Shown: one piece after another, positions 1-64,000 of the stretch
Layout: each line of letters begins with the position of its first letter
Position numbering within the stretch: position 1 is the stretch's first letter
Assembly: GCA_949299335.1 (NCBI GenBank)
Contig: CASGAD010000014.1
Span: 66,330 to 130,329, forward strand
Source: an uncultured bacterium
Lineage (GTDB): Bacteria > Bacillota_I > Bacilli_A > RFN20 > CAG-826
Reading direction: 5' to 3'
Length of the DNA stretch: 64,000 nucleotides
The notes under the pieces: generated by a model
The model's database searches: none
What the model was told of the DNA's origin: nothing
The model's input: only the letters and a program-made list of their open reading frames with translations
Program-made: the position numbers and the translations under genes

Positions 1-575
1 TTGGTATTATGCAATCAGAAAGTGTATGTCCAGATTGTGGTGGCAGTGGAAAAATTATTAAAACACCTTGTCCAGATTGTGGTGGAAAAGGTTATAAGAA
101 AGTTAAAAAAGATATCGATGTCAAAATCCCAGCAGGTATTCAATCTGGTCAACAAATTAGAGTCGCTGGAAAAGGCGAAAGGGGATCTAATGGAGGCGAT
201 AATGGAGATTTGTATATCGAAGTTATCGTGGCCGAACATGATTTCTTTAAAAGACAAGGCAATGATATCCATATCGAAATACCATTAGATTTTGTTGATG
301 CATGTTTAGGCGTAAATGTTAGTGTACCAACAGTTTATGGAGATGTAGAATTAAAGATTCCAGCTGGCACTCAACCAAATGCAGTTTTAGCCTTAAGAGG
401 TAAAGGTGTTAAGGATTTAAGAGGCAACGGATATGGTGATGAATTCGTTCATGTGAACGTTAAAACACCAACTCATTTGAATAAAGATCAAAAGAAAGCC
501 CTTGATGATTTTAAAAAAGCAAGCCTAAACGGCGACAATTTATTTGATAAATTCAAAAGAGCGTTTAAAAAATAA
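1..575 (+). CDS. dnaJ: Chaperone DnaJ, C-terminal part (5' end lies outside the window; open from base 3)
   Basis: Zn-finger repeats CPDCGGSGK and CPDCGGKG followed by a DnaJ C-terminal domain pattern. Stop TAA at 573-575. Confidence 0.9.
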   Translation, partial: GIMQSESVCPDCGGSGKIIKTPCPDCGGKGYKKVKKDIDVKIPAGIQSGQQIRVAGKGERGSNGGDNGDLYIEVIVAEHDFFKRQGNDIHIEIPLDFVDACLGVNVSVPTVYGDVELKIPAGTQPNAVLALRGKGVKDLRGNGYGDEFVHVNVKTPTHLNKDQKKALDDFKKASLNGDNLFDKFKRAFKK

Positions 576-592
576 CTTTAAAAGTTTATACT

Positions 593-627
593 AAAGAGGG
601 ATAAAAAAAATCCCTCTTTAATTTTTC
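593..627 (+). terminator. Rho-independent terminator after dnaJ
   Basis: 9-bp stem AAAGAGGGA (593-601) pairs with TCCCTCTTT (611-619). The loop is 9 nt and a T-rich tract follows. Confidence 0.75.
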
Positions 628-690
628 TTATTCGTATATTATTTTAACTACTCGGGAGATAATAAACTAAAAGAGTTTATTCGATTAATT

Positions 691-1134
691 ATGCCAAAAT
701 GTAAGTATTGTCATGAAAATATAACTAGATTTGATAAAGAAATTTGTCCTTTTTGTGGTGGCAAAAAGCCTTTAGAAGGAGTTGATGATTCAACTTATGA
801 TATCACTCAATTTGTTGACATCATGAAAGAGAACAATAAAGAAATAAAATTCAAGCAAAAGAAAAGAGTCACTAATGGATTATTATGTATGTTTTTAGGC
901 TTTTTTGGGGCCGATGCTTTTTATTTAGGCTTTAAAAAACTAGGAATTTTACGTTTATTGATTAATTTAATAATATACGCTGCAGCAAGTTTAATTTTAT
1001 TTTTCCTTACCGAGTTAAGTTTTTATTCATTTATTATCCCATTTGGGGCATTATTTGTTATTTATTTTATAATTGGAATAATTAATTTATTTATCAGAGG
1101 CAAAAAGGACGTTAACGGAGTATTTATTAGATAA
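691..1134 (+). CDS. Zinc-ribbon / TM2-domain membrane protein
   Basis: N-terminal CxxC...CxxC (CKYC..CPFC), then the TM2-like motif LGFFGADAFYLG and two hydrophobic helices. Confidence 0.7.
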   Translation: MPKCKYCHENITRFDKEICPFCGGKKPLEGVDDSTYDITQFVDIMKENNKEIKFKQKKRVTNGLLCMFLGFFGADAFYLGFKKLGILRLLINLIIYAAASLILFFLTELSFYSFIIPFGALFVIYFIIGIINLFIRGKKDVNGVFIR

Positions 1135-1850
1135 TGCAACGCTATTTCGCTTATAAAAATAAACATGATGAAATTGTTATCAACGATGATGACATTTTTC
1201 ATATTGTTAATGTAATGCGTATGAAAGAAGACGCTGAATTTGAAATAAATAATGATGGAGATATATATTTAGCAAAAGTTGATTTAGTATCGCCTTTTAA
1301 ATTTAGTCTAATCAAAAAAATAGAAGAAAATCATGAGTTAAATGGTTATATCCGTTTATTATATTGTCTTCCTAAAGGTGATAAAGTTGATTTAGTCATT
1401 CAAAAGGCAGTGGAATTAGGGGCTAATGAAATTGTTTTAATTAATAGCACTCGTTCAATCGCTAAAATAACTAATGAAAATAGGGACAAAAAAATTGCTC
1501 GTTTTAATAAAATTATTAAAGAAGCAAGTGAACAATCTAAAAGAACTAAGTTATTAAAATTAAATGATGTCATTACTTTTAAAGAGCTAAAAAATTATAA
1601 AGCTGATACTTCGTTTATCGCTTATGAAAATACAAGTTTAACTAGTAATGACTTATTAAAAGAATTGTCTTTAATTAAAGGCAAGACAGTTAACGTCATT
1701 ATTGGCGCTGAAGGTGGCATTACTAAAGAAGAACTTGATATAGCAATAAATCTAGGTTATAAAGAAATTTCATTAGGAAAAAGAATATTAAGAAGTGAAA
1801 CTGCTTGTATTTATATTCTTTCTTTATTATCTTTTTATATGGAAAATTAA
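1134..1850 (+). CDS. rsmE: 16S rRNA (uracil1498-N3)-methyltransferase RsmE
   Basis: Typical length. C-terminal motif IGAEGGITKEE...LGKRILRSETA. Lies between dnaJ and mtaB as in Bacillus. Confidence 0.85.
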   Translation: MQRYFAYKNKHDEIVINDDDIFHIVNVMRMKEDAEFEINNDGDIYLAKVDLVSPFKFSLIKKIEENHELNGYIRLLYCLPKGDKVDLVIQKAVELGANEIVLINSTRSIAKITNENRDKKIARFNKIIKEASEQSKRTKLLKLNDVITFKELKNYKADTSFIAYENTSLTSNDLLKELSLIKGKTVNVIIGAEGGITKEELDIAINLGYKEISLGKRILRSETACIYILSLLSFYMEN

Positions 1851-1851
1851 G

Positions 1852-2613
1852 ATGAAATCGTTATTTAGTATCCTTGAAAAAGAAAGAAATACCCGTAACT
1901 ACAAATATTCAGATGAAGTAGTCTTTTTTAATAAGTTCAAAGGCATGCTTAAAATTAATCCTTACTTTACTAAATACTTAGATTGTGAAAATGATTTTGA
2001 TATCATCAAAGCTAATATCATTATTAAAGCAATCATTAATAAAGAAGAATTAGATAAAATCATTAATGAAGCATATTTAAAGTATGAAAAACGTTTTATA
2101 AACAATATTAAAGAATTAATTAAAGAACAAATTAGCGATTTACCTTATATTGATTACGACAATTTTAAGGTTTATATTCCATTTTTCAATAAAGCCACCA
2201 ATATTGTTTATTCTCTTGAAAATGAAAAAATGAAAGAATATCCATATATTGAGTTAGCCAAAAAATATGAACCATTTATTGTAGAAGCTTTTGAAACTTA
2301 TACTATTGATGTTTTTGATTCGTTATTTACTCAACTTGTGAAAGTAGATGAATCAAAGACAACAATGGCTTTTTATCATTATGATTTTAATGCGATTTTT
2401 ATAATAAATAGGCAAGGAACTTTAGATAATGTCATATATTTATTTGATAAATACCTAATTAATCCTCATAAATATAATATTATTGAACGAATCAAACCTT
2501 TAATTAGAGCATATTATAATAACGATTTAGGTGAATTTGTTAATCTATTATATAAAAATGGATTTGTTAGTTATTACGTTTTTAGAAGGATTTGTAAGGT
2601 TAAAAAGATATGA
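1852..2613 (+). CDS. Hypothetical protein (253 aa from ATG 1852)
   Basis: Long ORF. ATG 1852 sits 1 nt after the rsmE stop, and the ORF's TGA overlaps the mtaB ATG. No recognisable motif. The 1795 start in the ORF track overlaps rsmE and is unlikely. Confidence 0.55.
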   Translation: MKSLFSILEKERNTRNYKYSDEVVFFNKFKGMLKINPYFTKYLDCENDFDIIKANIIIKAIINKEELDKIINEAYLKYEKRFINNIKELIKEQISDLPYIDYDNFKVYIPFFNKATNIVYSLENEKMKEYPYIELAKKYEPFIVEAFETYTIDVFDSLFTQLVKVDESKTTMAFYHYDFNAIFIINRQGTLDNVIYLFDKYLINPHKYNIIERIKPLIRAYYNNDLGEFVNLLYKNGFVSYYVFRRICKVKKI

Positions 2614-3902
2614 CATTATTACTCGAATTTCTTGGATGCAAAGTTAATAGTTATGAAGTAGAAGCAATCGCTCAAGAATTTTTTGATCATGGTTTTAAAT
2701 TATTTGATTCTGATAATGAAGATTCTCCAGATGTCATAATTATTAATACCTGTGCAGTTACTGAAACTAGTGTCACTAAAGATAAAAAAATGATTCGTCA
2801 CTATAAAAAACTCTATCCTAATGCCATAATTTGTGTCATGGGTTGCTATTCTCAATATAAAGGAGAATATATTAGTGAAGAATTAGGTGCTCAAATTGTA
2901 ATTGGAACTTCAAATCGAAATAAATTATTTAGTTTATATGAAAAATATATAGCTACAAAGAAAAATATATACCTTCATGATGAAAATAACTCAATTAAAA
3001 ATTATGAAGTTTTACATGTAAATAAGTTTTTATTTAATACAAGAGCTTATGTCAAAATTCAAGATGGGTGTAATAATTTTTGTACTTATTGTTTGATTCC
3101 TTATATTAGAGGACGCTCAAGAAGTAGAGATAAAGATGACATTGTTAATGAAATAAAAACATTAATTTATAATGGACATCGAGAAATCGTTCTTACTGGA
3201 GTAGATATGTCTAGCTATGGACTAGACTTTAAAGAAAAAATATCTTTTAGTGATTTACTTGAATATATCATTTTAAATGTGCCTAATTTATATAGATTAC
3301 GTATATCTTCATTAGAAATTAGTTTATTAGACGATAAATTTCTACATTTATTAGAAAAGTATGATGTTTTAGCTAATCATTTACATATCCCATTACAAAG
3401 TGGCAGTAAAGAAGTTGTTAAAAAAATGAATCGTAAGTATGAAATAGATTTATTTAAAGAAAAAATCGGTTTGATTAGAAAAATTAGACCTGGAATCTCA
3501 ATTACTACTGATGTAATCGTTGGTTTTCCTGGAGAAAGTGAAGTTAACTTTATTGAAACATATCGTTCTTGTGAAGAGATTAAGTTTTCTAAAATTCATG
3601 TTTTCCCTTATTCGGATAGAGAAGGGACAATTGCTTCTAAAATGAACGATAAAATTCCTAATAATGTTAAAAAAGATCGTGTCCATCGACTCATGGCACT
3701 AAGTAAAAATCTTGAGGAAGAATACTCTAAAGAATTCTATGGTCAAGAAATCGAATTTTTATTTGAAGAGTATGACGATTTATTAAAAGGCTATAAAGGG
3801 CATAGTTCGAATTATTTAGAGTGCTATGTTCAAAGTGAAGAAAATTTAAAAGGGGCAATAAAAAAAGTTAAATTTACTAAGGAAAATTCACTTGAATTTT
3901 GA
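2610..3902 (+). CDS. mtaB: tRNA (N6-threonylcarbamoyladenosine) methylthiotransferase MtaB (radical SAM)
   Basis: UPF0004 N-terminal domain (INTCAVT), radical-SAM motif CNNFCTYCLIP, C-terminal TRAM-like region. Synteny after rsmE. Confidence 0.85.
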   Translation: MTLLLEFLGCKVNSYEVEAIAQEFFDHGFKLFDSDNEDSPDVIIINTCAVTETSVTKDKKMIRHYKKLYPNAIICVMGCYSQYKGEYISEELGAQIVIGTSNRNKLFSLYEKYIATKKNIYLHDENNSIKNYEVLHVNKFLFNTRAYVKIQDGCNNFCTYCLIPYIRGRSRSRDKDDIVNEIKTLIYNGHREIVLTGVDMSSYGLDFKEKISFSDLLEYIILNVPNLYRLRISSLEISLLDDKFLHLLEKYDVLANHLHIPLQSGSKEVVKKMNRKYEIDLFKEKIGLIRKIRPGISITTDVIVGFPGESEVNFIETYRSCEEIKFSKIHVFPYSDREGTIASKMNDKIPNNVKKDRVHRLMALSKNLEEEYSKEFYGQEIEFLFEEYDDLLKGYKGHSSNYLECYVQSEENLKGAIKKVKFTKENSLEF

Positions 3903-3974
3903 CAATGTCAAAAATAAAAAAGTTCGATTAAATCAGTATTATTTAATTTTTTATATATAATATCAAAAAAATAT

Positions 3975-4002
3975 TTGCTTTTTAAAATTAGTACTATATA
4001 AT
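3975..4002 (+). promoter_or_regulatory. Candidate sigma-A promoter of rpmF
   Basis: TTGCTT (3975-3980), 16-nt spacer, TATAAT (3997-4002). SD AGGAGA at 4014-4019. Confidence 0.4.
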
Positions 4003-4027
4003 ATTCACTTGTTAGGAGAATTATATT

Positions 4028-4201
4028 ATGGCAGTACCTTTTAGAAGAACTAGTAAAACATCAAAAAGAATGAGAAGAACTCATTTTAAATTACATGTTA
4101 ATGGTGTATCAATTTGTTCACATTGTGGAGCAATGGTTAAATCACATACAGTTTGCCCAAAATGTGGTTATTATGATGGCAAACAAGTCATTAAAAAGTA
4201 A
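4028..4201 (+). CDS. rpmF: 50S ribosomal protein L32 (not in the ORF track, 57 aa)
   Basis: Hand translation gives [57 protein letters not shown]. The MAVP..R.SK..R..RR start and two CxxC pairs fit L32, and there is a good SD. Confidence 0.9.
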
Positions 4202-4223
4202 TCTAAATTTGAATTCTAAATCA

Positions 4224-4250
4224 AGTCTCTCTAGCCAGAGACTTTTTTAT
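4224..4250 (+). terminator. Rho-independent terminator after rpmF
   Basis: Stem AGTCTCT (4224-4230) pairs with AGAGACT (4237-4243), followed by TTTTTT. Confidence 0.7.
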
Positions 4251-4280
4251 TGCTGATATATAGAATATATTTTCTATTTT

Positions 4281-4289
4281 TGCTAAAAT
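4281..4289 (+). promoter_or_regulatory. Extended -10 (TGcTAAAAT) placed for a leaderless transcript of the oxidoreductase gene
   Basis: TGCTAAAAT ends at 4289 and the A of the ATG is at 4296, 7 nt downstream. No SD lies between them. Confidence 0.4.
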
Positions 4290-4295
4290 ATCACC

Positions 4296-5273
4296 ATGAA
4301 TTTAGGTTTTTTAGGTTGTTCTAAAATCGGAATAAAAATTATTGAGGCACTAAAATCAATTCCTGAAGTGGTTTTATATGGTTGTAGTGCGCAAGATTCT
4401 ATTAGAGCAAAAGAATATAAAGAAAAATATGGTTTTCTTAAAAGCTACGAATCATATGAAGAAATGTTAAACGATCCTAATATTGAATTAGTTTATGTTT
4501 CTACATTAATGAGTACTCACTATAAAGATGTTTTGATGTGTCTAAAGCATAATAAAAGTGTAATAGTAGAAAAAGCTTTTACAATGAATGCCAAAGAAGC
4601 AGATGAGCTATGTTATTATAGTGAAAAACATAATATTTATCTTGGTGAAGCTATTTGGACTAGATATATGCCTAGTAAAGCTATTATTAATAAACTTATT
4701 AAAGATGGCGTTATAGGGGAAGTTTATCATGTTGACGCTAATTTATCATATTCTTTAAAAAATGTTAAAAGATTGACCACTAAAGAGCTTGGTGGAGGTA
4801 TTTTACTTGATGTAGGAGTTTACCCTATTAACTTTTTAACAATGTTTTTTGGCTATGATTTTAAACTTATTAATAGCGTTATGGTCATGAACAAGGAATT
4901 TAATGTTGATGAAAGTGTAATGATAAATGTAGTCTATAAAAACGGATTGACGGCCTCTTTATTTGCTTCAATGAACGGAGTTACTTCTAAAAAAGGAATT
5001 ATTTATGGAAGTAAAGGTTATTTAGAAATTGATGATATAAATAATCCTCATAAGGTTTCTATTTTCGATACATTCAATAAAAGATCACCTGAACTTAGTA
5101 AAGTAATTGAATTTGAAAAGCAGGTGAATGGTTATGAATATGAATTTATAGAAACAATTGAAAATGTTAAAAATCATCAAATTGAGCCAAATTCAATGCT
5201 TCATAGTGAAACATTAAAAATTATGAAAATCATTGATGAAATCAATGAAAAATCGATAAAAGTATATAAGTAG
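4296..5273 (+). CDS. Gfo/Idh/MocA-family NAD(P)-dependent oxidoreductase
   Basis: N-terminal Rossmann pattern LGFLGCSKIG, EKA(F) motif VIVEKAF, typical length of about 325 aa. Confidence 0.8.
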   Translation: MNLGFLGCSKIGIKIIEALKSIPEVVLYGCSAQDSIRAKEYKEKYGFLKSYESYEEMLNDPNIELVYVSTLMSTHYKDVLMCLKHNKSVIVEKAFTMNAKEADELCYYSEKHNIYLGEAIWTRYMPSKAIINKLIKDGVIGEVYHVDANLSYSLKNVKRLTTKELGGGILLDVGVYPINFLTMFFGYDFKLINSVMVMNKEFNVDESVMINVVYKNGLTASLFASMNGVTSKKGIIYGSKGYLEIDDINNPHKVSIFDTFNKRSPELSKVIEFEKQVNGYEYEFIETIENVKNHQIEPNSMLHSETLKIMKIIDEINEKSIKVYK

Positions 5274-5308
5274 TTATTTTATAGTAATTAATTAGTATTA
5301 AATTAGTA
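5260..5308 (+). repeat. Phased TAGTA array 1 (period 11 bp), fills the gap between the oxidoreductase gene and deoC
   Basis: Perfect TAGTA at 5282, 5293 and 5304. Degenerate AAGTA at 5260 and TAGTT at 5271; the latter contains the TAG stop. Confidence 0.7.
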
Positions 5309-5322
5309 GTTAGGAGGAAAAT

Positions 5323-5958
5323 ATGAACTACAATAAATATATTGATAACACTCTTTTAAGAGCTGATGCTACATTAGCTGAGATTAAAGGTTTATGTGAA
5401 GAAAGCATTAAGTATGATTTTAAGTCCTGCTGCATTAATCCAGCTTATATAAAGGCAACAAAAGAATTTTTAAAAGGAAGCAATGTCTTAGTTTGCACAG
5501 TCATCGGATTCCCACTTGGTAGCATGACTACTGAAGCAAAAGTTTTTGAAACTAAAGATGCTTTAGAAAAAGGCGCCGATGAAATTGATATGGTCATTAA
5601 TGTTAGTAGATTAAAAGATCATGATGATGATTATGTCTATAACGAAATAAAAGCTATCAAAGAAGTTTGTGGAAAGCATATTTTAAAAGTAATTATCGAA
5701 ACTTGCTTATTAACCGATGAAGAAAAAGTTAGAGTTTGCAAATTAGCTAAAAAAGCAGGTGCTGATTTTGTTAAAACAAGTACTGGCTTCTCAAAATGGG
5801 GAGCAAAAGCAGAAGATGTTAAATTAATGAGAGAAACTGTTGGTCCAGATATGGGTGTTAAGGCTTCTGGTGGAGTCAGAACACACGAAGAAATGATGGA
5901 AATGATCGAAGCTGGAGCAACAAGAATTGGAACAAGTAAAGGTTCCGCATTAATGTAA
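5323..5958 (+). CDS. deoC: Deoxyribose-phosphate aldolase
   Basis: Motifs IDMVIN and FVKTSTGF (Schiff-base Lys) and KASGGVR. Strong SD AGGAGG. Confidence 0.92.
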
Positions 5959-6047
5959 TTATCCAAAAATAAAAAAACTATTGCTTAGCAATATTAATTT
6001 CTGTAAAATTAATAACGTTCGAATTCGAGAATGGAGGTGAAAAAAAG

Positions 6048-6221
6048 ATGTCTAAGGTAGTAATTAGAGAAGGTGAATCTCTCGATGAAGCATTACGTAG
6101 ATTTAAAAGACAAGTCAACAAGGCTGGTACCATTCAAGAATGCAGAAGAAGAGAATGCTTTTTAAAGAAAAATCTTAAGAGAAAATTAAAAAGCGAAAAC
6201 GCTCGTAAAAAATACAGATAG
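6048..6221 (+). CDS. rpsU: 30S ribosomal protein S21 (not in the ORF track, 57 aa)
   Basis: Hand translation gives [66 protein letters not shown] upstream. Confidence 0.9.
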
Positions 6222-6223
6222 TC

Positions 6224-6252
6224 AAAAATCCACTCGATAGGGTGGATTTTTT
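6224..6252 (+). terminator. Rho-independent terminator after rpsU
   Basis: Stem AAAAATCCAC (6224-6233) pairs with GTGGATTTTT (6242-6251), running into a T tract. Confidence 0.75.
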
Positions 6253-6299
6253 TGTTAAAAACTTATTTTTAACCTTGTTGTACTACTAAGGAGGTAAAA

Positions 6300-7490
6300 A
6301 TGAGTTATTTTATTAAACAAATTGGATTGAAAGATTGTTCCTTTGCTTGTGTAAAGATGCTTTTAGCAATGGTATATAAAAATAAAAAGTTTTTATATTA
6401 TCCTCAAATTAAAAAAGATGAATCATATTCGCTTTTAGATATTATAAAAATCGCTAAAAATGAAGGAGTTGAACTAAAAGGATATAAATATGTAACTAAA
6501 GAAAGTTTCTTCGTTCAAAAAAGATTCCCAATTTTAGTGGTACTAAAAGAAAACAATCTTTTGCATATGGTATTAGTTAAGAAAATTAAGTGTAAGAGAG
6601 TTTTAATTTATGATCCTAAAATAGGTATATATGAGTTAAAAAAAGATAAATTCCTAGAATTATGGAATAGTGAGATATTAGAGATCGAATCAATAGGTTC
6701 TTCTAATTATAAGGAGAGTTATTCATCGCCAGTACCTTTAAAAAATAAGATTATATCGTACTTTTTACAAGTTATTAGTCTATTAACTATTTTAGGTGCA
6801 ATGTTTTTCTCGAATGAAACTTATAGTTTTTATATACCATTATTGCTTTTAGTAGCTTTTGCTATTTCTGAATTTGCTTATAAAAGAGTATTAATTAGTT
6901 CTATGAAAGCTTTTGACAATCGTATTATCGAGCGTGTATTTGACGAAAAAAGAAAAGTTTTTAAAGACAAATACATTGAAATGAATAAATTTAAAACATT
7001 ATTACTTGGTAGACCAATTCAATTAATCAACTCGATAATTGTTTTAGTGGTTGGGCTAATTATTTTATCACTAAATAGTTATTTAAATCTTATTAACATT
7101 ACTTTAGTAATATCTTTGAGCATTATTCTAGAAGTTATTCAATATAAATATTTTTTAAATAGGGATGATATTAAAGTAAAGGAAAATGAGTTATTTGAAG
7201 CAGATTCATCGATTGATTACCAAAAGTCTTTAGCATTACTTCAAAATAAAGTTTATAAGCGAGTAACTTTTATTAGTTATAAAAAGTATTTAATTACTTT
7301 TTTAATTGGAGTGATTTGTCTAGTTTATGCCGCCTTTAGTGATGAGATAAGTTTGAATTTTATATTATTTCATGCGTTTATATATTCTTATATAAATGAA
7401 AATGCTACAAACATTTTAAAAATTTACTTTGAAACACCTGATTATAAGTATTCTAAGTGTTTATATAAGTATTATTGTGATGAAATTTAA
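6300..7490 (+). CDS. Peptidase-C39-domain membrane protein (like a bacteriocin-processing ABC exporter but without an ATPase domain)
   Basis: N-terminal 125 aa fit C39: Gln7, Cys13 (KDCSFAC), His89 (LLHMVLV), Asp105 (IYDP). About six hydrophobic helices follow. No Walker A/B or ABC signature. Strong SD AAGGAGG. Confidence 0.65.
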   Translation: MSYFIKQIGLKDCSFACVKMLLAMVYKNKKFLYYPQIKKDESYSLLDIIKIAKNEGVELKGYKYVTKESFFVQKRFPILVVLKENNLLHMVLVKKIKCKRVLIYDPKIGIYELKKDKFLELWNSEILEIESIGSSNYKESYSSPVPLKNKIISYFLQVISLLTILGAMFFSNETYSFYIPLLLLVAFAISEFAYKRVLISSMKAFDNRIIERVFDEKRKVFKDKYIEMNKFKTLLLGRPIQLINSIIVLVVGLIILSLNSYLNLINITLVISLSIILEVIQYKYFLNRDDIKVKENELFEADSSIDYQKSLALLQNKVYKRVTFISYKKYLITFLIGVICLVYAAFSDEISLNFILFHAFIYSYINENATNILKIYFETPDYKYSKCLYKYYCDEI

Positions 7491-7539
7491 GTCATTAAGT
7501 GTAGAATAAATCAAAAATATTCTTTCTAATATTGTTTCA

Positions 7540-7548
7540 TGCTAAAAT
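7540..7548 (+). promoter_or_regulatory. Extended -10 (TGcTAAAAT) placed for a leaderless ybeY transcript
   Basis: TGCTAAAAT ends at 7548 and the ATG is at 7555, the same 7-nt spacing as at 4289/4296. No SD. Confidence 0.4.
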
Positions 7549-7554
7549 AAATGC

Positions 7555-8004
7555 ATGAATTTAGATTTTAATAGCGAAATATCACAAGATGTAAGTGAAT
7601 TCGAACCTTTATATAATAGGTTATTAGAAAAAACATTAGTCATGTTAAATAAGTCAACTAATTGTTTAATGAGCGTTACTTTCGTTAATAAAGAGCAAAT
7701 TCATGAAATCAATAAGATTTATCGAAATATTGATAGGCCTACTGATGTTATAAGTTTTGCTTTTTTGGATGACGAAAACGAGAAAAATATTAAAGGAGAC
7801 TTTCCATTAGATTTAGGTGAAATTTACATTTGTTATGAAGTAGCAGATGAAAACCGTAAATCTTACGGCAATAGTTTAAAAAGAGAATTAGCTTTCCTTT
7901 TCGTCCATGGACTATTACATTTGCTTGGATATGATCATATGACTAAAGAAGACGAAGAGGTCATGTTTCCTCTTCAAGAAAAGATATTAGAAGGAGAACT
8001 TTAA
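7555..8004 (+). CDS. ybeY: rRNA maturation endoribonuclease YbeY
   Basis: Metal-binding motif HGLLHLLGYDH. About 150 aa. Confidence 0.92.
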   Translation: MNLDFNSEISQDVSEFEPLYNRLLEKTLVMLNKSTNCLMSVTFVNKEQIHEINKIYRNIDRPTDVISFAFLDDENEKNIKGDFPLDLGEIYICYEVADENRKSYGNSLKRELAFLFVHGLLHLLGYDHMTKEDEEVMFPLQEKILEGEL

Positions 8005-8006
8005 TA

Positions 8007-8408
8007 ATGATTAGTAAAGAAGAATTAGTATTAAAAGCGATTGAAGCTAGAGAAAATGCCTATACTCCATATTCGAAGTTTGCTGTTGGAGCTGCTTTAT
8101 TAACAACAAGTGGAGAAGTTTATTTAGGATGTAACATCGAAAACGCTTCGTATGGATTATGTATGTGTGCTGAAAGAAACGCTCTTTATAACGCTTATTG
8201 TCACGGAGTTTCTCAAGATGATATCGAAGCTTTAGCAATTGTCGCAGATACAGATGAACCAGTTTCACCTTGTGGAGCATGTAGACAAGTTATTAGTGAA
8301 TTATTCCCGAAAGATGCCCCTATTTATTTAGCTAATTTAAATGGCGATATAAAAGAAACTTGTATTGAAGAACTTTTACCATACGCCTTTGAAAGTAGTG
8401 ATTTATAG
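8007..8408 (+). CDS. cdd: Cytidine deaminase
   Basis: CAERNA and PCGACRQ zinc-binding motifs. 133 aa. Confidence 0.92.
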   Translation: MISKEELVLKAIEARENAYTPYSKFAVGAALLTTSGEVYLGCNIENASYGLCMCAERNALYNAYCHGVSQDDIEALAIVADTDEPVSPCGACRQVISELFPKDAPIYLANLNGDIKETCIEELLPYAFESSDL

Positions 8409-8409
8409 T

Positions 8410-9282
8410 ATGAAGAGTGGATTTGTCTGTTTAGTTGGTCGTTCCAATGTCGGAAAATCAACTATTTTGAATCGTATTATCGGAAAAAAGGTTTCAATCG
8501 TTTCTCCTAAATCTCAAACCACAAGAAATTCTATTCAAGGAATTTATAATGATGAAGATTCTCAAATAATTTTCGTTGATACTCCAGGAATTCATAAACC
8601 TAAGAATGCTTTAGGCGAAACAATGGATAAAATTTCATATTCTTCAATTAGAGATTGCGATTTAGCTATTTTTGTTGTGGATGCTAGTAAGCCTTTTAAT
8701 GAAGGTGACCAATATCTTTTTGATCATTTAAAATTTGATTGCAATGTAATAATTGTTTTAAACAAAATTGATGAAACTAATGTTGAATTAGTAAATGACT
8801 TAAAAAATAGATATGTTGAGCAATATCATCCAGTAGAAGTTGTACAGACTTGTGCTTTTGATGGTTTTGGTATTAAAGATTTAATAGGAGCAATTAAAAA
8901 GAACCTTGATGAAGGTCCTCAATATTATGATGTATCTACAACAACCAATAGAGATTTAGCCTTTAGAATTCAAGAAATTATAAGAGAAAAAATGCTAACT
9001 TTATTAAGAGAAGAAGTTCCTCATTCATCAACAGTTGTATGCGAAAAAATTGATGATGAAGAGTATCCATTAACAATATACGCTAAAATAATCGTTGAAA
9101 AAGATAGTCAAAAAGGAATAGTAATTGGTTCTAGAGGAATAATGATTCGTAAGATTGGAACATATGCTAGACAAGATATTGAAGCTATGCTAGGAAAACA
9201 TATAAATTTACAATTAAACGTACAAGTAGTAGAAAACTGGAGAAATTCTAGTAGATTTTTAGTAAGAAATGGCTTTAATTAA
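8410..9282 (+). CDS. era: GTPase Era
   Basis: G1 motif GRSNVGKST, DTPG, NKID, C-terminal KH domain. Start chosen at ATG 8410 (MKSGFV), 1 nt after the cdd stop, rather than 8365. Confidence 0.92.
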   Translation: MKSGFVCLVGRSNVGKSTILNRIIGKKVSIVSPKSQTTRNSIQGIYNDEDSQIIFVDTPGIHKPKNALGETMDKISYSSIRDCDLAIFVVDASKPFNEGDQYLFDHLKFDCNVIIVLNKIDETNVELVNDLKNRYVEQYHPVEVVQTCAFDGFGIKDLIGAIKKNLDEGPQYYDVSTTTNRDLAFRIQEIIREKMLTLLREEVPHSSTVVCEKIDDEEYPLTIYAKIIVEKDSQKGIVIGSRGIMIRKIGTYARQDIEAMLGKHINLQLNVQVVENWRNSSRFLVRNGFN

Positions 9283-9284
9283 TA

Positions 9285-10007
9285 ATGGAATTAATTAATG
9301 GTATTGTTGTTTCACTATCAAAATATAGAGACAATGATGCAATAATAAATGTTTTAACTCCTAATGATCTTGTCCCTATTATTATTAGAGGAGCATATTC
9401 AAAAGGTAGTAAGTATTTGCAATATGCAAAAACTTTTTATAGTGGCGAATTTGAAACCTATAAAGGACAAACAAAATATTTAAAGCTTAGAGCAGTTAAA
9501 ATAGATGAAGATTTTAATCTTCTATTTAGTGATTATAAATCTTTAATGTGCTTAGAATTAATTAAAGAACTATTTACAAAGGCTTTTTCTAGTGATTCAG
9601 TTTCAAATTTTTATCTACTTTTAAAAGTGACATTAAAAAATATTAAAGAAACGCATGAGACTCTTAAATACACTTTATTATTCGTTGCTTATTTTTTAAG
9701 AATTTCAGGCTACTCTGTAGTAGTTAATGAGTGTTCGAGTTGCCATAAAGCTGGGAAATTTGAATATTTTTCTTTTTCTAATGGTGGGTTTATTTGCAAT
9801 GAATGCAAAAATGAAAATGATATTAAACTAAATGAACAAGAAAAATGTATACTTGTAAGCTTATTTACCTATCGATATAGTGAAAATGCTAAAAATATCG
9901 ATGCTAACGATGAAATTTATTTAGGATTACTTAACATTTTGTGTGAATTTATAACGTTTTATAACAATATTAAAATTATTTCGTTAGAATTATTAAAAAT
10001 ACACTGA
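9285..10007 (+). CDS. recO: DNA repair protein RecO
   Basis: OB-fold N-terminus and Zn motif CSSC..CNEC. Position after era as in Firmicutes. Confidence 0.85.
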   Translation: MELINGIVVSLSKYRDNDAIINVLTPNDLVPIIIRGAYSKGSKYLQYAKTFYSGEFETYKGQTKYLKLRAVKIDEDFNLLFSDYKSLMCLELIKELFTKAFSSDSVSNFYLLLKVTLKNIKETHETLKYTLLFVAYFLRISGYSVVVNECSSCHKAGKFEYFSFSNGGFICNECKNENDIKLNEQEKCILVSLFTYRYSENAKNIDANDEIYLGLLNILCEFITFYNNIKIISLELLKIH

Positions 10008-10014
10008 TATTAGG

Positions 10015-10043
10015 TTGACAGAATAAATCATAATAACTATACT
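10015..10043 (+). promoter_or_regulatory. Sigma-A promoter of glyQS-dnaG-sigA
   Basis: TTGACA (10015-10020), 17-nt spacer, TATACT (10038-10043). Confidence 0.6.
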
Positions 10044-10147
10044 TATGAGCATTGAGGCTTTCGTGAAATTAGTTATGTTATTAAATACGATAGTAATTAT
10101 TTATAAAAATAATTAATTTGTTATTTAGTTAAAAGGAGATTTTTAGT

Positions 10148-11521
10148 ATGGATAATAAATTTGAAACGCTTGTAACGCATTTGCAAACAACTGGATATGT
10201 ATTTCAGGGTTCACAAATCTATGGTGGTTTAAGCAATTCATGGGATTATGGTCCTTTAGGAAGTGAGTTAAAAAACAATTTAAAGGATTTATGGTGGAAA
10301 AAATTTGTAAGTGAATCACCTACAAATGTTGGAATCGATGCTTCTATTTTGATGAATCCACGTGTTTGGCAAGCAACAGGCCACGTTTCAACTTTTAACG
10401 ATCCATTGATTGATTGTAAACATTGCCATGCACGTCATAGAGCAGATGACTTAATAAGCGAACAATTTCCAGAAGTGGATGTAAATGCTATGACTATGGA
10501 AGAAATGAGTGCATTTATTAAAGAACATGAAGTTAAATGTCCTGCTTGCGGAAAGTCTAATTTTACAGATGTTAGACAATTCAATATGATGTTTAAAACT
10601 CATATTGGTGTCACCGAAGATTCTAAAAGTGTTGTTTATCTTAGACCAGAAACAGCTCAAGGTGTTTTTGTAAACTTTAAAAACGTTCAAAGAACAACAA
10701 GAAAAAAGTTACCACTTGGTATTGCTAATGTAGGAAAATCATTTAGAAACGAAATTACTCCAGGGAACTTTATATTTAGAACTCGTGAATTTACTCAAAT
10801 GGAGCTTGAATTCTTCTGTAAACCTAATACAGATTTAGAATGGTTTAAATATTGGAAAGATTTTTCTATCGATTTTGTAAAATCTTTAGGTATTAAAGAA
10901 GAAAACTTACGTTTTAGAGATCATGAACCTGAAGAATTAGCTTTTTATTCAAAGGCAACAACTGATATCGAGTATAAATTTCCTTTTGGCTGGGGAGAAA
11001 TCTGGGGTATTGCTGATAGAACCGATTATGACTTAAAAAGGCATCAAGAATTTAGTGGTGAATCCTTAGAATATTTAGATCCAGAAACTAATGAAAAATA
11101 TATTCCTTATTGTATTGAACCAAGTTTAGGACTTGATAGATTATTTTTAATGGTAGTAACTGATAGTTATGATGAAGAAACATTAGATAATGGTGAAATT
11201 AGAAAAGTAATGCACCTTAAGCCATTCTTAGCACCATTTAAAGCAGCTATTTTACCTTTAAATAATAAATTAACAGATAAAGCATTATCTGTATTTAACG
11301 ATTTAATCCCATATATTAGGGTAAATTTTGATACAACAGGTAGTATTGGCAAAAGATATCGTAGAAATGATGAAATCGGTACACCATATTGCGTAACAAT
11401 TGATTTTGATACATTAAACGATGAATCAGTTACTGTTAGAGATCGTGACACAATGCTTCAAGAAAGAATTAAAATTTCCGATTTAAAGAATTACTTATTA
11501 GAAAAAACTTTTTATAAATGA
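10148..11521 (+). CDS. glyQS: Glycine--tRNA ligase (single-chain class II)
   Basis: Motifs [26 protein letters not shown] and GLDRL. 457 aa. SD AAAGGAG. Confidence 0.93.
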
Positions 11522-13377
11522 CAAATATATTTGATTTAGCAAACGACATTTTAAAATCAGCAGACATAGTCGAAGTTGTTTCTCATTATATTAAACTAGA
11601 AAAGAGGGGAAAAAACTACGAAGCTCTATGTCCTTTTCACGATGATAAAAAATTAGGAAATTTCTATGTTAGTCAAGAAAAAGGCATTTTTAAATGCTTT
11701 GCATGTAATAGTGGAGGTAACGCAATAACCTTTGTTCAAAAATATAACAATTGTAGTTTTGTCGAAGCTGTTAAAAAAGTTGCTGAAATTATTGGCTATC
11801 GAGATGAAAGACTTCAAGATATTATTCAAGAAAAGAAAATTGATCCAAAAATTCAAGCTATATACGATTGTTTGAATGATATTGCTAACTTTTACGAAAC
11901 AAGTTTGTTTCAAAGCGAAGAATCTCATGAAGCTTTAGAGTATTTACATAATAGAGGATTAAGCGACGATGTAATTAAATACTTTAGAATCGGTTATGCG
12001 CAATTAAAAGGTGAAAATGTTATTAATTTTTTGCTTAAAAAAGGATATTCCTTACAAACAATTAGTGATGCAGGTATTTTGAATCTTTCTCAAACACCTT
12101 ATAGAGATATTAATTCTGGAAGAATTGCTTTTTCGATCAGTGATAAAGACAATAATATTGTTGGCTTTAGCTGTCGTAAATTTAGAGAGTTTGACGATTC
12201 AAATGCTAAATATATTAATACTAGTTCAACAAAATTATTTAATAAATCAAATATTTTATTTAACTTTTATAACGCTAGTCTTGAATCCAAAAAAGTTGGA
12301 TATGTCTATATATTAGAGGGCTTTATGGATGTTATTGCCTGTTATAGAGTAGGCATCAAGAGTGCAATTGGTTTAATGGGCACAGCTTTAACTAAAGAAA
12401 ATATTCAATTATTGAGATATTTAAAGTGTGATGTTAGATTATGTCTTGATTTAGATGAACCAGGTCAAATGAACACCTTAAAAATTGCTGATTTATTAGA
12501 TGCTAGTGGTATTAAATATCAAATTGTCAATAACGAAGTTGATTTCAAGGTTAAAGATAGTGATGAAATTTTAAAAAATTATGGTGAAGAAAAGTTAAGA
12601 GAATATTTAACTAGACTAGTCAATAAAGGTGAATATTTAATTAATTACTATACTAAAAATTCTAGTTTTGATACTTTAGAGCACAAAAAAGAATTTTTAA
12701 GAAAAATGATTCCTTTTCTTGCTTCGTTAAATGATCCATTAGATTTTGAAGAATATATTAATAAAGTAAATTTAAAGACTGGTTTTAGTAAAGACATTAT
12801 TAAAACTTATGTCAAAAAGTATATTAAGAAAAATAAAGAAGTAAAGGAAAGTGAAGAGATCGAGCTTGAAATTAATGAGCATGAATTGCTTTCAAGAAAT
12901 AAAGTTGTATCACGTCTTAATTTAGCTGAAATGCAAATTATAAGATACATGCTTGAAAACAAAGATGCTGTAAAAATATATCAAGAACGATTAGGCTACT
13001 TTGTAGAACCTTCGTATCGAAATATCGCCAGTACAATTGAAGAATTTATTGTACATCAAGGTGATCAAACTGATTATAACGTCCAAAATATTGTAACTTA
13101 CTTATCAAATGATGATTGCAAAATTAACAATAAAGATAAAGTTATTGATGATATTTCTGGCGTATTAATTAATACATATCTATTGCCACCATATTCTGAA
13201 GAGGAAATGCTTGGCATACTTGAGACGATTAATGTCGAAAAAGCGTCTCGAAGATTAAAACAGGATTTAGATGCTTCCTCAAAAGGAGCTTCTGAACTTG
13301 AAAAAGCAGAATTAGCTAAAGCTGCATTAGTAAGAAAAACAAGTCTTATTCAGGACTTAGATAAAAAAAGGAGGTAA
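11518..13377 (+). CDS. dnaG: DNA primase
   Basis: Zn finger CPFHDDK...CFAC, TOPRIM motif EGFMDV. The ATG overlaps the glyQS TGA. Confidence 0.92.
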
Positions 13378-13382
13378 CTTAT

Positions 13383-14660
13383 ATGACTACAAGCAAAAAG
13401 AAAAAGGATATTGTCGAAGAAGAAAACGAAGAACTAGATGATGAATTACTAGATGATGCTTCAGATAATGTCATTATTGAAGATGAGGATGAAGGAATTA
13501 AGAGTTTAGAACAAGTTATTAAAGAATTTGAACAAAAGTATAAAAGTTCAAAAATTATTGATCAAGACGAATTTTTAGATGCAACAAGTTACCTTGATTT
13601 AAACGATGATGATTACGAAAAAGTTTTCGAACGCTTTAAAAAGGCTGGCTTTGAATTAACAGGTGGAGAAAAAGATACTGATTTAGATGATGTTGATATC
13701 CCAGATGATCTTAGTGAAGAAGATTTAGTTTCTGATGAAGAAGATTTTGATGATATTGATTTAGCTGAAAGCGAAGAATCTCAAATTGATGTTAATAACC
13801 TTGAAAACTTCGAAAACACAGATGTTAAAGTTAATGATAGTGTTAAACTTTATCTTAAAGAAATTGGTAGAGTACCTTTATTAAAGCCTCAAGAAGAGCA
13901 AGAACTCGCAAAAAGAATTGTGGCTGGCGATAAGGTTGCTAAAGATAAGCTTATTACTGCTAACTTACGTTTAGTTGTTTCTATTGCAAAACACTATATT
14001 GGTAGAGGTATGCAATTTTTGGATTTAATTGAAGAAGGAAACTTGGGACTAATGAAAGCAGTCGATAAATTCGACTATACTAAAGGTTTTAAATTTTCAA
14101 CATATGCCACTTGGTGGATAAGACAAGCTATTACTAGAGCAATTGCTGACCAAGCAAGAACCATTAGAATCCCAGTCCATATGGTAGAAACAATTAATAA
14201 GATTACAAAAGCTCAAAGACAATTAACTCAAGAATTAGGAAGAGATCCAACTGAAGAAGAGATTTCTGAAAAATTAGCAGATCCAACCTTAACACCAGAT
14301 AGAATTAGAACAATTACCGGCTTAGCTTTAGAACCTGTTTCTTTAGAAAGTCCAATTGGTGAAGAAGATGATTCTCATTTAGGAGACTTTGTTGAAGATA
14401 AAGATAGTGTTTCTCCAACTGATTACACAACTCAATCATTAATTAGAGATGCTCTTTATAACGTTATGAATGATTTGACTGATCGTGAAGAAAGAGTTCT
14501 TAGACTTAGATATGGTCTAGATGATAATAGACCTAGAACATTAGAAGAAGTTGGTAAAGAATTTGGTGTCACTAGAGAAAGAATTCGTCAAATTGAAGCA
14601 AAAGCTATTAGAAAGTTAAGACATCCAAATAGAACAAAAAAATTGGATGATTTTCATTAA
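13383..14660 (+). CDS. rpoD: Primary sigma factor RpoD/SigA
   Basis: Acidic region 1.1, region 2 motifs [11 protein letters not shown] and [13 protein letters not shown], region 4 motif [11 protein letters not shown]. Confidence 0.95.
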
Positions 14661-14663
14661 TTT

Positions 14664-15350
14664 ATGATTTCTAATAGACTAAAAGCAATTGTTTCATTAA
14701 TAAAAAATGACAATAACATAGCTGATATTGGTAGCGACCATGGTTATGTGCTTTTAGAATTACGTAAAAAAGGCTTTAAGTCGAAATTATTGGGTGTTGA
14801 AAATAAAGAACACCCTTTTTTGCGTTTAAAGAAAAATATTATGGCTAGTGGAATTAAGGATATCGCTTGTAGTTTATCTAATGGATTAGATGCTTTACCT
14901 AATAATTATAAAACCATTGTTATTGCTGGAATGGGATTTGATGTAATAAAAAATATTATTTCTCAAAATATAGATAAATTAGATCATATTACCAATATTG
15001 TTATTGATTCACATACAGATAAAGATAAAGTAAGGCCATATTTTTTATCTTTAGGCTATGATGTAGAAGATGAAACTATAATTTTTGAAGATAATATTTA
15101 TTATGATTTAATTGCATTTATTAAAGTTAATAGTATTCAAAAATACTCTAAGGAAGAATTAGAATTTGGAAAAATTAATTTAAAAGCTAAATCTAGTACT
15201 TTTATTAATATGTTAAATGCTGAAATCGTTAAAAATAATGATATTATTAATAAAATTAACAACAGTAATAGTAAACGAATTAATGAACTTGAAAAGCGTA
15301 ATAATTATTTAAGAGGTATATTAAATGAAAACAAGAGCTCTATTAACTAA
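14664..15350 (+). CDS. trmK: tRNA (adenine22-N1)-methyltransferase TrmK
   Basis: ADIGSDHGY SAM-binding motif. Synteny after sigA (yqfN position). Confidence 0.8.
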   Translation: MISNRLKAIVSLIKNDNNIADIGSDHGYVLLELRKKGFKSKLLGVENKEHPFLRLKKNIMASGIKDIACSLSNGLDALPNNYKTIVIAGMGFDVIKNIISQNIDKLDHITNIVIDSHTDKDKVRPYFLSLGYDVEDETIIFEDNIYYDLIAFIKVNSIQKYSKEELEFGKINLKAKSSTFINMLNAEIVKNNDIINKINNSNSKRINELEKRNNYLRGILNENKSSIN

Positions 15351-16107
15351 ATTATCTAAATTATTTCCTAAAAAAATAGCTGAGGCTTATGATTTTCCTG
15401 GTTTACAGGTTTCAAAATTAAAAGAAGAAACCAATATAATTTTGCTTTGTTTGGACTTTGATGAAGATGTGTTAAATTATATATTAAAAAATAATTTAGA
15501 AAATAAACTCGACTTAATTATCACCCATCATCCATTTATTTTTGGTAAAAAGAAAGAAATTTTAGCTAATGATAATATAAAAAACTATCTTTACCATAAA
15601 ATGGAAGAATTAAATATTCCAATTTATAGTTTTCATACTAACTTTGATAGTGGTGTAAATGGAATGAATGATGCTCTTATTAATAAACTTGAATTATCAA
15701 ATCCTCATAGATTGATTAGTGAGCCTATGGCTTGTGGAGGGGATTTGCCTTATGAAATGACAGTAGAAGAGTTTGCTAAATATGTTTTAGATAAATTAGA
15801 TGTCGATTATGGATTACTCTTAAATTATGGTAGTAAAGTAATAAAAAACGCAGCCATTATTGGTGGAGGTGGATGGAGGAGCTTTAAAGCTGCTCAATTA
15901 GAAAGTTATGATATTTTTATTAGTGGAGATATTCCTCATCATGGTAGAAGAGATGTAGTTGCTAATAAATATAATTATTTAGACCTGCCTCATGAAGTAG
16001 AAAATATTTTTATGGAACAAATGAAAAAAATACTACTATCTTTCGATAGCAGTATCGATGTTATTTCCTTATATCAGGAACAGTTTCCCAAAGTGATTTG
16101 TAAGTGA
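15325..16107 (+). CDS. Nif3-family dinuclear metal-centre protein (YqfO-like)
   Basis: IITHHP motif, HTNFD, C-terminal HH. Synteny after trmK. Confidence 0.8.
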   Translation: MKTRALLTKLSKLFPKKIAEAYDFPGLQVSKLKEETNIILLCLDFDEDVLNYILKNNLENKLDLIITHHPFIFGKKKEILANDNIKNYLYHKMEELNIPIYSFHTNFDSGVNGMNDALINKLELSNPHRLISEPMACGGDLPYEMTVEEFAKYVLDKLDVDYGLLLNYGSKVIKNAAIIGGGGWRSFKAAQLESYDIFISGDIPHHGRRDVVANKYNYLDLPHEVENIFMEQMKKILLSFDSSIDVISLYQEQFPKVICK

Positions 16108-16978
16108 AGTAGTTATAAATATCATTTACAACATTTTGATGAACACTCCCATCAGAAACTAATAATATACGTTTCTCAGATGGGATTTTAATTTGCATAG
16201 CGTCTTTTACATCTTTAACAACGGCATAAAGTATATTTTTAGTAGTTAAGTGGTAGTATTCTAGTAGATATTTGTCATATGATGTAGTATCTGTAATGAA
16301 TATAATGACATCATTATCCTTTAAGTTTTCTTCTAAATTCTTTTTTCTATCGAAGTTTTCATCACTTATTTCATCCTCAATAACAGCATTAGGAAGTAAC
16401 TTACGAAGATAATCTAGGGAGCTATCAAAACTAGAACCAGCAAGTTCAGTTTGATATAAAATATGTGTTTTTGATTTATTGAATTTCTTTTCAGTAATAA
16501 CTGATTTAGCCTTTGCAGCATCATTTACATCATAAAATATAAAACTGAATTTTGATTCATTAGTAAGATAGTTTGCTTCTATTGTATTTGTATTACCAAC
16601 AAAAATAATATTGTATTTTCCTTTAGAATTATTGATAAAATCTAATTTTTTCTTAACATTAGGCGATAGCGTTTCAAAAAATCTAAAATGTTCTTTCTTT
16701 AAAACATTGATAGTTTCATGATCACAGCCATAAGGAGAAGTTAAAACGATTGTATCGTTATTTAAATTCTTTAAAAAATCACTAAAGCCCATTGAAGGAA
16801 TATCGACTACATCAATTCCTAATTGCTTTAATTCTTTTTTAATTGCGTTGGCATTTAATAATCCGCCTAAAAGAATGATTTTCTCATTTGGAAAGTCAAA
16901 ACGTGTTTTTCTAGCTATATTTAGTAAGTTTTCCATTGCTGGAGAATAACCAGCTGGAAGTATTAATGTTGTATCCAT
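16061..16978 (-). CDS. IspH/LytB-like protein that lacks the three [4Fe-4S] cysteine ligands (degenerate paralogue or pseudoenzyme)
   Basis: Collinear with remembered IspH motifs along its whole length: PAGYSPAMENL vs PRGFCAGVDRA, ETLSPNVKK vs DATCPLVTK, EISDENFDRK vs DICYATTNRQ, QTE vs QTT, SDGS vs AGAS. It occupies the position and opposite orientation of B. subtilis ispH (yqfP) next to yqfO. Confidence 0.55.
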   Translation of the reverse strand: MDTTLILPAGYSPAMENLLNIARKTRFDFPNEKIILLGGLLNANAIKKELKQLGIDVVDIPSMGFSDFLKNLNNDTIVLTSPYGCDHETINVLKKEHFRFFETLSPNVKKKLDFINNSKGKYNIIFVGNTNTIEANYLTNESKFSFIFYDVNDAAKAKSVITEKKFNKSKTHILYQTELAGSSFDSSLDYLRKLLPNAVIEDEISDENFDRKKNLEENLKDNDVIIFITDTTSYDKYLLEYYHLTTKNILYAVVKDVKDAMQIKIPSEKRILLVSDGSVHQNVVNDIYNYFTYKSLWETVPDIRK

Positions 16979-17036
16979 GGTAATATTTTAACATTTATAA
17001 TGAAAAAATCATCCAAATTATATAAAATTAGAAACT

Positions 17037-18395
17037 ATGAAATTCAGTGCATTTAATATTAGTAAAGATTTAGTAAAAATTTTAGAAGAAAAAGGTTATG
17101 TTGAGACCACACCAATTCAACAAGTCGTTTTATCAAAAGCATTAAAAGGTGAGAACATTGTCGCTAAAAGCGAAACTGGAAGTGGAAAGACACACGCTTT
17201 TTTAATTCCAATTATTGAAAACGCAAAAGAGTCCAATTCATTACAAGCAATTATTTTGGCTCCTTCTAGAGAATTAGCGAGACAAACTTATAAATTTGCT
17301 TGTGAGATTTGTAATGAGATTTCCTATAAAAAGATTAATGTTAAACTTTTTATAAGTGGAGAAGATTCATCTAAGGATTTAAAATCTTTTAAAAATGGTT
17401 GTAATATTTTAATTGCTACTCCCGGAAAATTAAAAAGTTTGATTGAGCAAACGGATTTCGATTTAGCACAATTAAAGACATTAGTTCTAGATGAAGCCGA
17501 TATGCTTTTAGATAGTGGATTTTTCCAAACAATTGATTCGATTATTAAAAAGTGCGATAAGAGCTTGCAAATTGAAGTTTTTAGTGCAACTATTTCTGAA
17601 GGACTGGAAGTATTTTTGAAAAAATATATTTCTCCTGATTATGTAGTTACATCTACAACAAATGAATTAACTTCAAAAACAGTTAAACATTTCTTCATTA
17701 ATACTAAACATAAAGATACACTTGAATTACTTTTAGTATTTATTAATCAATTTAACCCTTATTTATTATTGATATTTGCTAACTCCAAAAAGAAAGCTAG
17801 AGACATTTATAATTTCTTGTCACAAAACAAGATTAAATGTGGCATTTTAAGCGGTGAATTGGAAGCTAGAGAAAGAAAATCTATGCTTAGAAGAATAAAA
17901 AATGATGAATTTAGGGTTGTGGTATGTTCAGATTTGGTAAGTAGAGGTTTAGACATTGAGAATGTATCAGATGTTTTAAGTGTCGATTTACCTAATAACC
18001 TTGAATATTATTATCACCGTGCAGGAAGAACCGGAAGAAACTGCAAAACTGGAAATAGTTATGTGTTTTATGATCACGATACCTTTGATTTACCATCCAA
18101 ATTAGTTCAAGATGGACTTGAAGTAAGTTTTTTAAAACTTGATAATGGAGTTTTTGTTCCTACAAGTTCACCAATTAAGGATAAAAGAAAGGCCAAAAAA
18201 ACTCCTACCGAATTAGATTTAGAGATTAAAAAAGCTAAAATTAAAACAATGAGTAAAAAAGTTAAACCAGGCTATAAAAAGAAGGTAAAAGTTGCTATTG
18301 ATAAGGTAAAAAGAAAACATAGAAGAGAAATAATTAAAAAAGATATTAGAAGACAACGTGAAGAACGTTACATAAAAGAAAGCAAAGAAAGATAA
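17037..18395 (+). CDS. DEAD-box ATP-dependent RNA helicase (CshB/YqfR-like) with a K/R-rich tail
   Basis: Q motif, TGSGKT, DEAD (LDEADM), SAT, HRAGRTGR. Confidence 0.9.
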   Translation: MKFSAFNISKDLVKILEEKGYVETTPIQQVVLSKALKGENIVAKSETGSGKTHAFLIPIIENAKESNSLQAIILAPSRELARQTYKFACEICNEISYKKINVKLFISGEDSSKDLKSFKNGCNILIATPGKLKSLIEQTDFDLAQLKTLVLDEADMLLDSGFFQTIDSIIKKCDKSLQIEVFSATISEGLEVFLKKYISPDYVVTSTTNELTSKTVKHFFINTKHKDTLELLLVFINQFNPYLLLIFANSKKKARDIYNFLSQNKIKCGILSGELEARERKSMLRRIKNDEFRVVVCSDLVSRGLDIENVSDVLSVDLPNNLEYYYHRAGRTGRNCKTGNSYVFYDHDTFDLPSKLVQDGLEVSFLKLDNGVFVPTSSPIKDKRKAKKTPTELDLEIKKAKIKTMSKKVKPGYKKKVKVAIDKVKRKHRREIIKKDIRRQREERYIKESKER

Positions 18396-18398
18396 TTT

Positions 18399-19292
18399 AT
18401 GGTTTATAAAAGTGATGAATTGTTAATTGGAAGCCATGTTTCAATGAGTGGACCAAGATATTTTTTAGGAAGTGTAGAAGAAAGTATAAAAAATAACGCC
18501 AATACTTTAATGTTTTATACTGGTTCACCTCAATCTATGGCTCGTTCTCCAATTGAAAAATGTAAAATTAAAGAAGCACTCGCTTTAATGAATGAAAAAA
18601 ATATAGATATTAATAAAGTTGTTTGTCATGCGCCATATTTAATAAACTTAGGAAATCCAATTAATTCTGATAAATTCGTTTTTTCTAGAAATTTATTAGC
18701 TAATGAGGTTGATAGATGTCATAGTTTTAATGTTAAACTTTTAGTTTTACATCCAGGCGCCCATTTAGGCATAGGAAATGATGAAGCTATTAAAAATATA
18801 GCTCATGGTATAAACGATGTTTTATCTATGATAGATTACGATATTATAATCTGTTTGGAAACTATGGCTGGTAAAGGAACAGAAGTAGGCTCTAACTTAG
18901 AAGAAATTAAAAAAATCATCGATTTAATCGACAAAAAAGAGAAAATTGGAGTTTGTATTGATACTTGTCATTTAAACGATGCAGGTTATGATTTAAGAGA
19001 TTCAGATGCTTTTTTAAACTATTTTGATGAAGTTATCGGACTAAATTATTTAAAAGTAGTCCATCTAAATGATTCATTAAATTATAAAGGAGCACATAAG
19101 GATCGTCATGCAAATATTGGGTTAGGGACTATAGGATTTGATGTTTTAAGAAATTTTGCTTTTAATCCAAAATTAAAAGATGTTCCTAAAATATTAGAAA
19201 CACCTTATTTTAATGATAAGCCACCTTATAAATTAGAAATAGAAATGATAAGGGATGGAAATTTTATTAAAGAAAAATATTTAAATTTATAA
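18399..19292 (+). CDS. nfo: Endonuclease IV
   Basis: AP-endonuclease family 2 motifs HAPYLINL, LHPG, DTCH and HLNDS. Confidence 0.9.
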   Translation: MVYKSDELLIGSHVSMSGPRYFLGSVEESIKNNANTLMFYTGSPQSMARSPIEKCKIKEALALMNEKNIDINKVVCHAPYLINLGNPINSDKFVFSRNLLANEVDRCHSFNVKLLVLHPGAHLGIGNDEAIKNIAHGINDVLSMIDYDIIICLETMAGKGTEVGSNLEEIKKIIDLIDKKEKIGVCIDTCHLNDAGYDLRDSDAFLNYFDEVIGLNYLKVVHLNDSLNYKGAHKDRHANIGLGTIGFDVLRNFAFNPKLKDVPKILETPYFNDKPPYKLEIEMIRDGNFIKEKYLNL

Positions 19293-20342
19293 TTTATCGA
19301 TTTCTTCGAATAATGTAGGCAATGCATCTTTTTGGCTAACTGTCTTAAGGATCTTGCCTTTTTTAAATATAATAAAAGAATCTTTACCACCAGCTAGTCC
19401 AATATCTGCGTTTTTGCCTTCACCAACGCCATTAACAATGCACCCCATGATAGCAACAGTGATATATTTTTTATTTTTAATTAAATAGTTTAATGTTTCA
19501 TCTGCCATTTTAGCCGTATTTGTAACTTGGCATCTGCCACAAGTTGGACAACTAATAATAGTAGGATAATTTTCATATAATCCTAAATCATGTAATAGTC
19601 TGACACATGTTTTAATTTCTTTTTGAGGATTATGTGTTAATGAAATTCGAATCGTTGATCCTATTCCTTCTAGTATCAAAGGAGCTAAAGCACTAACTGA
19701 ACGAATAATTCCAATTTCATCATAGCCACTTTCTGTAACGCCGATATGAAGTGGATATTGAGTTTTGTTAGCGATTAATCTGTATGCATTTAAGGTTACA
19801 AGTGGATTAGAAGCTTTAACACTTATAACAATGTCATTAAAATTATAGCGTTCAAATATTTTTACATATCTTAAAGCGCTTTCGACTAATTTTTCTTCCT
19901 CACTTAATTGATTATTTTCTACTAAGTCCTTTTCTAAAGATCCTTTGTTAACGCCAATTCTAATTGGAATGTGTTTTTTCTTAGCTAAATCAATGATTGC
20001 CTCTAAACCTTCGATTCCGCCAATATTTCCTGGATTAATTCTAATTTTATCCGCTCCATTTTCCATAGCTAATAAGCCGAGTCTATAGTCAAAATGGATG
20101 TCAGCGACAATAGGAATAGCAATTTGCTTTTTTATCTCTTTTAAAGCTAAGGCATCTTCCTTATCTAGAATACTTACTCTCATTAAATCAGCACCTAAAA
20201 GGGCACATTCATTAATTTCTTTAACAACCTCATCAATTTTACTTGTTTTTATGTCACACATTGATTGAATAGCAATTTTATTATTGCCACCAATTTTTAC
20301 ATTGCCAACGATGACTTGTTTTGTTTTTTCTCTTAAGTTCAT
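19287..20342 (-). CDS. ispG: 4-hydroxy-3-methylbut-2-enyl diphosphate synthase IspG
   Basis: VADIHFDYR, RINPGNIG, IRIGVNKGSLEKDL, CPTCGRC and GCIVNGVGE are all present. Start taken at ATG 20342 (MNLREK). Confidence 0.92.
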   Translation of the reverse strand: MNLREKTKQVIVGNVKIGGNNKIAIQSMCDIKTSKIDEVVKEINECALLGADLMRVSILDKEDALALKEIKKQIAIPIVADIHFDYRLGLLAMENGADKIRINPGNIGGIEGLEAIIDLAKKKHIPIRIGVNKGSLEKDLVENNQLSEEEKLVESALRYVKIFERYNFNDIVISVKASNPLVTLNAYRLIANKTQYPLHIGVTESGYDEIGIIRSVSALAPLILEGIGSTIRISLTHNPQKEIKTCVRLLHDLGLYENYPTIISCPTCGRCQVTNTAKMADETLNYLIKNKKYITVAIMGCIVNGVGEGKNADIGLAGGKDSFIIFKKGKILKTVSQKDALPTLFEEIDKL

Positions 20343-20415
20343 ACACTTATATCTTATTAACTTCGTTAAAATTATACAATACAATAATAAAATAATAGAA
20401 AACTATCACCAAAGG

Positions 20416-20424
20416 TGGTAAAAT
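20416..20424 (+). promoter_or_regulatory. Extended -10 (TGgTAAAAT) upstream of rpmG
   Basis: TGGTAAAAT at 20416-20424, about 30 nt upstream of SD GGAAGGAG and ATG 20457. Confidence 0.4.
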
Positions 20425-20456
20425 ACTAAAGCATTTAGAGGAAGGAGCGATATTTT

Positions 20457-20606
20457 ATGCGTGATAACATTATTTTAAAATGTACAGTTTGTGGTGAGGA
20501 ACAATACATTACATCAAAGAATAAGAAGAACAATCCTGACAGAATCGAAAAAAATAAATATTGTCCACATTGCCAAAAAGTTACAGTTTTCAAAGAGAAG
20601 AAGTAA
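20457..20606 (+). CDS. rpmG: 50S ribosomal protein L33 (not in the ORF track, 49 aa)
   Basis: Hand translation gives [49 protein letters not shown], with two CxxC pairs and a KNKKN..R motif. Confidence 0.9.
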
Positions 20607-20611
20607 TCTAA

Positions 20612-21268
20612 ATGATAAAAACTTTTCGTTTTGAGAACGACACAAAGGAATTTAGCGCTAACACATATGTAGTTGGTGAAAAAAATGGTCCTTGTGTTGT
20701 GATTGATATAGGCTCAACGAGCGATAGAGTTATCAATTACATTAAAGAAAACCATACAACGTGTATTGGAATTCTATTAACTCATGGTCATTATGATCAT
20801 ATAAGAGGTGTTAGAAAACTCTTAGAACATTATAATTGCACAGTCTTTCTTGATGAAAAAGAAGATGAGATGATGGATAATCCACGTTTAAACGGAAGTA
20901 CTTTAATTGATGGTAACGAAAATGCGTTGAACTTAGGTACAAACGTTAAATATTTAGTCGATGATGAAGATGAAATATCATTTTATGGAGGTTTATTATT
21001 TTTTAAAGTAATAGAAACACCTTTCCATACTGATGGTAGCGTTTGTTATCTTTACGAAAAAGAAAACGCCTTATTTACTGGAGATACATTATTTAAAGGA
21101 TCAATTGGTCGAACTGATTTACCAGGCGGAAAAACTAAATTAATCAGACCTAGCCTTGATAAATTAAAGAAACTTGATCCTAAATTAATTGTTTATCCAG
21201 GACATGGCGATACGACATCTTTAGAAAAAGAATTAAAAGAAAATATTTACTTAAATGGAGGATACTGA
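20612..21268 (+). CDS. MBL-fold metallo-hydrolase (glyoxalase II-like)
   Basis: THGHYDH motif and C-terminal PGHG. Confidence 0.85.
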   Translation: MIKTFRFENDTKEFSANTYVVGEKNGPCVVIDIGSTSDRVINYIKENHTTCIGILLTHGHYDHIRGVRKLLEHYNCTVFLDEKEDEMMDNPRLNGSTLIDGNENALNLGTNVKYLVDDEDEISFYGGLLFFKVIETPFHTDGSVCYLYEKENALFTGDTLFKGSIGRTDLPGGKTKLIRPSLDKLKKLDPKLIVYPGHGDTTSLEKELKENIYLNGGY

Positions 21269-21270
21269 GA

Positions 21271-21828
21271 ATGAACGTTACAGAATTAAGACCTGGAAAT
21301 TATTTCAAAGAAGATAATAATTTATACTTAGTTATCGATATTTTGTTAAACAAAACAGCTATGCGTAAAATGGTTGCTAAAGTTAAAGTTAAGAATGTTA
21401 GAACTGGTGCAATCACAGAAATGAGCGCTAATAGTGGATACCAAGTAGAAACAATTAGACTTGAAAAGAAAAAAATGACCTATTTATATCGTAATGGCGA
21501 TGCTTTAGTCTTTATGGATGGCGATACCTACGAGCAAATCGAAATTCCTGAAAGTAGATTAGAATGGGAAATTAAATTTTTAAAAGAGAATCAAGAAGTT
21601 GAAATGGTAACTTACGAAGATGAAATTCTTGGAATTAACTTACCATCAAAGGTCACATTAAAGATTACACATTGCGAGCCAGCTGTTAGAGGTGATACTG
21701 TTAATAAAGCAACAAAAGAAGCTACACTTGAAACTGGTATTACAGTAAGAGTTCCATTATTCATTGAAGAAGGCGAAGACGTCCTTGTACGTACAGATAC
21801 CGGATTATATGATGGTAGAGCCAACTAA
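21271..21828 (+). CDS. efp: Elongation factor P
   Basis: 185 aa. KAT[KQ]EA..ETG and VRVPLFI motifs. Confidence 0.93.
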   Translation: MNVTELRPGNYFKEDNNLYLVIDILLNKTAMRKMVAKVKVKNVRTGAITEMSANSGYQVETIRLEKKKMTYLYRNGDALVFMDGDTYEQIEIPESRLEWEIKFLKENQEVEMVTYEDEILGINLPSKVTLKITHCEPAVRGDTVNKATKEATLETGITVRVPLFIEEGEDVLVRTDTGLYDGRAN

Positions 21829-21847
21829 TCAATTAGCGAGATAAAAA

Positions 21848-22072
21848 ATGATTGAATGGTGGGCAGCACTATTATGGTGCATCTTGGCTTTGGTCGTTGG
21901 TGGTGTTATTGGTTTCTTTGGAGCGAGATATTTCTTCAAAAAAGAACTTCAAAAGAATCCACCTATTAACGAAAAGATGATACGTGTTATGTATCAACAA
22001 ATGGGTAGAAAACCTAGCGAAGCTCAAATCAAAAGTATAATGAATAATATCAATAAGCAGAACAAAAACTAA
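21848..22072 (+). CDS. UPF0154 (YneF-like) small membrane protein
   Basis: One N-terminal TM helix, then the NPPINEKMIRVMYQQMGRKPSE pattern typical of YneF. Confidence 0.75.
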   Translation: MIEWWAALLWCILALVVGGVIGFFGARYFFKKELQKNPPINEKMIRVMYQQMGRKPSEAQIKSIMNNINKQNKN

Positions 22073-22077
22073 TATTA

Positions 22078-22112
22078 GAAACTCGCTTGATAAATAAGCG
22101 AGTTTTCTTTTA
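22078..22112 (+). terminator. Rho-independent terminator after the yneF-like gene
   Basis: 10-bp stem AAACTCGCTT / AAGCGAGTTT (22079-22088 / 22096-22105), 7-nt loop, T tract. Confidence 0.75.
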
Positions 22113-22242
22113 GGTATTAAAGTAGTAGGACTACATAATTAGAAAATAAACTTTTGTATTTATATTTTGTTTATAATTTTCAAATAAAACCAAAAGTGTG
22201 TTGTTAAACACATAGTTAATTAAAAAGAAGTTAGTAGTCAAT

Positions 22243-22271
22243 AAAAAACACGATAACAATCGTGCTTTTTT
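22243..22271. terminator. Bidirectional hairpin terminator in a convergent gap
   Basis: Stem CACGAT (22249-22254) pairs with ATCGTG (22259-22264), flanked by an A run on the left and a T run on the right. Confidence 0.5.
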
Positions 22272-22305
22272 AATAAATTCATATATGTTGAAAAGTTTTC
22301 CACAT

Positions 22306-22343
22306 TACTAATAAACTACTAAATTTCTACTAGTTTTCTACTT
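22306..22343 (-). repeat. Phased TAGTA array 2 (period 11 bp), starting at the plsY stop
   Basis: Plus-strand TACTA at 22306, 22317 and 22328. TACTT at 22339 overlaps the TAG stop of plsY. Confidence 0.7.
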
Positions 22344-23099
22344 TTTGCTTTTATTCCAACCTGCTGTATTTTCCGTATGATTAATAATTTTAATGATGTT
22401 TGATTTGTGTCTATAAACTAATAAAGCGTAGCCTAAAGTTGCTAATACCGGGAAATAAATGCAAGCATGAGGACCATATTCTGAAAGCATAAGATAGCCA
22501 CTAATCGAATTTCCACATGTAGCGAAGATAATATAGACTATCCAAGTAAATAAAACATAAGAGCCACACATTGTTAATGAAGATAAAGATACATATTTTT
22601 TAATTTTTAATGTGATGAAGAATATTGGCATAAAGAATGGAATTGCTGTCCAACTAGTAGAAAGAGCAAATCCACAATAAGTAGCAACAATTTTTCCACC
22701 TTTAAATTTAAGAAATAAACTATATGAGTGGCCAATCATTCCTCCGAAGGCTACCAAGTAATAAGCTAATTCACTTAAAGTATTTCCTTGTCCTAAAGCA
22801 TTAAATTCTTTATTATCACCTAACATGAATGAATTGATGGATTCGACATAAGTAAATAAAAGGAAGGCTACAATGAATGGAACAATTATTTTAAATATAT
22901 CGAGAGTGATAGTAATAATACCAGCTTTTTTAGAAACAACTCTACCAACATTTGTTCCTCCTGTGTTATGACTTCCTGATTCTCTAGGATCAATGCCATA
23001 AAAAATCTTAGAAATTAGTACTCCATTTGGAATGCTTCCAAATAAGTAACCAACCACAAAGCATAAAACTAGTATTAAAAATCTTAAAAAATAAACCAT
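22338..23099 (-). CDS. plsY: Glycerol-3-phosphate acyltransferase PlsY
   Basis: GSIPNG...SGSHNTGGTNVGR motif, multi-TM. Adjacent to parE/parC as in B. subtilis. Confidence 0.88.
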   Translation of the reverse strand: MVYFLRFLILVLCFVVGYLFGSIPNGVLISKIFYGIDPRESGSHNTGGTNVGRVVSKKAGIITITLDIFKIIVPFIVAFLLFTYVESINSFMLGDNKEFNALGQGNTLSELAYYLVAFGGMIGHSYSLFLKFKGGKIVATYCGFALSTSWTAIPFFMPIFFITLKIKKYVSLSSLTMCGSYVLFTWIVYIIFATCGNSISGYLMLSEYGPHACIYFPVLATLGYALLVYRHKSNIIKIINHTENTAGWNKSKK

Positions 23100-23333
23100 A
23101 AAAATTCCCTTACTAATAATAGTATAAAGTTTATAAATCGAAAATAAAATTATTACAAGAAGTTATACATAATAAAAATAAATTTTATAAATTAATTTTT
23201 ATCTAAAGTAGTAGAATGTAAAAAGCAGCTTAAAGTTGAAGTTGAACAAATTTCGTATTTCCTTAAATTTTTTATATAAAATAGGTGCTTTTTTTGATAA
23301 AATAAATAAGTTGATTTTAGGAAAAATAATATT

Positions 23334-25265
23334 ATGGGAAATTATAGTGCGAGTAACATAGAATTACTTTCTGGTTTAGCAGGGGTTAGAAAAAGACCAG
23401 CTATGTATATTGGTAGCACCAATTCATACGGTCTCCATCATTTAGTGTGGGAAATTGTCGATAATTCAGTTGATGAAGCATTAAATGGTTTTGGAAATAA
23501 AATCACTGTTACCATTCATAAGGATAATTCAGTTACAGTTCAAGATGAAGGTAGAGGGATACCTTGTGATATACATAAGCAAACAAAAATTCCTGCTGTT
23601 CAATTAATTTTCTCAACTTTGCATAGTGGAGGAAAATTTAATGATTCAGCTTATAAATCCAGTGCTGGATTGCATGGTGTTGGTAGTAGTGTCACTAACG
23701 CACTAAGTGTTTTTTGTGACATCACTGTTTATAAAGATGGAAAAATTAATCATTTAAGATTTGAAAATGGTGGAAATTTAAAAGTACCACTTGAAGTTTT
23801 AGGCAATACCACAAAACATGGTACAACCGTTACTTTTAAACCTGATCCTACTATTTTTTCAACTGTTGAGTTCAATTATGATAGAATCGCTGACCATTTA
23901 AGAGAGTCTGCTTTCCTTTTAAAGAAAGTACGTTTCATTTTAATTGATGAAAGAAGCGGTAATAAAGATGAATTCTATTATGAAAATGGCTTAAAAGAAT
24001 ATGTCGAAGAAATTAATCAAAATAAGACCAAAATGGGTGATGTTTTTGATTTTGAAGATACAGTTAGTCAAATTGATTGCGAAATAGCTCTTCAATATTG
24101 CTATAACGACTATAACGAAACTATCAGAAGTTATGTTAATAATGTCCATACTAAAGATGGTGGAACCCATGAAGTCGGTTTTAAAATCGGTATTACTAAG
24201 GCAGTAAATGATTATGCTGAAAATAATAATCTTCTTAGAGGCAAAGCTAAGCTTGAAGGAAGCGATATTCGCGAAGGCTTAACAGCTGTTATTTCTTTAA
24301 GACTTCCTGAATCAATTCTTGAATTTGAAGGTCAAACAAAAGGCAAATTAGGTACTCAATTAGCACAAAATGTTGTAAGTAACCTTGTTTATACTAAATT
24401 TTCATATTATTTAGCTGAAAATAAAGAATTCGCTGTTCGTTTAATTAAAAAATGCCAAGATTCAATGAATGCTAGAATTGCAGCAAGAAAAGCTAAAGAA
24501 GAAGCTAGAACTAAGAAAAAGTCTAAAGAATCAATAATTTTAAGTGATAAATTAACTCCTGCTCAAAGTAAAGAATATGATAAAAACGAATTATTTATCG
24601 TTGAAGGTGATTCCGCTGGAGGAACCGCAAAAAAAGGTAGAAATCCAAAATATCAGGCTATTTTACCTTTAAGAGGCAAACCATTGAATACTGACAGTTT
24701 AACAATGGAAAAAATTCTCCAAAACCAAGAGTTCGCAACAATTATTAACACTATTGGAGCTGGAGTAGGACAAAATTTTGATGTAAGTGAATCTCATTAT
24801 GGGAAAATCATTATCATGACTGATGCTGATACTGATGGAGCTCACATTCAAACGTTACTTTTAACTTTCTTCTATAACAATATGCGTTCTTTAATTACTG
24901 AAGGACATGTTTATGTTGCTGTTCCACCTTTATATCGTATTTATAAAACTGATAGCAAAGGAAAAACCACTGAAGTTTATGCCTGGAATGATGCAGATTT
25001 AGAGGAAGGGAAGAAAAAAATTGGCGCCGGATATAAAATATCTCGTTATAAAGGTCTAGGTGAAATGAGTGATAAGCAATTAAAAGAAACCACTATGGAT
25101 CCTAAAAATAGATTGCTTGTTCAAATTAAGATTGATGACCCATTAAGTGTTGAAAATAAAGTTGCTATTTTAATGGGCAAAGATTCAGATAAACGTAAAA
25201 AATGGCTTGAACAAAATGTCGATTTTAATGAAGTTGATAAATTCATTGAGGAGGTTAAACACTAA
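23334..25265 (+). CDS. parE: DNA topoisomerase IV subunit B (type IIA topoisomerase ATPase subunit)
   Basis: GHKL ATPase motifs, EGDSAGG, PLRGK, TOPRIM motif MTDADTDG. Called ParE rather than GyrB from the plsY-parE-parC synteny. Confidence 0.85.
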   Translation: MGNYSASNIELLSGLAGVRKRPAMYIGSTNSYGLHHLVWEIVDNSVDEALNGFGNKITVTIHKDNSVTVQDEGRGIPCDIHKQTKIPAVQLIFSTLHSGGKFNDSAYKSSAGLHGVGSSVTNALSVFCDITVYKDGKINHLRFENGGNLKVPLEVLGNTTKHGTTVTFKPDPTIFSTVEFNYDRIADHLRESAFLLKKVRFILIDERSGNKDEFYYENGLKEYVEEINQNKTKMGDVFDFEDTVSQIDCEIALQYCYNDYNETIRSYVNNVHTKDGGTHEVGFKIGITKAVNDYAENNNLLRGKAKLEGSDIREGLTAVISLRLPESILEFEGQTKGKLGTQLAQNVVSNLVYTKFSYYLAENKEFAVRLIKKCQDSMNARIAARKAKEEARTKKKSKESIILSDKLTPAQSKEYDKNELFIVEGDSAGGTAKKGRNPKYQAILPLRGKPLNTDSLTMEKILQNQEFATIINTIGAGVGQNFDVSESHYGKIIIMTDADTDGAHIQTLLLTFFYNNMRSLITEGHVYVAVPPLYRIYKTDSKGKTTEVYAWNDADLEEGKKKIGAGYKISRYKGLGEMSDKQLKETTMDPKNRLLVQIKIDDPLSVENKVAILMGKDSDKRKKWLEQNVDFNEVDKFIEEVKH

Positions 25266-27946
25266 TGGCTGCAAGAAATAAACCAGTTGAAGAAGAAATT
25301 GTAGAAAATATTAGCGTTGAATCCCTTGATGGAGTCATGGGTGATAGATATGCTATCTACGCAAAATATGTTATTCAAGATAGAGCCATCCCAGATGTTA
25401 GAGATGGTTTAAAGCCAGTTCAACGTAGAATAATTTTTAGTATGTATCAAAATGGTAATACATACGATAAGCCAACAAAAAAATGTGCAAAGATTGTTGG
25501 TGATGTTATGGGTAGATTCCATCCTCATGGAGATACTTCAATTTATGATGCTTTAGTTAGACTATCTCAAAGCTGGAAAATGAGTATGCCATTAGTAACT
25601 TTCCAAGGTAATAATGGTTCAATTGATAATGACCCAGCTGCTGCATACCGTTATACTGAAGCAAAATTAAATGAATTTAGTGAAACTCTTATTAATGACA
25701 TCGAAAAGAATACGGTCGATATGACTTTAAATTTTGATGATACAGAATTTGAGCCTGTTGTTTTGCCTTGTAGATACCCTAATTTATTTGTAAATGGCAG
25801 TGAAGGTATTGCTGTTGCTATCGCTACAGAAATTCCACCTCATAATTTAACTGAAATTTGCGAAGCTGCTATTCATTACATTCAACATCCAAAGTGTTCT
25901 TTAGATGATCTTTTAGAGATTGTTAAAGGGCCTGATTTTCCTACTGGTGGCGTAATTTATGAATGTCAAGGCATAAGGGACATTTATGAAACCGGTAGAG
26001 GAAAAATCGAAATTGCTAGTAAAGTTACAATCGATGACTCTAATAAGAACTATAACGAATTAGTTATTAGTGAAATTCCTTATGGAGTAGTTAAGCAAAA
26101 CCTTGCTTATCAAATCGATAAGATTAAAAAGAGCCATGAAATTGATGGAATTAATGAAGTTAGAGATCTTTCAAGTGGTGATGAAATTAAAATTTGTGTT
26201 GAACTTAAAAAGGAAGTTGATCCTAATATTGTTCTCGCTTATTTGATGAGTAAAACTCAATTAAAAGTATCCTATAGCTCTAATATTGTTGCTATTTGTG
26301 ATAATCATCCTAGAACTTTAGGCCTTTTATCATATTTAGATTATTACACTAAATATCAAATCGATGTTATCACTAGAAAGTTTAATTTTGATTTAAAGAA
26401 AGCTAAAGATAGACTTCATATTGTTGAAGGTTTAATTAAGTCGGTAAGTATTATTAATGAAATCATTGCTATTATTAGAAAAAGTGCTGATAAAGCTGAT
26501 TCAAAGAAAAACTTAATGAATGCCTATGGATTTAGTGAAATTCAAGCTGAAGCCATCGTTACAATGAGATTATATAAACTCTCCAATACAGATGTAAGAA
26601 TCTATGTTGAAGAAAAAGCAGAGTTAGAGAAGACAATTGCTTATTTAGAAGAAACTTTAGCTGATGAAAATAAAATAAGAAAAGTTATCGTTAATGATTT
26701 AAAAGCAATCATTAAGAAATTTGGAATCCCTAGAAGAACAGTCATCGAAACTAAAAAAGATGAAATTCAAATTGATAAGCGTGATTTGATTGTTAAGGAA
26801 GATGTTTACGTGGTTGTTACTAAGGATGGCTATGTAAAAAGAAGTTCTTTAAAGAGTTACAAATCTAGTAATGGGGCTCTTCCTGGAGTTAAGCAAAATG
26901 ATGTAGTTATCATGAATCAAATTGTAAATACTGCTGATTATATCTTAGCTTTTACTAATAAAGGGAATTATATTATCATGCCTGTCCATGAGATATTAGA
27001 AGGTAAGTGGAAAGATGAAGGTAAACACATTAATTATATGTGTAATCTTCCATTACAAGAATCATTAATTAGGTGTATTGTTGTTAAAAACTTTGAAGCA
27101 CCAGCATGTATCGCTATTGTTACAAAGAATTCACAAGTTAAGAAAACCTTATTAAGTGATTTTTACACTACTAGAACATCTAAACCAGTTTGTTGTATGC
27201 GTCTTACAGGTAATGATGAAGTTGCCGATGTTGCAGTGCTCTATGGAAATAGCAATATTTATTTATCTACTGAATCAGGAAGATCAACAACTTACTTTAA
27301 TGAAAATGCTTTCGAACCTACAAAACTTAAAACTTGTGGTGTTAAGGGCATTTCGACCTTGAGTAAGAGCACAATTTCTAGAATGCTAACCTATCGACCA
27401 GGTGAAAAGAGCAAATTAGTCATCGTAACAGATAAAGGATTTGTTAAGATTGCTGATTCTAGTAACTTTGTTTTAACTGATAGATTAGGAAGAACCGGAA
27501 CAATTCTTGAGTCGTTTAAAACTTCACCTCATTTAATGAGATGTTGCTTTAAATTAAAAGGTAAACCAACTGAGCTTACTATTCATTGCTTAATGAAGAG
27601 TGGAGAAATGAAAGATTTCACTATTAAAGATTTCTATTTAACTCCTCAAGATAAACATTGTATAACCAATTTAGAAGGATTTAATAAGGAAAAAGATGTA
27701 ATTGAATACATCTATAACGATGAAGCAGAGGTAATTGAAGCAAATGTTAAAGCTGATGCTCCTATAAAAATGCCTTCTGAAACACCTACCTTAATAAAAA
27801 GTTCACCAAAATCTCAAGAAAATGATATCTTCTACAGTTCAGATAAAAAACAAACTATCAAAATAGTGAAAATTGATGATTCTTCAGAAGAACCAGAAGA
27901 AGAAAATTATGAACAAATCTCCATTTTTGATGAAATGGGTGATTAA
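25265..27946 (+). CDS. parC: DNA topoisomerase IV subunit A, with a roughly 90-aa Ser/Glu-rich C-terminal tail
   Basis: DGLKPVQRR, HPHGD, AAAYRYTE (catalytic Tyr). The ATG overlaps the parE stop. Confidence 0.85.
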   Translation: MAARNKPVEEEIVENISVESLDGVMGDRYAIYAKYVIQDRAIPDVRDGLKPVQRRIIFSMYQNGNTYDKPTKKCAKIVGDVMGRFHPHGDTSIYDALVRLSQSWKMSMPLVTFQGNNGSIDNDPAAAYRYTEAKLNEFSETLINDIEKNTVDMTLNFDDTEFEPVVLPCRYPNLFVNGSEGIAVAIATEIPPHNLTEICEAAIHYIQHPKCSLDDLLEIVKGPDFPTGGVIYECQGIRDIYETGRGKIEIASKVTIDDSNKNYNELVISEIPYGVVKQNLAYQIDKIKKSHEIDGINEVRDLSSGDEIKICVELKKEVDPNIVLAYLMSKTQLKVSYSSNIVAICDNHPRTLGLLSYLDYYTKYQIDVITRKFNFDLKKAKDRLHIVEGLIKSVSIINEIIAIIRKSADKADSKKNLMNAYGFSEIQAEAIVTMRLYKLSNTDVRIYVEEKAELEKTIAYLEETLADENKIRKVIVNDLKAIIKKFGIPRRTVIETKKDEIQIDKRDLIVKEDVYVVVTKDGYVKRSSLKSYKSSNGALPGVKQNDVVIMNQIVNTADYILAFTNKGNYIIMPVHEILEGKWKDEGKHINYMCNLPLQESLIRCIVVKNFEAPACIAIVTKNSQVKKTLLSDFYTTRTSKPVCCMRLTGNDEVADVAVLYGNSNIYLSTESGRSTTYFNENAFEPTKLKTCGVKGISTLSKSTISRMLTYRPGEKSKLVIVTDKGFVKIADSSNFVLTDRLGRTGTILESFKTSPHLMRCCFKLKGKPTELTIHCLMKSGEMKDFTIKDFYLTPQDKHCITNLEGFNKEKDVIEYIYNDEAEVIEANVKADAPIKMPSETPTLIKSSPKSQENDIFYSSDKKQTIKIVKIDDSSEEPEEENYEQISIFDEMGD

Positions 27947-28173
27947 TAAGTAGTAATTATTGTAACTATAAAAATAAATATAGAAGCGATTAAGGCGATT
28001 AAATTGAAGTAAAAAGAGTGCTTAATTTCCAAAGTTTCCATCTTATAAGATTGATAAACTCCAACACATAAAAATGCAATTCCAATAAAAGGAATGAAAA
28101 GTGAAGCACCAGCTCCAATTAATCCCATTAGTTTACTTAAATGTAATTTGCTTTCTAATTTATTATCGTCCAT
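27943..28173 (-). CDS. Hypothetical small membrane protein (76 aa, two TM helices)
   Basis: ORF with two clear hydrophobic helices. Its 3' end overlaps the parC stop by 4 nt. No recognisable family. Confidence 0.45.
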   Translation of the reverse strand: MDDNKLESKLHLSKLMGLIGAGASLFIPFIGIAFLCVGVYQSYKMETLEIKHSFYFNLIALIASIFIFIVTIITTY

Positions 28174-28233
28174 GAATATTATTTTAATGAAAAGTAATAA
28201 AAAAACTACATATTTCTTACAAAAGATGTGTTT

Positions 28234-28271
28234 TAGTAAATAATTAGTAGTTTATAAGTACTAAATTAGTA
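28234..28271 (+). repeat. Phased TAGTA array 3 (period 11 bp) in the divergent gap upstream of yqeG
   Basis: TAGTA at 28234, 28245 and 28267. AAGTA at 28256. Confidence 0.7.
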
Positions 28272-28359
28272 GTATTCATGGATTTTTGTTTAACTAAAAC
28301 CTATTTAAAAACTTGATCTAATTTTGATTGATTTACTTTAAATAACAATACCAAAAATG

Positions 28360-28365
28360 TAAAAT
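28360..28365 (+). promoter_or_regulatory. -10 box TAAAAT placed for a leaderless yqeG transcript
   Basis: TAAAAT ends at 28365 and the ATG is at 28372 (7 nt). No SD. Confidence 0.35.
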
Positions 28366-28371
28366 ATATGT

Positions 28372-28893
28372 ATGTGGAAAAAATTCGTTCCTTTTGCTTT
28401 AGCTGAAAACATTTATGAGATAGAACCTGACTTTTATAAGAAGTATGGTATAGATACTATAATATGTGATTTAGACAATACTTTAGATGCTTATTATGTT
28501 CTTACTCCATCAAATGAAGCGACTAAATTAATTAAGACGCTAAAAGATAATGGCTTTAGAGTAATAATAATCTCGAATAACACAAATAGTAGAGTCGAAA
28601 AATACGCTAAAGATATAAATTGCGAATATGTTTCACTAGCTAGAAAGCCTTTTAGAGCTAAATCAAGAAAGTTTATTAAGCATAATAATATTGATATTAA
28701 AAAGGCAATTTGTATAGGTGATCAAGTGTTTACTGATGTATTATTTGCTAATCGAATGAAAATGAAATGCATATTATGTAATAATTTAGTAGAGAAAGAT
28801 CAATTCTTTACCAAAATAAATAAATTCTTTGATAAACATTTTAGAAAAAGAGTTTTAAAGAAAAAATTAGCGAAAAACTGGAGGGACATGTAA
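28372..28893 (+). CDS. YqeG-family HAD-IIIA phosphatase
   Basis: DLDNTL, ISNN and GDQVFTDV motifs. First gene of the yqeG-rsfS cluster. Confidence 0.85.
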   Translation: MWKKFVPFALAENIYEIEPDFYKKYGIDTIICDLDNTLDAYYVLTPSNEATKLIKTLKDNGFRVIIISNNTNSRVEKYAKDINCEYVSLARKPFRAKSRKFIKHNNIDIKKAICIGDQVFTDVLFANRMKMKCILCNNLVEKDQFFTKINKFFDKHFRKRVLKKKLAKNWRDM

Positions 28894-28895
28894 TT

Positions 28896-30035
28896 ATGGG
28901 ACAACTTAATAGAGTTCAAAAGTGCTATCATTGTGGCGCTATATTACAAAGCGAAGATCCAAATAAAGAAGGGTACATTACACCTAATATTTTCAATCAA
29001 TTTCCTGATGGACTCTTACTTTGTAACGATTGTTACAAAAATGAACGTTTTTCAAACGCTCCAAAAGAAGCAACTTTTAATCAAGACTACATAACTTTAT
29101 TAGAAGAAATCAAACGTAAAAATGCCTTAGTTGTTTATACTATTGATTTATTTTCTTTTGAAGGATCCTTCATTAGTAAAATTACAACTTTATTAGATGG
29201 AGTGGATGTATTAGTTGTTGCTAATAAAAAAGACTTACTTCCTAAAGAAGCTAATGATGCTGATTTAAGAGAATATGTTGCTCATAGATTAAGACTCATT
29301 AAATTATCAGTTTTAGATGTTGTTATTACATCGACTGGTAAAATGTCTTATAACATTGAAGAAATGTATAGAAAAATGTTAGAGCATTCAAATAATAGAG
29401 ATATTTATTTTATCGGAGCAAGTATCAGTGGTAAGAGTGCTTTAATTTCTGAATTATTAAAACGTTATCAAAACAACACAAGAGAAATGATTGTTACTCA
29501 TAGTTTTGAAGGAACATCCTTAAGAGGCTTTAGAATTCCTTTAGCTAATGGACATTATTTATTCGAAACTCCAGGTACAGCAATTGATAATACAATGGTT
29601 GGCAAACTTGAAAGAAGACTTCAAAATGTTATTTTACCTAAAAAATCAATTGTTGCTAAAAAATATGTCTTAACAAAAGGCTCATTCTTAATGATTGGCG
29701 GATTAGCTTGTTTAGAAATGGTTGAAGGACCAAAAACACCTATCAAATTATATGCTGCTGATACAATCGATTCTAAAGTTAAGAAAGGAAAAGTCGATAA
29801 AGTCTTTTTATCAAACCTCAAAAAGGGCTCATTAAAGCCAAATAGTGAAAATTTAGTGGACATGAAAGACTTTGATGCATACGATATTGAAGTAAGTGAA
29901 CAAGGAGCTAGAGATATTGGTATTGCTGGATTAGGTTGGGCAGCTTTAAAAGGAAATAATCAAGTCTTTAGAATTTATGTTCCTAGAGGAGTATACGTAT
30001 ACACAACACGTAGTAAGGTAAAAGATGTTAAGTAG
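28896..30035 (+). CDS. yqeH: Ribosome biogenesis GTPase YqeH
   Basis: N-terminal Zn finger CYHC..CNDC, circularly permuted GTPase motifs (NKKD ... GASISGKS). Confidence 0.85.
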   Translation: MGQLNRVQKCYHCGAILQSEDPNKEGYITPNIFNQFPDGLLLCNDCYKNERFSNAPKEATFNQDYITLLEEIKRKNALVVYTIDLFSFEGSFISKITTLLDGVDVLVVANKKDLLPKEANDADLREYVAHRLRLIKLSVLDVVITSTGKMSYNIEEMYRKMLEHSNNRDIYFIGASISGKSALISELLKRYQNNTREMIVTHSFEGTSLRGFRIPLANGHYLFETPGTAIDNTMVGKLERRLQNVILPKKSIVAKKYVLTKGSFLMIGGLACLEMVEGPKTPIKLYAADTIDSKVKKGKVDKVFLSNLKKGSLKPNSENLVDMKDFDAYDIEVSEQGARDIGIAGLGWAALKGNNQVFRIYVPRGVYVYTTRSKVKDVK

Positions 30036-30330
30036 TAAAAATAAAGCAGAGTTAAAAAGAATAGCTCATTCTAATGAATTAGTAAAAATTAATATTGGCA
30101 AAGACTTATTAAGTGATTCATTAATTGAAAGCATTGAAAATTGCTTCTCAACACATGAATTGATTAAAATTTGTTTCTTAAAAAGTGCTTTGGCCTCAAA
30201 AACTAAGCAAGAGTTTATATTAGATTTAATTGATGCGCTAGATTGCGATGTAATTCAAATTATTGGAAATACAGCAATTATCTATCGCGACAACAAAGAA
30301 ATCAAAAATCATATTATTTTAAGTAGATAA
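30025..30330 (+). CDS. yhbY: YhbY/CRM-domain RNA-binding protein (YqeI-like)
   Basis: About 100 aa with a LKRIAH...VKINIGK pattern. Synteny. Confidence 0.75.
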   Translation: MLSSKNKAELKRIAHSNELVKINIGKDLLSDSLIESIENCFSTHELIKICFLKSALASKTKQEFILDLIDALDCDVIQIIGNTAIIYRDNKEIKNHIILSR

Positions 30331-30332
30331 AT

Positions 30333-30974
30333 ATGAATTCTAATACCTTTATTAATGAAAACATTTGCTTAAAAGAAGGAAAAATCATCCTCAGTGATGA
30401 TTTTTTGCTATTTTTAAAGAGCAAAATTACAGATGAGAGGCGATATAGACATTCGTTAAGTGTCGCTTTACTATGTTATGAAGTTGCAATTGCTAATAAA
30501 TTAGAAAATCCATTGCTTTATTACTTTGCTGGAGTAATTCACGATATTGGAAAAAATTTTGATAAAGAAATAGAGGAGAGCATCATCGATAAATATTATC
30601 ATGACTACTTGAATTTTCCAAAATACGCATATCATCAATTTATTGGTGAATACTTAGTAATGCATGATTTAGTTATATTTGAAGATGATTTGCTCAATGC
30701 TGTAAAATATCATTGTACGGGACGAGAAAGGATGTCTCCTTTAGAAAAAATCGTATATGCATGCGATAAAATAGATCCATTAAGAGGATTTGATAGTTCT
30801 AAATTAATAGAAGCGATGAAAAAAGACTATGTAAGTGGATTTAAGACTGTTTTAAAAGCTAATTATGAGTTTTTGCTCTCTAAAACAGCTTCAAGAAACG
30901 ATTTAGATGGCATTTTTAACCCATTAAGTGCAAAATGCTTTAAATATTATCTAGGTATAGAAAGGAAGGAATAG
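30333..30974 (+). CDS. yqeK: HD-domain bis(5'-nucleosyl)-tetraphosphatase YqeK
   Basis: HS..V and HDIGK motifs. Lies immediately upstream of rsfS. Confidence 0.8.
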   Translation: MNSNTFINENICLKEGKIILSDDFLLFLKSKITDERRYRHSLSVALLCYEVAIANKLENPLLYYFAGVIHDIGKNFDKEIEESIIDKYYHDYLNFPKYAYHQFIGEYLVMHDLVIFEDDLLNAVKYHCTGRERMSPLEKIVYACDKIDPLRGFDSSKLIEAMKKDYVSGFKTVLKANYEFLLSKTASRNDLDGIFNPLSAKCFKYYLGIERKE

Positions 30975-30982
30975 GATCATAA

Positions 30983-31306
30983 ATGTACCCAAGACTCATT
31001 AATCAAATTAAAAAGGCTATTGAAAGTAAAAAAGGTGAAGACATTAAAATTTATAATGTTAAAGACAAAAATCCATTATTTGATTATGTTATCATTTGCA
31101 CAGGCTTAAATGAGAAAAACATGGATGCAATTACTTCAAATATTGAAGACACTTTGGAAGAACAATCATTTGAAGTAAAAAGTATTGAAGGCTTAGGATC
31201 AAGTGATTGGATTCTAGTTGATTGCTATGATGCAATTGTTCATATTATGTCTCAAAGCTATCGTGAGCATGTTAAATTAGATGAATTAATTAAAAATAAT
31301 AAATAA
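30983..31306 (+). CDS. rsfS: Ribosomal silencing factor RsfS
   Basis: 107 aa. DYVIICTG...WILVDCYDAIVHIM pattern. Confidence 0.9.
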   Translation: MYPRLINQIKKAIESKKGEDIKIYNVKDKNPLFDYVIICTGLNEKNMDAITSNIEDTLEEQSFEVKSIEGLGSSDWILVDCYDAIVHIMSQSYREHVKLDELIKNNK

Positions 31307-31313
31307 GAACATA

Positions 31314-31376
31314 AAAAACTCTACAAGTTATATTTATTTAATAAATTAAATAGGTAATTGTAGAGTTTTATTTTTT
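31314..31376. terminator. Bidirectional terminator-like hairpin with a long loop
   Basis: 13-bp stem AAAAACTCTACAA (31314-31326) pairs with TTGTAGAGTTTTA (31358-31370), T run at 31371-31376. The 31-nt loop is unusually long. Confidence 0.5.
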
Positions 31377-31421
31377 AAGGGAATTATTTAGTAAAAAGGT
31401 AATTGAAGTTATTTAAAATTA

Positions 31422-31449
31422 ACTTCGTATAATATCTATTATGTAATTT
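31422..31449. other. dif: dif-like Xer recombination site (chromosome dimer resolution)
   Basis: ACTTCGTATAA-TATCTA-TTATGTAATTT has the 11-6-11 layout. It matches the remembered B. subtilis dif at 23/28 positions. It lies in the convergent strand-switch gap. Confidence 0.65.
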
Positions 31450-31529
31450 TTTTGAAAATTATTACGATATAATCAATAATATATTAATAATTAAATAATT
31501 TATATTCTGTTGATAATAAAATTAATAAT

Positions 31530-31567
31530 TACTAATAAACTACTAGTTATTTACTAATTTGATACTA
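31530..31567 (-). repeat. Phased TAGTA array 4 (period 11 bp), four perfect units, starting at the stop of the 183-aa ORF
   Basis: Plus-strand TACTA at 31530, 31541, 31552 and 31563. The 18-mer ATTACTAATAAACTACTA (31528-31545) is identical to 22304-22321. Confidence 0.75.
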
Positions 31568-32116
31568 ACAAGAATATAATTTTGTATAATTATTTTTAAT
31601 TTCATCATATTTAAAGTTTAAATTAATTATATTAGAAATAAAATCTCTATAACAATTTAAGATCTTTAAAACAGTATTTTTATTTAAAAATGCGCACGGT
31701 CTAGCATCTTTAATTTTGCCATTTTCTAACTTAAATAAGTCTTTGTGAACAATCTGAATGTTTTGAATTTGAGCATAATATTCATTATCTAAAGATAAAG
31801 AATGAATTATACCTAAGTTAATACCATCTTCGCCATCAAAATAGCATTCATACTTAGTTTTAATAGGGCAAATAAGGACACTATTTTCGTATTCTCCACT
31901 ACTTTTAATAACCACCACTTTAATTGATTTTGCTTCTTTTTTATCATAGTAGCAATTATAGATTTCACCGATTAAAAAGGCTTTTTTGTCTCTATTAAAC
32001 AAGTAATTAGTTGTATATGATAAGGTGGTATTTGCCCGTTCTAATTGCCTAGTTAAAGCATTATTTTTGTCAGATTTAACAAAATATATGTTTTTTTCTT
32101 TAATTTGACTATCCAT
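31565..32116 (-). CDS. Hypothetical protein, weak PemK/MazF-like pattern
   Basis: Good SD AAGGAGAG. GEIY...KVVVI...VLICPIKTK...AQIQNIQIVHKDLF resembles the toxin pattern GD[IV]Y..RP.VV..v.v.PiT..dQirtvdk.Rl. The similarity is weak. Confidence 0.5.
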   Translation of the reverse strand: MDSQIKEKNIYFVKSDKNNALTRQLERANTTLSYTTNYLFNRDKKAFLIGEIYNCYYDKKEAKSIKVVVIKSSGEYENSVLICPIKTKYECYFDGEDGINLGIIHSLSLDNEYYAQIQNIQIVHKDLFKLENGKIKDARPCAFLNKNTVLKILNCYRDFISNIINLNFKYDEIKNNYTKLYSC

Positions 32117-32164
32117 ATATACTCTCCTTTCAGAAGATATAACAATATGGATTTTGATTTTTTT

Positions 32165-32938
32165 CTATTTTTGCAATTTTCTTTTAATTGGATACAAAAT
32201 TAAATCAATAATAATGAATACGATTATAACTAAAATTACAATCGCGAACATACTAGCATAATCAGAATCGTTTCTATAGACGTATATTAGTCGGCCAATT
32301 CCCCATAATGAGGAAGAATTAAGCAAAATTTCACTCATAATTGATACTTTTATGCCTAAAGCTATAGAATTTGTTGCTCCTAGAAGCAAAAAAGGAAAGG
32401 TTTCAGGTAAAATTACCTTAAAAAATGATTTTGGCTTATAATAGCCTTCTAAACGCAAAGACATTTGAATTGATTCACTTAAATTGTCATGCCCTGCAAT
32501 AAATGATTCATACATAATTGGAAAAATTACTATAAAAGTAACTATAAATGAACCAATCTCAAGATCTTTAAAGAAAAATAAAAAAATTATATAGACCACG
32601 CATGGAGTAGGAACTAATTTCATTAAATTAATTAAAGGAGAAATAAAATATCTAAATCCTTTAAAGTACCCTGCAATCGATCCTAATATAAAAGCTAATA
32701 AAAATGAAGCTATTAAAGAGACGAAAGTTCTTAAAAAAGAATAGCCAAAGGCAGAATATGTCGATACATTTCTTAATGACTCAAATAATGCATTAAATAA
32801 ATGGTTTAAATCAGGGAAAATTAAATTATCATTTATAATTAAAGCAATAATTTCATATAAAATTACAATGAAAAAAATTCCTAATATTTCTAGTAGGAAT
32901 TTTTTATTCTTCTTTATGAATGAGCCAATTCCTTTCAT
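32165..32938 (-). CDS. ABC transporter permease (binding-protein-dependent, NitT/TauT-like)
   Basis: Six TM helices. EAA-like loop LSESIQMSLRLEGYYKPKSFFKVILPETFP. Confidence 0.75.
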   Translation of the reverse strand: MKGIGSFIKKNKKFLLEILGIFFIVILYEIIALIINDNLIFPDLNHLFNALFESLRNVSTYSAFGYSFLRTFVSLIASFLLAFILGSIAGYFKGFRYFISPLINLMKLVPTPCVVYIIFLFFFKDLEIGSFIVTFIVIFPIMYESFIAGHDNLSESIQMSLRLEGYYKPKSFFKVILPETFPFLLLGATNSIALGIKVSIMSEILLNSSSLWGIGRLIYVYRNDSDYASMFAIVILVIIVFIIIDLILYPIKRKLQK

Positions 32939-32955
32939 AAAGTATATTTTATAAT

Positions 32956-33930
32956 TTATTTTGCTAATAAACTATTAAAAGAAGTAATTTCTTCAGTTGT
33001 GAAAGTAACATCGTTTGGAACTATACCAAAACCATTTTTACTTCCATCATTCCCTTGTACCCCTTCTAAAACGCTTGAACTAAAGCCAAAATTAGCAGAA
33101 ATGACGGTATCATCGTTATTATAGGTCTCTAATAACTCAGTTTTAACGGCTCCTGGATTTGATAATGCTTGAGAAATTGAAGCGTTTATTGATTCAAGGA
33201 CGTACTTATAAACTTCACTATTTGAAGAAATATCATTTCTTACAAATAAACCTGCTTGAGGAATATAATCTTTGCTCCAAGTGGTCACTTCTTTAATCTT
33301 AGTTTGTAAATTGATATCTAAAATTTTAATACCTTTTTTTGTTAAATTTGATTTAATTGCGGTAGCGGCTGGTTCAGCAACAACAGCATAATCAACTTGA
33401 GTGCCGTCAATTTTATAATCAGCGGTCATTGTGAGTAATTTATCTTTTAAACTACTAATAGAATCTAAATACACATCACATCCACCTGCATCTTTATAAA
33501 CAGTTTTAAATAGTAAATCTGGAGTGTTATTTTCTTGGAATCCATAAACTACATCATCTTGACTAATAGTTAATGAATCAGCATCACTTTCATCTTTATT
33601 AAAAGCAAATAGATGGAAATTGCCCCCAGTAATCATTTTTACAAACGAATATTTTGCTTCATCACCTTGTTTTTCTAATTTCGCAAGTGCTTTAGCACTA
33701 TCAAAAATAATAAATGGATAATCACCTTTACTTAATTGAGCTGGAATATTGCTTGAATCTGCTAAAACATCTACTTTTCCTTCTTCAATTAACTTATAAG
33801 TGCCTAATGTTGGTGCTCCACTAGGCATTAATAAATATTTGTCATAATCATCAGTTGTTTCTTTACTACATGATGATGCTAATAAAGCAATACATAAAAA
33901 ACTGCTTAATTTTAATAAATTAAATTTCAT
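32956..33930 (-). CDS. ABC transporter substrate-binding lipoprotein
   Basis: Signal peptide with lipobox LLASSC. About 300-aa periplasmic-binding-like domain. Adjacent to the permease. Confidence 0.65.
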   Translation of the reverse strand: MKFNLLKLSSFLCIALLASSCSKETTDDYDKYLLMPSGAPTLGTYKLIEEGKVDVLADSSNIPAQLSKGDYPFIIFDSAKALAKLEKQGDEAKYSFVKMITGGNFHLFAFNKDESDADSLTISQDDVVYGFQENNTPDLLFKTVYKDAGGCDVYLDSISSLKDKLLTMTADYKIDGTQVDYAVVAEPAATAIKSNLTKKGIKILDINLQTKIKEVTTWSKDYIPQAGLFVRNDISSNSEVYKYVLESINASISQALSNPGAVKTELLETYNNDDTVISANFGFSSSVLEGVQGNDGSKNGFGIVPNDVTFTTEEITSFNSLLAK

Positions 33931-33955
33931 TTTTCGCCTTCCTTTAATATTTAAT

Positions 33956-35173
33956 TTAAAAAACTTCTTTGATTACTTTTCCAATCATCTTTTCAGATGG
34001 TTTTAAGTTAAAATTCTCTAAAATTGTTGCGCCAATGTCACCAAATGAGTCTCTATCATCGAGTTTTTGGCCATTAGTGATTGATTTTGAATAAATAATT
34101 AGAGGTACTTTTTCTCTAGTATGATCGGTTCCAGCCCAAGTTGGATCATTGCCATGGTCAGCGGTAATCATTAATAAATCATCATCTTTTAAGTTATTTA
34201 TTAAATCTTTTAACTCTTTATCGAATGTTTCGATTGCCTTACCATAGCCAATTACATTTCTTCTATGACCATATTCACTATCAAATTCAACTAAATTAAC
34301 AAAGCATAAGCCTTCTTTAAAGTCTTTACTTTTAGCGATATCAATAGTTTTGACCATTCCATCAGAATTAGAGCTTGTATGAACTGTTTCGGTAACACCA
34401 ACTCCATTGAATATATCGTTAATTTTTCCAACACAGCTAACTGTGTAGTTATTGGCTTTTAAGATATCCATAGCGGTTTCTCCACTTGGAGAGACTGCAT
34501 AATCGTGTCTATTAGATGTTCTTTTAAAAGTATCACTAGTTTCACCAACATATGGTCTAGCAATAACTCTACCAACAAACCATTCAGGTTTCATACATAA
34601 TTCTCTAGCGATTTCACAATATTTATATAGTTTGTCTAATCCTAAATATTTTTCGTGGCCACAAATTTGTAAAACAGAATCACTACTTGTATAAACAATT
34701 AAACTATCATTCTTAATTTGTTCTTCACCTAATTTACGTAAGATTTCTGTACCACTAGCAGCACAATTTCCAATAACTTTATGTCCAGTTTTTTCTTCTA
34801 AAGCGTCAATTAATTCTTTAGGGAAACCAGTATCAGTGAATGTTTGGAATGGCTTAGTTGTTAAAACTCCCATCATTTCCCAGTGCCCAGTCATAGTATC
34901 TTTCCCATTACTTGCTTCATTTAAGCGTACACAATAACTATTTTTATGATCTAGATTTGATTTAACGCCTTTAAGGTCATCAATATCTCCAATTCCTAAT
35001 GATTCTAATGTAGGAATATATAATGTGCCTGGATAATTATCGCAAATATGTTTAAAAGTATTTGCGCCTTCATCACTAACATCTCCAACTTGATGGAATT
35101 TGTTAGCGTCTTTGGCTTCTCCGATACCTAAACTATCCATTACAATTACAAAAATTCTTGAATATTTTTTCAT
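33956..35173 (-). CDS. deoB: Phosphopentomutase
   Basis: VMDSLGIG, GHWEMMG and TADHGNDP motifs. Start at ATG 35173, 4 nt after SD GAGGAGA. Confidence 0.92.
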   Translation of the reverse strand: MKKYSRIFVIVMDSLGIGEAKDANKFHQVGDVSDEGANTFKHICDNYPGTLYIPTLESLGIGDIDDLKGVKSNLDHKNSYCVRLNEASNGKDTMTGHWEMMGVLTTKPFQTFTDTGFPKELIDALEEKTGHKVIGNCAASGTEILRKLGEEQIKNDSLIVYTSSDSVLQICGHEKYLGLDKLYKYCEIARELCMKPEWFVGRVIARPYVGETSDTFKRTSNRHDYAVSPSGETAMDILKANNYTVSCVGKINDIFNGVGVTETVHTSSNSDGMVKTIDIAKSKDFKEGLCFVNLVEFDSEYGHRRNVIGYGKAIETFDKELKDLINNLKDDDLLMITADHGNDPTWAGTDHTREKVPLIIYSKSITNGQKLDDRDSFGDIGATILENFNLKPSEKMIGKVIKEVF

Positions 35174-35202
35174 AATATCTCCTCGCAACTAATAATTTTA
35201 CC

Positions 35203-36087
35203 TTATTCATCTTTCCAGAACAAATCATACGCCTCTTTTAACTTTTTTTCACTTAAATGTGTGTATATTTGTGTTGTTGAAACTTTTGCGTGTCCTAACA
35301 TTTCCTGGACTGACCTAATTTCTGCCCCATTTTCTAACAAATGAGTAGCAAAAGAATGACGGAGAGTATGTGGATGGATTGATTTTTTAATATTAGCTTT
35401 AGTGGCTAACCTTTTCACAATTAAATAAACCCTTTGTCTAGTAAAATCCTCTCCATGTTCATTAATCATTAATTTTTTTGAATGATTAATATCACGTTTA
35501 TTACGGACATATTTTATGTATTGCTTAATAGCAAATAAAGCTTCTTCTTTAATTGGAATGATCCTTTCAATATCACCCTTTCCAAGAATCTTAACTAGTC
35601 TATCTTCTTCATTAATGTCTTTTAACTTTAAATTAACGAGTTCAGAAACTCTTAATCCACAATAATAGAGTAAATCAATGATTACTTTTTCTTCTAAACC
35701 ATCACTTGTAGTTAAATCAGGAGCATTTAATAATTCTTTAATCTCGTCTTGAGTTAAATAAGTAGGTAATAGTTTTTCCTTTTTTATTCTTTCAACAGGC
35801 CCGCTAATTAAATTATGTTTTATATCTTCTTTTTCTAAAAATATATAAAAATTTTTAATGGTTGATATTCTTCTTTCTATTGAGCTAGCTTTTAATGAGT
35901 CTAATGACATTTTAAAACTAAATTCGATTAGTAAATTCTCATTTAAATCATTTACTTCTTCTAGATAAGGAAAATATTTCAAAAAGCATTTAAAGTCGTC
36001 TTTATAATCAATTAAGGTTATGTTTGATAAACCCTTTTCAAACTGGAGATAATAAAAGTATTTATCCAATGCTTCGTTTAATTTCAT
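35203..36087 (-). CDS. xerD: Tyrosine recombinase, XerC/XerD family
   Basis: RVSEL...HPHTLRHSFATHLLENGAEIRSVQEMLGH...TQIYTH catalytic motifs. 3.8 kb from the dif-like site. The C-versus-D assignment is tentative. Confidence 0.8.
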   Translation of the reverse strand: MKLNEALDKYFYYLQFEKGLSNITLIDYKDDFKCFLKYFPYLEEVNDLNENLLIEFSFKMSLDSLKASSIERRISTIKNFYIFLEKEDIKHNLISGPVERIKKEKLLPTYLTQDEIKELLNAPDLTTSDGLEEKVIIDLLYYCGLRVSELVNLKLKDINEEDRLVKILGKGDIERIIPIKEEALFAIKQYIKYVRNKRDINHSKKLMINEHGEDFTRQRVYLIVKRLATKANIKKSIHPHTLRHSFATHLLENGAEIRSVQEMLGHAKVSTTQIYTHLSEKKLKEAYDLFWKDE

Positions 36088-37286
36088 TTTTTATTATCCT
36101 TTAAGTCACTTAATCTCATAAAGGTTGTTTTTTTGGTTTCTCGATTAAGTTTATTTATTAAAAGTTGAGTTTTATTCTCTTCTTCATGTCTAGAATAGTT
36201 ATCAAAAGTCATTTGAACTTTGATATCGTGCTTAGGAACTAGGTTTTTTAAAGTAAATCCAATTAACCTAATAGTTTCATTTTTAAATGAAGATTCAAAT
36301 AACTTTAGTGCTTCGGCATATATCAAATCTTTTGAATTAGTATAGTCTTTAAATGACTTAGAGACAGTATTTGTTTTAAAACCAGTTTCACAACTAGCAT
36401 CTTTATAGGTTATTTGAATTGTTTTGCATAGCATATCTTCTTTTAAGAAGTTATCTATGACATTATTGACTAATCTAATATAAAATTGCTTGATAACAGT
36501 TTTTTCATTTGTATCATAGTCTAAAGTTCTAGTCATTCCGATTGATTTAGCAAAATCAAAAGAAGATTCGACCTCATCGTTAGAATTTCCTTCTAATTGA
36601 TTAATAATATCGTCTTTAAATTTTCCAAAGAAATTGTAAATTTCTTCATTTTCACTTTTTAAGGAATAATAAAGATCACCGATTGTTTTTATGCCAGCTC
36701 TTTCTAGTTTAGGGGCAGTTTTTTTACCTATGCCAAAGTATTTCGCGACACTTAATGGAAATAATATATCTTTAATGTCTTTTTTTCTTATAACTGTAAT
36801 GCCCATTGGCTTTTTATAATCACTACCCATTTTGGCTAAAAATCGAGTTGGAGCTATACCGATCGAACACTTCAATTTGGTTTCTTGGAACAAACCATCT
36901 TGCATTTTCTTAACAAGTTTAAGGAAATCTTCGTGCTTGAATTTATTATATACGTCTGTAAAATCACAAAAACATTCATCAATCGACATTTGTTCAATTT
37001 TTAATGTGTATTTTCTAATGTAATTAATGAATTCTTTAGACATTAACTCGTAATAACGATAATCCCCCTTACATATTATTAAGTCTTTACAAAGCATTTT
37101 TGCTTGAAAAGTAGGCATTCCAGAATGTATACCATATTCTCTAGCTTTATAGGAGCAAGTTGAAATTATACCTCTTCGTCCTTCACCTCCAACGGCAACT
37201 GGTTTTCCAATTAATTGAGGATTTTTAATTTCTTCGCATCTTACAAAGAATTGATTTAAGTCGATATGTAGGATTATCTTTGCCAT
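36084..37286 (-). CDS. dinB: DNA polymerase IV (Y-family)
   Basis: HIDLNQFF, SIDECF and a HhH region GIGKKTAPKL. No SD in front of the ATG. Confidence 0.88.
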   Translation of the reverse strand: MAKIILHIDLNQFFVRCEEIKNPQLIGKPVAVGGEGRRGIISTCSYKAREYGIHSGMPTFQAKMLCKDLIICKGDYRYYELMSKEFINYIRKYTLKIEQMSIDECFCDFTDVYNKFKHEDFLKLVKKMQDGLFQETKLKCSIGIAPTRFLAKMGSDYKKPMGITVIRKKDIKDILFPLSVAKYFGIGKKTAPKLERAGIKTIGDLYYSLKSENEEIYNFFGKFKDDIINQLEGNSNDEVESSFDFAKSIGMTRTLDYDTNEKTVIKQFYIRLVNNVIDNFLKEDMLCKTIQITYKDASCETGFKTNTVSKSFKDYTNSKDLIYAEALKLFESSFKNETIRLIGFTLKNLVPKHDIKVQMTFDNYSRHEEENKTQLLINKLNRETKKTTFMRLSDLKDNKK

Positions 37287-37291
37287 ATTTA

Positions 37292-37329
37292 TACTAAATA
37301 ACTACTAGTTATATACTAATTATTTACTT
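37292..37329 (-). repeat. Phased TAGTA array 5 (period 11 bp), fills the xseB-dinB gap
   Basis: Plus-strand TACTA at 37292, 37303 and 37314. TACTT at 37325 overlaps the xseB TAA stop. Confidence 0.7.
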
Positions 37330-37503
37330 ATTTAATTTTTCTTTGGCTTTTTCAATTATTTCACCTAAATCTTTAATTAATTCTTGAGCTTCATCATATA
37401 ACTTCAAACTTTTCTCAAGATCTAATTCACCACTATCAATTTGACTTACAATTTTTGATAGTTTTTCCATTTTTTCTTCAAATGTTAACTTCTTTTCAGC
37501 CAT
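37324..37503 (-). CDS. xseB: Exodeoxyribonuclease VII small subunit (not in the ORF track, 59 aa)
   Basis: Hand translation gives MAEKKLTFEEKMEKLSKIVSQIDSGELDLEKSLKLYDEAQELIKDLGEIIEKAKEKLNK. Starts 1 nt after the xseA stop. Confidence 0.88.
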   Translation of the reverse strand: MAEKKLTFEEKMEKLSKIVSQIDSGELDLEKSLKLYDEAQELIKDLGEIIEKAKEKLNK

Positions 37504-37504
37504 C

Positions 37505-38707
37505 TTATTTTATCTCCTTAACATTAGAAACGATTTCACCATTCATAACTTTTGTTTTAATAGTATCACCTACTTTGATTTTAGACATATCTTTTAAGAT
37601 TTTTCCATCGTTAGAATAAGTTATTGAAAAACCTTTTTTAAGAATATTTTGAGGATTTACTAAATCTAAAGTTTTAACTAAATGATTAAATTCATTTTGA
37701 ACATTATTAATTTTATAAATTAAGGCATTATTTATCTTTTCTTTATATGAATCAAGCTTTTGGTGATATAAAGTAAAAATATTTTGAATATTTAGTAAAC
37801 AGGTCGACTTACTTAATAGTAATAATTCTTTTTCTTTATTAGCTATTATTCTTTTCATTGCTGAATGTAAATAATTTTGAGTTTGCTTTATATCGGTAAT
37901 GACATCATTAATATCAGGAACTGCAATTTCGCAAGCTCCAGTTGGTGTTGAAGCATAAGCATCAGCTACTAAATCGCATAGAGACTGGTTAATTTCATGT
38001 CCAACTGCACTTATAATTGGAATATTTGCTTTATAAATAGCTAAAACAAGTTCTTCATCATCAAATGCACTTAAATCATCTTCAGATCCGCCACCTCGAC
38101 CGATGATAATTAAATCTGGATTTGATTTAATGGCACTATTTAGATTTTTAATTAAATCTTTTGGAGCTTCTTCACCTTGAACTAAAGAATAAAAAATATC
38201 AATATTTGCTAAAGGAAAACGTCTATTTAAGTTAAACTCAAAATCTTTAGCTGCCGCACTGTTTTTTCCTGTAATTATTGCAATTTTTTCAGGAAATGAT
38301 GGAATATTTAATTTATGTTCTTTATCAAATATACCTTGTTTATATAGTTTTTCTTTTAAGGCTTGTTTTTTTAAAAGTTGTAATCCTTTGCCATATAAAG
38401 ACATTGAACGACAAATAACTTGGTAAGTTCCACTAGGAGGATAACTACTAATTGAACCTGTAACAATTACCTCATCCCCGTTTTTAGGCTCAAAATCTAA
38501 GTTATAAGTATCGAACTTAAACATTACAGCACTTATAACACATTTATCGTCTTTTAAAGAAAAATAAAGATGGCCAGATTTGTTCTTGCCACGATAATTT
38601 GATATTTCTCCCTTTATCATTAATTTATTAAATAAAGGGATATTATCAAAGACGCTTTTAACTAGTTCGTTAATTTGCGTTATCGAATAACAATTCTCTT
38701 GTTCCAT
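37505..38707 (-). CDS. xseA: Exodeoxyribonuclease VII large subunit
   Basis: OB-fold N-terminus (GEISN), GRGGGS motif. 400 aa. Confidence 0.9.
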   Translation of the reverse strand: MEQENCYSITQINELVKSVFDNIPLFNKLMIKGEISNYRGKNKSGHLYFSLKDDKCVISAVMFKFDTYNLDFEPKNGDEVIVTGSISSYPPSGTYQVICRSMSLYGKGLQLLKKQALKEKLYKQGIFDKEHKLNIPSFPEKIAIITGKNSAAAKDFEFNLNRRFPLANIDIFYSLVQGEEAPKDLIKNLNSAIKSNPDLIIIGRGGGSEDDLSAFDDEELVLAIYKANIPIISAVGHEINQSLCDLVADAYASTPTGACEIAVPDINDVITDIKQTQNYLHSAMKRIIANKEKELLLLSKSTCLLNIQNIFTLYHQKLDSYKEKINNALIYKINNVQNEFNHLVKTLDLVNPQNILKKGFSITYSNDGKILKDMSKIKVGDTIKTKVMNGEIVSNVKEIK

Positions 38708-39128
38708 CTTTTAAACAACTTTGCAATATGGCGTTGACATATTTATAGTCTTTTTCTCCGCCATCGCCAAATTTTTTAGCAAACTTTACTGCGTTATTAA
38801 TGATAATAGCTTTATCAACTTTTTCTTCAACGAAATAATATTCTGCAACACTAACAATAAAAATTGCTTGAATAACAAGATTTAATCTATGAAATTCCCA
38901 ATTTTTAAGATATTTAGAGACACAAGTAATAATTTCGTTTTGATGTTTTAAAGAATTTAACAAAGTTTCCTTTAAATATATGTCACACTCTTCATAAGGA
39001 GCATCACAAGCATTTGAAATGGCATTTTCAAAATTAATTGGATTATTTGTTTCTTCTAACATCAAAAACGAGTACATGAGTTGAATTGCTATCTCATGCA
39101 ATTTAGCACGATTAATTTCTTTTGACAT
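38670..39128 (-). CDS. nusB: Transcription antitermination factor NusB
   Basis: NusB-like helical pattern. Synteny asp23-nusB-xseA. Start taken at ATG 39128 (MSKEINRAK). Overlaps xseA by 38 nt. Confidence 0.8.
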   Translation of the reverse strand: MSKEINRAKLHEIAIQLMYSFLMLEETNNPINFENAISNACDAPYEECDIYLKETLLNSLKHQNEIITCVSKYLKNWEFHRLNLVIQAIFIVSVAEYYFVEEKVDKAIIINNAVKFAKKFGDGGEKDYKYVNAILQSCLKDGTRELLFDNAN

Positions 39129-39129
39129 A

Positions 39130-39450
39130 TTAAGCCTCAATTGTCTTTTCGACTACTTTAATATTCATTTCAACTGGGACAGTTTCACAAGTCAAAAGTA
39201 AACTATTAGTAATTCTTTCCTCTAATGTTTCTTTAATGTTATCGATATTAGTACCTTTTTTAACATAGACAACTATTTTATAGTTGACTGTGTTATTTTT
39301 AATTTGTGCTGAGACAATAGTATTTTTATCTCTAACGATTTCTTTAATAGATTTTACAGCGTGGTTTGCAACTTCTGTAAAAACCTTTGAAGATAAGCCT
39401 AATTTTCCACCATTAGCACTATAATGTTCTAATAATACATAATTTGCCAT
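39130..39450 (-). CDS. Asp23/Gls24-family protein (YqhY-like)
   Basis: About 106 aa. The pattern and the position upstream of nusB match B. subtilis yqhY. Confidence 0.7.
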   Translation of the reverse strand: MANYVLLEHYSANGGKLGLSSKVFTEVANHAVKSIKEIVRDKNTIVSAQIKNNTVNYKIVVYVKKGTNIDNIKETLEERITNSLLLTCETVPVEMNIKVVEKTIEA

Positions 39451-39451
39451 A

Positions 39452-41449
39452 TTATCTACCTCTAATAACGCTCATTACAACACGTGTAATGTTTTCTGGA
39501 GTAAATCCGAACGATTTAATTACATCTTTAGCTGGACCACTCTTACCGAATTCATTAATTCCAAAGACATATCTAGCATATTTATGTAATCCATAGGTTG
39601 AGTTCATTTCGATAAATAATCTTGATGAATAATCTCCACCTAATGTATTTTCTTGATATTTTTTATCCATTTTATCAAATAATTCGCAACATGGCATTGA
39701 AACTACTCTAACATTAACACCTAATGAGAAAAGCGTTTTCTTAGCTTCTAAAGCCAAAGATACTTCGCTACCGCTCGCGATTAAAGTAAAGTCAAGTTTA
39801 CGTTGTGAAGATTCTCTCGAAACGATATAAGCACCATTTTTGACTAAATCGTAATCACTAGAGTTATCAAGTAATGGCAAATCTTGTCTAGTTAAAATAA
39901 TTGCACTTGGTGTATGTGTACTTTCAAGAGCTAATCTATAACTTGCTAAAGTTTCTCTAGCATCTGCTGGTCTAAATACATTAAGATTAGGAATTGATCT
40001 TAACATCGCAAGTTGTTCAACTGGTTGATGGGTTGGACCATCTTCACCTACAGCAATTGAATCATGTGAGAATAAATAAATTTGTGGTAATTTTTGTAAA
40101 GCACTCATTCTAATAGCAGCTTTGCAATAATCAGCAAAAACAAAGAATGTTCCAGTATATGTTCTTAATCCACCATGGAGCAACATACCATTTGCAGCTG
40201 CTGACATAAAGAATTCTCTAATTCCCCAATTGAAATTTGTTCCTGCTCTATTATTAGGACCCCAAGTTGAACCATTTTTAAGCTTAGTTTTAACACTTTC
40301 AGCAACATCAGCACTACCACCAACAAAATTTGGCAATAATTCATGATAGAAATTTAAAATTTCACCTGAAGTATTTCTTGTTGAGTTCTTTTTAAAGATT
40401 TCAGTATTAATTTTTCCTTTTTCAACGAATGGTTTTACATTATTTTCATTAAATGTTAAGCATTGTTGATATAAAACAGGATTTGACTTTTGAAGTTTAA
40501 TTAATGCTCTAGAATTCTTTTGGAAAGCTAATTCACCTCTATTGATGAATGTTTTTCTAAAGTTATCATAAACTTCAGTTGGAATTGTGAAGTCTGGATA
40601 ATCAAATCCATAACTTAATTTTGCTGCTTTTCCATCTTCAACACCTAATGGAGCACCATGAACTTTACAAGTTCCTTGATTTTTAGATCCAAATCCAATA
40701 ATTGTTTTAAAAATTACTAAAGTTGGAGCTGATTTACTCTTTCTAGCAAGACCTATAGCTTTTTTAATTTGCTTATAGGAATTCCCTTTTTTAACTAAAA
40801 TGACATTCCAATGGCTTGCTAAGAATCTATTTATAATGTCTTCATCACTAGATTGAGATAATGGACCATCTAATGTTACATTATTTCTATCATAAAGTAA
40901 GATTAATTTATTTAATTTATTAAGGCCGGCAAAACTAATTGCTTCTTGAGAAATGCCTTCTTCTAAACAACCATCTCCACATAAACAATAGGTATAGTGA
41001 TTATAAATGCTACTTCCATACATTGATTGTAATTTAGTTTCAGCAATTGCCATACCTACAGCTTGAGCAATTCCTTGTCCTAAAGGACCACTTCCAGCAT
41101 CGATTCCATCAGTTTCACCAAATTCAGGATGACCTGGAGTCCTACTATTTAATTGTCTAAAAGATTTTAAATCATCTAATGTTACATCATATCCGCAAAG
41201 ATGAAGCATTGTGTAATAAAGCATACTGCCATGTCCACAGCTCATAACAAATCTGTCACGGTTTAACCATTTTGATTGATAAGGATTAGAAACTAAATAA
41301 TCCTTAAATAATGAATAAACAATAGGAGCAGCACTTAAACACATTCCAGGGTGTCCACTTTTTGACTTATTAATACCATCAATACAAGTAGCTCTAATGG
41401 TTGCAATGCTTAACTCATCAATGTTTCTAATTTTTACGGCTTTTGACAT
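39452..41449 (-). CDS. tkt: Transketolase
   Basis: SGHPG, GDGCLEEGIS, GEDGPTHQP. 665 aa. Confidence 0.95.
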   Translation of the reverse strand: MSKAVKIRNIDELSIATIRATCIDGINKSKSGHPGMCLSAAPIVYSLFKDYLVSNPYQSKWLNRDRFVMSCGHGSMLYYTMLHLCGYDVTLDDLKSFRQLNSRTPGHPEFGETDGIDAGSGPLGQGIAQAVGMAIAETKLQSMYGSSIYNHYTYCLCGDGCLEEGISQEAISFAGLNKLNKLILLYDRNNVTLDGPLSQSSDEDIINRFLASHWNVILVKKGNSYKQIKKAIGLARKSKSAPTLVIFKTIIGFGSKNQGTCKVHGAPLGVEDGKAAKLSYGFDYPDFTIPTEVYDNFRKTFINRGELAFQKNSRALIKLQKSNPVLYQQCLTFNENNVKPFVEKGKINTEIFKKNSTRNTSGEILNFYHELLPNFVGGSADVAESVKTKLKNGSTWGPNNRAGTNFNWGIREFFMSAAANGMLLHGGLRTYTGTFFVFADYCKAAIRMSALQKLPQIYLFSHDSIAVGEDGPTHQPVEQLAMLRSIPNLNVFRPADARETLASYRLALESTHTPSAIILTRQDLPLLDNSSDYDLVKNGAYIVSRESSQRKLDFTLIASGSEVSLALEAKKTLFSLGVNVRVVSMPCCELFDKMDKKYQENTLGGDYSSRLFIEMNSTYGLHKYARYVFGINEFGKSGPAKDVIKSFGFTPENITRVVMSVIRGR

Positions 41450-41451
41450 AA

Positions 41452-43209
41452 TTATTTCTCCTCTATAACTTTAAGTCCAAGATCTTTTAGTTGATCTTCA
41501 TCAACACTTAATGGAGCGTTTGTAACTGGACAAACTGCTGATAAATTTTTAGGGAAAGCGATAACATCTCTAATATTATCTGTTCCACTTAAAATCATTG
41601 TAAGTCTATCAAGTCCAAGAGCAAATCCACCATGTGGAGGTGTTCCATATTTTAAAGCTTCTACAAAGAATCCAAATTTTCTTTCGATATCTTCTTGTGT
41701 GAAGCCAAGGACTTTAAAAATTTCTTTTTGAACATCTTGGTCGTAGATTCTTAAAGAACCACCACCAGCTTCATATCCATTTATTACTATATCATAAGCA
41801 TAGCTATAAACGTTATATGGTTCTGTTTCTAATTTATCTAAATCTTCATCACATGGTCTAGTAAATGGGTGATGACATGGGGTAATTTCACCAGTTTCTT
41901 CACTCTTTTCAAATAACGGGAAATGTACAACCCATAATAGATCAAATGTATTTGGTTTAACTAATTGTAATTCTTTAGCTAACGTTGTTCTTAAAGCACC
42001 TAATCCAAAGTTAAGATCTCTTAAAATTTGGCTTGTGCCAATAATTAAAGCATCACCATCTTTAAGTTCCATCCTTGTGATTAATTGTTTTTGAATTTCT
42101 TCACTTAAAAATTTGACTAATGAACCTTCTAAAACACCATTTTCATATTTAAAGTATCCAAATTGTTTCATATTAAACTTTGGAGCAATTAAATTTAATT
42201 GGTCTTGTTTTTTACGTGAAAGTTCTTTAGCGAATCCATCTACTCTAATAGCCTTAACATATTTATTTTCTTTATATGCGTTAAATTCTGAATTAACAAG
42301 GATATCTTTTACATCAATTAAATATAAAGCATATCTTGTATCAGGCTTATCACTTCCATATTTATTAACTGCTTCTAAGTAATCCATTCTTCTTAAAGGC
42401 AATTTTACATCATAATTTAAAACCTTTTTAAAAATGTTACTGACAAGTCCTTCGCCTAAAGTTAAGATTTCATCTTGGTTTAAAAAACTTGTTTCGACAT
42501 CAATTTGAGTAAAATCTGGTTGTCTATCAGCTCTTAAATCTTCATCTCTAAAGCAACGAGCAACTTGATAGTATCTTTCAAAACCAGCTACCATTAACAT
42601 TTGCTTATATAATTGGGGTGATTGAGGTAATGCATAGAATTGTCCATGATGAATTCTACTAGGAACTAAATAATCTCTAGCTCCTTCTGGAGTCGAAGGT
42701 GCTAAATATGGGGTTTCTATCTCAATGAAATCATTAGCATCTAAATATTCATGAACTGCTTTAACAATATTTGCTCTAATCTTAAAACGTTTTTGCATTA
42801 CATTTCTTCTTAGATCTAAATAACGATATTTAAGTCTAATATCTTCGTTTGCATCAGTATTTTCTTGAGTTGAAATTGGAGGTTGAGTAGCTTTATTAAT
42901 AACTTTTACATAGCTTGCTAAAAGTTCAACTTCTCCAGTAGCTAAATTTTTATTAGGAACATCTTTTTTAACAATTGTACCCTTGATTTCTACTACATAT
43001 TCATTACGAATATCAGGAACTTCAATTTCATCTGGTTTTATACAAACTTGTAAATATCCTTCTCTATCCCTTACATCGAGAAACATCAAACTACCAAGTT
43101 TTCTAATTTTAGATACCCAGCCTAAAATGGAAACTTCTTTTCCGACATCGGAAACTCTAAAATTTCCACAATAGTTAGTTCTAGTAAATTTTTCTTCCAT
43201 TACATCCAT
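41452..43209 (-). CDS. aspS: Aspartate--tRNA ligase
   Basis: FRDEDLRADRQPEF-like motif 2 and GLDRL motif 3. The start is uncertain: ATG 43209, ATG 43200 or GTG 43227. Confidence 0.9.
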   Translation of the reverse strand: MDVMEEKFTRTNYCGNFRVSDVGKEVSILGWVSKIRKLGSLMFLDVRDREGYLQVCIKPDEIEVPDIRNEYVVEIKGTIVKKDVPNKNLATGEVELLASYVKVINKATQPPISTQENTDANEDIRLKYRYLDLRRNVMQKRFKIRANIVKAVHEYLDANDFIEIETPYLAPSTPEGARDYLVPSRIHHGQFYALPQSPQLYKQMLMVAGFERYYQVARCFRDEDLRADRQPDFTQIDVETSFLNQDEILTLGEGLVSNIFKKVLNYDVKLPLRRMDYLEAVNKYGSDKPDTRYALYLIDVKDILVNSEFNAYKENKYVKAIRVDGFAKELSRKKQDQLNLIAPKFNMKQFGYFKYENGVLEGSLVKFLSEEIQKQLITRMELKDGDALIIGTSQILRDLNFGLGALRTTLAKELQLVKPNTFDLLWVVHFPLFEKSEETGEITPCHHPFTRPCDEDLDKLETEPYNVYSYAYDIVINGYEAGGGSLRIYDQDVQKEIFKVLGFTQEDIERKFGFFVEALKYGTPPHGGFALGLDRLTMILSGTDNIRDVIAFPKNLSAVCPVTNAPLSVDEDQLKDLGLKVIEEK

Positions 43210-43243
43210 ATATTTCAAAAATCTCACTTTCTATACAATAAAT

Positions 43244-44617
43244 TTATTCTTTATGATGGCATCCACAATGACAGTGTTCATCATCATGATGATTTTCACA
43301 TTCACATTCATGATCTTCGCCACAATGACAGTGTTCATCATGCTCATCTTCAGCAAATAAATCATCAAGTACATCAATCAATTCATTTTCTTTTACTTCA
43401 ATTTGCTCTTGAGACATCATATTTTTAAGAACAAATTTATGAGAATCTAATTCATTATCACCAATAATTAAGGCATAAAGAGCGTCTCTACGTTCACCTT
43501 TTTTAAACATTTGACTCATGCCTTTATTTTCTAAACAAATATCACATGTATAACCTGACATTCTAATAACATTAGCGATTGATAAAGATTCATTTATTGC
43601 TCTTTCACCAATTGGCATCAAATATACATCTAAGAATTGTTCGATATCAGTAAATAAATTATCATCTTCCATAACACTAGCAAGTCTTTCAATACCCATA
43701 GCGTAGCCACAACCTTCAATTTCTGGTCCACCTAATTCATGGATTAACTTGTTATAATGTCCTCCAGCGCCAATTGCACCATAATTTTTGCCTTGGCTAG
43801 AAGTATAATGGAATTCAAAAACAACTCCACTATAATAATCAAGACCTCTAACTAATTCATGGTCAATAGTATATTTAATTCCTAATTTATCTAGATTAGT
43901 TAAGACTGTATCAAAATCTTTTTTAGCACTTTCACTTAAAAAATCAGTAATTTTTGGTGCCTTATCGATAATTTCGCGGTCTTCTTTAACTTTACAATCT
44001 AATATTCTAAGAATATTAAGTTTAAATCTTTCTTTACAATCTTCACACATTGTGTCGATATATTGAGAAAAATACTCTTTTAATGCTTCTTTATATTTGT
44101 TTCTAGATTCTTCATCGCCCAAAGTATTGATTTTTAATTCCAAATTTTGGAATCCAAGCATCATTAAAGAGTTATATCCCATCGAAATAACTTCTGCATC
44201 TCTTTCGCTTCTAATAACTCCTGCACATTCGACACCGAATTGGTTAAATTGTCTATATCTACCTTGTTGTGGTCTTTCATAACGGAAACAAGGACCACAA
44301 TAATAGCCTTTAATTGGATAATCTTGCATAGCAAAAAGTTTATTTGCTACCATCGATCTAATTGTTCCGGCAGTAATTTCAGGTCTTAAAGTAATGCTTC
44401 TACCACCTTTGTCATCAAAAGTGTACATTTCTTTACGAACAATATCGCTACTATCACCGACACTTCTTAAAAATAATTCACTCGTTTCAATAATAGGAGT
44501 TCTAAATTCTTTATAGCCATATAATTCAGCAGTTCTTTCTAAAACTACTTCAATATATGAATATTTTCTAGCTTCATCCAATATTACATCATGAGTTCCT
44601 TTAACTAAATTAAACAT
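43244..44617 (-). CDS. hisS: Histidine--tRNA ligase with a His/Cys/acidic C-terminal tail
   Basis: Class II motifs (CFRYERPQ.GR.RQF, GGRYD-like GAGGHYN). The last roughly 35 aa read EDEHDEHCHCGEDHECECENHHDDEHCHCGCHHKE. Confidence 0.92.
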   Translation of the reverse strand: MFNLVKGTHDVILDEARKYSYIEVVLERTAELYGYKEFRTPIIETSELFLRSVGDSSDIVRKEMYTFDDKGGRSITLRPEITAGTIRSMVANKLFAMQDYPIKGYYCGPCFRYERPQQGRYRQFNQFGVECAGVIRSERDAEVISMGYNSLMMLGFQNLELKINTLGDEESRNKYKEALKEYFSQYIDTMCEDCKERFKLNILRILDCKVKEDREIIDKAPKITDFLSESAKKDFDTVLTNLDKLGIKYTIDHELVRGLDYYSGVVFEFHYTSSQGKNYGAIGAGGHYNKLIHELGGPEIEGCGYAMGIERLASVMEDDNLFTDIEQFLDVYLMPIGERAINESLSIANVIRMSGYTCDICLENKGMSQMFKKGERRDALYALIIGDNELDSHKFVLKNMMSQEQIEVKENELIDVLDDLFAEDEHDEHCHCGEDHECECENHHDDEHCHCGCHHKE

Positions 44618-44639
44618 AAAAAACCTCTTAACTTTAATA

Positions 44640-44669
44640 ATTATAAATAATTATTATGCTTTCGTTCAA
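44640..44669 (-). promoter_or_regulatory. Candidate sigma-A promoter of hisS-aspS
   Basis: On the minus strand: TTGAAC (44669-44664), 18-nt spacer, TATAAT (44645-44640). SD AAGAGG before ATG 44617. Confidence 0.45.
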
Positions 44670-44693
44670 GAAAATAGAGAAATAATCGTATCT

Positions 44694-46964
44694 TTAATGA
44701 ATAACACGTCTTACTTCGTAAATGTCTTTCATACCCTTTAAAATGTCAAAAATGTGTTGAAGAACGTTGGCATCACTAACATAAATTTGGCAATAAACAC
44801 TTGTAGTCATGTTTTCTTGATGCATCTTAGCGTTAATTTCAGTACATTTGACTTTGTTAGCGTTAAAAGCGTTTAAAATATCAGCTAATAAGTTATTTCT
44901 ATCTCTTGATTCAATAACAATATCAACTGGATATGATTTTATTCCTAAGTTTGTTTTCCGATGAACATCGATTAATCTACCCTTAACATTTGCAACATTT
45001 GGGCAATTTATTCTATGAACAGTAACTCCATTACCTTTAGTGACATAACCAATAATATTATCTCCTGGAATTGGCGTACAGCAATTTCCAAGAGTGATTT
45101 TAAAGCCAGTTTGATTATCAATAGTTACTGGACAATTGTCATCTTCAAAATTTTCTTTTCTACTAATCTTTAATTCTGAAGTTTCAACTCTTTTAATTTT
45201 TAAGAAATCACAAATTTGAGCTGGAGTTGGATTATGCGCAGCAACAGCCATAAATAAATCATCAACAGTAGATAATTGGTAGTTCTTTAGTACTTTATCA
45301 GTAGATATTAAGGATATCATTTCGTTTTCATCGTACCCTCTATCCTTGAAGAAATCACTTAAAATAGTTTTACCTCTAGCAATTTTTTCATCTTTTACTA
45401 GTCCACTATTTTTCTTTTGTAAGAATTTTTTAATATGCCCTTTTGCACTATTAGTTTTTACAATATTTAACCAGTTTTCATTAGGACCAGGTGCGGTTTT
45501 AGAAGTTTTAATCTCTACAATATCACCAGTTTTTAAAATTGTATTTAAAGGTACTAATGTATTATTAACTATTGCACCAACTGCTGTGTCACCTACTTTA
45601 GTATGAATTTTATAAGCGAAATCTAAAGGTGTTGAACCATTTGGTAAATCTATTACTTTTCCTTTTGGAGTGAAAACATAAACATTTGCCTCAAAGATAT
45701 CTTTACTTAGTGATTCCATATATTCACTAGCCGTTTTATCTCGGGAACTATTATTTATGCTTAAGAAATCTCTAAACCAATGCAACTTTTCTTCGATTTC
45801 ATGTTGTTCTTGCTTAGGACTATAATGTGCCCCTTCTTTATATCTCCAGTGTGCTGCAACACCAGTTTCAGCAATTTCATCCATTTCTTTAGTTCTTATT
45901 TGAACTTCGAAGATATTACCATCCCCAGCGATAATTGACGTATGTAAAGATTGATACATATTTGGTTTAGGCATTGCTATATAATCTTTAAATCTTCCTG
46001 GAATTGGTTTAAAGTGAGCGTGAATTAAACCTAATATTTCATAACAATTTAATTCAGTCTCAGTAATAATTCTTAAAGCCAAAAAATCATAGATTTCATC
46101 AAAAGCATGGCCTTTAATGAACATCTTTTTATAGATTGAATATACAGACTTAATTCTAGATTCAATTTCAAATTTAATATTTTGCTCAATTAAAATATCA
46201 GCAATTTTCTTTTTTAAACTATTTAACGCTTTAGTTCTATTAGCAATTTTTTCATTTAATTGAGAAACTATATGATGAAATTCAACAGGACGTTCGATTT
46301 CAAGAGATAAATCCTCTAATTCACTCTCTAACTTATAAATACCTAATCTATGAGCAATTGGAGCAAAAACTTCTAATGTTTCTTTAGCTAAAGCATGTTG
46401 TCTATCAGGTTTTAAAGCTTTAACTGTTCTCATATTATGAAGTCTATCGGCTAATTTAATGATAATGACACGGACATCTTTAGCCATTCCTAGAAAGATT
46501 TTACGATGATCTTCAGCTGCAAATTCTTCTTCAGTACGTTTTGAAAGCTTCAATCGTTGAATTTTAGTTAACGCATCAACGATTCTAGCACAATCTTCGC
46601 CAAACATTGCCTTAATATCATCAATTGATGTATCAGTATCTTCAACAACATCATGCAATAAAGCAGCGCAAAGAGTAATAGGTCCGCTTTGAAGTGAAGC
46701 ACAAATATAAGCAACTTCAATTAAGTGTTGCAAGTATGGCTCTCCACTTTTTCTAAAGATTCCATCGTGCTTTTTTCTAACAAATTCATAAGCTTTAATA
46801 ATTAAATCACGGTCTTTTTCATCGTGAATATAAGAAAAATATATTTCTTGGACATCTTCAATTGTATGCATTACATAACCACCATTTTGTAAAATAGGTG
46901 ATTCGTCTTTAGCATCAAGTGTTAGGGCTTCAGTTTGTACACCATCTCTTTTAATCTCTTCCAT
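44694..46964 (-). CDS. relA: Bifunctional (p)ppGpp synthetase/hydrolase RelA/SpoT (Rel)
   Basis: HD motif HDVVEDT, synthetase domain, TGS and ACT regions. Start at ATG 46964 with SD GAGGA. Confidence 0.92.
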   Translation of the reverse strand: MEEIKRDGVQTEALTLDAKDESPILQNGGYVMHTIEDVQEIYFSYIHDEKDRDLIIKAYEFVRKKHDGIFRKSGEPYLQHLIEVAYICASLQSGPITLCAALLHDVVEDTDTSIDDIKAMFGEDCARIVDALTKIQRLKLSKRTEEEFAAEDHRKIFLGMAKDVRVIIIKLADRLHNMRTVKALKPDRQHALAKETLEVFAPIAHRLGIYKLESELEDLSLEIERPVEFHHIVSQLNEKIANRTKALNSLKKKIADILIEQNIKFEIESRIKSVYSIYKKMFIKGHAFDEIYDFLALRIITETELNCYEILGLIHAHFKPIPGRFKDYIAMPKPNMYQSLHTSIIAGDGNIFEVQIRTKEMDEIAETGVAAHWRYKEGAHYSPKQEQHEIEEKLHWFRDFLSINNSSRDKTASEYMESLSKDIFEANVYVFTPKGKVIDLPNGSTPLDFAYKIHTKVGDTAVGAIVNNTLVPLNTILKTGDIVEIKTSKTAPGPNENWLNIVKTNSAKGHIKKFLQKKNSGLVKDEKIARGKTILSDFFKDRGYDENEMISLISTDKVLKNYQLSTVDDLFMAVAAHNPTPAQICDFLKIKRVETSELKISRKENFEDDNCPVTIDNQTGFKITLGNCCTPIPGDNIIGYVTKGNGVTVHRINCPNVANVKGRLIDVHRKTNLGIKSYPVDIVIESRDRNNLLADILNAFNANKVKCTEINAKMHQENMTTSVYCQIYVSDANVLQHIFDILKGMKDIYEVRRVIH

Positions 46965-46999
46965 AATTAAGTCCTCAAATAAATAATATAACAAATAAA

Positions 47000-48550
47000 T
47001 TATTTTGCATTGAAATCTCTAATTAAAAATTGAATATATGCAGATCCATTGAAGGTATTTCGAGTTAATTCACCAATTATGTCGATATATCTATACTTAT
47101 AAATATCGTGATTATAGTTAAAATAGACTATTTTTCCGTTTCCGTTAGCCTTTGCAAAAAGATGTTTATCATCTTTGGATTTAATAAATGAAGCAACTGG
47201 AAAATCTTTAATAACAAATAAAGGCTTTTTAAATCCTTCGCCAAATGGCCCAAAACTACGATATAAATTATAATCTTCAAGATTTAAATCGCTTAAATAT
47301 AAAGGTACAACTTCTTTATGTTCTTCAATAAATTTATGTTCGTTAGCTAATAAATTGAATTCTTTAACAAATTTATCATAATCTTCTTTTTTGATGGATA
47401 ATCCACCAGCACAATCATGTCCGCCATAAGTAAGTAATAAATATTTTAAAGAATTAAATGCTTTAACTATATTAAAGCCATTTTTACTTCTTGCACTACC
47501 TTTTAAAATATTTTCTTGCTTTGTAGTTGAAAATACAACAACAGGCTTATCGTATTTATTTAATAAATTATTTGCTACTAGTCCAGCTAAACCTTCAGCT
47601 TCTTGAATTATAGTAATAATTGCAGATTCATTTTCGTTAATTTTTAAAGAAGAAGAAAATTCACTAATTAATTCTTTTCTTTTAGTATTTGTTTCGTTAA
47701 TCCGATTTAAGCGTTTAAAATTCAATTTGTCATCGTTAAGAAAGTATTTAACGACATTAAAACGGGTATTGCTATTAATTAATCTACCAATTGAATTGAT
47801 TTTAGGAGCAATTTCTAAAGCAAAATTGTCTTCAGAAATTGTTTCGTACTTTTTATCAATTAAATTATAAATCGAACTAAATTTTTCTTCGTTAATATAT
47901 TTTAAGCCTAATTTGACTATCAAACGGTTATATGACTTTAAAATCATCATATCACTAATTGTTGATATACTAGCTAATGTTAATAAATAATGGTCAATAT
48001 AGCCTAAAAAAGCCCACGAAAAGTAAAAAGATACCATCCCAGCGCTAATATTATATTCTCCTATTGAACTTAAAGAAGGGTGAATAATATATTTTGCGTT
48101 AGGCAATTTATCTAAAATAGTATGATGATCAAAAATAACTACTTCTATACCTAAACTATTAGCATAATCTATTTCATTAATTAAACTAATTCCATTATCT
48201 ACGCATAAAATTATTTGATAACCAAGTTTATAAAATATATCAATGTTTTCTTTAGTTAAACCATATCCATCGTCCTCTCGACTTGGCATGTAAAATCCAG
48301 GATTATAGTTAACTTTACTAAATAAATTAGTCATTATTGCTAAAGACATAATGCCATCAGTATCATAATCTCCATAAATTAAGATTTTTTTGCTTTCTTT
48401 GATGGCAGAGTTAAAATACTCTACAATTTCTTCTATTTTAGGAAAAACTAAATAACTAGGCAATTTAGATTCATCCTCACATTGTAAAGCGTTATATTCA
48501 TCCTTATTTAATGAATAATAATCTAATAATCTTTCAAATAAACTTTTCAT
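47000..48550 (-). CDS. recJ: Single-stranded-DNA-specific exonuclease RecJ (short form)
   Basis: DHH motifs DYDTDG and DNG, DHHA1 motif GGHDCAGG. Confidence 0.85.
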   Translation of the reverse strand: MKSLFERLLDYYSLNKDEYNALQCEDESKLPSYLVFPKIEEIVEYFNSAIKESKKILIYGDYDTDGIMSLAIMTNLFSKVNYNPGFYMPSREDDGYGLTKENIDIFYKLGYQIILCVDNGISLINEIDYANSLGIEVVIFDHHTILDKLPNAKYIIHPSLSSIGEYNISAGMVSFYFSWAFLGYIDHYLLTLASISTISDMMILKSYNRLIVKLGLKYINEEKFSSIYNLIDKKYETISEDNFALEIAPKINSIGRLINSNTRFNVVKYFLNDDKLNFKRLNRINETNTKRKELISEFSSSLKINENESAIITIIQEAEGLAGLVANNLLNKYDKPVVVFSTTKQENILKGSARSKNGFNIVKAFNSLKYLLLTYGGHDCAGGLSIKKEDYDKFVKEFNLLANEHKFIEEHKEVVPLYLSDLNLEDYNLYRSFGPFGEGFKKPLFVIKDFPVASFIKSKDDKHLFAKANGNGKIVYFNYNHDIYKYRYIDIIGELTRNTFNGSAYIQFLIRDFNAK

Positions 48551-48559
48551 AATAATTTA

Positions 48560-48583
48560 AATGAGGGACAATTGTCCCTCATT
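48560..48583 (-). terminator. Perfect 11-bp hairpin between secDF and recJ
   Basis: AATGAGGGACA (48560-48570) pairs with TGTCCCTCATT (48573-48583). It is weakly T-rich downstream on the minus strand, so it may act as an attenuator or partial terminator. Confidence 0.5.
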
Positions 48584-48585
48584 CT

Positions 48586-51495
48586 TTAGTCATTAATTCC
48601 GCTAAATACAGCTTCTTCTGGGCCTTCTTCACTAGCAACTACTTTATTTTTCTTCTTTGTATCTTTCTTTTTAATAGTCATTTTGCCTTTTAACTTAGCA
48701 AATTCTTTAGTAAAGATTATTTCTAATGGCAATTGTAATGATTTAACAAATATACAAAGTAGTATCATACCTAAAAGGATAAGTCCTAAAGTATATTGAT
48801 CAAATGCTGTTGAGAAGAAGAATGAGATAACTGCGAAAGCTGAAAGTGCTGTGGCAACAAGAATATAACTATAGTTAATATTTGTAACATAATTATATTC
48901 TGTTTCTCTAACATCTAATTCAAACAATCTATGTTTATTTTCTTTATAATAAAGTTTTTCGGCTGAGTAATAAATATCAAGCATAATGTAGCCTAAGATA
49001 CTTAATAATAATAAGCCTAAGCTAATTTCACTAGTGAATGGCCCTCTAATTAATGAGAAGATACCAGCAACACTAGTCAAGGTTGCTCCAACTATAATAA
49101 CTCCACTTAAAGCTTTTGATGGGCCATATCTTAATAAGAAGTAAATTAAGGTTGCACCTAAAGATATTGCGCAAGCTATTAATACGTAAAGATTAATGTT
49201 ATCATCTCTAACGTCATAGACTTTTTCAATAGAAACAATATAGTTTGTGCCTAAATTTGCCTTTTCTTGAATAGCTACACTAATTGCTTCTTCAGCTGTT
49301 AAGGCATTATCATATCCTTCAACATAATAAATACCTTCGTTAGATTCTGTGTCAATTATTGTGTTTAAATCAACATAGAAATAAACTTCTCTATTGGTGA
49401 TAATGGAACTTGAGCTTTCACTAAAGTTGTAATCATAATAGAAATAATCGACTGTAAGCTTATTTTTGAATGCCTTTGTAGTTAAATCTTTATCAGTATA
49501 AATGTTATCAAAGGCATTTTGAACTTTAATTGAGTTAGCTGCAATATCATATTTTGCATTACTATTTTTAATGTTATATGTAATGACTGCTCTTGAATCT
49601 AATTCATTAGAGCCAGCATTATAAATATTGCCATTAATCGATTGGAAAGTAATTAATCCAACAATGCTTGCTAATGTTAAGACACTAGTAACAATACCAA
49701 CAATTTTAAATGTTGACTTAGGAGTTTTCTTTTTAAATGATTCAAGATAAGAAGATTTAACATCTTTACTTAAATCAGCGGTAACTTTTGTATCAATTGC
49801 AAATTGCTTGATATGATTTTGAGCATAAGCTGAGTTATATAAGAACCAACTTACACCTCTAAAGGCAACTATATTAATAACAATTGTGAAAGCACTGCCT
49901 AATAAAGTTATTGCACCAAATGCAGAAATAACTGAACTTGGAATTAAGTAACAAGTTAATCCAATAATTGCACCTATTGCTGAGAAGCCAATAATATTCA
50001 TTGAAGTCTTTTTATTAGCTTCTTGATATGCTTTTTTAAGAGATTTACCTGCGTAAATTTCTGTTTTTGCTTTTGATAACCATATAGATACACCAAATGT
50101 TGCAATCAAACTTACACTAAGTAAGCCTAAAATGGTACCAATATTGAATTCATTACCTAAAACATTAAATACACTTAAACTTGAAATTATACTGCCTAAA
50201 ACAGTAATAATGCCTATAATTCCAGCTGTACCATAGTTAACTAACAAGAATAATGAACAAATTATAACTGCTACTAATGTAGAAATTAAAACTGTAGATT
50301 CTAAATTAACTGTGCCTGCTCTTTTAATATATTCGATGAATGGAGAAACAATATTTGTTCCATCACTTACTTCGGATTGATTGATTAAAGTAATTTCATA
50401 ACGTAAATTTGAAGAATTTAATTCGTTACAGAATAATGTTGCTTTTTTATATGCCAATCTATCATCTTCTTCAATTGTGTTATAGATTTTATAACTAGTT
50501 GTAACATCAATTGGCTTATCACCATCATTAATTGCGCCTAAATTGTAGTATTGGAAGTAAACTTCATCATAAACTTCAGCTTTTTGATCTTCTTCACTTA
50601 AAGTTGAATCATAATTCCAATAGAAACTTGCTGGATTTGATAAATCAAAGAATGTAACAACATAATCTGATAAATTGGAGTCATCAATATTTTTATCATC
50701 ATTTGATAACATATCGCTTAAGTCTAATCCTGATAACCAGTTATTGACAACGAATAAGACTTTACTTTTATCAAGTTTAGTAACTTCTTCGGCTTCAGAA
50801 TCATCGCCTGTAGTATCATCTGTTGTTGTTGATTCATCAGTCGTAACTGTTGAGTCATCAGCTTTTTGAACATTTTCTTTAAATCCAAACTTATTGTAAT
50901 TTGCACTTGAAGTTGAAGAATCTGTGCTTGAAGACATTTCGTCAACAGTAGATTTGAAGTCTTCTGGATTAGTTAATGTTACTACTACATAAGGATAACC
51001 ATTTAAATATTCTACTCTAGCGCTATTTTCAACAAATACTGGCTCAACAGTTGTATCACCAGCTAATACTTGAGTAGCATCTCTACCCATGTTATAAGTT
51101 TCTTCATAGTCCTTAATCATGATAGAGTTACTGAAAGTTAAATAATTAATAACATCATCATAATCGTTTAATGTATCTTTGAAGGTTAAACTCAAAGTAT
51201 CATCCCCGATTGTTTCAAGCTTATATTCACTAATTTCTGCACTATCTAATCTAGATTTAAATTCTTCTGTAACTTCTTCTAAGTAAGTCACATCAGGATC
51301 TAAACTTGTTGCAGGATTTTCAGTTCCGCTTGAGAAGTCATTGTTTGTCTTTCTTTCAGAAATTTTGAAAACAAAATTTCTAGATGTTGAGTAATCACTA
51401 TTTCCGTTTGTTGATAGAATAGTAGGAACTACTCCAACCAACACTGCAGTGAATAATGACGCACACATCGAAATATAACCTATAAATCTCTTCAT
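48586..51495 (-). CDS. secDF: Protein translocase subunit SecDF (fused), with an expanded extracytoplasmic domain
   Basis: Two 6-TM SecD/SecF modules. 969 aa. SD AAGAGG. Confidence 0.85.
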   Translation of the reverse strand: MKRFIGYISMCASLFTAVLVGVVPTILSTNGNSDYSTSRNFVFKISERKTNNDFSSGTENPATSLDPDVTYLEEVTEEFKSRLDSAEISEYKLETIGDDTLSLTFKDTLNDYDDVINYLTFSNSIMIKDYEETYNMGRDATQVLAGDTTVEPVFVENSARVEYLNGYPYVVVTLTNPEDFKSTVDEMSSSTDSSTSSANYNKFGFKENVQKADDSTVTTDESTTTDDTTGDDSEAEEVTKLDKSKVLFVVNNWLSGLDLSDMLSNDDKNIDDSNLSDYVVTFFDLSNPASFYWNYDSTLSEEDQKAEVYDEVYFQYYNLGAINDGDKPIDVTTSYKIYNTIEEDDRLAYKKATLFCNELNSSNLRYEITLINQSEVSDGTNIVSPFIEYIKRAGTVNLESTVLISTLVAVIICSLFLLVNYGTAGIIGIITVLGSIISSLSVFNVLGNEFNIGTILGLLSVSLIATFGVSIWLSKAKTEIYAGKSLKKAYQEANKKTSMNIIGFSAIGAIIGLTCYLIPSSVISAFGAITLLGSAFTIVINIVAFRGVSWFLYNSAYAQNHIKQFAIDTKVTADLSKDVKSSYLESFKKKTPKSTFKIVGIVTSVLTLASIVGLITFQSINGNIYNAGSNELDSRAVITYNIKNSNAKYDIAANSIKVQNAFDNIYTDKDLTTKAFKNKLTVDYFYYDYNFSESSSSIITNREVYFYVDLNTIIDTESNEGIYYVEGYDNALTAEEAISVAIQEKANLGTNYIVSIEKVYDVRDDNINLYVLIACAISLGATLIYFLLRYGPSKALSGVIIVGATLTSVAGIFSLIRGPFTSEISLGLLLLSILGYIMLDIYYSAEKLYYKENKHRLFELDVRETEYNYVTNINYSYILVATALSAFAVISFFFSTAFDQYTLGLILLGMILLCIFVKSLQLPLEIIFTKEFAKLKGKMTIKKKDTKKKNKVVASEEGPEEAVFSGIND

Positions 51496-51507
51496 ATATA
51501 ACCTCTT

Positions 51508-51533
51508 ATTTATAAATGTAATTTATAAATGTC
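51508..51533. repeat. Tandem 13-mer ATTTATAAATGT(A/C) x2, each holding the 10-bp palindrome ATTTATAAAT
   Basis: Copies at 51508-51520 and 51521-51533, immediately upstream of the secDF SD. Confidence 0.6.
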
Positions 51534-51611
51534 ATTGCTTATACTACTATAAAACGGCATAAAACACAATTTCTTTTTAGTCTAATATATTGATTAAGGT
51601 AAATTTAAAGT

Positions 51612-52571
51612 TCATTTTAATACATTTGAATAATAAAAAAGTTGTCCGAGTTTAGTTAGAAGTCTACCTCTTCTAGTTCTTGAAATAAATCCAATACTTA
51701 CTAAATAAGGTTCATAGACCTCTTTTAAGTTCACTAAATTTTCATTAATAATACTTGATAAACTTTCTAAACTAATAGGTTGATCTAAAAAATTTTCATA
51801 AAGCACTTTAATAATCTTTTTATCTATGGCAGTCAATCCATATAAATCAATATTAGTAAATTCAAAAAAATCATTTAAAAAAGTGTCATTTACAATGTTA
51901 ATTTGTTTATAAACACAATAATCATATAATCTTTTAATTAAGTTATTAGCGATTCGAGGATTTAATTTAGTTCGAGTTGCAAATTCTTCAGCAAGCGATT
52001 CATTGCTAAAAGTAATTCCTAACTTTGAAGAATTATAAATCACAAGTTCTTTTAATTCACTTTTAGTATAGTTAGCAAAATGGAATTTTATGCCGAATCT
52101 TTCTCTTAAAGAAGGAGAAATTAATCCATCCAAAGTCGTTGCTCCTATCATAGTAAAACGAGGCAATTTTACTGATATAATCTTGCTTTTTTCCTTACTT
52201 TTATAAGGTATATTTAATGTAAAATCTTCTAAAGCACTATATAAAACTTCTTCGACTTTTTTATCTAATCGATGTATTTCGTCAATAAAAAGAATATCAC
52301 CTTCATTAATCATAGCTAATACTTCAACTAAATCTTGAACTGATTCAATAATTGGGGCATTTATAATTCTAATTTCTTTTTTTAACTCTTTAGCTATTAG
52401 CATTGCTAAAGAAGTCTTTCCTACTCCTCCTGGACCAAAGAATAATAAATGATCTAGTGATGTATTTCGTTTTATTGCGCTATAAATATAAACTTTAATT
52501 TCTTTTATTATTTGACTTTGACCATAAAACTCAGAAAAATTACTTGGTCTAAAAGAAATATTACTTGTCAT
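51612..52571 (-). CDS. ruvB: Holliday junction helicase RuvB
   Basis: Walker A motif GPGGVGKTS, FIDEIHR, sensor motifs. Confidence 0.92.
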   Translation of the reverse strand: MTSNISFRPSNFSEFYGQSQIIKEIKVYIYSAIKRNTSLDHLLFFGPGGVGKTSLAMLIAKELKKEIRIINAPIIESVQDLVEVLAMINEGDILFIDEIHRLDKKVEEVLYSALEDFTLNIPYKSKEKSKIISVKLPRFTMIGATTLDGLISPSLRERFGIKFHFANYTKSELKELVIYNSSKLGITFSNESLAEEFATRTKLNPRIANNLIKRLYDYCVYKQINIVNDTFLNDFFEFTNIDLYGLTAIDKKIIKVLYENFLDQPISLESLSSIINENLVNLKEVYEPYLVSIGFISRTRRGRLLTKLGQLFYYSNVLK

Positions 52572-53115
52572 TTTTTAGCCTTTTGATAGCTTCTTTTAAA
52601 GCTTCGCTATCACTTAAACCATTTTCTATTTTCGAGATTACTTTATTAATTTTACTTAGATCATAACCTAATGAAATTAAAGCGTTAAAAACATTATCAT
52701 ATCTAATATCTTTAATAGGAAATTTCTTAACTTTAGGATATAACTCTAAAATTATCCTTTCAGCTTTATTTCCAATTCCGTTAACTAAAGAAAGTTCCTC
52801 GTAATTTTTATTTACGATTAACGAAAAAAGACGATTAGAATCAATGTTTTTAAGTATTTGTAATGCGGTTTTAGGACCAATTCCATTCACCTCATTTAAT
52901 AAATTAAAACACTCTAATTCGTCTTTTTCTTTAAAACCATAAAAAGATATTTCACCTTCTTTGATATAGGTGAAAATATATAATTTAATTTTATCGTTAC
53001 GCTTCAAAGTTTTATTACAATTAGTAAAAATCTTAAAGCATATTCCACTATTAGTTAATAAAGACACAGATTCTTTATTAATTTCTTCTATTATTCCAAC
53101 AAAATAAGAAATCAA
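52561..53115 (-). CDS. ruvA: Holliday junction DNA-binding protein RuvA
   Basis: OB N-terminus, two HhH motifs (VNGIGPKTA, VNGIGNKAE). Overlaps ruvB. Confidence 0.88.
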   Translation of the reverse strand: MISYFVGIIEEINKESVSLLTNSGICFKIFTNCNKTLKRNDKIKLYIFTYIKEGEISFYGFKEKDELECFNLLNEVNGIGPKTALQILKNIDSNRLFSLIVNKNYEELSLVNGIGNKAERIILELYPKVKKFPIKDIRYDNVFNALISLGYDLSKINKVISKIENGLSDSEALKEAIKRLKNDK

Positions 53116-53136
53116 TTAAAAATTTATATGGATAAA

Positions 53137-54399
53137 TTATTCAAAATAGTCAAATTCAAAGTCACAAAGTTTGACTGTGTCACCATCTTTAGCGCCAAGT
53201 TCATGCAATTTTTGATCTACGCCAATCTTATTTAAGTAAGTGATAAGTCTCATCATGCCTTCATCAGTTGATAAATTAATTAAGTTATAAGTTCTTTCAA
53301 CTCTTTCCCCCTTAATTTCAAACAAATGTTCTTTAACTTTAACAATTTCAAAAATCTTATCATCATCAAGATTAAAGACTTGTTCTTGATCTTTTTCTTC
53401 ATAAACTGGGAATGTAGGAGCAATTTCTAGTAACTCTTGGCATTTATAAAGCACTAAATTTAAATTTTTATCAGTTAAAGATGAAACAGGAATGACTTCT
53501 TTATTCACTTTAGCCTTAAATTCTTCATAACGAGCTTCACTTCCATCCTCATCCATTTTACTGGCTACAATAATTTCAGGACGATCGATTAAGTGCATTC
53601 CATAAAATTCTAATTCTTTCCTAATATCTAAATAGTCTTGATATGGATCTCTAGTACCGCTCATATCGACCATATGAATTAAAACTCTACATCTTTCAAT
53701 ATGTCTTAAAAATAATAAGCCAAGACCTTTACCTAAATGTGCCCCTTTAATTAATCCAGGCATATCCGCAATGACAAAACTATGTAAATCGTCAACTTTT
53801 GCCACACCTAAATTTGGGACAATTGTTGTAAAATCATAATCTCCGATTTCAGCTTTACAATTTGTTACACAACTAATAAAAGTTGATTTTCCAACGCTTG
53901 GTAAACCGATAATTCCAACATCTGCCAATAATTTAAGTTCTAAAATTAATCTTTTCTTTTCTCCAGGAAGTCCGTTTTCAGCGATTTTAGGCGCTTTATT
54001 TCTACTATTTTTAAAACAAGCATTTCCTCTTCCACCACGGCCACCTTTACAAACTAGGTAAGTGTCACCTTCATGTGATAAATCACAAATAAATTGATGG
54101 TTTTCTTCTAAAAAAACAACAGTGCCAATTGGCAAATCAATATAAACATCTTCTGCAGCGTGTCCATAACGCATTTTAATATCGCCTTTTTCACCATCAT
54201 CTGCAATAAATGTCTTGGAATGTCTATAATTCATAAGAGTTGTGGTAGTTTTGGATGCTCTTAAATAAACGCTTCCTCCGCGTCCACCATTTCCACCACT
54301 TGGTCCACCTTTAGGGACATTTTTTTCTCTTCTAAAAGCGATAGCGCCATTACCGCCTTTGCCGCTTCTTACTTCAATAATCGCTCTATCAATAAACAT
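53137..54399 (-). CDS. obg: GTPase Obg/CgtA
   Basis: Gly-rich Obg fold (GGNGG.GG), GLPSVGKST, C-terminal OCT domain. Confidence 0.93.
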   Translation of the reverse strand: MFIDRAIIEVRSGKGGNGAIAFRREKNVPKGGPSGGNGGRGGSVYLRASKTTTTLMNYRHSKTFIADDGEKGDIKMRYGHAAEDVYIDLPIGTVVFLEENHQFICDLSHEGDTYLVCKGGRGGRGNACFKNSRNKAPKIAENGLPGEKKRLILELKLLADVGIIGLPSVGKSTFISCVTNCKAEIGDYDFTTIVPNLGVAKVDDLHSFVIADMPGLIKGAHLGKGLGLLFLRHIERCRVLIHMVDMSGTRDPYQDYLDIRKELEFYGMHLIDRPEIIVASKMDEDGSEARYEEFKAKVNKEVIPVSSLTDKNLNLVLYKCQELLEIAPTFPVYEEKDQEQVFNLDDDKIFEIVKVKEHLFEIKGERVERTYNLINLSTDEGMMRLITYLNKIGVDQKLHELGAKDGDTVKLCDFEFDYFE

Positions 54400-54422
54400 A
54401 AATACACTCCAATTGTTCTTTT

Positions 54423-54458
54423 AAAAGAAAACCACCTACTTTTAATAAGCAAGTGGTT
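54423..54458 (-). terminator. Terminator or attenuator after rpmA
   Basis: Stem AACCAC (54430-54435) pairs with GTGGTT (54453-54458). On the minus strand it is followed by TTTCTTTT. Confidence 0.45.
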
Positions 54459-54473
54459 CATTTTAAAAATTAA

Positions 54474-54767
54474 TTATTCAACTACTTCGTAAACACTAAC
54501 GCGTTTTCTATTTTTACCAACTCTCTCGTATTTAACAATACCAGCTTTTGTAGCGAAAATAGTATCATCTCCACCTCTTTTAGTATTTATACCAGGATAG
54601 ATTCTTGTACCACGTTGTCTATAAATAATTGCACCTGCTTTACAGAATTGACCATCACTTCTTTTAGCACCTAATCTACGTCCAGCACTATCACGTCCGT
54701 TTTTAGTACTACCGACACCTTTATGGGATGCAAAGAGTTGTAAATCAAGTAAAAATCTAAGTTCCAT
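54474..54767 (-). CDS. rpmA: 50S ribosomal protein L27 with a cleavable N-terminal extension
   Basis: [21 protein letters not shown]: the Firmicutes propeptide cleaved before SHKG by Prp. Confidence 0.95.
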
Positions 54768-54785
54768 TTTATTTACCGTTCCTTT

Positions 54786-55091
54786 CTACCATTTAGAAAC
54801 CTTTAAATACTTTGAATAAGAAGCTTCTATTGTTTTTAATTGGATGAGCATGACTTTAATAACAATTTGATTTTCATGTTCTTTAAGGCCTTCTCCTTCA
54901 GCAAGAATATAACCTTTTTCGACCTTAACATAGATATTTTTGTCAATATTTAAGGCGTTTATGCCACCAACTCCAATAGCGCTAACAGCACTACACACAA
55001 TATCTTTTCCACTTTCGTCGTAATTAGCATGTCCGGAAATTTCAAGTTTTGAAATAATCCCGTTATTTTCTAAATAGTTAACTTCAATCAT
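54786..55091 (-). CDS. prp: Ribosomal-processing cysteine protease Prp (YsxB)
   Basis: SGHA...VCSAVS motif. Lies between rplU and rpmA. Start at ATG 55091, overlapping the rplU stop. Confidence 0.88.
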   Translation of the reverse strand: MIEVNYLENNGIISKLEISGHANYDESGKDIVCSAVSAIGVGGINALNIDKNIYVKVEKGYILAEGEGLKEHENQIVIKVMLIQLKTIEASYSKYLKVSKW

Positions 55092-55402
55092 TATTTTAAA
55101 TTGATGCTTGTAATTGTTAAGCAAGTATATGGTTGTCTATGACCAATTGATCTACGATAATTTGATTTAGCTTTATACTTGAATACGTGAATCTTTCTAC
55201 CTAAACCTTGCTTTTCAACTTTAGCGACTACTGTAGCTCCAGCAATTGTTGGAGTACCTGTGGTAATCTTTTTATCGCCGACTAATAATACATCATTAAA
55301 GGTGTAGTCTTTGCCAACTTCTACATCTAATTTTTCGACATAAATTTTTTGGCCAACTTCGACTTTAAATTGTTTACCGCCTGTTAAAATTATAGCGTAC
55401 AT
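55091..55402 (-). CDS. rplU: 50S ribosomal protein L21
   Basis: [14 protein letters not shown] start. 103 aa. Confidence 0.95.
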
Positions 55403-55506
55403 ATTTGCCCTCCTAAACTTATTAATTACTCGCTTTTAAGGTATTCTCATTCAAGAATTTAAGGACCTTTTCAATGCGGTTGTAACAAATATAGGTTACA
55501 ACGCAT
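55403..55506 (-). promoter_or_regulatory. Structured 5' leader of the rplU-prp-rpmA operon (position fits the Firmicutes L21 leader)
   Basis: 12-bp stem with one bulge (55474-55486 pairs with 55495-55506), right after the predicted transcription start. Confidence 0.4.
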
Positions 55507-55509
55507 GTG

Positions 55510-55538
55510 ATAATATCATATTTACAAATGATAGTCAA
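55510..55538 (-). promoter_or_regulatory. Sigma-A promoter of the rplU operon
   Basis: On the minus strand: TTGACT (55538-55533), 17-nt spacer, TGaTATTAT extended -10 (hexamer 55515-55510). Confidence 0.55.
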
Positions 55539-55559
55539 ACGGTTAAATAAATTTTTACG

Positions 55560-55742
55560 TTATTTCCATTGAAATTTATATCCGCCTGGTAATTGGACTG
55601 TCCCATCACTAGATGAATATAATTTATAGACGACAACTGTAATAATCGCTATTACTAAAACAGACATAACTGCCGCTAAAGTAATAGCTTCACCACATTT
55701 AATACTTGAAAGTTCATCACTCATTAATGGTAATTTATACAT
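55560..55742 (-). CDS. Small hydrophobic peptide (60 aa) with a double-glycine-type leader-like N-terminus
   Basis: Strong SD AAAGGAGGA 5 nt before the ATG. Sequence: MYKLPLMSDELSSIKCG|EAITLAAVMSVLVIAIITVVVYKLYSSSDGTVQLPGGYKFQWK. Confidence 0.6.
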   Translation of the reverse strand: MYKLPLMSDELSSIKCGEAITLAAVMSVLVIAIITVVVYKLYSSSDGTVQLPGGYKFQWK

Positions 55743-55796
55743 ATTTTCCTCCTTTCATGAGTACAACATAGATAAATTACCAATTTTTTCATTTAA

Positions 55797-58385
55797 CTAA
55801 ATGTTTTTTAATTTTTCTAAAATTTGGTTAAGTTTACTCTTATAGTTTTCGTATTTTTCTTTTTCAAGATCAATTTTAACTTTTGGAGCTTTTTCAACGA
55901 AGTTTGGATTATTCAATAAACCCTCACTTCTTTTAATTTCAAATTGAACTTGAGCCAAATCCTTCTCTAATCTAGCTTTCATCTCATTTTTATTAATTAA
56001 GTCTTTAACAAACAATGTTAAGTTATCAAGAATAATACTGGTAACACCTTTAATGTTTTCTTTAGTAGTAACTAAAGATTTAGCAAAGCTAAATCTAGCA
56101 ATATAAGGATAAATATCTTCTACATCTAAATTTGTTTTAATATAAAGTTCTAATGGTGCGTTTGGAGCTAATTCATTTTTAACCTTATATTCTCTTAATT
56201 TTTCAATTGCAGCTTTTAATATATCTCCCTTTTTAAGTGAATCTTCAAAGATATATTCATTTTCAAAATCAGGATAAGATTCAAGCATGATAGACTCTTT
56301 ATGATCTGGTAAAGCTAAATAAATCTCTTCTGCAATAAATGGCGAGAATGGATAAATCATCATAATTATTGCTTTTAAAGCTTTAATTAATACAAAATAA
56401 GTTCCTTCTTTATATGCTTTTTCATCTTTTAAAGTAACTTTTGTCATTTCTAGATAAAATGAACAGAAATCATCATAAACAAAATTATATAAATTTGTAC
56501 TAGCAACACCATATTCATATGAATCCATGGCTTTAGTTACATTCTTAATAGTATCTTCTAATCTAGTGAGAATGTATTTATCAATTGTTTCAAGTTTATT
56601 TAAATTTATTTCACCTTGAGAATAGTTTTCAGGCAAATTCATAAGAATATATCGGGCACTGTTCCAAATTTTATTTAAATAATTATTAGCGGATTTAACT
56701 TTTTCTTCGCTATAACGCATATCTAAGCCTGGAGATGCAGTTGTTGCTAAGAAATATCTTAAGCTATCGACACCATAATTATTAATTACATCTATTGGAT
56801 CAATACCATTTCCTAATGATTTTGACATTTTTCTTACTTGAGAATCTCTTACAATTCCATGAATTATGACATTCTTAAATGGAACATTCTTTGTAAAATA
56901 TAGTCCTTGGAAAACCATTCTTGCTACCCAGAAGAAGATAATATCGTATCCAGTGACCATACAATCTAAAGGATAATAACGTTTAAAATCATCTGTATTA
57001 TCTGGCCAACCTAATGTTTCAAAAGGCCATAAAGCGCTTGAGAACCAAGTATCTAAAACATCTTCATCTTGGGTCCGATTTTCCATATCAGTAGGTTTTT
57101 GGGCAGAAACTAGTATTTCATTAGTAGTTTTATGGTAATAAACAGGAATCCTATGACCCCACCATAGTTGTCTTGAGACACACCAGTCATCACATTTTTC
57201 CATCCATTGCTCTAAAACTTTTTCAAATCTTTCTGGGAAAAATTTAATTTTATCTTTTGAAGCTTGTTGATCTAAGACAAGTTGAGCAAGAGGTTTCATT
57301 TTTACAAACCATTGTAATGAAAGAATAGGTTCTACTACAGCATCACTTCTTTCGCTGTGTCCAACTTGGTGTTTAATGTTTTCAATCTTAATCAAATTGC
57401 CTTCTTCTTTAATAGTCTTCACTAATAAATCTCTACAAGCAAATCTATCCATACCAGCGTATTTACCACAATTTTCTTTCATAGTGCCATCAACATTCAT
57501 AATAATTGGATGTGGTAAATTGTATTTTTGACCAATAATCCAGTCATTAGGATCATGAGCTGGGGTACATTTCATTGCGCCAGTACCAAATTGAATATCA
57601 ACATATTCATCTGCAATAACAGGAATTTCCTCATGGTTAGCTGGATTTATAACTTTTTTGCCAACTACATCTTTATATCTTTCATCATTCGGATTAACAA
57701 CAATGCAAGTATCACCAAACATTGTTTCAGGTCTAGTTGTAGCAATTGTTAAAAACTTTGAAGGATTATCTACAAAAGGGTATTTAAAGTAGAAAAATTG
57801 GCCTTCATCTTCTTTATATATAACTTCAATATTACTTAAAGCAGTTTTCATGACTGGATCATAGTTAACAATTTTTTGTCCTCTATAAATAAGTCCTTTA
57901 TTATATAAAGTAACAAAAACTTTGTTAACAGCTTTTGAACAACCAGCATCCAAGGTGAATCTTTCACGAGTATAATCGACCATTATGCCCATTTTCGCCC
58001 ATTGTTCATGAATTTTAGAAGTATATTCTTCTTTCCATTCATAAGCACGTTTCATGAATTCTTCTCTACCTATGATAAATCTTGAAGTTCCTTCACTAGC
58101 AAGTTTAGCATCTACTTTTGCTTGAGTAGCAATTCCAGCATGGTCAACACCTGGTAAAAATAATACATCAAAGCCTTTAGCTTTTTTATATCTACAAGTA
58201 ATATCTTGAATAGTGTTATCGATTGAGTGACCTATATGAAGCTTACCTGTAACGTTTGGTGGAGGAATAACCATAGAAAATTTTTGCTTTGATTTGTCTC
58301 CAGCTGTAAAATAACCAGCTTTCTTCCAAATTTCGTATCTTCCAGCTTCCACTTCTTTAAAATCGTATTTTTTGTCAAGTGCCAT
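55797..58385 (-). CDS. valS: Valine--tRNA ligase
   Basis: HIGH (LHIGH) and KMSKS motifs, C-terminal coiled coil. 862 aa. Confidence 0.95.
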   Translation of the reverse strand: MALDKKYDFKEVEAGRYEIWKKAGYFTAGDKSKQKFSMVIPPPNVTGKLHIGHSIDNTIQDITCRYKKAKGFDVLFLPGVDHAGIATQAKVDAKLASEGTSRFIIGREEFMKRAYEWKEEYTSKIHEQWAKMGIMVDYTRERFTLDAGCSKAVNKVFVTLYNKGLIYRGQKIVNYDPVMKTALSNIEVIYKEDEGQFFYFKYPFVDNPSKFLTIATTRPETMFGDTCIVVNPNDERYKDVVGKKVINPANHEEIPVIADEYVDIQFGTGAMKCTPAHDPNDWIIGQKYNLPHPIIMNVDGTMKENCGKYAGMDRFACRDLLVKTIKEEGNLIKIENIKHQVGHSERSDAVVEPILSLQWFVKMKPLAQLVLDQQASKDKIKFFPERFEKVLEQWMEKCDDWCVSRQLWWGHRIPVYYHKTTNEILVSAQKPTDMENRTQDEDVLDTWFSSALWPFETLGWPDNTDDFKRYYPLDCMVTGYDIIFFWVARMVFQGLYFTKNVPFKNVIIHGIVRDSQVRKMSKSLGNGIDPIDVINNYGVDSLRYFLATTASPGLDMRYSEEKVKSANNYLNKIWNSARYILMNLPENYSQGEINLNKLETIDKYILTRLEDTIKNVTKAMDSYEYGVASTNLYNFVYDDFCSFYLEMTKVTLKDEKAYKEGTYFVLIKALKAIIMMIYPFSPFIAEEIYLALPDHKESIMLESYPDFENEYIFEDSLKKGDILKAAIEKLREYKVKNELAPNAPLELYIKTNLDVEDIYPYIARFSFAKSLVTTKENIKGVTSIILDNLTLFVKDLINKNEMKARLEKDLAQVQFEIKRSEGLLNNPNFVEKAPKVKIDLEKEKYENYKSKLNQILEKLKNI

Positions 58386-58386
58386 A

Positions 58387-58989
58387 CTAATTACCTTCCT
58401 TTACGCATTGATTGATATAATTTTTAAGATTTTCGATACTCTTTTTATCTTCTTTTGATATTAAAAATATATTTTTATTTAAAATCTCATTACCTAACTT
58501 ATTCACTAAGTTTTTATTAATTTTTGATTTCATAGACATATTTAGTTTGTCACATTTAGTCATGCAAATAACAAATTTATAATCGTATGAAAGCAAAAAT
58601 TGATAAAAATCTAAATCATCACTAGTTGGTTCGTGTCTAGAATCAAGTAAAAACACTATTAACTTAAGATACTTATTGTCATTAAAATAGTTTTCTACTA
58701 GTTTTCCATAAAATTCATAGTCGAGTCCTTTTTTAGCACTATAACCATACCCAGGACAATCTACTAAATAAAAAGAATCTTCGACTAAAAAATAATTTAG
58801 TAAACGAGTATGACCAGGATTGCTACTTGTAAAAGCTAGTTTTTTATTATTAGTAAGCGCATTTATTAAACTTGACTTGCCAACATTAGATTTACCAACA
58901 AAAAGAACCTCCTTTAGTCTATCTAAAGGAGCGTCCTTTATGTCAGCGACACTTTTAACAAAACTAGCTTTTTTAAAGTAGAATTCCAT
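58387..58989 (-). CDS. engB: Ribosome biogenesis GTPase EngB/YsxC
   Basis: GKSNVGKSSLINAL, DCPGYGY, TKCDK. Confidence 0.9.
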   Translation of the reverse strand: MEFYFKKASFVKSVADIKDAPLDRLKEVLFVGKSNVGKSSLINALTNNKKLAFTSSNPGHTRLLNYFLVEDSFYLVDCPGYGYSAKKGLDYEFYGKLVENYFNDNKYLKLIVFLLDSRHEPTSDDLDFYQFLLSYDYKFVICMTKCDKLNMSMKSKINKNLVNKLGNEILNKNIFLISKEDKKSIENLKNYINQCVKEGN

Positions 58990-58990
58990 T

Positions 58991-61327
58991 TTAATTAAAA
59001 ATTACCTTGTAAGCGTCATCTACGCTCTTCATGTATACAATTTTAAGATTTGAAGTTATTTCTTCTGGTAATTCAGTTACATTACGTTTATTACCTTCAG
59101 GAATAATAATTTTTTTAATGCCTGTTCTCATAGCAGCCAAGGATTTTTCTCTTAATCCACCGATTGGTAAGGCATTGCCTCTTAAAGTGACTTCACCAGT
59201 CATTGCAATGTTTCCACTAACTGGTTTTTTACTTAAAGCGGAAATTATAGCAATGGTAATTGCCACTCCTGCGGATGGACCATCTTTAGGAATTGCACCT
59301 TCTGGTACGTGCACGTGAATATCATTTTCATCGAAAATCTTCGAATCTATCGAATATTTTGCAGCATTAGCTTTAACATAATCTAAAGCAATTTCGCAGC
59401 TTTCTTTCATAACTTCACCTAATTTACCAGTTAAAATTAATTTACCTTTACCTGGGAAATAGTTTACTTCAATAGGGAGAATTTCTCCTCCGTATTCAGT
59501 ATATGCAAGTCCAGTTACTACACCAATTTGACTGCCTTTTTCTTTAGTAAGTGATTCAAAAATCTCAACTCCTAAATACTTAACAACTTCTTTAGGACCG
59601 ACGACAACTTTTGTAAAGTTCTCATCTTCAAGTTTTTGGATGACAATCTTTCTTAATACACTAGCGATAGCTCTTTCTAAACTTCTGACTCCACTTTCAC
59701 GTGTGTATCTATCAATGATGTAATAAATACCATCGTCAGTGAATTCAACTTCACCTTCTTTCAATCCGTTATTTTCCATTTCTTTTTTAATTAAGAAATC
59801 TTTAGCAATATGTAATTTATCAATAGATGTATATGAAGGAACTGAGATAAGTTCAAGTCTATCAAGTAATGGTCCAGGAATATTTTCGATGTTATTTGCT
59901 GTACAAACAAACAAGACATTACTCAAATCGTAATTTAACTCTAAATAGTTATCAGCAAATTCTTTATTTTGTTCTGGATCTAAAACTTCAAGTAAAGCAC
60001 TTGAAGGATCTCCTTTAAAAGCATCATGAGATAATTTATCGATTTCATCGAGTAAAAATACTGGATTGTTAACCTTCACTTTTCTTAAAGAATTAATAAT
60101 TCTTCCTGGTCTAGAACCTACATATGTTCTTCTATGCCCTCTGATTTCAGATTCATCACTAACTCCACCTAAGGAACATTTAATGAATTTTCTATCTAAA
60201 GCTCTAGCAATCGAACGAGATAATGATGTTTTTCCACATCCAGGAGGTCCATAAAAACATAAAATTGGAGCTTTTAAGTTATCTTTCACTTTTTTAACAG
60301 CAAGATACTCTAAAATTCTTTCTTTAACTTTTTTAAGACCATAATGATCTTCATCTAAAACTTGTTTAGCATGACTTATATCGTTATTGTCTTCGGTCTT
60401 TTCAAACCATGGAACACTTAAAACTATATCAATATAGTCTTGAATTAAAGAATTTTCTAAAGAGCCTTGTGGCATTAATTCTTTACGCTTTAATTCATCC
60501 TTAATCTTAGTTTTAACTTCTTCAGGATAAGGATTCTTTTCAAGCTTATCAGTTACAGAAATTTCATCATTTGAGCTATCTTCACCTAATTCCTTTTTAA
60601 TAGCTCTCATTTTTTCTCTTAAATAATAATCTTTTTGTTGTTTTTCAGAATTATCTTGAACAACTTTCATTATTTTGCGATCAATTTCATGGATTTTTAA
60701 AATCTCATTCATCGCAAGTAATATTCCCATAAGTCTCTTATTGACTGTTTCCGCACCTAAAAGTTCTACTTTTTTAGCTGATGGGATGCTTAAACGATAA
60801 GCTAACGCAATACTTAGGTCTTTTGCATCAAGTCCTTTTGATAATTCATCTTTTAATCCTTCAGCGTATGGACCTTGGAATAAAATATCAAGTCTTGATT
60901 TCTCGATTGTTGAAATAATTTGTTTTACAAGAGAAATTTCTTCTTGAGAGTCACCTAAAACATCATCCATGATAGTGACATGGGCTCTAAAAGTCTTTTT
61001 CTCTTCGACAAGAACTAAGTCGTTAATTTTTACTCTACTAATTCCAACAATTCTTGTTTTTATATCGTTTTTAGCTTGGGAACATTCAACAATTTTACAA
61101 ATAGTTGCAAAATGAAAAATGTCGTCATAACTATTAATATAATCGTTATCAAAATCAACTTGACTTACCACAACGCAATAAGACTCAAAGGATTCCTTTG
61201 AGTCGTTAATTGCATTAATTGAAAAAGGTCTTTGTACACTTAAAGTGGTTTGTTGTTTTGGAAAAGAAACATATCCTCGAGTTATGACTACAGGTAATTC
61301 TAAAGTTGTACCATTAATTAAATTCAT
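58991..61327 (-). CDS. lon: ATP-dependent Lon protease
   Basis: LON N-domain, Walker A motif GPPGCGKTS, catalytic motif KDGPSAG. Start at ATG 61327 with SD AGGAGGTG. Confidence 0.95.
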   Translation of the reverse strand: MNLINGTTLELPVVITRGYVSFPKQQTTLSVQRPFSINAINDSKESFESYCVVVSQVDFDNDYINSYDDIFHFATICKIVECSQAKNDIKTRIVGISRVKINDLVLVEEKKTFRAHVTIMDDVLGDSQEEISLVKQIISTIEKSRLDILFQGPYAEGLKDELSKGLDAKDLSIALAYRLSIPSAKKVELLGAETVNKRLMGILLAMNEILKIHEIDRKIMKVVQDNSEKQQKDYYLREKMRAIKKELGEDSSNDEISVTDKLEKNPYPEEVKTKIKDELKRKELMPQGSLENSLIQDYIDIVLSVPWFEKTEDNNDISHAKQVLDEDHYGLKKVKERILEYLAVKKVKDNLKAPILCFYGPPGCGKTSLSRSIARALDRKFIKCSLGGVSDESEIRGHRRTYVGSRPGRIINSLRKVKVNNPVFLLDEIDKLSHDAFKGDPSSALLEVLDPEQNKEFADNYLELNYDLSNVLFVCTANNIENIPGPLLDRLELISVPSYTSIDKLHIAKDFLIKKEMENNGLKEGEVEFTDDGIYYIIDRYTRESGVRSLERAIASVLRKIVIQKLEDENFTKVVVGPKEVVKYLGVEIFESLTKEKGSQIGVVTGLAYTEYGGEILPIEVNYFPGKGKLILTGKLGEVMKESCEIALDYVKANAAKYSIDSKIFDENDIHVHVPEGAIPKDGPSAGVAITIAIISALSKKPVSGNIAMTGEVTLRGNALPIGGLREKSLAAMRTGIKKIIIPEGNKRNVTELPEEITSNLKIVYMKSVDDAYKVIFN

Positions 61328-61358
61328 TAATTTGCACACCTCCTATAGTTATTAAAGT

Positions 61359-62816
61359 TTACTTTGTTTCTTCTTTTACTTCTTCAGTACTCTTTTTTGT
61401 TGTTTTTCTTGTTGTAGTCTTTTTGGCAGTTGTGCCTTCTTTTGCTTTTGTTGTTGTAGCTTTCTTTGCTGTTTTCTTAGCTGGCTTTTCTTCTACAGTT
61501 GCTGTAGCATCTGCTTTTTTAGCTTCGCCTTCTTCTTTAATATCACCATTATTAGCGATAATAAATCTTTCAATCTTATTTTGATATAAGTTTTCAACAA
61601 TTCTGCTTTCATTAACAGCAAACATCTTTTTAACATCTTCTGCTTTCATGTTGTATTGTTTTGCTACATTTTCATAGTAAGCATCAACTTCACCTTTAGA
61701 AATAGTTAAATGTTCAGCATTTCCTATTTCACCAATAACAACATATTCAGTTAAACGATTTTTTGCATCTTGCTTGAATTGAGCATTAATTTTTTCATCA
61801 TCCATTCCAGTAATTTCTTTATATTGCTCAAATGTTAAACCGTTTTGTTCGATTTGATGAATCATGTCTTCTTTCATTCTATTTGCTTCATCTTCAAGAA
61901 CTTTATCAGCGATTGTGATTTCAGCATTATCACAAATTGTCTTTAAAATTTTTGTAAATTGAGCGTTTTGAGCTTGGTGTTTCTTTTGTTCGAATAAAAC
62001 TTTTTCTTCGTGTTTCTTTAAATCATCAAGAGTCTTAACACCTTCAATATTTAAAGAAGCGACGAATTCTTCGTTTAATTCAGGAACTTTCTTTTCTTTG
62101 ATTTCATGAATCATACAAACAAATTTAGCATCTTTACCAGCTAAATCTTTAACATATTGTTCTGGGAACTTAACTAAAACATCCTTTTTAGATTCACTTG
62201 TAACACCAACTAATTGATCTTCAAATCCAGGAATGAATTGGTTGCTACCTAAAACTAATGAATAGTTATCAGCACTTCCACCTTCAAATTCCTTGCCATC
62301 AATATATCCTTTAAAATCAAATACAACTGTATCACCTTTAGCAGCTGGACCATCTTTTAAAACTAATTCAGAATTATCTGCTAATAAATGATCAATAGCT
62401 TCTTTGACTTCTTTTTCAGTTACATCAGCAACTTCTAAAGGAACTTTGATACCTTTATATTGTCCTAATTTAACTTCTGGATAAGTTGTAACGACAAATG
62501 TAACATCAAATCCATCTTCTTTAACACTAGTAACATTGACTTCTGGATTACCGAATGGTCTAAGTTTGTGTTCTTTTAACGCATCGTTATATGCTGCTGG
62601 TAAGCAAAGGTTAATTGCTTCGTTAATTAAATCAGCTGGATTAATTTTTTGTCTTGCTAATTCGATTGGAGCATTGCCTTTTCTAAATCCTTTTACTTCA
62701 ACTTTGCTTGCTAATCTTTTTAAGGCTTTTTCTTGAGCGTCTTTCCAAGCTGCACCATTAACTGAGGTGCTAACTTCATAAACAGAATTGCCTTTATTGA
62801 CTAATTTTGTAGCCAT
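61359..62816 (-). CDS. tig: Trigger factor with a roughly 60-aa Lys/Thr-rich C-terminal tail
   Basis: N-terminal ribosome-binding motif GFRKGNAP, FKBP PPIase domain. SD GGAGG. Confidence 0.93.
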   Translation of the reverse strand: MATKLVNKGNSVYEVSTSVNGAAWKDAQEKALKRLASKVEVKGFRKGNAPIELARQKINPADLINEAINLCLPAAYNDALKEHKLRPFGNPEVNVTSVKEDGFDVTFVVTTYPEVKLGQYKGIKVPLEVADVTEKEVKEAIDHLLADNSELVLKDGPAAKGDTVVFDFKGYIDGKEFEGGSADNYSLVLGSNQFIPGFEDQLVGVTSESKKDVLVKFPEQYVKDLAGKDAKFVCMIHEIKEKKVPELNEEFVASLNIEGVKTLDDLKKHEEKVLFEQKKHQAQNAQFTKILKTICDNAEITIADKVLEDEANRMKEDMIHQIEQNGLTFEQYKEITGMDDEKINAQFKQDAKNRLTEYVVIGEIGNAEHLTISKGEVDAYYENVAKQYNMKAEDVKKMFAVNESRIVENLYQNKIERFIIANNGDIKEEGEAKKADATATVEEKPAKKTAKKATTTKAKEGTTAKKTTTRKTTKKSTEEVKEETK

Positions 62817-62847
62817 TAATATATACCTCCGAATTTGTACGAAAATT

Positions 62848-62869
62848 ATTATACATTAAAATGTATAAT
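62848..62869. promoter_or_regulatory. 22-bp perfect palindrome that contains the probable tig extended -10
   Basis: ATTATACATT-AA-AATGTATAAT reads TGTATAAT on both strands. The minus-strand copy (62855-62848) sits about 30 nt upstream of the tig ATG. Confidence 0.45.
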
Positions 62870-62931
62870 CTAGTAAAGAAAAACGACGACTTTCAAAGTC
62901 ATACTCGTTTAATCTAACCTGAATTATTTTA

Positions 62932-63873
62932 TCAAAGTTTTAATAAAATACTATGATAATTATCAACTAACTCGATATTTGACTTATCTAAAAAGTATAA
63001 ATAAGTTTCACTATTGTCTAAATTTGCTTTATCTAAGCCTAATAAAGTATTTACATATTCATAAATTGCTACCGCATAAGATGCGCATTCAATGCTATTT
63101 TTTAAAAAATTAGGAGCTAATAAATATGAGCCTTTTAAAAAATATATACTCACTAAATTCAATAAAGTAACATTCTTTTCGTGGGCATAAATAAAGTTCA
63201 TGGCTTCTCTAATCAAATTATTTTGCTCATTTTTCTCAATTACCATATTATGTGGATTTATTTGATAATAATTATTTCCACTTTTACATAAAAAAGTATC
63301 GTTATAATCAACAAAAATCAAATAGTCAAGTAACATTCCATAAACGCAATCTAATTCACATTTATCTTTTAAAATTCCTGAAATAATTAAAGGCAAATTT
63401 ATTTCTTCATAACTTTTATTAGATACTAATTCGTTTAAAGCTGAGGCAACTTTATTTTCATCATTAGACTTTAATAAAGTAATAATTTCTTCGTTAGAAA
63501 AATATTCTTTTGTTTCATTATCTTTTTTAAGTTCATCTACATAATCTTCAAGTTTACATAAGAACTCTTCAGTTTCTTGATTAACATATTTCTTTCCTCT
63601 AAAATATTCGATTTCATCAGATATTTTAGAACTTCTAGTATTTAACTTGATTAATAAATATAAATAGATTTTTATTGATTCTACTAAATTATTGTTTTCT
63701 AAATAATCTCTATAAGTTAAATAGGCATTTAAGGCATTTTGGTAGCATTTTAAAACTATATAGCTTCTTAATAATAAAAATATGGCATTAAAATCATTAA
63801 TAGAAATAGCGCTTTTAATGACTTCTTCATATTTTCCTTGCTTATATAGTTCTAATAAGTCCTTAAATTCCAT
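62932..63873 (-). CDS. Hypothetical helical-repeat (TPR-like) protein, possibly YsoA-like
   Basis: Helical repeat pattern. Lies upstream of tig, as the TPR protein YsoA does in B. subtilis. Confidence 0.45.
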   Translation of the reverse strand: MEFKDLLELYKQGKYEEVIKSAISINDFNAIFLLLRSYIVLKCYQNALNAYLTYRDYLENNNLVESIKIYLYLLIKLNTRSSKISDEIEYFRGKKYVNQETEEFLCKLEDYVDELKKDNETKEYFSNEEIITLLKSNDENKVASALNELVSNKSYEEINLPLIISGILKDKCELDCVYGMLLDYLIFVDYNDTFLCKSGNNYYQINPHNMVIEKNEQNNLIREAMNFIYAHEKNVTLLNLVSIYFLKGSYLLAPNFLKNSIECASYAVAIYEYVNTLLGLDKANLDNSETYLYFLDKSNIELVDNYHSILLKL

Positions 63874-63874
63874 A

Positions 63875-64000
63875 TTACTTACTCCCTAATTTATTAAGTA
63901 ATTCTTTAGCGGCAGATTCAGGAATTATCTGCATCAACTCTTCAATTTTAGCATTTTTTAATTCGTTTATCGATGGGTAAGCTTTAATTAAGGCTTCTTT
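63875..64000 (-). CDS. 3' end of a gene encoding a helix-hairpin-helix C-terminus (UvrC-like); 5' part lies outside the window
   Basis: Hand translation gives KEALIKAYPSINELKNAKIEELMQIIPESAAKELLNKLGSK*, which resembles the (HhH)2 tail of UvrC. Stop TAA at 63875-63877. Confidence 0.4.
   Translation of the reverse strand, partial: KEALIKAYPSINELKNAKIEELMQIIPESAAKELLNKLGSK

Follow-up and report, generated by a model that had tools for sequence, protein, structure and literature searches.

Conserved TAGTA arrays with an 11-nucleotide period at gene ends of uncultured Bacilli and their possible role as RNA-level binding lattices

The window analyzed here, a 64,000-nucleotide stretch of a contig from an uncultured bacterium, carries nine tandem arrays of the pentamer TAGTA. 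Five of them had been described in a first-pass annotation of the sequence, and a sequence search recovered each of these at the same coordinates and on the same strand. The other four were added by a PWM scan; all four lie within coding sequence. The arrays and two neighbouring features are as follows.

5260 to 5308, plus strand: deoC array, five units (AAGTA TAGTT TAGTA TAGTA TAGTA); covers the TAG stop codon of a MocA-type oxidoreductase gene, and its 3′ end meets the GGAGG ribosome-binding site of deoC
9227 to 9264, plus strand: array within the 3′ end of era and sense to it, stopping ∼20 nt short of the recO ATG (PWM score 23.7)
16229 to 16266, plus strand: array embedded antisense in the ispH coding sequence, four units (AAGTA TAGTA TGGTA TAGTA; PWM score 32.3)
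22306 to 22343, minus strand: plsY array, four units, beginning on the TAG stop codon of plsY in a convergent region
28234 to 28271, plus strand: parC/yqeG array, four units, downstream of parC
31422 to 31446, plus strand: dif-like Xer recombination site at the replication terminus; context, not part of an array
31530 to 31567, minus strand: best array, four perfect units (TAGTATCAAAT TAGTAAATAAC TAGTAGTTTAT TAGTA; PWM score 41.2, null maximum 11.6)
31565 to 32116, minus strand: 183-aa ORF with a predicted divergent MazF/PemK fold; it terminates with the first TAG of the best array
37292 to 37329, minus strand: xseB/dinB array, four units, occupying the entire 37-nt gap between the xseB stop codon and the dinB ATG
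45266 to 45303, plus strand: weaker array (CAGTA TGGTA TAGTA CAGTA), antisense within relA (PWM score 26.9)
57089 to 57137, plus strand: weaker array (CAGTA .. TAGTA TAGTA TGGTA), antisense within valS (PWM score 20.9)

The intergenic region that holds the best array is convergent, and the dif-like site follows the array at a distance of 84 nt, in agreement with the annotated proximity of the array to dif. The dif-like site is identical in L274, and similar sites are found in L004, L268, L272 and L278 (L numbers denote loci of related genomes); the GC skew of the window flips near 32 kb. The plsY array is followed by a small hairpin and then by an intrinsic terminator (stem at 22249-22264). 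The array downstream of parC lies past a small membrane-protein gene on the minus strand (27943-28173), which is antisense and overlaps the stop codon of parC; the array is situated ∼66 nt upstream of the -35 element of an apparently leaderless yqeG promoter. At the xseB/dinB junction, the TAA stop codon of xseB falls within unit 1 and the ATG of dinB is found 5 nt past the last core, with no Shine-Dalgarno sequence before dinB. Together with the TAG stop codons of the 183-aa ORF, plsY and the MocA-type oxidoreductase gene, this bears out the annotated tie between arrays and stop codons. Pfam likewise agrees with the identities proposed for the neighbouring genes deoC, dinB and yqeG, the last encoding a HAD phosphatase. 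Within ispH, the embedded array encodes LL..YY..TT and lies 122 nt past the stop codon of NIF3, the gene with which the dnaG-sigA operon ends, and it is sense to this operon. In era, the sole change to the array is that the unit that would have placed TAG in frame reads TGG. The source genome uses the standard genetic code; a reading of TGA as Trp was rejected because in-frame TGA is absent and Trp is encoded by TGG.

Pattern counts in the 64-kb window were set against dinucleotide shuffles. The exact three-unit pattern TAGTA-N6-TAGTA-N6-TAGTA yielded five matches compared with 0.00 expected, which answers in the affirmative, for the window, the enrichment check that the first-pass annotation had proposed. 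The two-unit pattern occurred 13 times (0.25 expected), and the array pattern with up to two mismatches 18 times (0.54 expected). Distances between TAGTA pentamers were 11 (13 pairs), 22 (nine pairs) and 33 (four pairs), and no pair in the window was separated by 10 or 12, so that the reported 11-bp period is exact. The nine arrays of the PWM scan scored between 21 and 41, compared with the shuffle maximum of 11.6, and correspond to a density of about one array per 7 kb. Their unit can be written YTAGTA-D-WWWW on a strict 11-nt lattice, that is, a 7-nt core followed by a 4-nt A/T spacer; counted by the TAGTA pentamer, the spacer is 6 nt, the period 11 and the number of units per array three to eight. 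The TA after TAG, the Y before TAG and the exact period are all invariant, and the spacers vary within every array. An 18-mer reported to be shared by two arrays, ATTACTAATAAACTACTA, does occur in identical form at 22304-22321 and 31528-31545. Coding sequence shows hardly any avoidance of single TAGTA pentamers (80 copies in 57 genes, with 103 expected), which argues that the array rather than the single site matters; avoidance of the single pentamer in mRNAs was discarded as a weak effect. These data confirm that the TAGTA arrays are a real, non-random feature and not a coincidence of AT-rich sequence.

Relatives of the source organism, uncultured Mollicutes/Bacilli genomes, were compared as contig fragments or loci. 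Conservation in orthologous intergenic regions, set beforehand by the annotation as a test of its claim, proved strong. Arrays occupy orthologous positions at the junction of xseB with dinB or dxs, after plsY, before deoC, between parC and yqeG, and after the last gene before dif. The first of these junctions carries an array in 8/8 genomes examined, and in five of the eight the next ATG follows 3-5 nt past the last core without a Shine-Dalgarno sequence. Before deoC in L163, the orthologous array has the gene L32 upstream of it in place of the oxidoreductase gene; after plsY in L239, it retains the same end, TAGTAATGTGGA. The layout of parC, small gene, array and yqeG is also present in L239 and L229, and L158 has the small gene, the array and yqeG on a contig that ends before any parC; at the parC-yqeG junction of L268, L270, L277 and L278, the array is absent. 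Comparison of the window with L274 (∼80% intergenic identity) revealed cores that are 39/40 identical, spacers that are 20/36 identical and no indels (Fisher p = 1e-5). In the best array of L274, all four cores and the phase are kept while the spacers differ, and diverged spacers remain A/T. Conserved cores between diverging spacers, with no indels, speak for selection rather than for low complexity or a decaying microsatellite, and the comparison indicates that purifying selection acts on core and phase only. In L168, spacings of 10 and 12 offset each other, and the lattice phase is restored.

The arrays are also placed and oriented by rule. Most begin on the stop codon of the sense-strand gene or within 10 nt of it, and at convergent junction types the array mostly lies nearest the stop codon of the sense gene (-6 to +10 nt, in one case 42). 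Both non-overlapping convergent intergenic regions of the window carry an array, compared with none of its three divergent ones, and convergent, promoter-less regions make up ∼40% of the junction types. TAGTA is read on the sense strand in 14/16 junction types (binomial p = 0.004). Where an antisense gene overlaps the 3′ end of the upstream one, as with parC and the small gene or NIF3 and ispH, the array persists and is sense to the upstream operon. Arrays precede a terminator hairpin at 22306 and 31530 of the window and in L239, L268, L272 and L180.

Several ways of accounting for the arrays were tried and rejected. Polarity of the replication fork, of the Ter or KOPS kind, does not fit their orientation, in which six arrays are co-oriented with and three opposed to the dif/skew switch, and the plsY array tracks its gene and not the replichore. 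A link to DnaA was dismissed because DnaA boxes are not enriched (15 against 20 expected in the window), do not share the lattice phase and lack conservation in L274. Promoter mimicry, in which the 11-bp period would generate TTAGTA-N17-TAGTAT, is contradicted by the T at position 6 in only ∼25% of units and by the lack of enrichment in the last unit. Hairpin structure was set aside as well: the arrays are slightly stabler than spacer-shuffled controls (z ∼ -0.8), equally on both strands, and the description of the five annotated arrays as neither hairpins, CRISPR nor a coding family stands. A gathering search of Rfam matched neither the window nor 14 loci, and in the published literature on TAGTA/UAGUA repeats we found nothing relevant. 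As a separate observation, L272/273 has two perfect DnaA boxes after its array, and TGTGGAAAA comes after two other arrays.

The 183-aa ORF next to the best array has no sequence match in Pfam (even at E = 10), PADLOC or the PDB. Its family comprises 22 representative homologues among 1.8 billion proteins, is found only in this genome group and ends in a conserved C-terminal Cys. An AlphaFold2 model based on a 24-sequence alignment reached a pLDDT of 80 (a model from three sequences, with a pLDDT of 41, was unusable). The top 50 Foldseek matches of this model in the PDB are all MazF (E = 3e-4, probability 1.0, target TM-score 0.6-0.76), and on the predicted structure the assignment of a MazF fold is secure. 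The model thus has the fold of the MazF/PemK endoribonucleases, but PemK sequence similarity, the catalytic Arg and Thr and an adjacent antitoxin were not found: in a weak hhalign alignment (E = 0.077), R29 and T52 of E. coli MazF fall on non-conserved positions, and the gene upstream encodes an ABC permease. Synteny is kept in all loci, with the gene at the same position of the terminus; it is a core gene, not a mobile toxin-antitoxin module. Homologues in L129, L266/267, L268/269, L272/273 and L278 are followed by an array, and in every homologue locus examined (these together with L274, L270 and L277) the array adjoins the 3′ end of the gene; it trails the gene on the same strand in all except L270 and L277, in which it is flipped. 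At the L158 terminus junction, the array is present and the MazF-fold gene absent.

This adjacency raises the possibility, which we consider unlikely, that the arrays are targets or RNA partners of the 183-aa protein, which would either cut UAGUA and thereby process mRNAs or be neutralized by the repeats as in type III toxin-antitoxin systems. MazF proteins read single-stranded RNA motifs of 3-7 nt, and in favour of such a partnership are the secure fold of the model, the constant proximity of gene and array, and the distributions of the two: the protein family was found only in this genome group, and among the matches listed in a four-unit scan of genome, metagenome and viral collections heterogeneous arrays were found only in low-GC uncultured contigs of the Mollicutes/Bacilli type. 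Against it, the weak hhalign register (E = 0.077) shows no conservation at the catalytic Arg and Thr, 57 genes together tolerate 80 single UAGUA sites, and phasing by 11 nt is not something that an endonuclease requires. The gene is part of the syntenic core, L158 has the array without it, and the xseB and plsY junctions keep their arrays equally well. Type III systems such as ToxIN and AbiQ/antiQ do resemble this locus in that a protein of ∼170-185 aa with a MazF/Kid-like fold is encoded beside tandem direct repeats of the same strand. In those systems, the repeats are ∼35 nt long and stand upstream of the toxin behind a terminator at one mobile, patchily distributed locus, whereas the units described here are 11 nt long, lie downstream and recur at many housekeeping junctions (at least nine places in the window); moreover, the 183-aa protein has MazF and not ToxN as its top structural matches, and its gene belongs to the syntenic core.

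The remaining alternatives act on DNA or dispense with function. The most serious rival to an RNA-level reading, possible in our judgement but the less probable of the two, is that the arrays are DNA operators at which an OmpR/PhoB-type winged-helix regulator, or another head-to-tail binder, controls adjacent promoters; dimers or tetramers would line one face of the helix with one protomer per YTAGTAD core and the wing in the A/T minor groove, and would repress or activate. The response-regulator operator suggested in the annotation holds up on motif layout and fails on genomic placement. Pho boxes, the ArcA direct repeats (TGTTA-N6) and SaeR sites (GTTAA-N6) share the layout. Like these operators and those of WalR, which have two to five head-to-tail units of a 5-7-bp core and an A/T-rich spacer at an 11-bp centre-to-centre distance and are occupied cooperatively, as we propose for the arrays, the TAGTA arrays have a unit of 7 + 4 nt, a strict 11-bp period, spacers free of G/C and typically four units, and they keep phase where single units slip (L168, L136). 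Some also stand where an operator might: ∼45-100 bp upstream of apparently leaderless promoters, those of ftsA and the small gene lying opposite yqeG, and, in L057 and L136, ahead of clear extended -10 promoters. These cases (ftsA, L057, L136) are a minority, and two of the five intergenic arrays of the window are convergent. Unlike OmpR/PhoB operators, the arrays lie at gene 3′ ends and in convergent regions (∼40% of the junction types have no promoter, and the divergent regions of the window, 0/3, have no array), overlap stop codons, abut starts, keep no fixed distance to -10 or -35 elements and follow the orientation of the upstream gene. A protein bound tightly on a stop codon would presumably stall RNA polymerase before the end of the gene, and no response regulator is encoded in the 64-kb window or the related loci. 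Convergent placement, contact with stop codon or ATG, the position before terminators and the orientation bias thus disfavour a classic promoter operator.

We regard as improbable a second DNA-level explanation, that the arrays are boundary elements between transcription units, distributed much as REP/BIME elements are, at which a nucleoid-associated protein or topoisomerase would manage supercoiling or read-through at operon ends. Their positions at unit boundaries, before the terminator (22306 of the window, L239, L180) or after it (L136, L235), speak for it, as do their enrichment between convergent genes and their density of about one per 7 kb. It does not explain why orientation is biased or why stop codons are contacted so precisely, copies within operons that touch the next ATG (dinB) are unlike domain boundaries, and we know of no topoisomerase or nucleoid protein that reads a pentamer on an 11-bp lattice. 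REP/BIME elements of enterobacteria and MIRUs of mycobacteria are similarly small, dispersed, found at operon ends or between cistrons and usually gene-oriented, and a MIRU can overlap both flanking stop and start codons. REPs, though, are palindromic hairpins and MIRUs are 40-100-bp units with small ORFs, whereas the arrays are built of weakly structured 11-nt direct units in which the pentamer alone, not the whole unit, is conserved. The 11-bp tandem direct repeats of plasmid partition or replication iterons, such as R1 parC with its cooperatively bound ParR, differ in the same respect: there, one locus per replicon has at least ten units conserved in full, in contrast to many short chromosomal arrays. 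Finally, that the arrays have no dedicated function and are decaying 11-bp microsatellites, a stop-codon trap in all frames or an AT-rich coincidence is highly improbable and largely refuted. Plain TAGTA-containing 11-bp microsatellites are common in many phyla and, with a separate Bacteroidales family of TAGTA(G/T)GTGAT arrays, make up most of the listed matches of the four-unit scan, and repeats spaced by 11 nt do put a TAG into each of the three frames. True microsatellites of other phyla, with near-identical whole units and neutral variation, look different from these arrays; shuffles give none, cores are conserved between diverging spacers, and positions are orthologous across species. 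The same contrast of cores and spacers excludes a dispersed-repeat family as a neutral explanation. The stop trap that had been proposed likewise falls, since it requires neither the invariant TA after TAG, nor the Y, nor a rigid period, and does not explain the antisense and embedded copies.

An RNA-level site for a UAG-repeat protein or a 3′-UTR element, also among the possibilities in the first-pass annotation, appears to fit the placement better than an operator does. We therefore tentatively favour, as the leading reading although at somewhat less than an even chance, that the arrays are cooperative binding lattices for a putative multi-subunit protein that reads the transcribed strand with a logic like that of TRAP or HutP. 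The sites of these proteins in Bacillus consist of (G/U)AG or UAG RNA triplets and, like the arrays, combine a short UAG-containing tandem core with non-conserved A/U-rich spacers; in the arrays, the sense strand carries the cores in 14/16 junction types. They too form several dispersed targets per genome, some overlapping the start of a cistron, where binding blocks translation, and others adjoining terminator hairpins. The differences are substantial: the period is 11 nt compared with 5-6 (TRAP) and 7 (HutP), the core 5-7 nt compared with 3, and the spacer 6 nt compared with 2-3 (TRAP) and 4 (HutP). The arrays have an open-ended three to eight copies instead of a number fitted to an 11-mer or hexamer ring, and they follow stop codons, whereas TRAP and HutP sites are located in 5′ leaders. 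Genes for mtrB and hutP are absent from the available sequence.

On the RNA-level reading, the array would be the first untranslated RNA after the stop codon. One protomer would occupy each YUAGUA core, 11 nt from the next, over unconstrained A/U spacers, and three to eight adjoining protomers would stabilize one another. Where the next cistron begins within a few nucleotides (dinB, dxs, deoC, recO), the lattice would cover its start codon or ribosome-binding site and so might gate translation; where none follows, it would lie between stop codon and terminator hairpin and could protect or mark the 3′ end. With a ribosome halted on the upstream stop codon, one or two units at the start of the array would be covered, and binding could thus sense upstream translation. 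A number of observations count against an RNA ligand. An antisense array between ftsL and ftsA in three genomes lies just upstream of the apparent leaderless ftsA promoter; in the L270/L277 subclade, the flipped array of the terminus junction is nearer the stop codon of the antisense gene; L136 and L235 have a terminator-like hairpin before the array; L057 and L136 have a strong extended -10 promoter after it; and the relA and valS arrays are antisense to their host genes. A 7-nt core with a 4-nt A/T spacer on a non-slipping lattice is, furthermore, the signature of head-to-tail winged-helix binding to double-stranded DNA, and known RNA-binding rings tolerate some variation in spacer length.

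As to the protein that might read such a lattice, the 183-aa protein is a speculative candidate. A more specific version, to which we give little credence, is that this clade-specific MazF-fold protein has lost its nuclease chemistry and polymerizes on the YUAGUA RNA lattice after stop codons, marking the ends of translation units and gating the next cistron, such as that of the error-prone polymerase dinB. If true, both this class of post-stop-codon regulatory element and this role of the MazF fold would be new.

So simple a motif can be tested directly, and it draws attention to a new MazF-fold protein specific to this clade. Short-read assemblies also break at the arrays, a point of relevance to the binning of these genomes. 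Were the arrays to act on DNA, they would mark out a global regulator's regulon in organisms that have few regulators. If, as we favour, they act at the RNA level, they would represent a regulatory or 3′-end element that starts on the stop codon and is common to many housekeeping operons of an uncultured gut lineage with small genomes, and would offer a handle on how these organisms set operon boundaries and restrain genes such as dinB.

The exact pattern TAGTA-N6-TAGTA-N6-TAGTA occurs five times in the window, compared with 0.00 occurrences expected from dinucleotide shuffles, which bears out the non-random character claimed for these arrays in the first-pass annotation. The same shuffles yielded 0.25 copies of the two-unit pattern (13 observed) and 0.54 copies of the pattern with up to two mismatches (18 observed). 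The proposed 11-nt period is exact: same-strand TAGTA pentamers lie 11 (13 pairs), 22 (9) or 33 nt (4) apart, and no pair in the window is separated by 10 or 12 nt on one strand. The 18-mer common to two arrays and the dif-like site near the best array were likewise found as described. A position weight matrix derived from the array units detected nine arrays in the window (scores 21-41; the maximum in 20 Markov shuffles was 11.6), thereby adding to the known five another four, which all lie within coding sequence. The arrays and associated features are as follows.

5260-5308, plus strand: array before deoC
9227-9264, plus strand: array, sense within the 3′ end of era (matrix scan)
15325-16107, plus strand: NIF3, overlapping ispH (16061-16978, minus strand) tail-to-tail by 47 bp
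16229-16266, plus strand: array, antisense within ispH (matrix scan)
22306-22343, minus strand: array after plsY
27943-28173, minus strand: small membrane-protein gene, antisense over the parC stop codon
28234-28271, plus strand: array before yqeG
28337-28374: predicted -10 boxes near ATG (in related loci, L069 ~3380-3400 and L158 ~340-358)
31422-31446, plus strand: dif-like Xer site, ACTTCGTATAATATCTATTATGTAA, at the GC-skew switch
31530-31567, minus strand: best array
31565-32116, minus strand: 183-aa ORF, divergent MazF/PemK fold (predicted structure)
37292-37329, minus strand: array between xseB and dinB
45266, plus strand: array within relA (matrix scan)
57089, plus strand: array within valS (matrix scan)

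The minus strand of the best array reads TAGTATCAAAT TAGTAAATAAC TAGTAGTTTAT TAGTA, and its first TAG is the stop codon of the 183-aa ORF. The G+C content of the window is ~28%; in-frame TGA is absent from the long genes and Trp is encoded by TGG, so the standard genetic code applies. The sign of the GC skew switches near 32 kb, and housekeeping genes converge on dif in the following order (Pfam labels were assigned by exact-protein look-ups, which matched gut metagenome assemblies).

Left arm: ... L32, MocA oxidoreductase, array, deoC ... era with its array, recO, glyS, dnaG, sigA, trmK, NIF3
Onward: array inside ispH ... efp and UPF0154, converging with array and plsY
Further right: parE, parC, small antisense membrane-protein gene, array, yqeG, yqeH, yhbY, HD, rsfS, running towards dif
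Right arm, also running towards dif: array next to dif, 183-aa ORF, ABC permease, lipoprotein, deoB, xerC, dinB, array, xseB, xseA, nusB ...

The dif-like site is identical in L274, a related locus, and similar sites are present in L004, L268, L272 and L278; the xerC-like gene adjoining dinB lies ~4 kb away. The small gene across the parC stop codon is kept in L239, L229, L270 and L277.

In a consensus of 122 units, part of which were chosen by the search pattern itself, Y at position -1 is followed by T-A-G-T-A, D and four positions at which G or C hardly ever occurs; the window's own arrays agree, with G or C at 1 of 64 spacer positions. Arrays comprise three to eight units, most often four, and first units are frequently AAGTA with A-rich spacers. 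That the arrays are not hairpins, as had been stated, is supported by a foldability barely above that of spacer-shuffled versions (mean z = -0.8), equal on both strands. Coding sequence shows little avoidance of single TAGTA pentamers (80 observed, 103 expected). It is therefore the array that function requires, implying that a putative reader would bind cooperatively rather than cut at each single site.

Entries labelled uncultured Mollicutes or Bacilli bacterium supplied the related loci. The window and L274 share ~80% identity in intergenic regions and 81% in the 183-aa protein, and no indel interrupts the alignment of either of the two arrays they have in common; 39 of 40 core positions are identical, compared with 20 of 36 in the spacers (Fisher p = 1e-5). 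Conservation in orthologous intergenic regions, envisaged in the first-pass annotation, extends to more distant genomes, where matching junctions again carry arrays whose spacers differ. The xseB-dinB junction (dxs in L004) carries an array in 8/8 genomes; others lie after plsY (window, L239), before deoC with differing upstream genes (window, L163), and in the order parC, small antisense gene, array, yqeG (window, L239, L229; in L158 the small gene, array and yqeG are present and the contig ends before any parC). An array also follows the last gene before dif in the window, L274, L129, L004, L158, L266/267, L268/269, L272/273 and L278, and one separates an ftsL-like gene from ftsA in L069, L104 and L230. 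The core/spacer contrast and the orthologous junctions rule out chance, the neutral decay of microsatellites and a mobile repeat; judged from these alignments, core and phase are what selection preserves. The neighbouring gene content varies: in L004, dxs separates the xseB array from dinB; in the window, unlike L163, MocA oxidoreductase intervenes after L32 and before the deoC array; and the terminus array is preceded by the MazF-fold gene or by deoB, depending on the genome.

Placement follows the upstream gene. Both non-overlapping convergent intergenic regions of the window contain an array and none of its three divergent regions does. Arrays in convergent regions nearly always adjoin the stop codon of the gene to which they are sense (distances of -6, -3, 3, 3, 5, 7 and 10 nt, and one of 42), and a recognisable predicted terminator hairpin, if present, comes 3′ of the array. 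Co-directional pairs gave seven sense junction types and one antisense (ftsA); overall, in comparisons that rest on genome fragments and few junction types, 14/16 types are sense (p = 0.004). The array persists, still sense to the operon that precedes it, even if the end of the upstream gene is overlapped by an antisense gene; past NIF3, ispH codons accommodate it as LL..YY..TT. At the end of era, three units are kept and the sole change turns an in-frame TAG into TGG. At the xseB-dinB/dxs junction, the next ATG lies 3-5 nt past the last core in 5/8 genomes, and in these five no Shine-Dalgarno sequence precedes it; before deoC, the last unit runs into GGAGG.

There are exceptions to these rules. 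In three genomes the array at ftsA runs antisense and lies shortly upstream of a TATAAT, itself 10 nt from the start codon, that looks like the promoter of a leaderless transcript; the small gene opposite yqeG shows the same geometry. Because the conserved, predicted promoter of yqeG comes after its array, the yqeG mRNA would not include the array. Leaderless mRNAs in the lineage are suggested by yqeG, the opposite small gene and ftsA of the relatives, each of which has TAAAAT or TATAAT as a -10 box 6-10 nt ahead of its ATG and lacks a Shine-Dalgarno sequence. The terminus array is flipped in the L270/L277 subclade, a terminator-like hairpin precedes the array in L136 and L235, and a predicted extended -10 promoter follows it in L057 and L136. 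Two perfect DnaA boxes (TGTGGATAAC), 19 nt apart, lie directly past the terminus array in L272 (1152-1178) and L273 (620-646), and a strong ribosome-binding site and an ORF of eight codons come next. Boxes with one mismatch also occur past the plsY array of the window (22296-22304) and past the L004 array. L274 does not retain the DnaA boxes, and the window shows no enrichment of them.

We tentatively favour an array that acts at the RNA level, which explains most of the placement rules. It would be the first ribosome-free RNA past the stop codon, where a protein-bound lattice could occlude the next start codon or, alternatively, sit between stop codon and terminator. A DNA operator, suggested in the first-pass annotation, is possible but rather unlikely. 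The geometry fits such an operator: winged-helix proteins that line up head-to-tail on double-stranded DNA require a 7 + 4 layout and an 11-nt lattice that does not slip, as at Pho boxes and the direct repeats of ArcA or SaeR. The placement is opposite to that of a promoter operator: arrays occupy promoter-less convergent regions, touch stop and start codons, are oriented by the upstream gene and precede the terminator; moreover, RNA polymerase would presumably stall before the gene end if a protein were clamped on the stop codon. A boundary element in DNA is improbable, and a lack of any function scarcely credible.

The 183-aa protein is a candidate reader by adjacency alone, and this link, which overlaps the RNA-level reading, is quite unlikely. 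Its sequence matched nothing in Pfam, PADLOC or the PDB, and homologues number only 22 representatives among 1.8 billion proteins. When an AlphaFold2 model (pLDDT 80; 24-sequence alignment) was compared with the PDB by Foldseek, the 50 best matches were all MazF toxins (E from 3e-4, probability 1.0); the 183-aa protein additionally has an N-terminal helix and a C-terminal extension. A profile comparison with four MazF sequences gave the expected register, though weakly (E = 0.077), and in that register the family does not conserve the catalytic Arg and Thr of MazF. A conserved Cys is the last residue of the family, immediately before the stop codon and array, and the family keeps a constant syntenic position at the replication terminus, always adjoining the ABC permease gene; L158 has the terminus array without the 183-aa gene. 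Three short metagenome contigs (L266, L275, L276) end in or a few bases past the array after the MazF-fold gene, and assembly apparently breaks off at such repeats.

Bacteroidales MAGs contain TAGTA(G/T)GTGAT arrays of 4-8 units with an 11-bp period and the same ATTAGTA core (among the matches listed, L006, L016, L021, L023, L034, L047, L061, L063, L081 and at least ~25 more), which may be a related kind of element. Their neighbour genes vary, TTTAGCAT often precedes them, a few directly follow a Bacteroidetes-type promoter (TTTG...TAnnTTTG), and none matched Rfam. Plain 11-bp microsatellites with TAGTA are widespread among the matches listed from genome, metagenome and viral collections (L003-L265), including Flavobacteria, Patescibacteria, archaea and giant-virus MAGs, and pattern searches for this element must filter them out.

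We found no description of the arrays in Rfam or in the searched literature. TRAP and HutP sites are the nearest analogue in logic, response-regulator direct repeats in geometry and REP/BIME elements in distribution, but the arrays miss at least one defining feature of each. They would belong among tandem-core protein-binding arrays, with a putative reader protein, and for that class starting on a stop codon is an unusual rule.

Follow-up and report, generated by a model that had tools for sequence, protein, structure and literature searches.

In Firmicutes, the LexA box of the "Cheo" type (CGAAC-N4-GTTCG) is a palindrome, which occurs in a single copy and is specific to the SOS regulon. Like the Cheo box upstream of Firmicutes dinB genes, the element analysed here, a short array of TAGTA units (A5), is located directly upstream of a gene for a Y-family polymerase, in a 64,000-nt stretch of DNA from an uncultured bacterium (the whole analysed stretch is called "the window" below). 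Unlike the Cheo box, the TAGTA arrays are direct repeats, occur at many loci and have mostly housekeeping neighbours. A literature search for TAGTA direct repeats gave no description of such an element, and the element family itself appears to be undescribed.

DnaA sites placed 2–3 bp apart (a period of 11–12 bp) are bound cooperatively from an anchoring consensus box, and bound DnaA can block RNA polymerase; the DnaA regulon of E. coli includes repair genes (PMC6070618, PMC11317965). The TAGTA arrays resemble these low-affinity arrays in being strictly head-to-tail and in having a period of 11 only. They differ in that their units have an invariant core of their own, AGT, which does not align with the DnaA box, and in that most of them have no anchor box and are placed at gene ends near the terminus. 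In the DnaA-trio (BUS) of oriC, at least three contiguous 3-nt repeats lie 10–13 bp from a DnaA box and are followed by an AT-rich DUE (PMC8287927, PMC6669920). As in the DnaA-trio, the TAG of the arrays (3'-GAT-5') is on the same side and strand of the box, from which the nearest class is separated by about 10 nt; unlike the trio, there are two contiguous TAG per unit, recurring every 11 nt beside dif and followed by a coding region.

Among OmpR/PhoB-type sites, those of ArcA are direct repeats in a variable number of 2–5, spaced by 11 bp centre-to-centre and bound cooperatively on one helix face, and the sites of Apl (RDF/Xis) and the ParR iterons are helical-turn direct repeats as well (PMC3798270 for ArcA). 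The TAGTA arrays are likewise 11-bp direct repeats of 2–5 exact units. Unlike the OmpR/PhoB, RDF/Xis/Apl and ParR sites, which cover promoters or att sites and centromeres, they have an unrelated core, follow stop codons and are biased towards the sense strand.

Rok of B. subtilis, a winged-helix nucleoid protein, prefers the 5-bp core TACTA/AACTA with a central G:C pair between TpA steps (PMC6212790); it oligomerises and recruits DnaA to sites without a box (PMC6212790, PMC4447404). The same core is represented by TAGTA and TAGTT (= TACTA/AACTA), the two commonest units here, with AAGTA next. Rok is a xenogeneic silencer for which no phased arrays are described and whose motif is depleted from the core genome, whereas junctions of core genes are where the TAGTA arrays are conserved; tblastn detected no Rok homologue in the window and 79 loci, all of them terminus-proximal. 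On this comparison, membership of the arrays in the DnaA, ArcA/PhoB-type, RDF, ParR or Rok systems is not established.

The array in the xseB-dinB gap

The window has a GC content of 25–33% over its range and intact ORFs in translation table 11; its Rfam (gathering threshold) and tRNA scans gave no match. The genomes closest to it are MAGs of uncultured Bacilli, among them Candidatus Onthovivens and CAG-826-like bins, and an identical DinB protein was found on ENA/Logan metagenome contigs. The gene order on the minus strand is tig-lon-engB-valS-rplU-prp-rpmA-obg-ruvA-ruvB-secDF-like-recJ-relA-hisS-aspS-tkt-(106 aa)-nusB-xseA-xseB-dinB-xerD-deoB-...-MazF-like ORF, in which nusB, xseA, xseB and dinB (Pol IV) were confirmed with Pfam/NCBIfam. 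The 969-aa ORF between ruvB and recJ (48586-51495, minus strand) has no Pfam match and a weak match to mycoplasma-type SecDF of NCBIfam (NF046001, 115 bits at a cutoff of 500). Three large gaps (3903-4295, 5959-6299 and 20385-20611) each contain one short, unlisted ribosomal-protein gene (L32-, S21- and L33-like by eye, from the translations) and so are not empty regulatory stretches.

The xseB-dinB gap of 37 nt is occupied by one array, which on the minus strand reads ...AAT AAG TAA ATAAT TAGTA TATAAC TAGTA GTTATT TAGTA TAAAT ATG.

37292..37329, minus strand: array A5, four units with an 11-nt period (AAGTA and three TAGTA); orthologous arrays exist
37329-37325, minus strand: A5 unit AAGTA
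37318-37314, 37307-37303 and 37296-37292, minus strand: A5 units TAGTA
37324..37326, minus strand: TAA stop codon of xseB, embedded in the first, degenerate unit of A5
37284..37286, minus strand: ATG of dinB (Pol IV), 5 nt (TAAAT) after the last unit, no SD

The AAGTA unit includes the last codon of xseB and the TA of its stop codon, and the three TAG triplets are distributed over all three reading frames. Tandem Repeats Finder delimits the repeat at 37290-37332 (period 11, 3.9 copies). RNA folding of the gap is not significant (z -1.07). The start codon of dinB is backed by the conserved N-terminus of its orthologues, M-x-K-I-I-L-H-x-D. The first-pass annotation had given the position of the array, its overlap with the xseB stop and its 5-nt distance from the ATG correctly. 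It was also right that dinB has no SD (no SD-core match of at least 4 nt at -20..-4) and no Cheo box (no GAAC-N4-GTTC with up to one mismatch near the gene), and that units 1 and 3 create the geometry TTAGTA (37319-37314), 17-nt spacer, TAGTAT (37296-37291).

Arrays in the window and in related genomes

A5 is accompanied in the window by further arrays:

5260..5308, plus strand: array A1 (AAGTA, TAGTT, three TAGTA), adjoining the SD of deoC
22306..22343, minus strand: array A2 (AAGTA with the plsY stop, then three TAGTA)
28234..28274, plus strand: array A3 (TAGTA, TAGTA, AAGTA, TAGTA), in the gap between parC or a small ORF and yqeG
31530..31567, minus strand: array A4 (four TAGTA), in a convergent gap about 80 nt from dif
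16229..16266, plus strand: degenerate four-unit array (AAGTA, TAGTA, TGGTA, TAGTA)

In A1 the TAG stop of a GFO/IDH oxidoreductase gene is inside the TAGTT unit, and the MazF-like ORF 31565-32116 has the first TAG of A4 as its stop codon. The A2-type array is kept after plsY in metagenome loci. The degenerate array at 16229-16266 begins 122 nt beyond the dnaG-sigA-trmK-NIF3 cluster, counted from the stop codon of its last gene, and sits within the convergent ispH-like gene, on its antisense strand; two other degenerate arrays of 3–4 units, at 45266-45303 and 57111-57137 (both plus strand), are similarly antisense inside relA and valS. The window has 5 exact copies of the pattern TAGTA-N6-TAGTA-N6-TAGTA (0.00 expected from 100 shuffles), and three-unit arrays with up to two mismatches occur 18 times against 0.54. 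TAGTA pairs at a spacing of 11 number 13, compared with 0–2 at most spacings up to 40 nt; the exceptions are the harmonics at 22 and 33 and the 3-nt TAGTAGTA overlap.

For comparison, we used 80 loci around dinB homologues, one genome per species, which together with the window comprise 1.48 Mb; genes in these loci come from simple ORF calls. In this set, 254 TAGTA pairs have a period of 11, while periods of 9, 10, 12, 13, 14 and 15 are represented by 6, 2, 3, 4, 11 and 7 pairs, respectively. As many as 231 of the 254 period-11 pairs (91%) are intergenic, although intergenic DNA makes up 6% of the total. Inverted arrangements are not preferred anywhere in the 1.48 Mb, the units being strictly head-to-tail. 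The unit consensus is T-TAGTA-(G/T/A)-W-T-W-W with spacers free of G and C, there are 2–5 units per array, and degenerate units in register are mostly TAGTT (36) and AAGTA (30), together with TGGTA, which gives a core of WAGTW.

In orthologues with a DinB identity of 55–85% the TAGTA columns are invariant and the spacers are scrambled; even between the window and its 85%-identity relative the spacers are randomised while the TAGTA columns are unchanged. In the A5 orthologues, unit 2 is conserved equally with units 1 and 3. These data show that the array is far from chance and is a real, selected cis-element, and that members of the TAGTA-array family stand at numerous gene boundaries throughout a clade of uncultured gut Bacilli.

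Two viral contigs from IMG/VR, L182 (7699-7747, minus strand) and L184 (9787-9824, plus strand), with a GC content of 0.38–0.39, also have TAGTA arrays filling gaps between co-directional genes. In a scan of viral contigs with the four-unit pattern these two alone resembled the element, the matches being mostly perfect 11-mer satellites and phage iterons. The two contigs suggest that the TAGTA signal is also used by phages that infect related hosts.

Gene junctions

The arrays are repeatedly found at the following junctions of the comparison set:

xseB-dinB: arrays in 18–23 loci
xseB-dxs: arrays in 17–19 loci
xseB-recN: arrays in 3 loci
parC or small membrane ORF-yqeG: arrays in about 25 loci
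3' end of the MazF/PemK-like gene, in the convergent gap holding dif: arrays in about 40 loci
aspS-tkt: arrays in 18–22 loci, antisense to both neighbours and abutting the SD of tkt

To these the window adds the oxidoreductase-deoC junction and the position after plsY. Position statistics were obtained for 160 arrays with at least two exact units. A same-strand gene precedes 123 of them, the array starting at a median of 11 nt past the stop codon, which is often within the first unit. Downstream, the distance to a start codon on the same strand varies far more (quartiles 7, 17.5 and 61 nt), and 71 of the 160 arrays (44%) have no same-strand downstream gene at all. Co-directional gaps that hold an array have a median length of 54 nt (39 of 73 do not exceed 60 nt) and, being filled by it, leave no room for a hairpin terminator. 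Convergent gaps hold 49 arrays, with median distances of 9 nt from the preceding stop and 207 nt from the gene on the opposite side. The array is thus attached to the upstream gene, as indicated by the short distance from the stop, by the constant association with xseB and by the convergent-gap arrays, which have no gene to regulate.

An array is present upstream of dinB in 22 of the 33 species with a DinB identity of at least 52%, and in none of the 42 more distant species. Since it is absent from distant dinB genes and follows xseB before dinB, dxs or recN alike, its conserved partner is the end of xseB rather than dinB. A control specific to dinB is not supported: the identical array type follows xseB before dxs (17 loci) and recN (3) and is found at housekeeping junctions. 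dinB is not specially controlled by the TAGTA repeat.

The sense-strand bias extends over about 10 independent junction types against one. This sole exception is the aspS-tkt class (L034, L040, L048, L076 and 14–18 other loci; for example, L040 3514-3540), where an AT-only palindrome, ATAAAC-N3-GTTTAT, lies ahead of the antisense array. Of the 142 arrays whose locus has a mapped dif, 126 point, like the genes, toward dif; the exceptions are the aspS-tkt class and plsY.

Replication terminus and DnaA-box-like motif

Near 31.4 kb of the window both the GC skew and the direction of the genes switch, and a candidate Xer site is located there:

31422..31449, plus strand: dif-like Xer site ACTTCGTATAA TATCTA TTATGTAATTT (ACTTCGTATAATATCTATTATGTAATTT), at the orientation/GC-skew switch

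The dif-like consensus ACTTCG[TC]ATAAT-N5-TTATGTWAA occurs once per locus in 59 of 79 loci (for example, L013 ~14234-14259). Because the dif-like site coincides with the convergence of orientation and skew, we conclude that the window spans the replication terminus. The dinB-xerD pair is about 6 kb from dif throughout the clade; A5 is about 6 kb from the terminus. All sampled DNA is within ~30 kb of dif, and a terminus-specific role of the arrays is therefore possible. A KOPS-like polarity was rejected: only 57% of single TAGTA are on the leading strand (rank 208 of 694 pentamers).

The MazF-like ORF 31565-32116 (minus strand) belongs to a lineage-specific family of 160–200 aa proteins, encoded in ~40 loci immediately upstream of the array, the box and dif. 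These are divergent PemK/MazF-like proteins with an N-terminal extension (Pfam match on the member from L049; motif NQIRTIDKLR), and the catalytic Arg appears to be lost in the window copy. The family is inherited vertically and syntenically, unlike a mobile toxin–antitoxin module. A word-index search with this ORF, which lies beside A4, gave two homologues only. It was considered as the array binder and rejected, its relatives being PemK/MazF-like and not of a DNA-binding fold.

The motif TGTGG[AG][AT]AA, the reverse complement of TTWTCCACA, has 78 occurrences in the window and the loci. For 38 of these 78 boxes of the TGTGGAWAA type there is a TAGTA pair within 80 nt upstream on the same strand, compared with 0 in the opposite orientation. 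The last exact unit is 12–15, 22–26, 35–36 or 48 nt from the box, which equals 0–4 modulo 11 with a mode of 3. A metagenome scan for the composite of array and box gave 111 matches, 71 of them in registers 2–4; about 70 are at the MazF-like-rsfS-yqeK site and 4 after plsY. Phase-locked boxes of the form TGTGGAWAA(C/G)T are seen, for example, in L013 at 14138 (plus strand) and 14286 (minus strand) and in metagenome loci L204-L314. In some species a second, inverted copy of the motif is located beyond dif, so that two copies flank it.

Frequently the motif pairs, as 5' arm, with an inverted TTWTCCACA in a hairpin, or an intrinsic terminator adjoins it. A neighbouring box is absent at A5, where no TGTGGAWAA occurs, and is present at A2, the only array of the window with a box, and at 38 other arrays:

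22296..22304, minus strand: DnaA-box-like TGTGGAAAA, directly after A2, with an intrinsic terminator hairpin next

In B. subtilis, the region upstream of yqeG/sda is a top DnaA-binding cluster (PMC4447404); here, arrays are located upstream of yqeG in 25 loci. At the start of yqeG in the window (28357-28374, plus strand) there is an extended -10 element, TGtAAAAT, 6 nt before the ATG and no SD, which suggests that its mRNA is leaderless. Its first codons, ATG TGG AAA AAA, also spell the DnaA-box-like TGTGGAAAA.

Possible function of the arrays

We suggest that the arrays are head-to-tail, helically phased sites for a putative oligomerising DNA-binding factor and that they act as a boundary, or gate, on read-through into dinB-xerD-deoB; this proposal, built on sequence comparison, is tentative, plausible but short of probable. 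With units (core WAGTW, W-rich spacer) placed one helical turn (11 bp) apart, an oligomerising factor specific to double-stranded DNA would bind cooperatively along one face of the helix, and the bound array would form a nucleoprotein block at gene 3' ends and in intercistronic gaps. At A5 this block would attenuate or insulate, that is gate, transcription from hisS...nusB-xseA-xseB into dinB-xerD-deoB, and the output of dinB would depend on the occupancy of A5.

A helical period kept to the base, units that all run head-to-tail, a 5-bp core that tolerates A<->T swaps, the phase-lock with the DnaA-box-like motif and the antisense class favour binding to duplex DNA over an RNA element or a promoter. 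Precedents for such binding are DnaA on closely spaced sites, ArcA/PhoB-type regulators, RDFs and ParR, and also Rok in its core specificity and its recruitment of DnaA. The A<->T swaps at the outer unit positions are expected of shape or minor-groove readout of a duplex and are unlikely for base recognition in RNA, while the conserved class of 22 aspS-tkt arrays, antisense to both neighbours, cannot act in a sense mRNA. That the output is a boundary or gate on elongating RNA polymerase is indicated by three features: the arrays are attached to gene ends, they occur in convergent gaps with no gene to regulate, and they leave hairpins no room. What the sequences show is the anatomy of the arrays, their non-random occurrence and conservation, their attachment to the end of the upstream gene and their helical phasing with the DnaA-box-like motif; the protein ligand on duplex DNA, its roadblock or boundary effect and the link through DnaA to replication status are what we infer. 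Against a boundary role, many composites have an ordinary intrinsic terminator next to them, which would make a roadblock there redundant. No regulator gene, response regulators included, is found among the window genes, and the sampled DNA is all within about 30 kb of dif.

The sense-strand bias, the post-stop position and the TAG in three frames would suit an RNA-level element too. In that case, UAGUA repeats in the nascent or mature transcript would be bound by an oligomeric RNA-binding factor (rut-like loading of a ring helicase or terminator, processing or a translational operator), leading to termination, cleavage or silencing of the transcript past the upstream cistron. Ribosomes would be kept off the site by a TAG in every reading frame of a three-unit array. 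We consider such an element unlikely; it is, however, a serious rival to a duplex-bound boundary. It agrees with 123 of 160 arrays being sense and just past a stop codon, and arrays upstream of intrinsic terminators are inside 3' UTRs. The intragenic antisense arrays (16229, 45266 and 57111) could stop antisense RNAs, and the spacing resembles the 11–13 nt per subunit of Rho primary sites. However, the arrays keep their spacing without a single base of variation, the variants that they tolerate are U<->A transversions, and the array is phase-locked to a DnaA-box-like motif, which is a duplex motif. Moreover, the units are C-poor, unlike rut sites, the gap RNA has no structure signal (z -1.07), and there is no Rfam match.

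If the arrays are factor-dependent boundaries, they would represent an unrecognised punctuation of gene expression in widespread uncultured gut Bacilli (Ca. Onthovivens and CAG-826 relatives) and apparently in some phages. As boundary elements, they would improve operon prediction in these MAGs, and they point to a putative abundant DNA-binding factor with Rok-like specificity. The coupling of arrays to DnaA-box-like motifs beside dif raises the testable possibility that replication status, terminus organisation and the expression of a mutagenic polymerase are linked. In its fullest form, which we regard as speculative and rather improbable, the proposal is that the TAGTA arrays are a lineage-specific transcription-boundary system, in which a Rok-like or other oligomerising factor together with DnaA punctuates operons, shields dif from transcription and ties read-through into dinB-xerD-deoB to replication status. 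If such a DnaA-coupled boundary is true, a clade with reduced genomes would have LexA-independent, DnaA-coupled control of a translesion polymerase.

It is quite improbable that DnaA itself binds the units, either as secondary clusters of low-affinity sites extending from an anchor box or as a BUS-like box-plus-trio, in which case DnaA-ATP and replication status would act on dinB and the other junctions. The 11-bp head-to-tail period would correspond to 9-mer DnaA sites 2 bp apart, and a consensus-type box, where present, has a fixed end of the array and a fixed orientation and is loosely in helical phase with the units. The DnaA-trio consensus is TAG, the orientation from box to TAGTAG is as in BUS, and B. 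subtilis has DnaA clusters upstream of yqeG and in a convergent gap, which is matched by the arrays upstream of yqeG. However, the units are not related to TTATCCACA: in the anchor-box register they read TA[G/T/A]WTWWTT with the conserved core AGT, unlike TGTGGAWAA, and the sole 7/9 alignment uses unconserved spacer bases. Alignment of the units as DnaA boxes thus gave no convincing register. The 11-nt period also breaks the 3-nt register of a trio, A5 and most arrays have no box, and the composites are at the terminus beside dif, not at oriC.

Promoter and SOS operator

Most simply, dinB is co-transcribed from upstream and initiated without an SD, since lack of an SD is common here (25 of 58 genes) and the RNA of the gap shows no notable structure. 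The first-pass annotation had instead read TTAGTA-17 nt-TAGTAT as a promoter that makes dinB nearly leaderless, which would be a sigma-A promoter; we regard this as very unlikely. Units 1 and 3 do leave a 17-nt spacer, and in four loci (L012, L014, L021 and L024) the last unit is 6 nt before the dinB ATG. Leaderless-type promoters also exist in the clade (TGtAAAAT-6 nt-ATG at yqeG and TATAAT-8 nt-ATG at distant dinB genes), but they look unlike the array.

SigA of the window (13383-14660) has canonical regions 2.4 and 4.2, and an altered sigma-A specificity was ruled out on its sequence. Compared with TTGACA/TATAAT, the hexamers match at 3/6 and 4/6 positions (7/12), and the pair was not returned by a promoter scan with a threshold of 9/12; the consensus promoter/terminator scan is uninformative in DNA of 28% GC (73 matches against 96 expected). 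Transcription normally starts 6–9 nt downstream of the -10 element, whereas the -10-like hexamer of the window ends 4 nt before the ATG, too near for a start at its A, and in L005, L009, L052, L023, L007 and L017 it ends 4 to 0 nt from the ATG. The distance from the last unit to the ATG is not conserved in orthologues (0 to >60 nt), unit 2 is conserved as well as units 1 and 3, and 71 of 160 arrays (44%) are without a same-strand downstream gene. In addition, A1 abuts an SD, so its last unit cannot be a -10 element.

The notion that the repeat controls dinB in place of an SOS operator survives in part: the array is a conserved cis-element placed where it could control dinB, but it is specific neither to dinB nor to damage. 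A dinB-specific, SOS-type operator for a divergent LexA-like repressor is hardly credible, although an array is upstream of dinB in 22 species, a variant xseB-recN junction exists and other phyla have some LexA boxes that include TTAGTA/TACTAA or consist of direct repeats, because the arrays are built solely of direct repeats without any preference for palindromes, are found beside housekeeping genes and in convergent gaps with no gene to regulate, are missing upstream of ruvAB, recJ and recO in the window, and track xseB, not dinB. Most probably, the array is neither a promoter nor a dinB-specific substitute for the SOS operator. GAAC-N4-GTTC with up to one mismatch occurs 7 times in the window against 14 expected and not upstream of dinB, ruvAB, recO or recJ; tblastn with B. 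subtilis DnaA, LexA and RecA, as with Rok, found none of them in the window and 79 loci, terminus-proximal DNA only. The genomes of the clade may lack a classical SOS circuit.

In 31 more distant species (for example, L034-L062; L037 9955-9999), the region ~40 nt upstream of dinB has no TAGTA array and carries the motif G[GT]TAACATAA, which is the exact XerD-binding arm of the local dif, placed upstream of dinB-xerD. It overlaps a TTAACA-18-TATAAT promoter, the TATAAT of which is about 8 nt before the dinB ATG. This motif could reflect Xer autoregulation or be an XDS-like half-site, combined with a start of the leaderless type.

Follow-up and report, generated by a model that had tools for sequence, protein, structure and literature searches.

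A His/Cys-rich and putatively metal-chelating C-terminal tail on the histidyl-tRNA synthetase of uncultured low-GC gut Bacilli

The histidyl-tRNA synthetase (HisRS) described here ends in a tail of histidine, cysteine and acidic residues which, judging from its sequence, is rather probably a disordered metal-chelating appendage on an ordinary enzyme, serving as a cytosolic buffer, reservoir or donor of metal and subject to modular turnover. It was identified in a stretch of 64 kb (the window, that is, the whole of the DNA analysed), and the host clade, which is related to Ca. Onthovivens, consists of uncultured low-GC Bacilli of the gut. What is new in the tailed HisRS is the carrier; the kind of tail is already known, and the mechanism is not new. 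No report of a HisRS with a His-rich C-terminal extension or a metal-binding tail was found in the literature.

The gene, hisS, lies on the reverse strand (43244..44617, with the stop codon TAA at 43244-43246) and encodes a protein of 457 aa, identified from the list of open reading frames, from Pfam and from its match to S. aureus HisRS. The product comprises the class II catalytic core (aa 7-312, 43682..44599, reverse strand; PF13393, tRNA-synt_His, E=4.5e-41, scoring above the gathering score) and the anticodon-binding domain (aa 330-418, 43364..43630, reverse strand; PF03129, HGTP_anticodon, E=3.3e-11). Both diagnostic domains being present, the protein without its tail is an ordinary class IIa HisRS. 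The nearest solved structure is S. aureus HisRS 1QE0 (420 aa, E=2.7e-109), in an alignment that covers only aa 2-414 of the 457. The AF2 model of the body is mostly confident, including the anticodon-binding alpha/beta domain, with segments of low confidence at aa 40-82 and 112-122. The last helix of that domain spans aa 410-425, after which the model loses definition: aa 424-457 have a pLDDT of ~28-30 and no secondary structure, and the tail is predicted to be intrinsically disordered.

The tail, AEDEHDEHCHCGEDHECECENHHDDEHCHCGCHHKE, occupies aa 422-457 (43247..43354, reverse strand) and was delimited from sequence, composition and the AF2 model. The sequence-only reading had claimed a His/Cys/acidic tail after the anticodon-binding domain, and such a tail is indeed present, its 36 residues comprising 10 His, 7 Cys and 14 Asp/Glu. 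His and Cys make up 47% of it versus a background of 2.9% (His 1.6% and Cys 1.3% over the 13,182 codons of the window) in a genome of 29% GC. The 17 potential ligands are grouped in CxC(G) clusters with His at the flanks and Asp/Glu as spacers, the motifs of this particular tail being CHCG and CEC and not CCCGHHH. In composition it falls with the His/Cys-rich metal-binding tails of SlyD, HspA, HypB, UreE and the COG0523 segments. It is the only His/Cys-rich stretch identified by a six-frame scan of the 64 kb, and HisRS is the one tailed gene among the three aminoacyl-tRNA synthetase (aaRS) genes of the window. No His/Cys-rich stretch was identified in the window GlyRS or AspRS (the latter also by the six-frame scan), nor in the other ORFs of ~130 kb of sequence from the clade.

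Acidic, His-containing or His/Cys-rich C-terminal tails were identified in all 120 of the closest cluster representatives listed (61-93% identity). Their length ranges from 5 to ~90 aa, the shortest forms being DSDHD and EEHHHE; 40 of the listed representatives share the latter exactly, and a few others have it with a single residue changed. The window tail itself recurs unchanged in 4 cluster members from Logan, ENA and NCBI assemblies. One nested relative, P0128, has no tail. Among the 150 nearest 50%-identity representatives of HisRS, a more distant set, only a few of the nearest are tailed, namely P0123, P0124, P0125 and P0130 and, weakly, P0127 and P0134, and about 140 of the 150 have none; the type of tail is still found where the enzyme bodies are 42-53% identical. 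Alignment with the HisRS of relatives had been proposed as a way of dating the extension, and it places the tail as kept throughout the clade and scarce beyond it. Its retention throughout a clade of relatives shows that the tail is real and under selection. Its absence from close relatives together with signs of an artefact had been named as grounds for giving the idea up; the listed relatives are tailed without exception and several independent assemblies carry the sequence.

The tail is built of repeats. As the sequence-only reading had reported, an exact 22-mer, CCACAATGACAGTGTTCATCAT, occurs twice, 57 nt apart, and encodes DEHCHCG both times, whereas 100 shuffles gave an expectation of 0. 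Copy 1 (43320..43341, reverse strand; AT GAT GAA CAC TGT CAT TGT GG in mRNA sense) encodes (x)DEHCHCG at aa 427-433, and copy 2 (43263..43284, reverse strand) encodes DEHCHCG at aa 446-452. The repeated peptide of 7 residues appears in 0.17% of the composition-preserving shuffles of the tail. Identity at the DNA level adds little beyond the peptide repeat, since the probability of identical codons given identical amino acids is ~0.12 under the codon bias of the genome. A repeat search also identified three degenerate 35-nt modules in register (43250..43341, reverse strand), 63-83% identical and containing one CxC cluster each, at 43250-43284, 43283-43317 and 43307-43341. The modular build is clearer in relatives than in the window, for example in L002 with five units of ~33 nt, and both CxCG positions align with the modules of relatives (13 tails, 61-93% whole-protein identity). 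Whole modules are gained and lost inside one species-level cluster, where HisRS of 482, 483, 484 and 494 aa coexist at 90% identity or above. The modules gained and lost by relatives measure ~11 residues, and the turnover would proceed through recombination or slippage between the repeated units.

The further claim that the tail grew by a 22-nt duplication stands only in part. Modularity and the gain and loss of modules agree with it; growth does not, as L001, which is 93% identical, has an equally long tail that lacks the exact 22-mer, and a recent lengthening by this duplication was rejected on that ground. The window tail has probably contracted instead, as suggested by L001 and by the position of the 36-aa tail nested among tails of 58-71 aa. 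Local homogenisation or codon-limited convergence appears to account for the exact 22-mer repeat.

Substitutions are distributed unevenly between ligands and spacers. Between the window and L001 there are 109 synonymous and 24 non-synonymous changes in the enzyme body versus 7 and 9 in the tail (p=0.0017); within the tail, the His/Cys codons have 6 synonymous and 1 non-synonymous change and the other codons 1 and 8 (p=0.0087). Three more pairs gave synonymous to non-synonymous counts of 10:4, 9:6 and 8:7 for ligand codons versus 4:12, 2:14 and 3:12 for spacers; the counts in all these tests are small, and the three extra pairs use alignments of low-complexity sequence. The invariant columns in the 13-tail alignment are Cys only. 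This pattern suggests that the His and Cys ligands are under purifying selection and that the spacers drift, and selection would keep the ligands and not the exact sequence or length.

The same pattern bears on the possibility that the tail is a neutral, slippage-prone and low-complexity extension, tolerated at the C-terminus of HisRS and without function. At the amino-acid level it has changed ~5 times faster than the body (9 of 36 versus 24 of 421 residues between the window and L001), its length is polymorphic inside the cluster described above, it is predicted to be disordered and the nested P0128 lacks it, all of which would suit such an extension. However, drift in a genome of 29% GC would not hold His and Cys so far above their background, nor would it confine the changes of ligand codons to synonymous ones and those of spacers to non-synonymous ones to the extent observed, and the persistence of the tail type in distant enzyme bodies and of an identical EEHHHE in 40 representatives also speaks against it. 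We regard a functionless extension as unlikely.

A metal-chelating appendage is the reading that we prefer. The tail would extend from the C-terminal helix of HisRS, which is exposed to solvent, and would bind several ions of divalent transition metals, most plausibly Zn(II) and Ni(II)/Co(II), with Cu(I) possible. It would thereby buffer, store or donate metal in the cytosol, on a housekeeping protein that is abundant and constitutively made. Metal binding, the identity of the metal and the physiological role are what we infer from the sequences compared. The earlier description of the tail as one of metal-binding type is favoured by comparison, namely by retention in the clade, selection on ligands, predicted disorder and a motif that the tails of relatives share with SlyD-type FKBP and CobW/COG0523 proteins. 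Its function would be dispensable or dosage-like, given the variation in length from 5 to 90 aa and the tail-less P0128. The catalysis of HisRS needs no transition metal, so this explanation gives no reason for HisRS as the carrier.

The tails of SlyD, HspA (GroES) and GroEL1, of His/Cys type, act as proposed here for that of HisRS. The likeness to SlyD is that of a disordered C-terminal tail, rich in His, Cys, Asp, Glu and Gly, on a folded enzyme domain, and two SlyD-type proteins (L004 and L091, FKBP_C by Pfam) carry CCCGHHH or CCGGHHH modules as the HisRS relatives do. The SlyD tail binds Ni2+ and Zn2+ (PMC3292732). Unlike SlyD, the carrier is here an aminoacyl-tRNA synthetase and neither a PPIase nor a chaperone, HisRS has no FKBP domain by Pfam, the likeness is compositional and not alignable, and the HisRS tail has no evident link to hydrogenase or urease maturation. 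The closest analogues in logic appear to be HspA of H. pylori and the mycobacterial GroEL1, where a lineage-specific tail is also placed on an essential and abundant housekeeping protein; their His-rich C-terminal extensions bind metal (PMC4671568, PMC5116745, PMC10170517). Carrier and clade are different, and the HisRS tail is far more variable in length (5-90 aa) and built of repeated modules.

The E-CCCGHHH-D/E repeat seen in the tails of HisRS relatives is located, in CobW/COG0523 proteins, between the cobW and CobW_C domains, and L009 and L011 are such carriers according to Pfam. Stretches of His are present in about 40% of COG0523 proteins and are regarded as a sign of metallochaperone activity (PMC2770081), and His-rich segments in the CobW/COG0523 and SlyD families have been linked to metallochaperone function (PMC2770081, PMC3292732). 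The segment is there internal to a metal-delivering GTPase, whereas HisRS has no GTPase domain (PF02492 and PF07683 were absent from the Pfam scan) and no known client. The CxC spacing is also reminiscent of the bacterial metallothioneins of SmtA/BmtA type, small Cys/His-rich proteins folded around a Zn cluster; the HisRS tail gave no Pfam or PDB sequence match and is not a stand-alone protein.

A codon scan for CCCGHHH in 185,579 species genomes gave at least 120 loci. Among those listed, ORFs matched CobW/COG0523 seeds at 26, FKBP/SlyD seeds at 3 and the N-terminus of a P-type ATPase at 2, the seed identities being confirmed by Pfam except for the P-type ATPase seed L028, named from its sequence. 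The CCCGHHH of the relatives' HisRS tails is therefore also a motif of other gut bacteria, where it is present in the tails of SlyD-type FKBP proteins and in the linkers of CobW/COG0523 proteins. The listed loci are mostly from Collinsella and include no HisRS, an absence that is uninformative because of the extent of the listing and the dominance of Collinsella. A scan of metagenomes using AT-rich codons gave 29 loci, none of them a HisRS; on sequence inspection the carriers are those of the genome scan, and most of the loci are CobW-type proteins and spurious short frames. A PDB sequence search with the tail returned no match even at E<=10, and a profile of 13 tails returned only 2 HGTP_anticodon (HisRS) fragments at E<=1 among 2,716 candidates. 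With no tail homologue from either search, the tie to SlyD and COG0523 is one of composition and short motif and not of homology.

The choice of carrier could also be meaningful in itself. The tail might couple metal status to histidine charging through the activity, stability or oligomerisation of HisRS, or might strip metal from histidine-metal complexes close to the enzyme that uses up free histidine. It is HisRS alone, of the three aaRS genes of the window, that is tailed, and HisRS remains the carrier throughout the clade; moreover, a labile histidine-zinc pool, tied to the COG0523 protein ZigA and to HutH, has been proposed in Acinetobacter (PMC10269061, citing its ref. 67). Against this, no sequence feature ties the tail to the active site, the range from 5 to 90 aa suits a dosage effect better than a defined switch, and the same kind of tail is found elsewhere on a Collinsella dehydrogenase, PduL, SlyD and GroES (PMC4671568). 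The carrier would be incidental, since other lineages place such tails on unrelated proteins. A HisRS in which occupancy by Zn, Ni or Cu(I) modulates histidine charging or stability, or which exchanges metal with the histidine-metal pool, is improbable, as is the regulatory tail in general.

It had also been suggested that the dense His codons at the 3' end could make the completion of HisRS sensitive to the supply of His-tRNA. As a translational sensor they would stall ribosomes when His-tRNA is scarce and so tune the completion of HisRS or the translation of aspS, in place of a T-box. The hisS-aspS unit is regulated by a T-box in Bacillus. No T-box or any other Rfam family was identified in the 64-kb window at gathering thresholds, in agreement with the earlier remark that no T-box precedes the operon, and a T-box leader upstream of hisS cannot fit because the relA-hisS gap is too short (76 nt). 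The 10 His codons among 36 and the spacing of hisS and aspS, 34 nt apart without a terminator between, would fit a sensor, and the dense His codons beside histidine-metabolism genes recall the leader peptide of the his operon. Unlike that leader peptide or a T-box, however, the His codons of the hisS tail lie inside the coding sequence of the enzyme, and no alternative RNA structures are present: in the region of the tail and the aspS start the mRNA is no more stably folded than shuffled sequences (z=0.21), and no terminator-like site was identified on the coding strand between hisS and aspS. Short tails contain His only, and P0025, P0024, P0016, P0020 and P0027 have 7-10 Cys with 0-2 His. His and Cys thus appear interchangeable across lineages, a swap that ligand chemistry would account for and His codons would not. 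Conservation is as strong for Cys codons as for His codons, segments of SlyD and COG0523 proteins that are unconnected to tRNA-His have the same composition, and stalling would presumably cut HisRS output exactly when the need rises. The His-codon attenuator was rejected on the Cys-rich and His-poor relatives, the folding result and the missing terminator-like site, and a sensor of this kind is very improbable. Two sub-threshold Rfam matches over the tail are eukaryotic families and chance hits.

An origin of the tail in faulty assembly or sequencing, or in a frameshifted read-through, for which there is only the general concern that the region is short and repetitive, was rejected as next to impossible: the same 457-aa protein is present in several independent assemblies, homologous tails with conserved synteny occur in many samples, and the reading frame is unbroken from the conserved helix to the TAA stop.

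Should the tail prove to bind metal, an enzyme essential to translation would also buffer cytosolic metal throughout a widespread clade of uncultured gut Bacilli of low GC content, and an aminoacyl-tRNA synthetase would join the short list of housekeeping carriers (GroES/HspA, GroEL1, SlyD). Such tails point to selective pressure from metal economy in these organisms, and the gain and loss of modules within a species would constitute a natural dosage series for the chelating capacity selected by cells. In practice, HisRS with such tails are expected to bind IMAC resins. What is known of HisRS catalysis is unchanged unless the regulatory reading is true; were the enzyme metal-responsive, there would be a direct link between metal homeostasis and translation in a gut bacterium whose genome is reduced and whose hisS is no longer under T-box control.

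The neighbourhood of hisS is conserved, with the order recJ-relA-hisS-aspS-tkt in the window and in L001, L002, L124, L156 and L157; the hisS-aspS pair is a Firmicutes arrangement. The downstream partner aspS (AspRS) is at 41452..43227 on the reverse strand according to the ORF list. Its true start is probably the ATG at 43209, from which the 34-nt gap to hisS is counted and which gives 585 aa, the length of the called genes in L002, L124, L156 and L157. A look-up of the 862-aa protein at 55797-58385 of the window gave no exact record. A promoter-like site, TTGAAC-18-TATAAT, is located just upstream of hisS (44640..44669, reverse strand) and is the best match in the region (10/12), the call being a consensus match only. 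The six-frame scan returned two other matches besides the tail, namely the tail's own antisense frame and a Cys/Phe-rich frame on the forward strand at 61365-61532.

The histidyl-tRNA synthetase gene hisS (43244-44617, minus strand; ORF and Pfam) encodes a HisRS of 457 aa, in which Pfam places the catalytic core at aa 7-312, followed by an HGTP anticodon-binding domain at aa 330-418. The nearest solved structure is S. aureus HisRS 1QE0 (420 aa), whose alignment starts at aa 2 and stops at aa 414, and the last helix of the AlphaFold2 model covers aa 410-425. After this helix comes the C-terminal tail AEDEHDEHCHCGEDHECECENHHDDEHCHCGCHHKE (aa 422-457; 43354-43247, minus strand). Of its 36 residues 10 are His, 7 are Cys and 14 are Asp/Glu, the background in the window's other genes being 1.6% His and 1.3% Cys. 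The sequence-only reading had described this His/Cys/acidic extension beyond the anticodon-binding domain and a 22-mer occurring twice in it; both were recovered, the 22-mer as two exact copies in the places indicated, with none expected by chance. No second stretch of this kind was identified in a six-frame scan of the 64 kb, where the other matches were the antisense frame of the tail and a Cys/Phe-rich frame at 61365-61532 (plus strand). GlyRS (10148-11521) and AspRS of the window have ordinary ends and no such tail. In the AlphaFold2 model (28-sequence alignment) the HisRS body is mostly confident and aa 424-457 have a pLDDT of 28-30 and no secondary structure; AlphaFold2 cannot model metal, and the low values are consistent with a tail disordered in its metal-free state.

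The organism, uncultured and of 29% GC, belongs to the Bacilli/'Mollicutes' gut lineages, close to Ca. Onthovivens. Comparison with the HisRS of relatives, proposed earlier as a way to date the extension, placed the tail clade-wide and beyond this genome: each of the 120 closest representatives listed (90% clusters; 61-93% identity) has a tail at its C-terminus that is acidic, His-containing or His/Cys-rich. The shortest tails have 5-11 residues (DSDHD, DVEEHHHE, DEDEHHHHEEN), Ca. Onthovivens and 'Mollicutes bacterium' MAGs being among the carriers, and the longest 58-90 (P0004, P0006, P0034). Several independent assemblies carry the identical tail which, together with the tails throughout these relatives, rejects a sequencing artefact. 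A HMMER search covered 1.8 billion 50%-identity representatives, and of the nearest 150 HisRS clusters compared about 140 have normal ends; the tail was identified only in the closest ones, P0123 (53%), P0124 (47%), P0125 (46%) and P0130 (42%), and weakly in P0127 and P0134. In a rough NJ tree built on the enzyme body with no bootstrap, the tailed sequences form one clade with P0128 as the sole tail-less exception, and short, His-only tails form a subclade. The gene order obg-ruvAB-orf-recJ-relA-hisS-aspS-tkt is kept in each relative's locus retrieved. The ORF between ruvB and recJ is conserved at about 960-980 aa (window 48586-51495, minus strand; L001 3115-6030; L002 3084-6029; L124 730-3609), and its copies in the relatives have no Pfam family on record. 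The ruvB of L002 (2009-2967) was called as two ORFs of 198 and 96 aa, probably a frameshift or assembly error in the contig; it is a single 319-aa gene in L001 and the window.

The tail is real, clade-conserved and under selection. Between the window and its 93%-identical relative L001, codon differences in the body are 109 synonymous and 24 non-synonymous, versus 7 and 9 in the tail (Fisher p=0.0017), so the tail as a whole is much less constrained. Within it, the 17 His/Cys codons show 6 synonymous and 1 non-synonymous differences versus 1 and 8 in the other 19 codons (p=0.0087), and all 7 Cys are retained in L001. The same direction was found in three further pairs (synonymous:non-synonymous in His/Cys codons and in spacers): P0006 vs P0013 (10:4 and 4:12, p 0.026), P0006 vs P0010 (9:6 and 2:14, p 0.009) and P0013 vs P0010 (8:7 and 3:12, p 0.13), tests that are less secure because of low-complexity alignments. 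Only Cys columns are invariant in an alignment of 13 tails, and between lineages His and Cys replace one another as a class: the short tails are His-only, and P0025, P0024, P0016, P0020 and P0027 combine 7-10 Cys with 0-2 His. Judged from these codons and alignments, the conserved property of the tail is its ligand chemistry.

The tails of relatives share a recurrent terminal motif, (E)HHCCCGHHHE(K), which was back-translated and scanned in one genome per species of 185,579 species, matching at least 120 loci. ORFs were classified by local phmmer against seeds identified by Pfam, except the P-type ATPase seed L028, named from reading of its sequence. The matches listed comprise C-terminal tails of a Collinsella NAD_binding_2/11 (3-hydroxyisobutyrate-dehydrogenase-like) enzyme (65 ORFs), linkers of CobW/COG0523 GTPases (26; Erysipelotrichaceae by Pfam and the rest by seed match, with Pfam confirmation of L009 and L011 only), SlyD-type FKBP tails (3), P-type ATPase N-termini (2), PduL (1), small acidic proteins with a zinc ribbon (3), the small protein L095 with no family assigned (1) and 19 unclassified ORFs, about a dozen being spurious frames in GC-rich DNA. 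CobW-type and SlyD-type carriers appeared again, by sequence inspection, in JGI metagenomes scanned with an AT-codon version.

The Collinsella enzyme (3-hydroxyisobutyrate/6-phosphogluconate-dehydrogenase-like) has a conserved tail of about 45 aa, ...CGCGEHGDDHECGCGHHHGEDHECCGGHGHDDGHECCCGHHHGE, at L006 (ORF end ~2930) and about 64 more loci in L007-L123 (65 of the 120 species-level matches listed), and is a further ordinary enzyme carrying a SlyD-like tail. The CobW/COG0523-type linkers of low-GC gut Firmicutes are built of tandem EECCCGHHHHD modules with up to 5 exact motif copies (L040 and L110, Anaeroplasma MAGs; L011 and L062, Erysipelotrichaceae; L130, L132, L138, L140, L150 and L155, metagenomes) and share this module 'dialect' with the HisRS tails. 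L016, L059 and L082 are very acidic Clostridia proteins of about 170-180 aa with a CCCGHHH-type segment and two CPxCG zinc-ribbon motifs; a Pfam scan of two of them gave no family.

His-rich segments of COG0523, UreG and HypB are regarded as a sign of metallochaperone function (PMC2770081), SlyD binds Ni2+ and Zn2+ through its tail (PMC3292732), and the grafting of such a tail onto a housekeeping protein has precedents in H. pylori HspA and mycobacterial GroEL1 (PMC4671568, PMC5116745, PMC10170517). By analogy with these segments and the motif carriers, the HisRS tail probably works as those of SlyD, COG0523, HspA and GroEL1 do. It belongs to none of these protein families: the Pfam scan of HisRS gave no FKBP or cobW domain, and a tail profile search and PDB sequence search gave no alignable homology. 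Composition, the carriers of the relatives' CCCGHHH motif and ligand-codon conservation agree with the metal-binding-like type suggested earlier, and we infer metal binding and a physiological role for what is most likely a Zn/Ni-type tail. An aminoacyl-tRNA synthetase is a new carrier of an already known kind of appendage, and the searchable literature yielded no account of the HisRS tail.

A repeat search resolved the window tail into three degenerate 35-nt units with one CxC cluster apiece. In P0004, a HisRS of 494 aa, the tail (L002, 11274-11441) is a tandem array of five degenerate units, each about 33 nt long and of type xxHHH-ED-G-CCC-G-HE. Alleles in the P0004 cluster (>=90% identity; P0276-P0289) have 482, 483, 484 and 494 aa, the differences being clean 10-12-residue deletions of one module; length pairs in other clusters are 486/489, 465/453 and 474/469. 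These whole-module differences within clusters indicate that module gain and loss is ongoing, so growth by internal duplication, as claimed earlier, holds for the family but not for the 22-nt repeat on which the claim was built. Lengthening by that repeat is rejected on four points: the L001 tail has the same length with no indel, and its two CxCG modules diverge at many positions (GAA CAT CAT TGT AAT TGT GGA vs GGT GAA CAT TGC CAT TGT GGA); both window CxCG positions match conserved modules in the 13-tail alignment (relatives of 61-93% whole-protein identity); the window tail, at 36 aa, lies nested within sister tails that are 58-71 aa long; and the probability of identical codons, given identical amino acids, is ~0.12 here. 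The exact identity is therefore best read as short gene-conversion-like homogenisation, or codon-limited convergence, after the L001 split, and the nesting makes module loss in the window lineage more likely than gain.

The remaining proposal, that the His-codon-dense end acts as a translational sensor of His-tRNA, is not supported. As the sequence-only reading held, there is no T-box at hisS (none in an Rfam scan of the window), and the 76-nt relA-hisS gap contains a promoter-like TTGAAC-18-TATAAT about 20 nt upstream of the start codon. The sensor itself is disfavoured by Cys codons conserved no less strongly than His codons, by tails nearly without His in several lineages, by an mRNA stretch spanning the tail and the aspS start that folds no better than shuffles (z=0.21) and by the lack of a terminator-like site on the coding strand between hisS and aspS; stalling would moreover lower HisRS just when the need for it rises.

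In the simplest view HisRS would be an incidental carrier, a constitutive and abundant dimer whose C-terminal helix is free; this view fits the different carriers in other lineages. A functional tie of the tail to the histidine-metal labile pool, like the one proposed for ZigA and HutH of Acinetobacter (PMC10269061), seems improbable. The L32 and L33 ribosomal proteins of the window (4028-4201 and 20457-20606, both plus strand) are four-Cys CxxC...CxxC zinc-ribbon forms, so the organism retains zinc-containing ribosomal proteins.

Follow-up and report, generated by a model that had tools for sequence, protein, structure and literature searches.

The peptide gene between valS and rplU

The window, by which we mean the whole 64-kb stretch of DNA that was analyzed, has a G+C content of 28%, and we take its gene order around tig-lon-engB-valS...rplU to be that of Bacillus with many genes deleted. 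The gene under study is an ORF on the minus strand (55560..55742; ATG at 55742..55740 and stop codon at 55562..55560) that encodes a peptide of 60 residues, MYKLPLMSDELSSIKCGEAITLAAVMSVLVIAIITVVVYKLYSSSDGTVQLPGGYKFQWK. A Shine-Dalgarno sequence, GGAGG (55748..55752, minus strand), could be read from the sequence 5 nt ahead of the ATG. The first-pass annotation had described a 60-residue ORF with a very good Shine-Dalgarno sequence, located between valS and the rplU promoter, and both statements agree with the coordinates. The valS gene (55797..58385, minus strand; an ORF of 862 residues) ends 54 nt upstream of the peptide gene. The 54-nt gap contains no good promoter-like site and no terminator-like site; therefore, the peptide gene and valS are probably co-transcribed. 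Downstream of the peptide gene, a strong promoter-like site of rplU (55510..55538, minus strand; TTGACT-17-TATTAT with TG) and a match to the L21 leader upstream of rplU (55419..55491, minus strand) are followed by the genes rplU-prp-rpmA-obg-ruvA-ruvB. The L21 leader match scored 33.9 bits against an Rfam gathering score of 36, and, given its position, it is probably genuine despite the sub-threshold score. The promoter-like site and the L21 leader together form the downstream boundary, at the place where relatives carry radC.

The peptide includes 3 regions: (i) an N-terminal leader of the double-glycine (GG) type, which has a Cys at position −2 (residues 1–17, MYKLPLMSDELSSIKCG; 55692..55742, minus strand); (ii) a uniformly hydrophobic segment (residues ~19–41, AITLAAVMSVLVIAIITVVVYKL; 55620..55688, minus strand), which, judged from the AF2 model and from conservation, is a putative transmembrane helix; and (iii) a C-terminal tail (residues 42–60; 55563..55619, minus strand), which contains the conserved motif LPGGYKFQWK and was modeled by AF2 as a hairpin.

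We compared 92 peptide loci, namely 11 looked-up loci, 80 metagenome loci, and the window. The usual gene order is tig-lon-engB-valS-peptide-radC-...-rplU-prp-rpmA-obg-ruvAB, and one clade has the order valS-cvpA-peptide-radC-ruvAB; wherever the flank is long enough, valS almost always precedes the peptide gene. Each locus contains one copy of the peptide gene (9 looked-up members and 80 metagenome loci). The start of radC is located −25 to +74 nt from the end of the peptide ORF in 76 of the 92 loci. The window and 10 related metagenome loci do not have radC at the locus, and rplU follows after 160–200 nt; a search throughout the 64-kb window also found no radC. Comparison of the interval 55403..55559 with the corresponding loci (L001–L015 and L041–L114) indicates that the clade of the window lost radC from the valS–rplU interval. 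In L013, which encodes a distant family member, 3 genes on the opposite strand (5513..7869, minus strand) are located between valS and the peptide gene, and one of them has a weak match to the type IV pilin N-methylation motif PF07963.

The C39 profile had no match within ~10 kb of the peptide gene in the 92 loci, and no PCAT, immunity, or two-component genes were present in the called-gene tables of the looked-up loci. The sole ABC exporters in the looked-up flanks were 2 genes without C39, ~3 kb downstream in L015. An accessory locus with immunity, transporter, and sensor genes, which is a criterion for class II bacteriocins and pheromones, was not found. Taken together, the gene orders indicate that the peptide gene is single-copy, vertically inherited, and fixed in a valS-(radC)-rplU housekeeping cluster. 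Because the gene is single-copy and located in a housekeeping locus, with no transporter or immunity genes nearby, the peptide does not behave like a bacteriocin or a pheromone. The resemblance to class II bacteriocins and pheromones that the first-pass annotation had proposed was thus not borne out by the genomic context.

The peptide family, its leader, and its mature part

A first homologue search revealed 28 clusters with identities of 56–97% and lengths of 58–66 residues, except for one 41-residue fragment. An exhaustive profile search yielded 82 family representatives at the 50% clustering level, a profile search of a large database yielded 228 homologue clusters, and a scan of metagenome contigs yielded 96 peptide loci, 80 of which were retained. 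The family members are 57–75 residues long, and none of them has a Pfam domain or a name beyond “hypothetical protein”. Their sources are annotated as “Candidatus Onthovivens sp.”, “Bacilli bacterium”, “Tenericutes bacterium ADurb.Bin024”, “Firmicutes bacterium CAG:345”, and “uncultured Mollicutes bacterium”, which we take to correspond to the GTDB order RFN20 and its neighbours; one member, in Firmicutes CAG:345, is present on more than 1000 contigs. Searches of Pfam and NCBIfam with the window peptide and 54 family members revealed nothing above threshold. The window peptide itself had no NCBIfam match and hit only DUF6476, with 15 bits against a cut-off of 24, and several members had sub-threshold matches to the GG-leader bacteriocin models TIGR01847, Bacteriocin_IIc, and lant_SP_1948. 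We found no description of this peptide family in the literature searched or in curated family libraries.

Six close sequence pairs differ by synonymous changes only (pS 0.094, pN 0). In distant pairs, the synonymous sites are saturated (pS ~0.54), and a family-wide dN/dS is uninformative. The spread of homologues and the pattern of substitution indicate that the peptide ORF is a real, conserved gene. By sequence, the peptide belongs to a new, unnamed family of small membrane proteins with a double-glycine-type leader, found in uncultured, low-GC, mycoplasma-related gut Bacilli.

The leader consensus of C39 peptidases is Leu−12-X3-Glu−8-Leu−7, and the residues at −4, −7, and −12 pack knobs-into-holes in a hydrophobic groove (PMC6363468). 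Positions −4, −7, −12, and −15 are recognized, and the GG is required for the narrow active-site entrance (PMC7018657); the known C39 domains need small residues at −2 for the same narrow entrance (PMC6363468, PMC7018657). We aligned 216 unique homologues on the end of the transmembrane segment and derived position statistics from this alignment. Position −12 is Leu in 141 of 216 homologues and hydrophobic in 85% (Leu6 in the window peptide); position −8 is Glu in 149 of 216 and acidic in 77% (Glu10); position −7 is Leu or Met in 153 of 216 and hydrophobic in 79% (Leu11); and position −4 is Ile, Val, or Leu in 119 of 216 and Thr in 20, with 68% hydrophobic overall (Ile14). Position −3 is mostly Lys or Arg, position −1 is Gly in 176 of 216 with a few Ala (Gly17), position +1 is Glu in 156 of 216, and position −15 is hydrophobic in a weak 38% of the family. 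The window peptide and the family thus carry the hydrophobic residues at −4, −7, and −12 that are expected of a GG leader, and the window peptide also has the acidic residue at −8 and a residue of the Gly/Ala/Ser class at −1. The expected Gly at −2 is replaced by Cys16 in the window peptide, and the expected C39-containing transporter in the same locus was absent from the 92 loci.

Position −2 is variable throughout the family (Gly 49, Cys 41, Val 37, Pro 35, Lys 12, Thr 8), and Ser and Ala also occur there. The canonical GG is present in about a quarter of the members (Gly at −2 in ~23%), which include the textbook-like leaders MTLLTNAEMANIKGG followed by EAITL, MIKLTNEEMSVLKGG followed by EAISL, and MRELSVIEMSNIVGG followed by EAITV. 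The clade of the window has Cys-Gly at −2/−1, and elsewhere the pair is Val-Gly, Pro-Gly, Lys-Gly, Ser-Gly, or Gly-Asn. The alignment therefore indicates that the deviation at −2 is a family-wide relaxation and not a peculiarity of this genome. The register that the first-pass annotation had assigned (Leu6 at −12, Glu10 at −8, Leu11 at −7, Ile14 at −4, Cys16 at −2, and Gly17 at −1) is correct. Its reading of these residues as a double-glycine-type leader also held when the conservation of the motif was checked, as it had suggested: the homologues keep Leu−12, Glu−8, Leu/Met−7, Ile/Val−4, and Gly−1, with the canonical GG in that quarter of them, and the loss of the motif, which would have spoken against a leader, was not seen.

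A scan of the window ORFs of 25–130 residues (ATG, GTG, or TTG starts) with a relaxed leader motif matched 3 ORF loci. The other two (22607..22735, minus strand, and 33272..33391, plus strand) are nested within larger ORFs; among the three, the peptide ORF is the one for which homologues were sought, and they were found. On the basis of the motif scan, the conservation among the 216 homologues, and the exclusively synonymous changes in the 6 close pairs, the leader match goes beyond chance. The mean net charge is −1.45 for the leader together with Glu+1 and +2.6 for the tail, and in 98% of members the tail carries the more positive charge.

Three other kinds of N-terminal signal were considered and rejected. 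A bacterial lipoprotein signal does not fit since Cys16 precedes the hydrophobic segment and is replaced by Gly, Val, Pro, or Lys in other clades. A type IV or Flp prepilin leader does not fit since the leader is acidic, the Glu is at +1 rather than +5, and position +5 is Leu or Met. A Sec signal peptide is ruled out by the order of the motifs and by the charge.

Residues 18–60 comprise one uniformly hydrophobic helix, a Tyr-Lys/Arg-Leu-Phe segment, and a tail that ends with LPGG[YFW]KF[EQT]W. Pro35, Gly36, Gly37, Phe40, and Trp42 of the mature peptide are nearly invariant in the 216 homologues, and the transmembrane segment is the best-conserved part of the family. The AF2 model, which was computed from 29 sequences (pLDDT 84), has one helix at residues 8–43, with a pLDDT of 93–94 in the transmembrane block, and a β-hairpin in the tail with strands at residues 48–50 and 56–58. 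The mature part is thus predicted to be a single transmembrane helix followed by a conserved hairpin. Positions 42–58 of the peptide profile, in the tail, also matched 4–7 times each in several large proteins of 657–3249 residues (P0106, P0108, and P0113–P0121); the repeats of these proteins, for example HFTSSDGQAVLPANYAFTAAD, are probably β-hairpin repeats with a coincidental similarity.

An ATPase-less PCAT homologue encoded in the same lineage

The gene at 6300..7490 (plus strand) encodes a 396-residue protein whose residues 3–130 match Pfam Peptidase_C39 with 65.5 bits. A profile search showed it to be the only Peptidase_C39 match in the window, 48 kb from the peptide gene, as had been noted in the first-pass annotation. 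Among 15 aligned homologues, His89 and Asp105 never vary, and Gln7 and Cys13 hardly do; an N-terminal C39 domain with the catalytic Cys and His and the accompanying Gln and Asp, as expected of a PCAT, is therefore present. A Pfam search with the remaining 266 residues revealed no match, including none to ABC_membrane. The profile of the C39 protein family matched PCAT1 (4RY2) with an E-value of 1.2e-11, and also 4S0F and 8VP3 (~1e-11), and the profile alignment between query residues 5–301 and PCAT1 residues 16–349 extends from the peptidase into the membrane domain. The AF2 model of the C39 protein (pLDDT 83.7, pTM 0.73) gave thirteen PCAT1 structures as the best Foldseek matches in the PDB (E-values 3e-13 to 3e-8, TMq 0.51–0.61); next came HlyB, TAP, McjD, and MsbA, which match the membrane part, and LahT and ComA, which match the peptidase. 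Profile alignment and AF2/Foldseek comparison thus both point to the six-helix membrane domain of a type I ABC exporter.

The chain stops after helix 6, at residue 396, with no C-terminal nucleotide-binding domain, a point that the first-pass annotation had missed, and all 24 homologous C39 loci encode proteins of ~380–410 residues. A pair of Walker A and ABC signature motifs was not found in any window ORF of at least 150 residues. Since the nucleotide-binding domain is a defining feature of PCATs, the C39 protein is not itself a PCAT. Judged from the sequence profiles and the model, it is a PCAT homologue without the ATPase, which consists of a PCAT1-like peptidase and a six-helix membrane domain. 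The C39 protein resembles PCAT1 of Clostridium thermocellum (4RY2, 6V9Z) in the peptidase, the six-helix domain, and the Gln/Cys/His/Asp site; in contrast to PCAT1, it does not continue beyond the sixth transmembrane helix into a nucleotide-binding domain. We found no description of ATPase-less PCATs in the curated libraries or in the literature searched.

A genome scan with the C39 pattern yielded 19 C39 loci. The gene order rpmF-deoC-rpsU-C39-ybeY-cdd-era-recO-glyS is shared by 17 of 23 loci, among which the identity of the C39 protein falls as low as 27%, and the rpsU-C39-ybeY context occurs in at least 17 further loci, 15 of which are GTDB genomes. In the lowest-GC group, there is a second context, tilS-C39-ileS; the gene that follows the C39 gene is accordingly ybeY in the window and ybeY or ileS among the homologues. 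A C-terminal motif of the C39 protein, YxxSKCLYKYYC, is conserved as well. These gene orders indicate that the C39 gene is a syntenic core gene of the same low-GC lineage as the peptide gene. A search for small ORFs with a GG leader next to the C39 gene in 23 loci gave only implausible out-of-frame matches. Two further features of these loci were observed. In L007 (7214..8062), ybeY and cdd are fused into a gene for a 282-residue product with YbeY and cytidine-deaminase domains. Four loci with the C39 gene in rpsU–ybeY synteny and a G+C content of 23–35% (L027, L029, L032, and L030) are labelled Lachnospiraceae or Staphylococcaceae bacterium and are probably from mislabelled MAGs.

The peptide and the C39 protein could be linked through their occurrence in the same genome. 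The metagenome contig OJML01000015.1 (113,055 nt) carries a peptide gene at ~78.7 kb on the reverse strand, and UQXJ01000001.1 (NODE_15_length_113055) of the MAG UMGS732 carries at 30.4–31.6 kb a C39 gene whose product has 45% identity to that of the window. From the same length and node number, we infer that the 2 accessions are the same contig; UMGS732 would then resemble the window in having the two genes on opposite strands, separated by ~47 kb. The same-genome co-occurrence of the peptide and C39 genes would thus be seen in 2 species. In addition, the longest contig is 170,809 nt for the closest homologues of both proteins (P0001 and P0029). These observations make the C39 protein of the window a plausible candidate for the processing enzyme of the peptide. 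Between the C39 gene and the peptide gene, the gene orientation flips from plus to minus at ~31300..31600 and the cumulative GC skew peaks at 30–32 kb, so that this region looks like a replication terminus.

Proposed leader processing, its alternatives, and implications

In the explanation that we favor, to which we give an even chance, the 60-residue peptide is the precursor of a small membrane protein, from which the ATPase-less C39 protein cuts off a PCAT-type leader. The precursor would probably represent a single-pass core membrane component of this uncultured, genome-reduced Bacilli clade rather than an antibiotic. Residues 1–17 would form the PCAT-type leader, an amphipathic helix that presents Leu−12, Leu−7, and Ile−4 and ends with x-Gly. 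The only C39 protein visible in the genome would bind this helix in the hydrophobic groove of its cytoplasmic C39 domain, and the peptide bond after Gly17 would then be cut. The 43-residue product (EAITL...KFQWK, 4660.5 Da average) would stay in the membrane as a helix with an aromatic hairpin tail. The cargo being a membrane helix and not a soluble secreted peptide, ATP-driven export would be unneeded, and this would explain the loss of the ATPase domain. In this scheme, both the cleavage and the assignment of the protease are inferred, as are the topology and function of the mature peptide.

Several findings support leader processing: the leader signature is family-wide, in register with Gly−1, and agrees with the rules published for recognition; about a quarter of the members have the canonical GG, and several have sub-threshold matches to GG-leader bacteriocin models; in 98% of members, an acidic leader is joined to a cationic cargo, which is also the case in GG-leader precursors; the C39 protein is PCAT1-like with intact catalytic residues, with no candidate substrate gene adjoining its own gene in 24 loci; both genes are syntenic core genes of one lineage and would share a contig in UMGS732; and MAM of Faecalibacterium and EbfG of Synechococcus, discussed below, are precedents for GG-leader proteins that are not antibiotics. 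Other findings count against it: the window peptide has Cys at −2, and just ~23% of the family has Gly there, with Val, Pro, and Lys common, in contrast to the needs of the known C39 domains; the 92 loci have no C39 gene within 10 kb of the peptide gene; the charges would place the uncleaved protein in an N-out/C-in orientation, so that after insertion the leader would be located beyond the reach of a cytoplasmic C39 domain; and AF2 draws the leader and the transmembrane segment as one continuous helix.

These same findings suit the main alternative explanation, in our view a real possibility though a doubtful one, in which the peptide is an uncleaved bitopic membrane protein that keeps its 17-residue acidic amphipathic tail, the likeness to a GG leader being a convergence or a relic of an ancestral peptide with such a leader. 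The protein would probably adopt the N-out/C-in orientation, with YidC as its insertase, as for the Pf3 coat protein, and the positive-inside rule, applied to the charges of leader (−1.45) and tail (+2.6), favors this orientation in the 98% of members with the more positive tail. It would readily accommodate the continuous helix at residues 8–43, the lack of a protease gene linked to the peptide gene, and a position −2 that is unconstrained (Gly, Cys, Val, Pro, Lys, Thr, Ser, or Ala) and includes residues that a canonical C39 domain should reject (PMC7018657). The leader also evolves faster than the mature part (pN 0.45 versus 0.26), a comparison that, coming from pooled near-saturated pairs, is indicative only. 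What an uncleaved protein hardly explains is why Leu−12, Glu−8, Leu/Met−7, Ile/Val−4, and Gly−1 are conserved in the exact C39 register, and why the lineage keeps an orphan C39 protein whose catalytic triad is intact although no other substrate is visible.

We consider it unlikely that the peptide is a secreted class II bacteriocin or pheromone that is cleaved and exported by a full-length PCAT elsewhere in the genome. The GG-type leader, the cationic, hydrophobic 43-residue mature peptide, and the weak matches of some members to bacteriocin-leader models would be in keeping with such a role, and, the visible genome being 64 kb, a full PCAT could be encoded elsewhere. Against this role stand the gene itself, which is single-copy, vertically inherited, and embedded in a housekeeping cluster throughout a deep clade, the absence of C39 within 10 kb at the 92 loci, and the lack of immunity, histidine-kinase, and regulator genes in the looked-up flanks. 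The core of the peptide is a uniformly hydrophobic span of 23 residues and not an amphipathic helix, and the mature sequence is strongly conserved (the 28 closest homologues are 58–97% identical), whereas bacteriocins and pheromones usually diversify. Very improbable, in our judgment, is cleavage by another enzyme such as RadC, a JAB/MPN-domain protein that most relatives encode in translational coupling with the peptide. Peptidases of the JAMM type cut after the Gly-Gly of ubiquitin-like proteins, and radC lies at its close spacing from the peptide ORF in the 76 loci mentioned above, which come from all clades but that of the window. The clade of the window has no radC at the locus, and none is present in the 64 kb, yet the peptide gene is intact and under purifying selection; moreover, the leader signature is of the C39 type and not a β-grasp fold, and the whole region is syntenic, so that adjacency alone is weak evidence of a functional link.

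Processing by the C39 protein, the favored reading, would place the peptide near known GG-leader systems while setting it apart from each of them. As in the GG leaders of ComC/ComA, class II bacteriocins, LahA/LahT, and CtA/PCAT1, positions −4, −7, and −12 are hydrophobic, with Glu at −8 and Gly at −1, and the peptide family shares with GG-leader precursors the acidic leader, the cationic cargo, and, in a quarter of its members, a true GG. Unlike in these systems, position −2 is not bound to Gly, the transporter is not adjoining, and the cargo is a full transmembrane helix; in addition, GG-leader loci are accessory and variable, whereas the peptide gene belongs to the core, with one copy in a housekeeping cluster. 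With its small size, acidic N-tail, single hydrophobic span, and basic C-tail, the peptide resembles the Pf3 coat protein. The latter is a small N-out single-span protein with a similar distribution of charges and no conserved C39-type leader pattern. The peptide differs from it in having a C39-type leader, and no sequence similarity between the two was detected. MAM of Faecalibacterium is a non-antibiotic GG-leader protein of the envelope (PMC12184118), and EbfG1-4 of Synechococcus, with PteB, are non-antibiotic GG-leader proteins that act in biofilm (PMC4997328). The peptide would be like MAM and EbfG, functionally its nearest counterparts, in carrying a GG-type leader on a protein that serves the physiology or structure of its producer and is not a killing agent. 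MAM, however, is a soluble or assembling protein of 135 residues encoded next to a full PCAT, and the EbfG proteins are secreted, whereas here the product would be a 43-residue membrane span and its candidate processing protein has no ATPase. The relaxed P2 position, the transmembrane cargo, the trans-encoded ATPase-less part of a PCAT, and the core synteny of both genes would set this case apart from the known systems.

We tentatively suggest, as a possibility that we rate well below an even chance, that a bacteriocin-export module has been domesticated for the housekeeping biogenesis of a membrane protein: the ATPase-less PCAT would have become an ATP-independent, dedicated leader peptidase, and perhaps a lateral-release insertase, that serves a single, universally conserved membrane peptide of 43 residues throughout an order-level clade of genome-reduced, Mollicutes-related gut Bacilli and whose P2 specificity has relaxed from Gly to Cys, Val, Pro, or Lys.

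If the pairing of the 2 proteins is wrong, the peptide still represents a well-defined new family of conserved small membrane proteins. If it is true, the double-glycine/C39 system would not be confined to antibiotics and pheromones and could become a core, vertically inherited pathway for a membrane protein. The peptidase and membrane part of a PCAT would have been retained for a long time without the ATPase, and the ATP need of recognition, cleavage, and hand-over would become testable. Tolerance of bulky or imino residues at P2 would also make such a C39 domain a possible tool for leader removal. The analysis gives a hypothesis and a name to a family of small proteins of very common uncultured gut bacteria.
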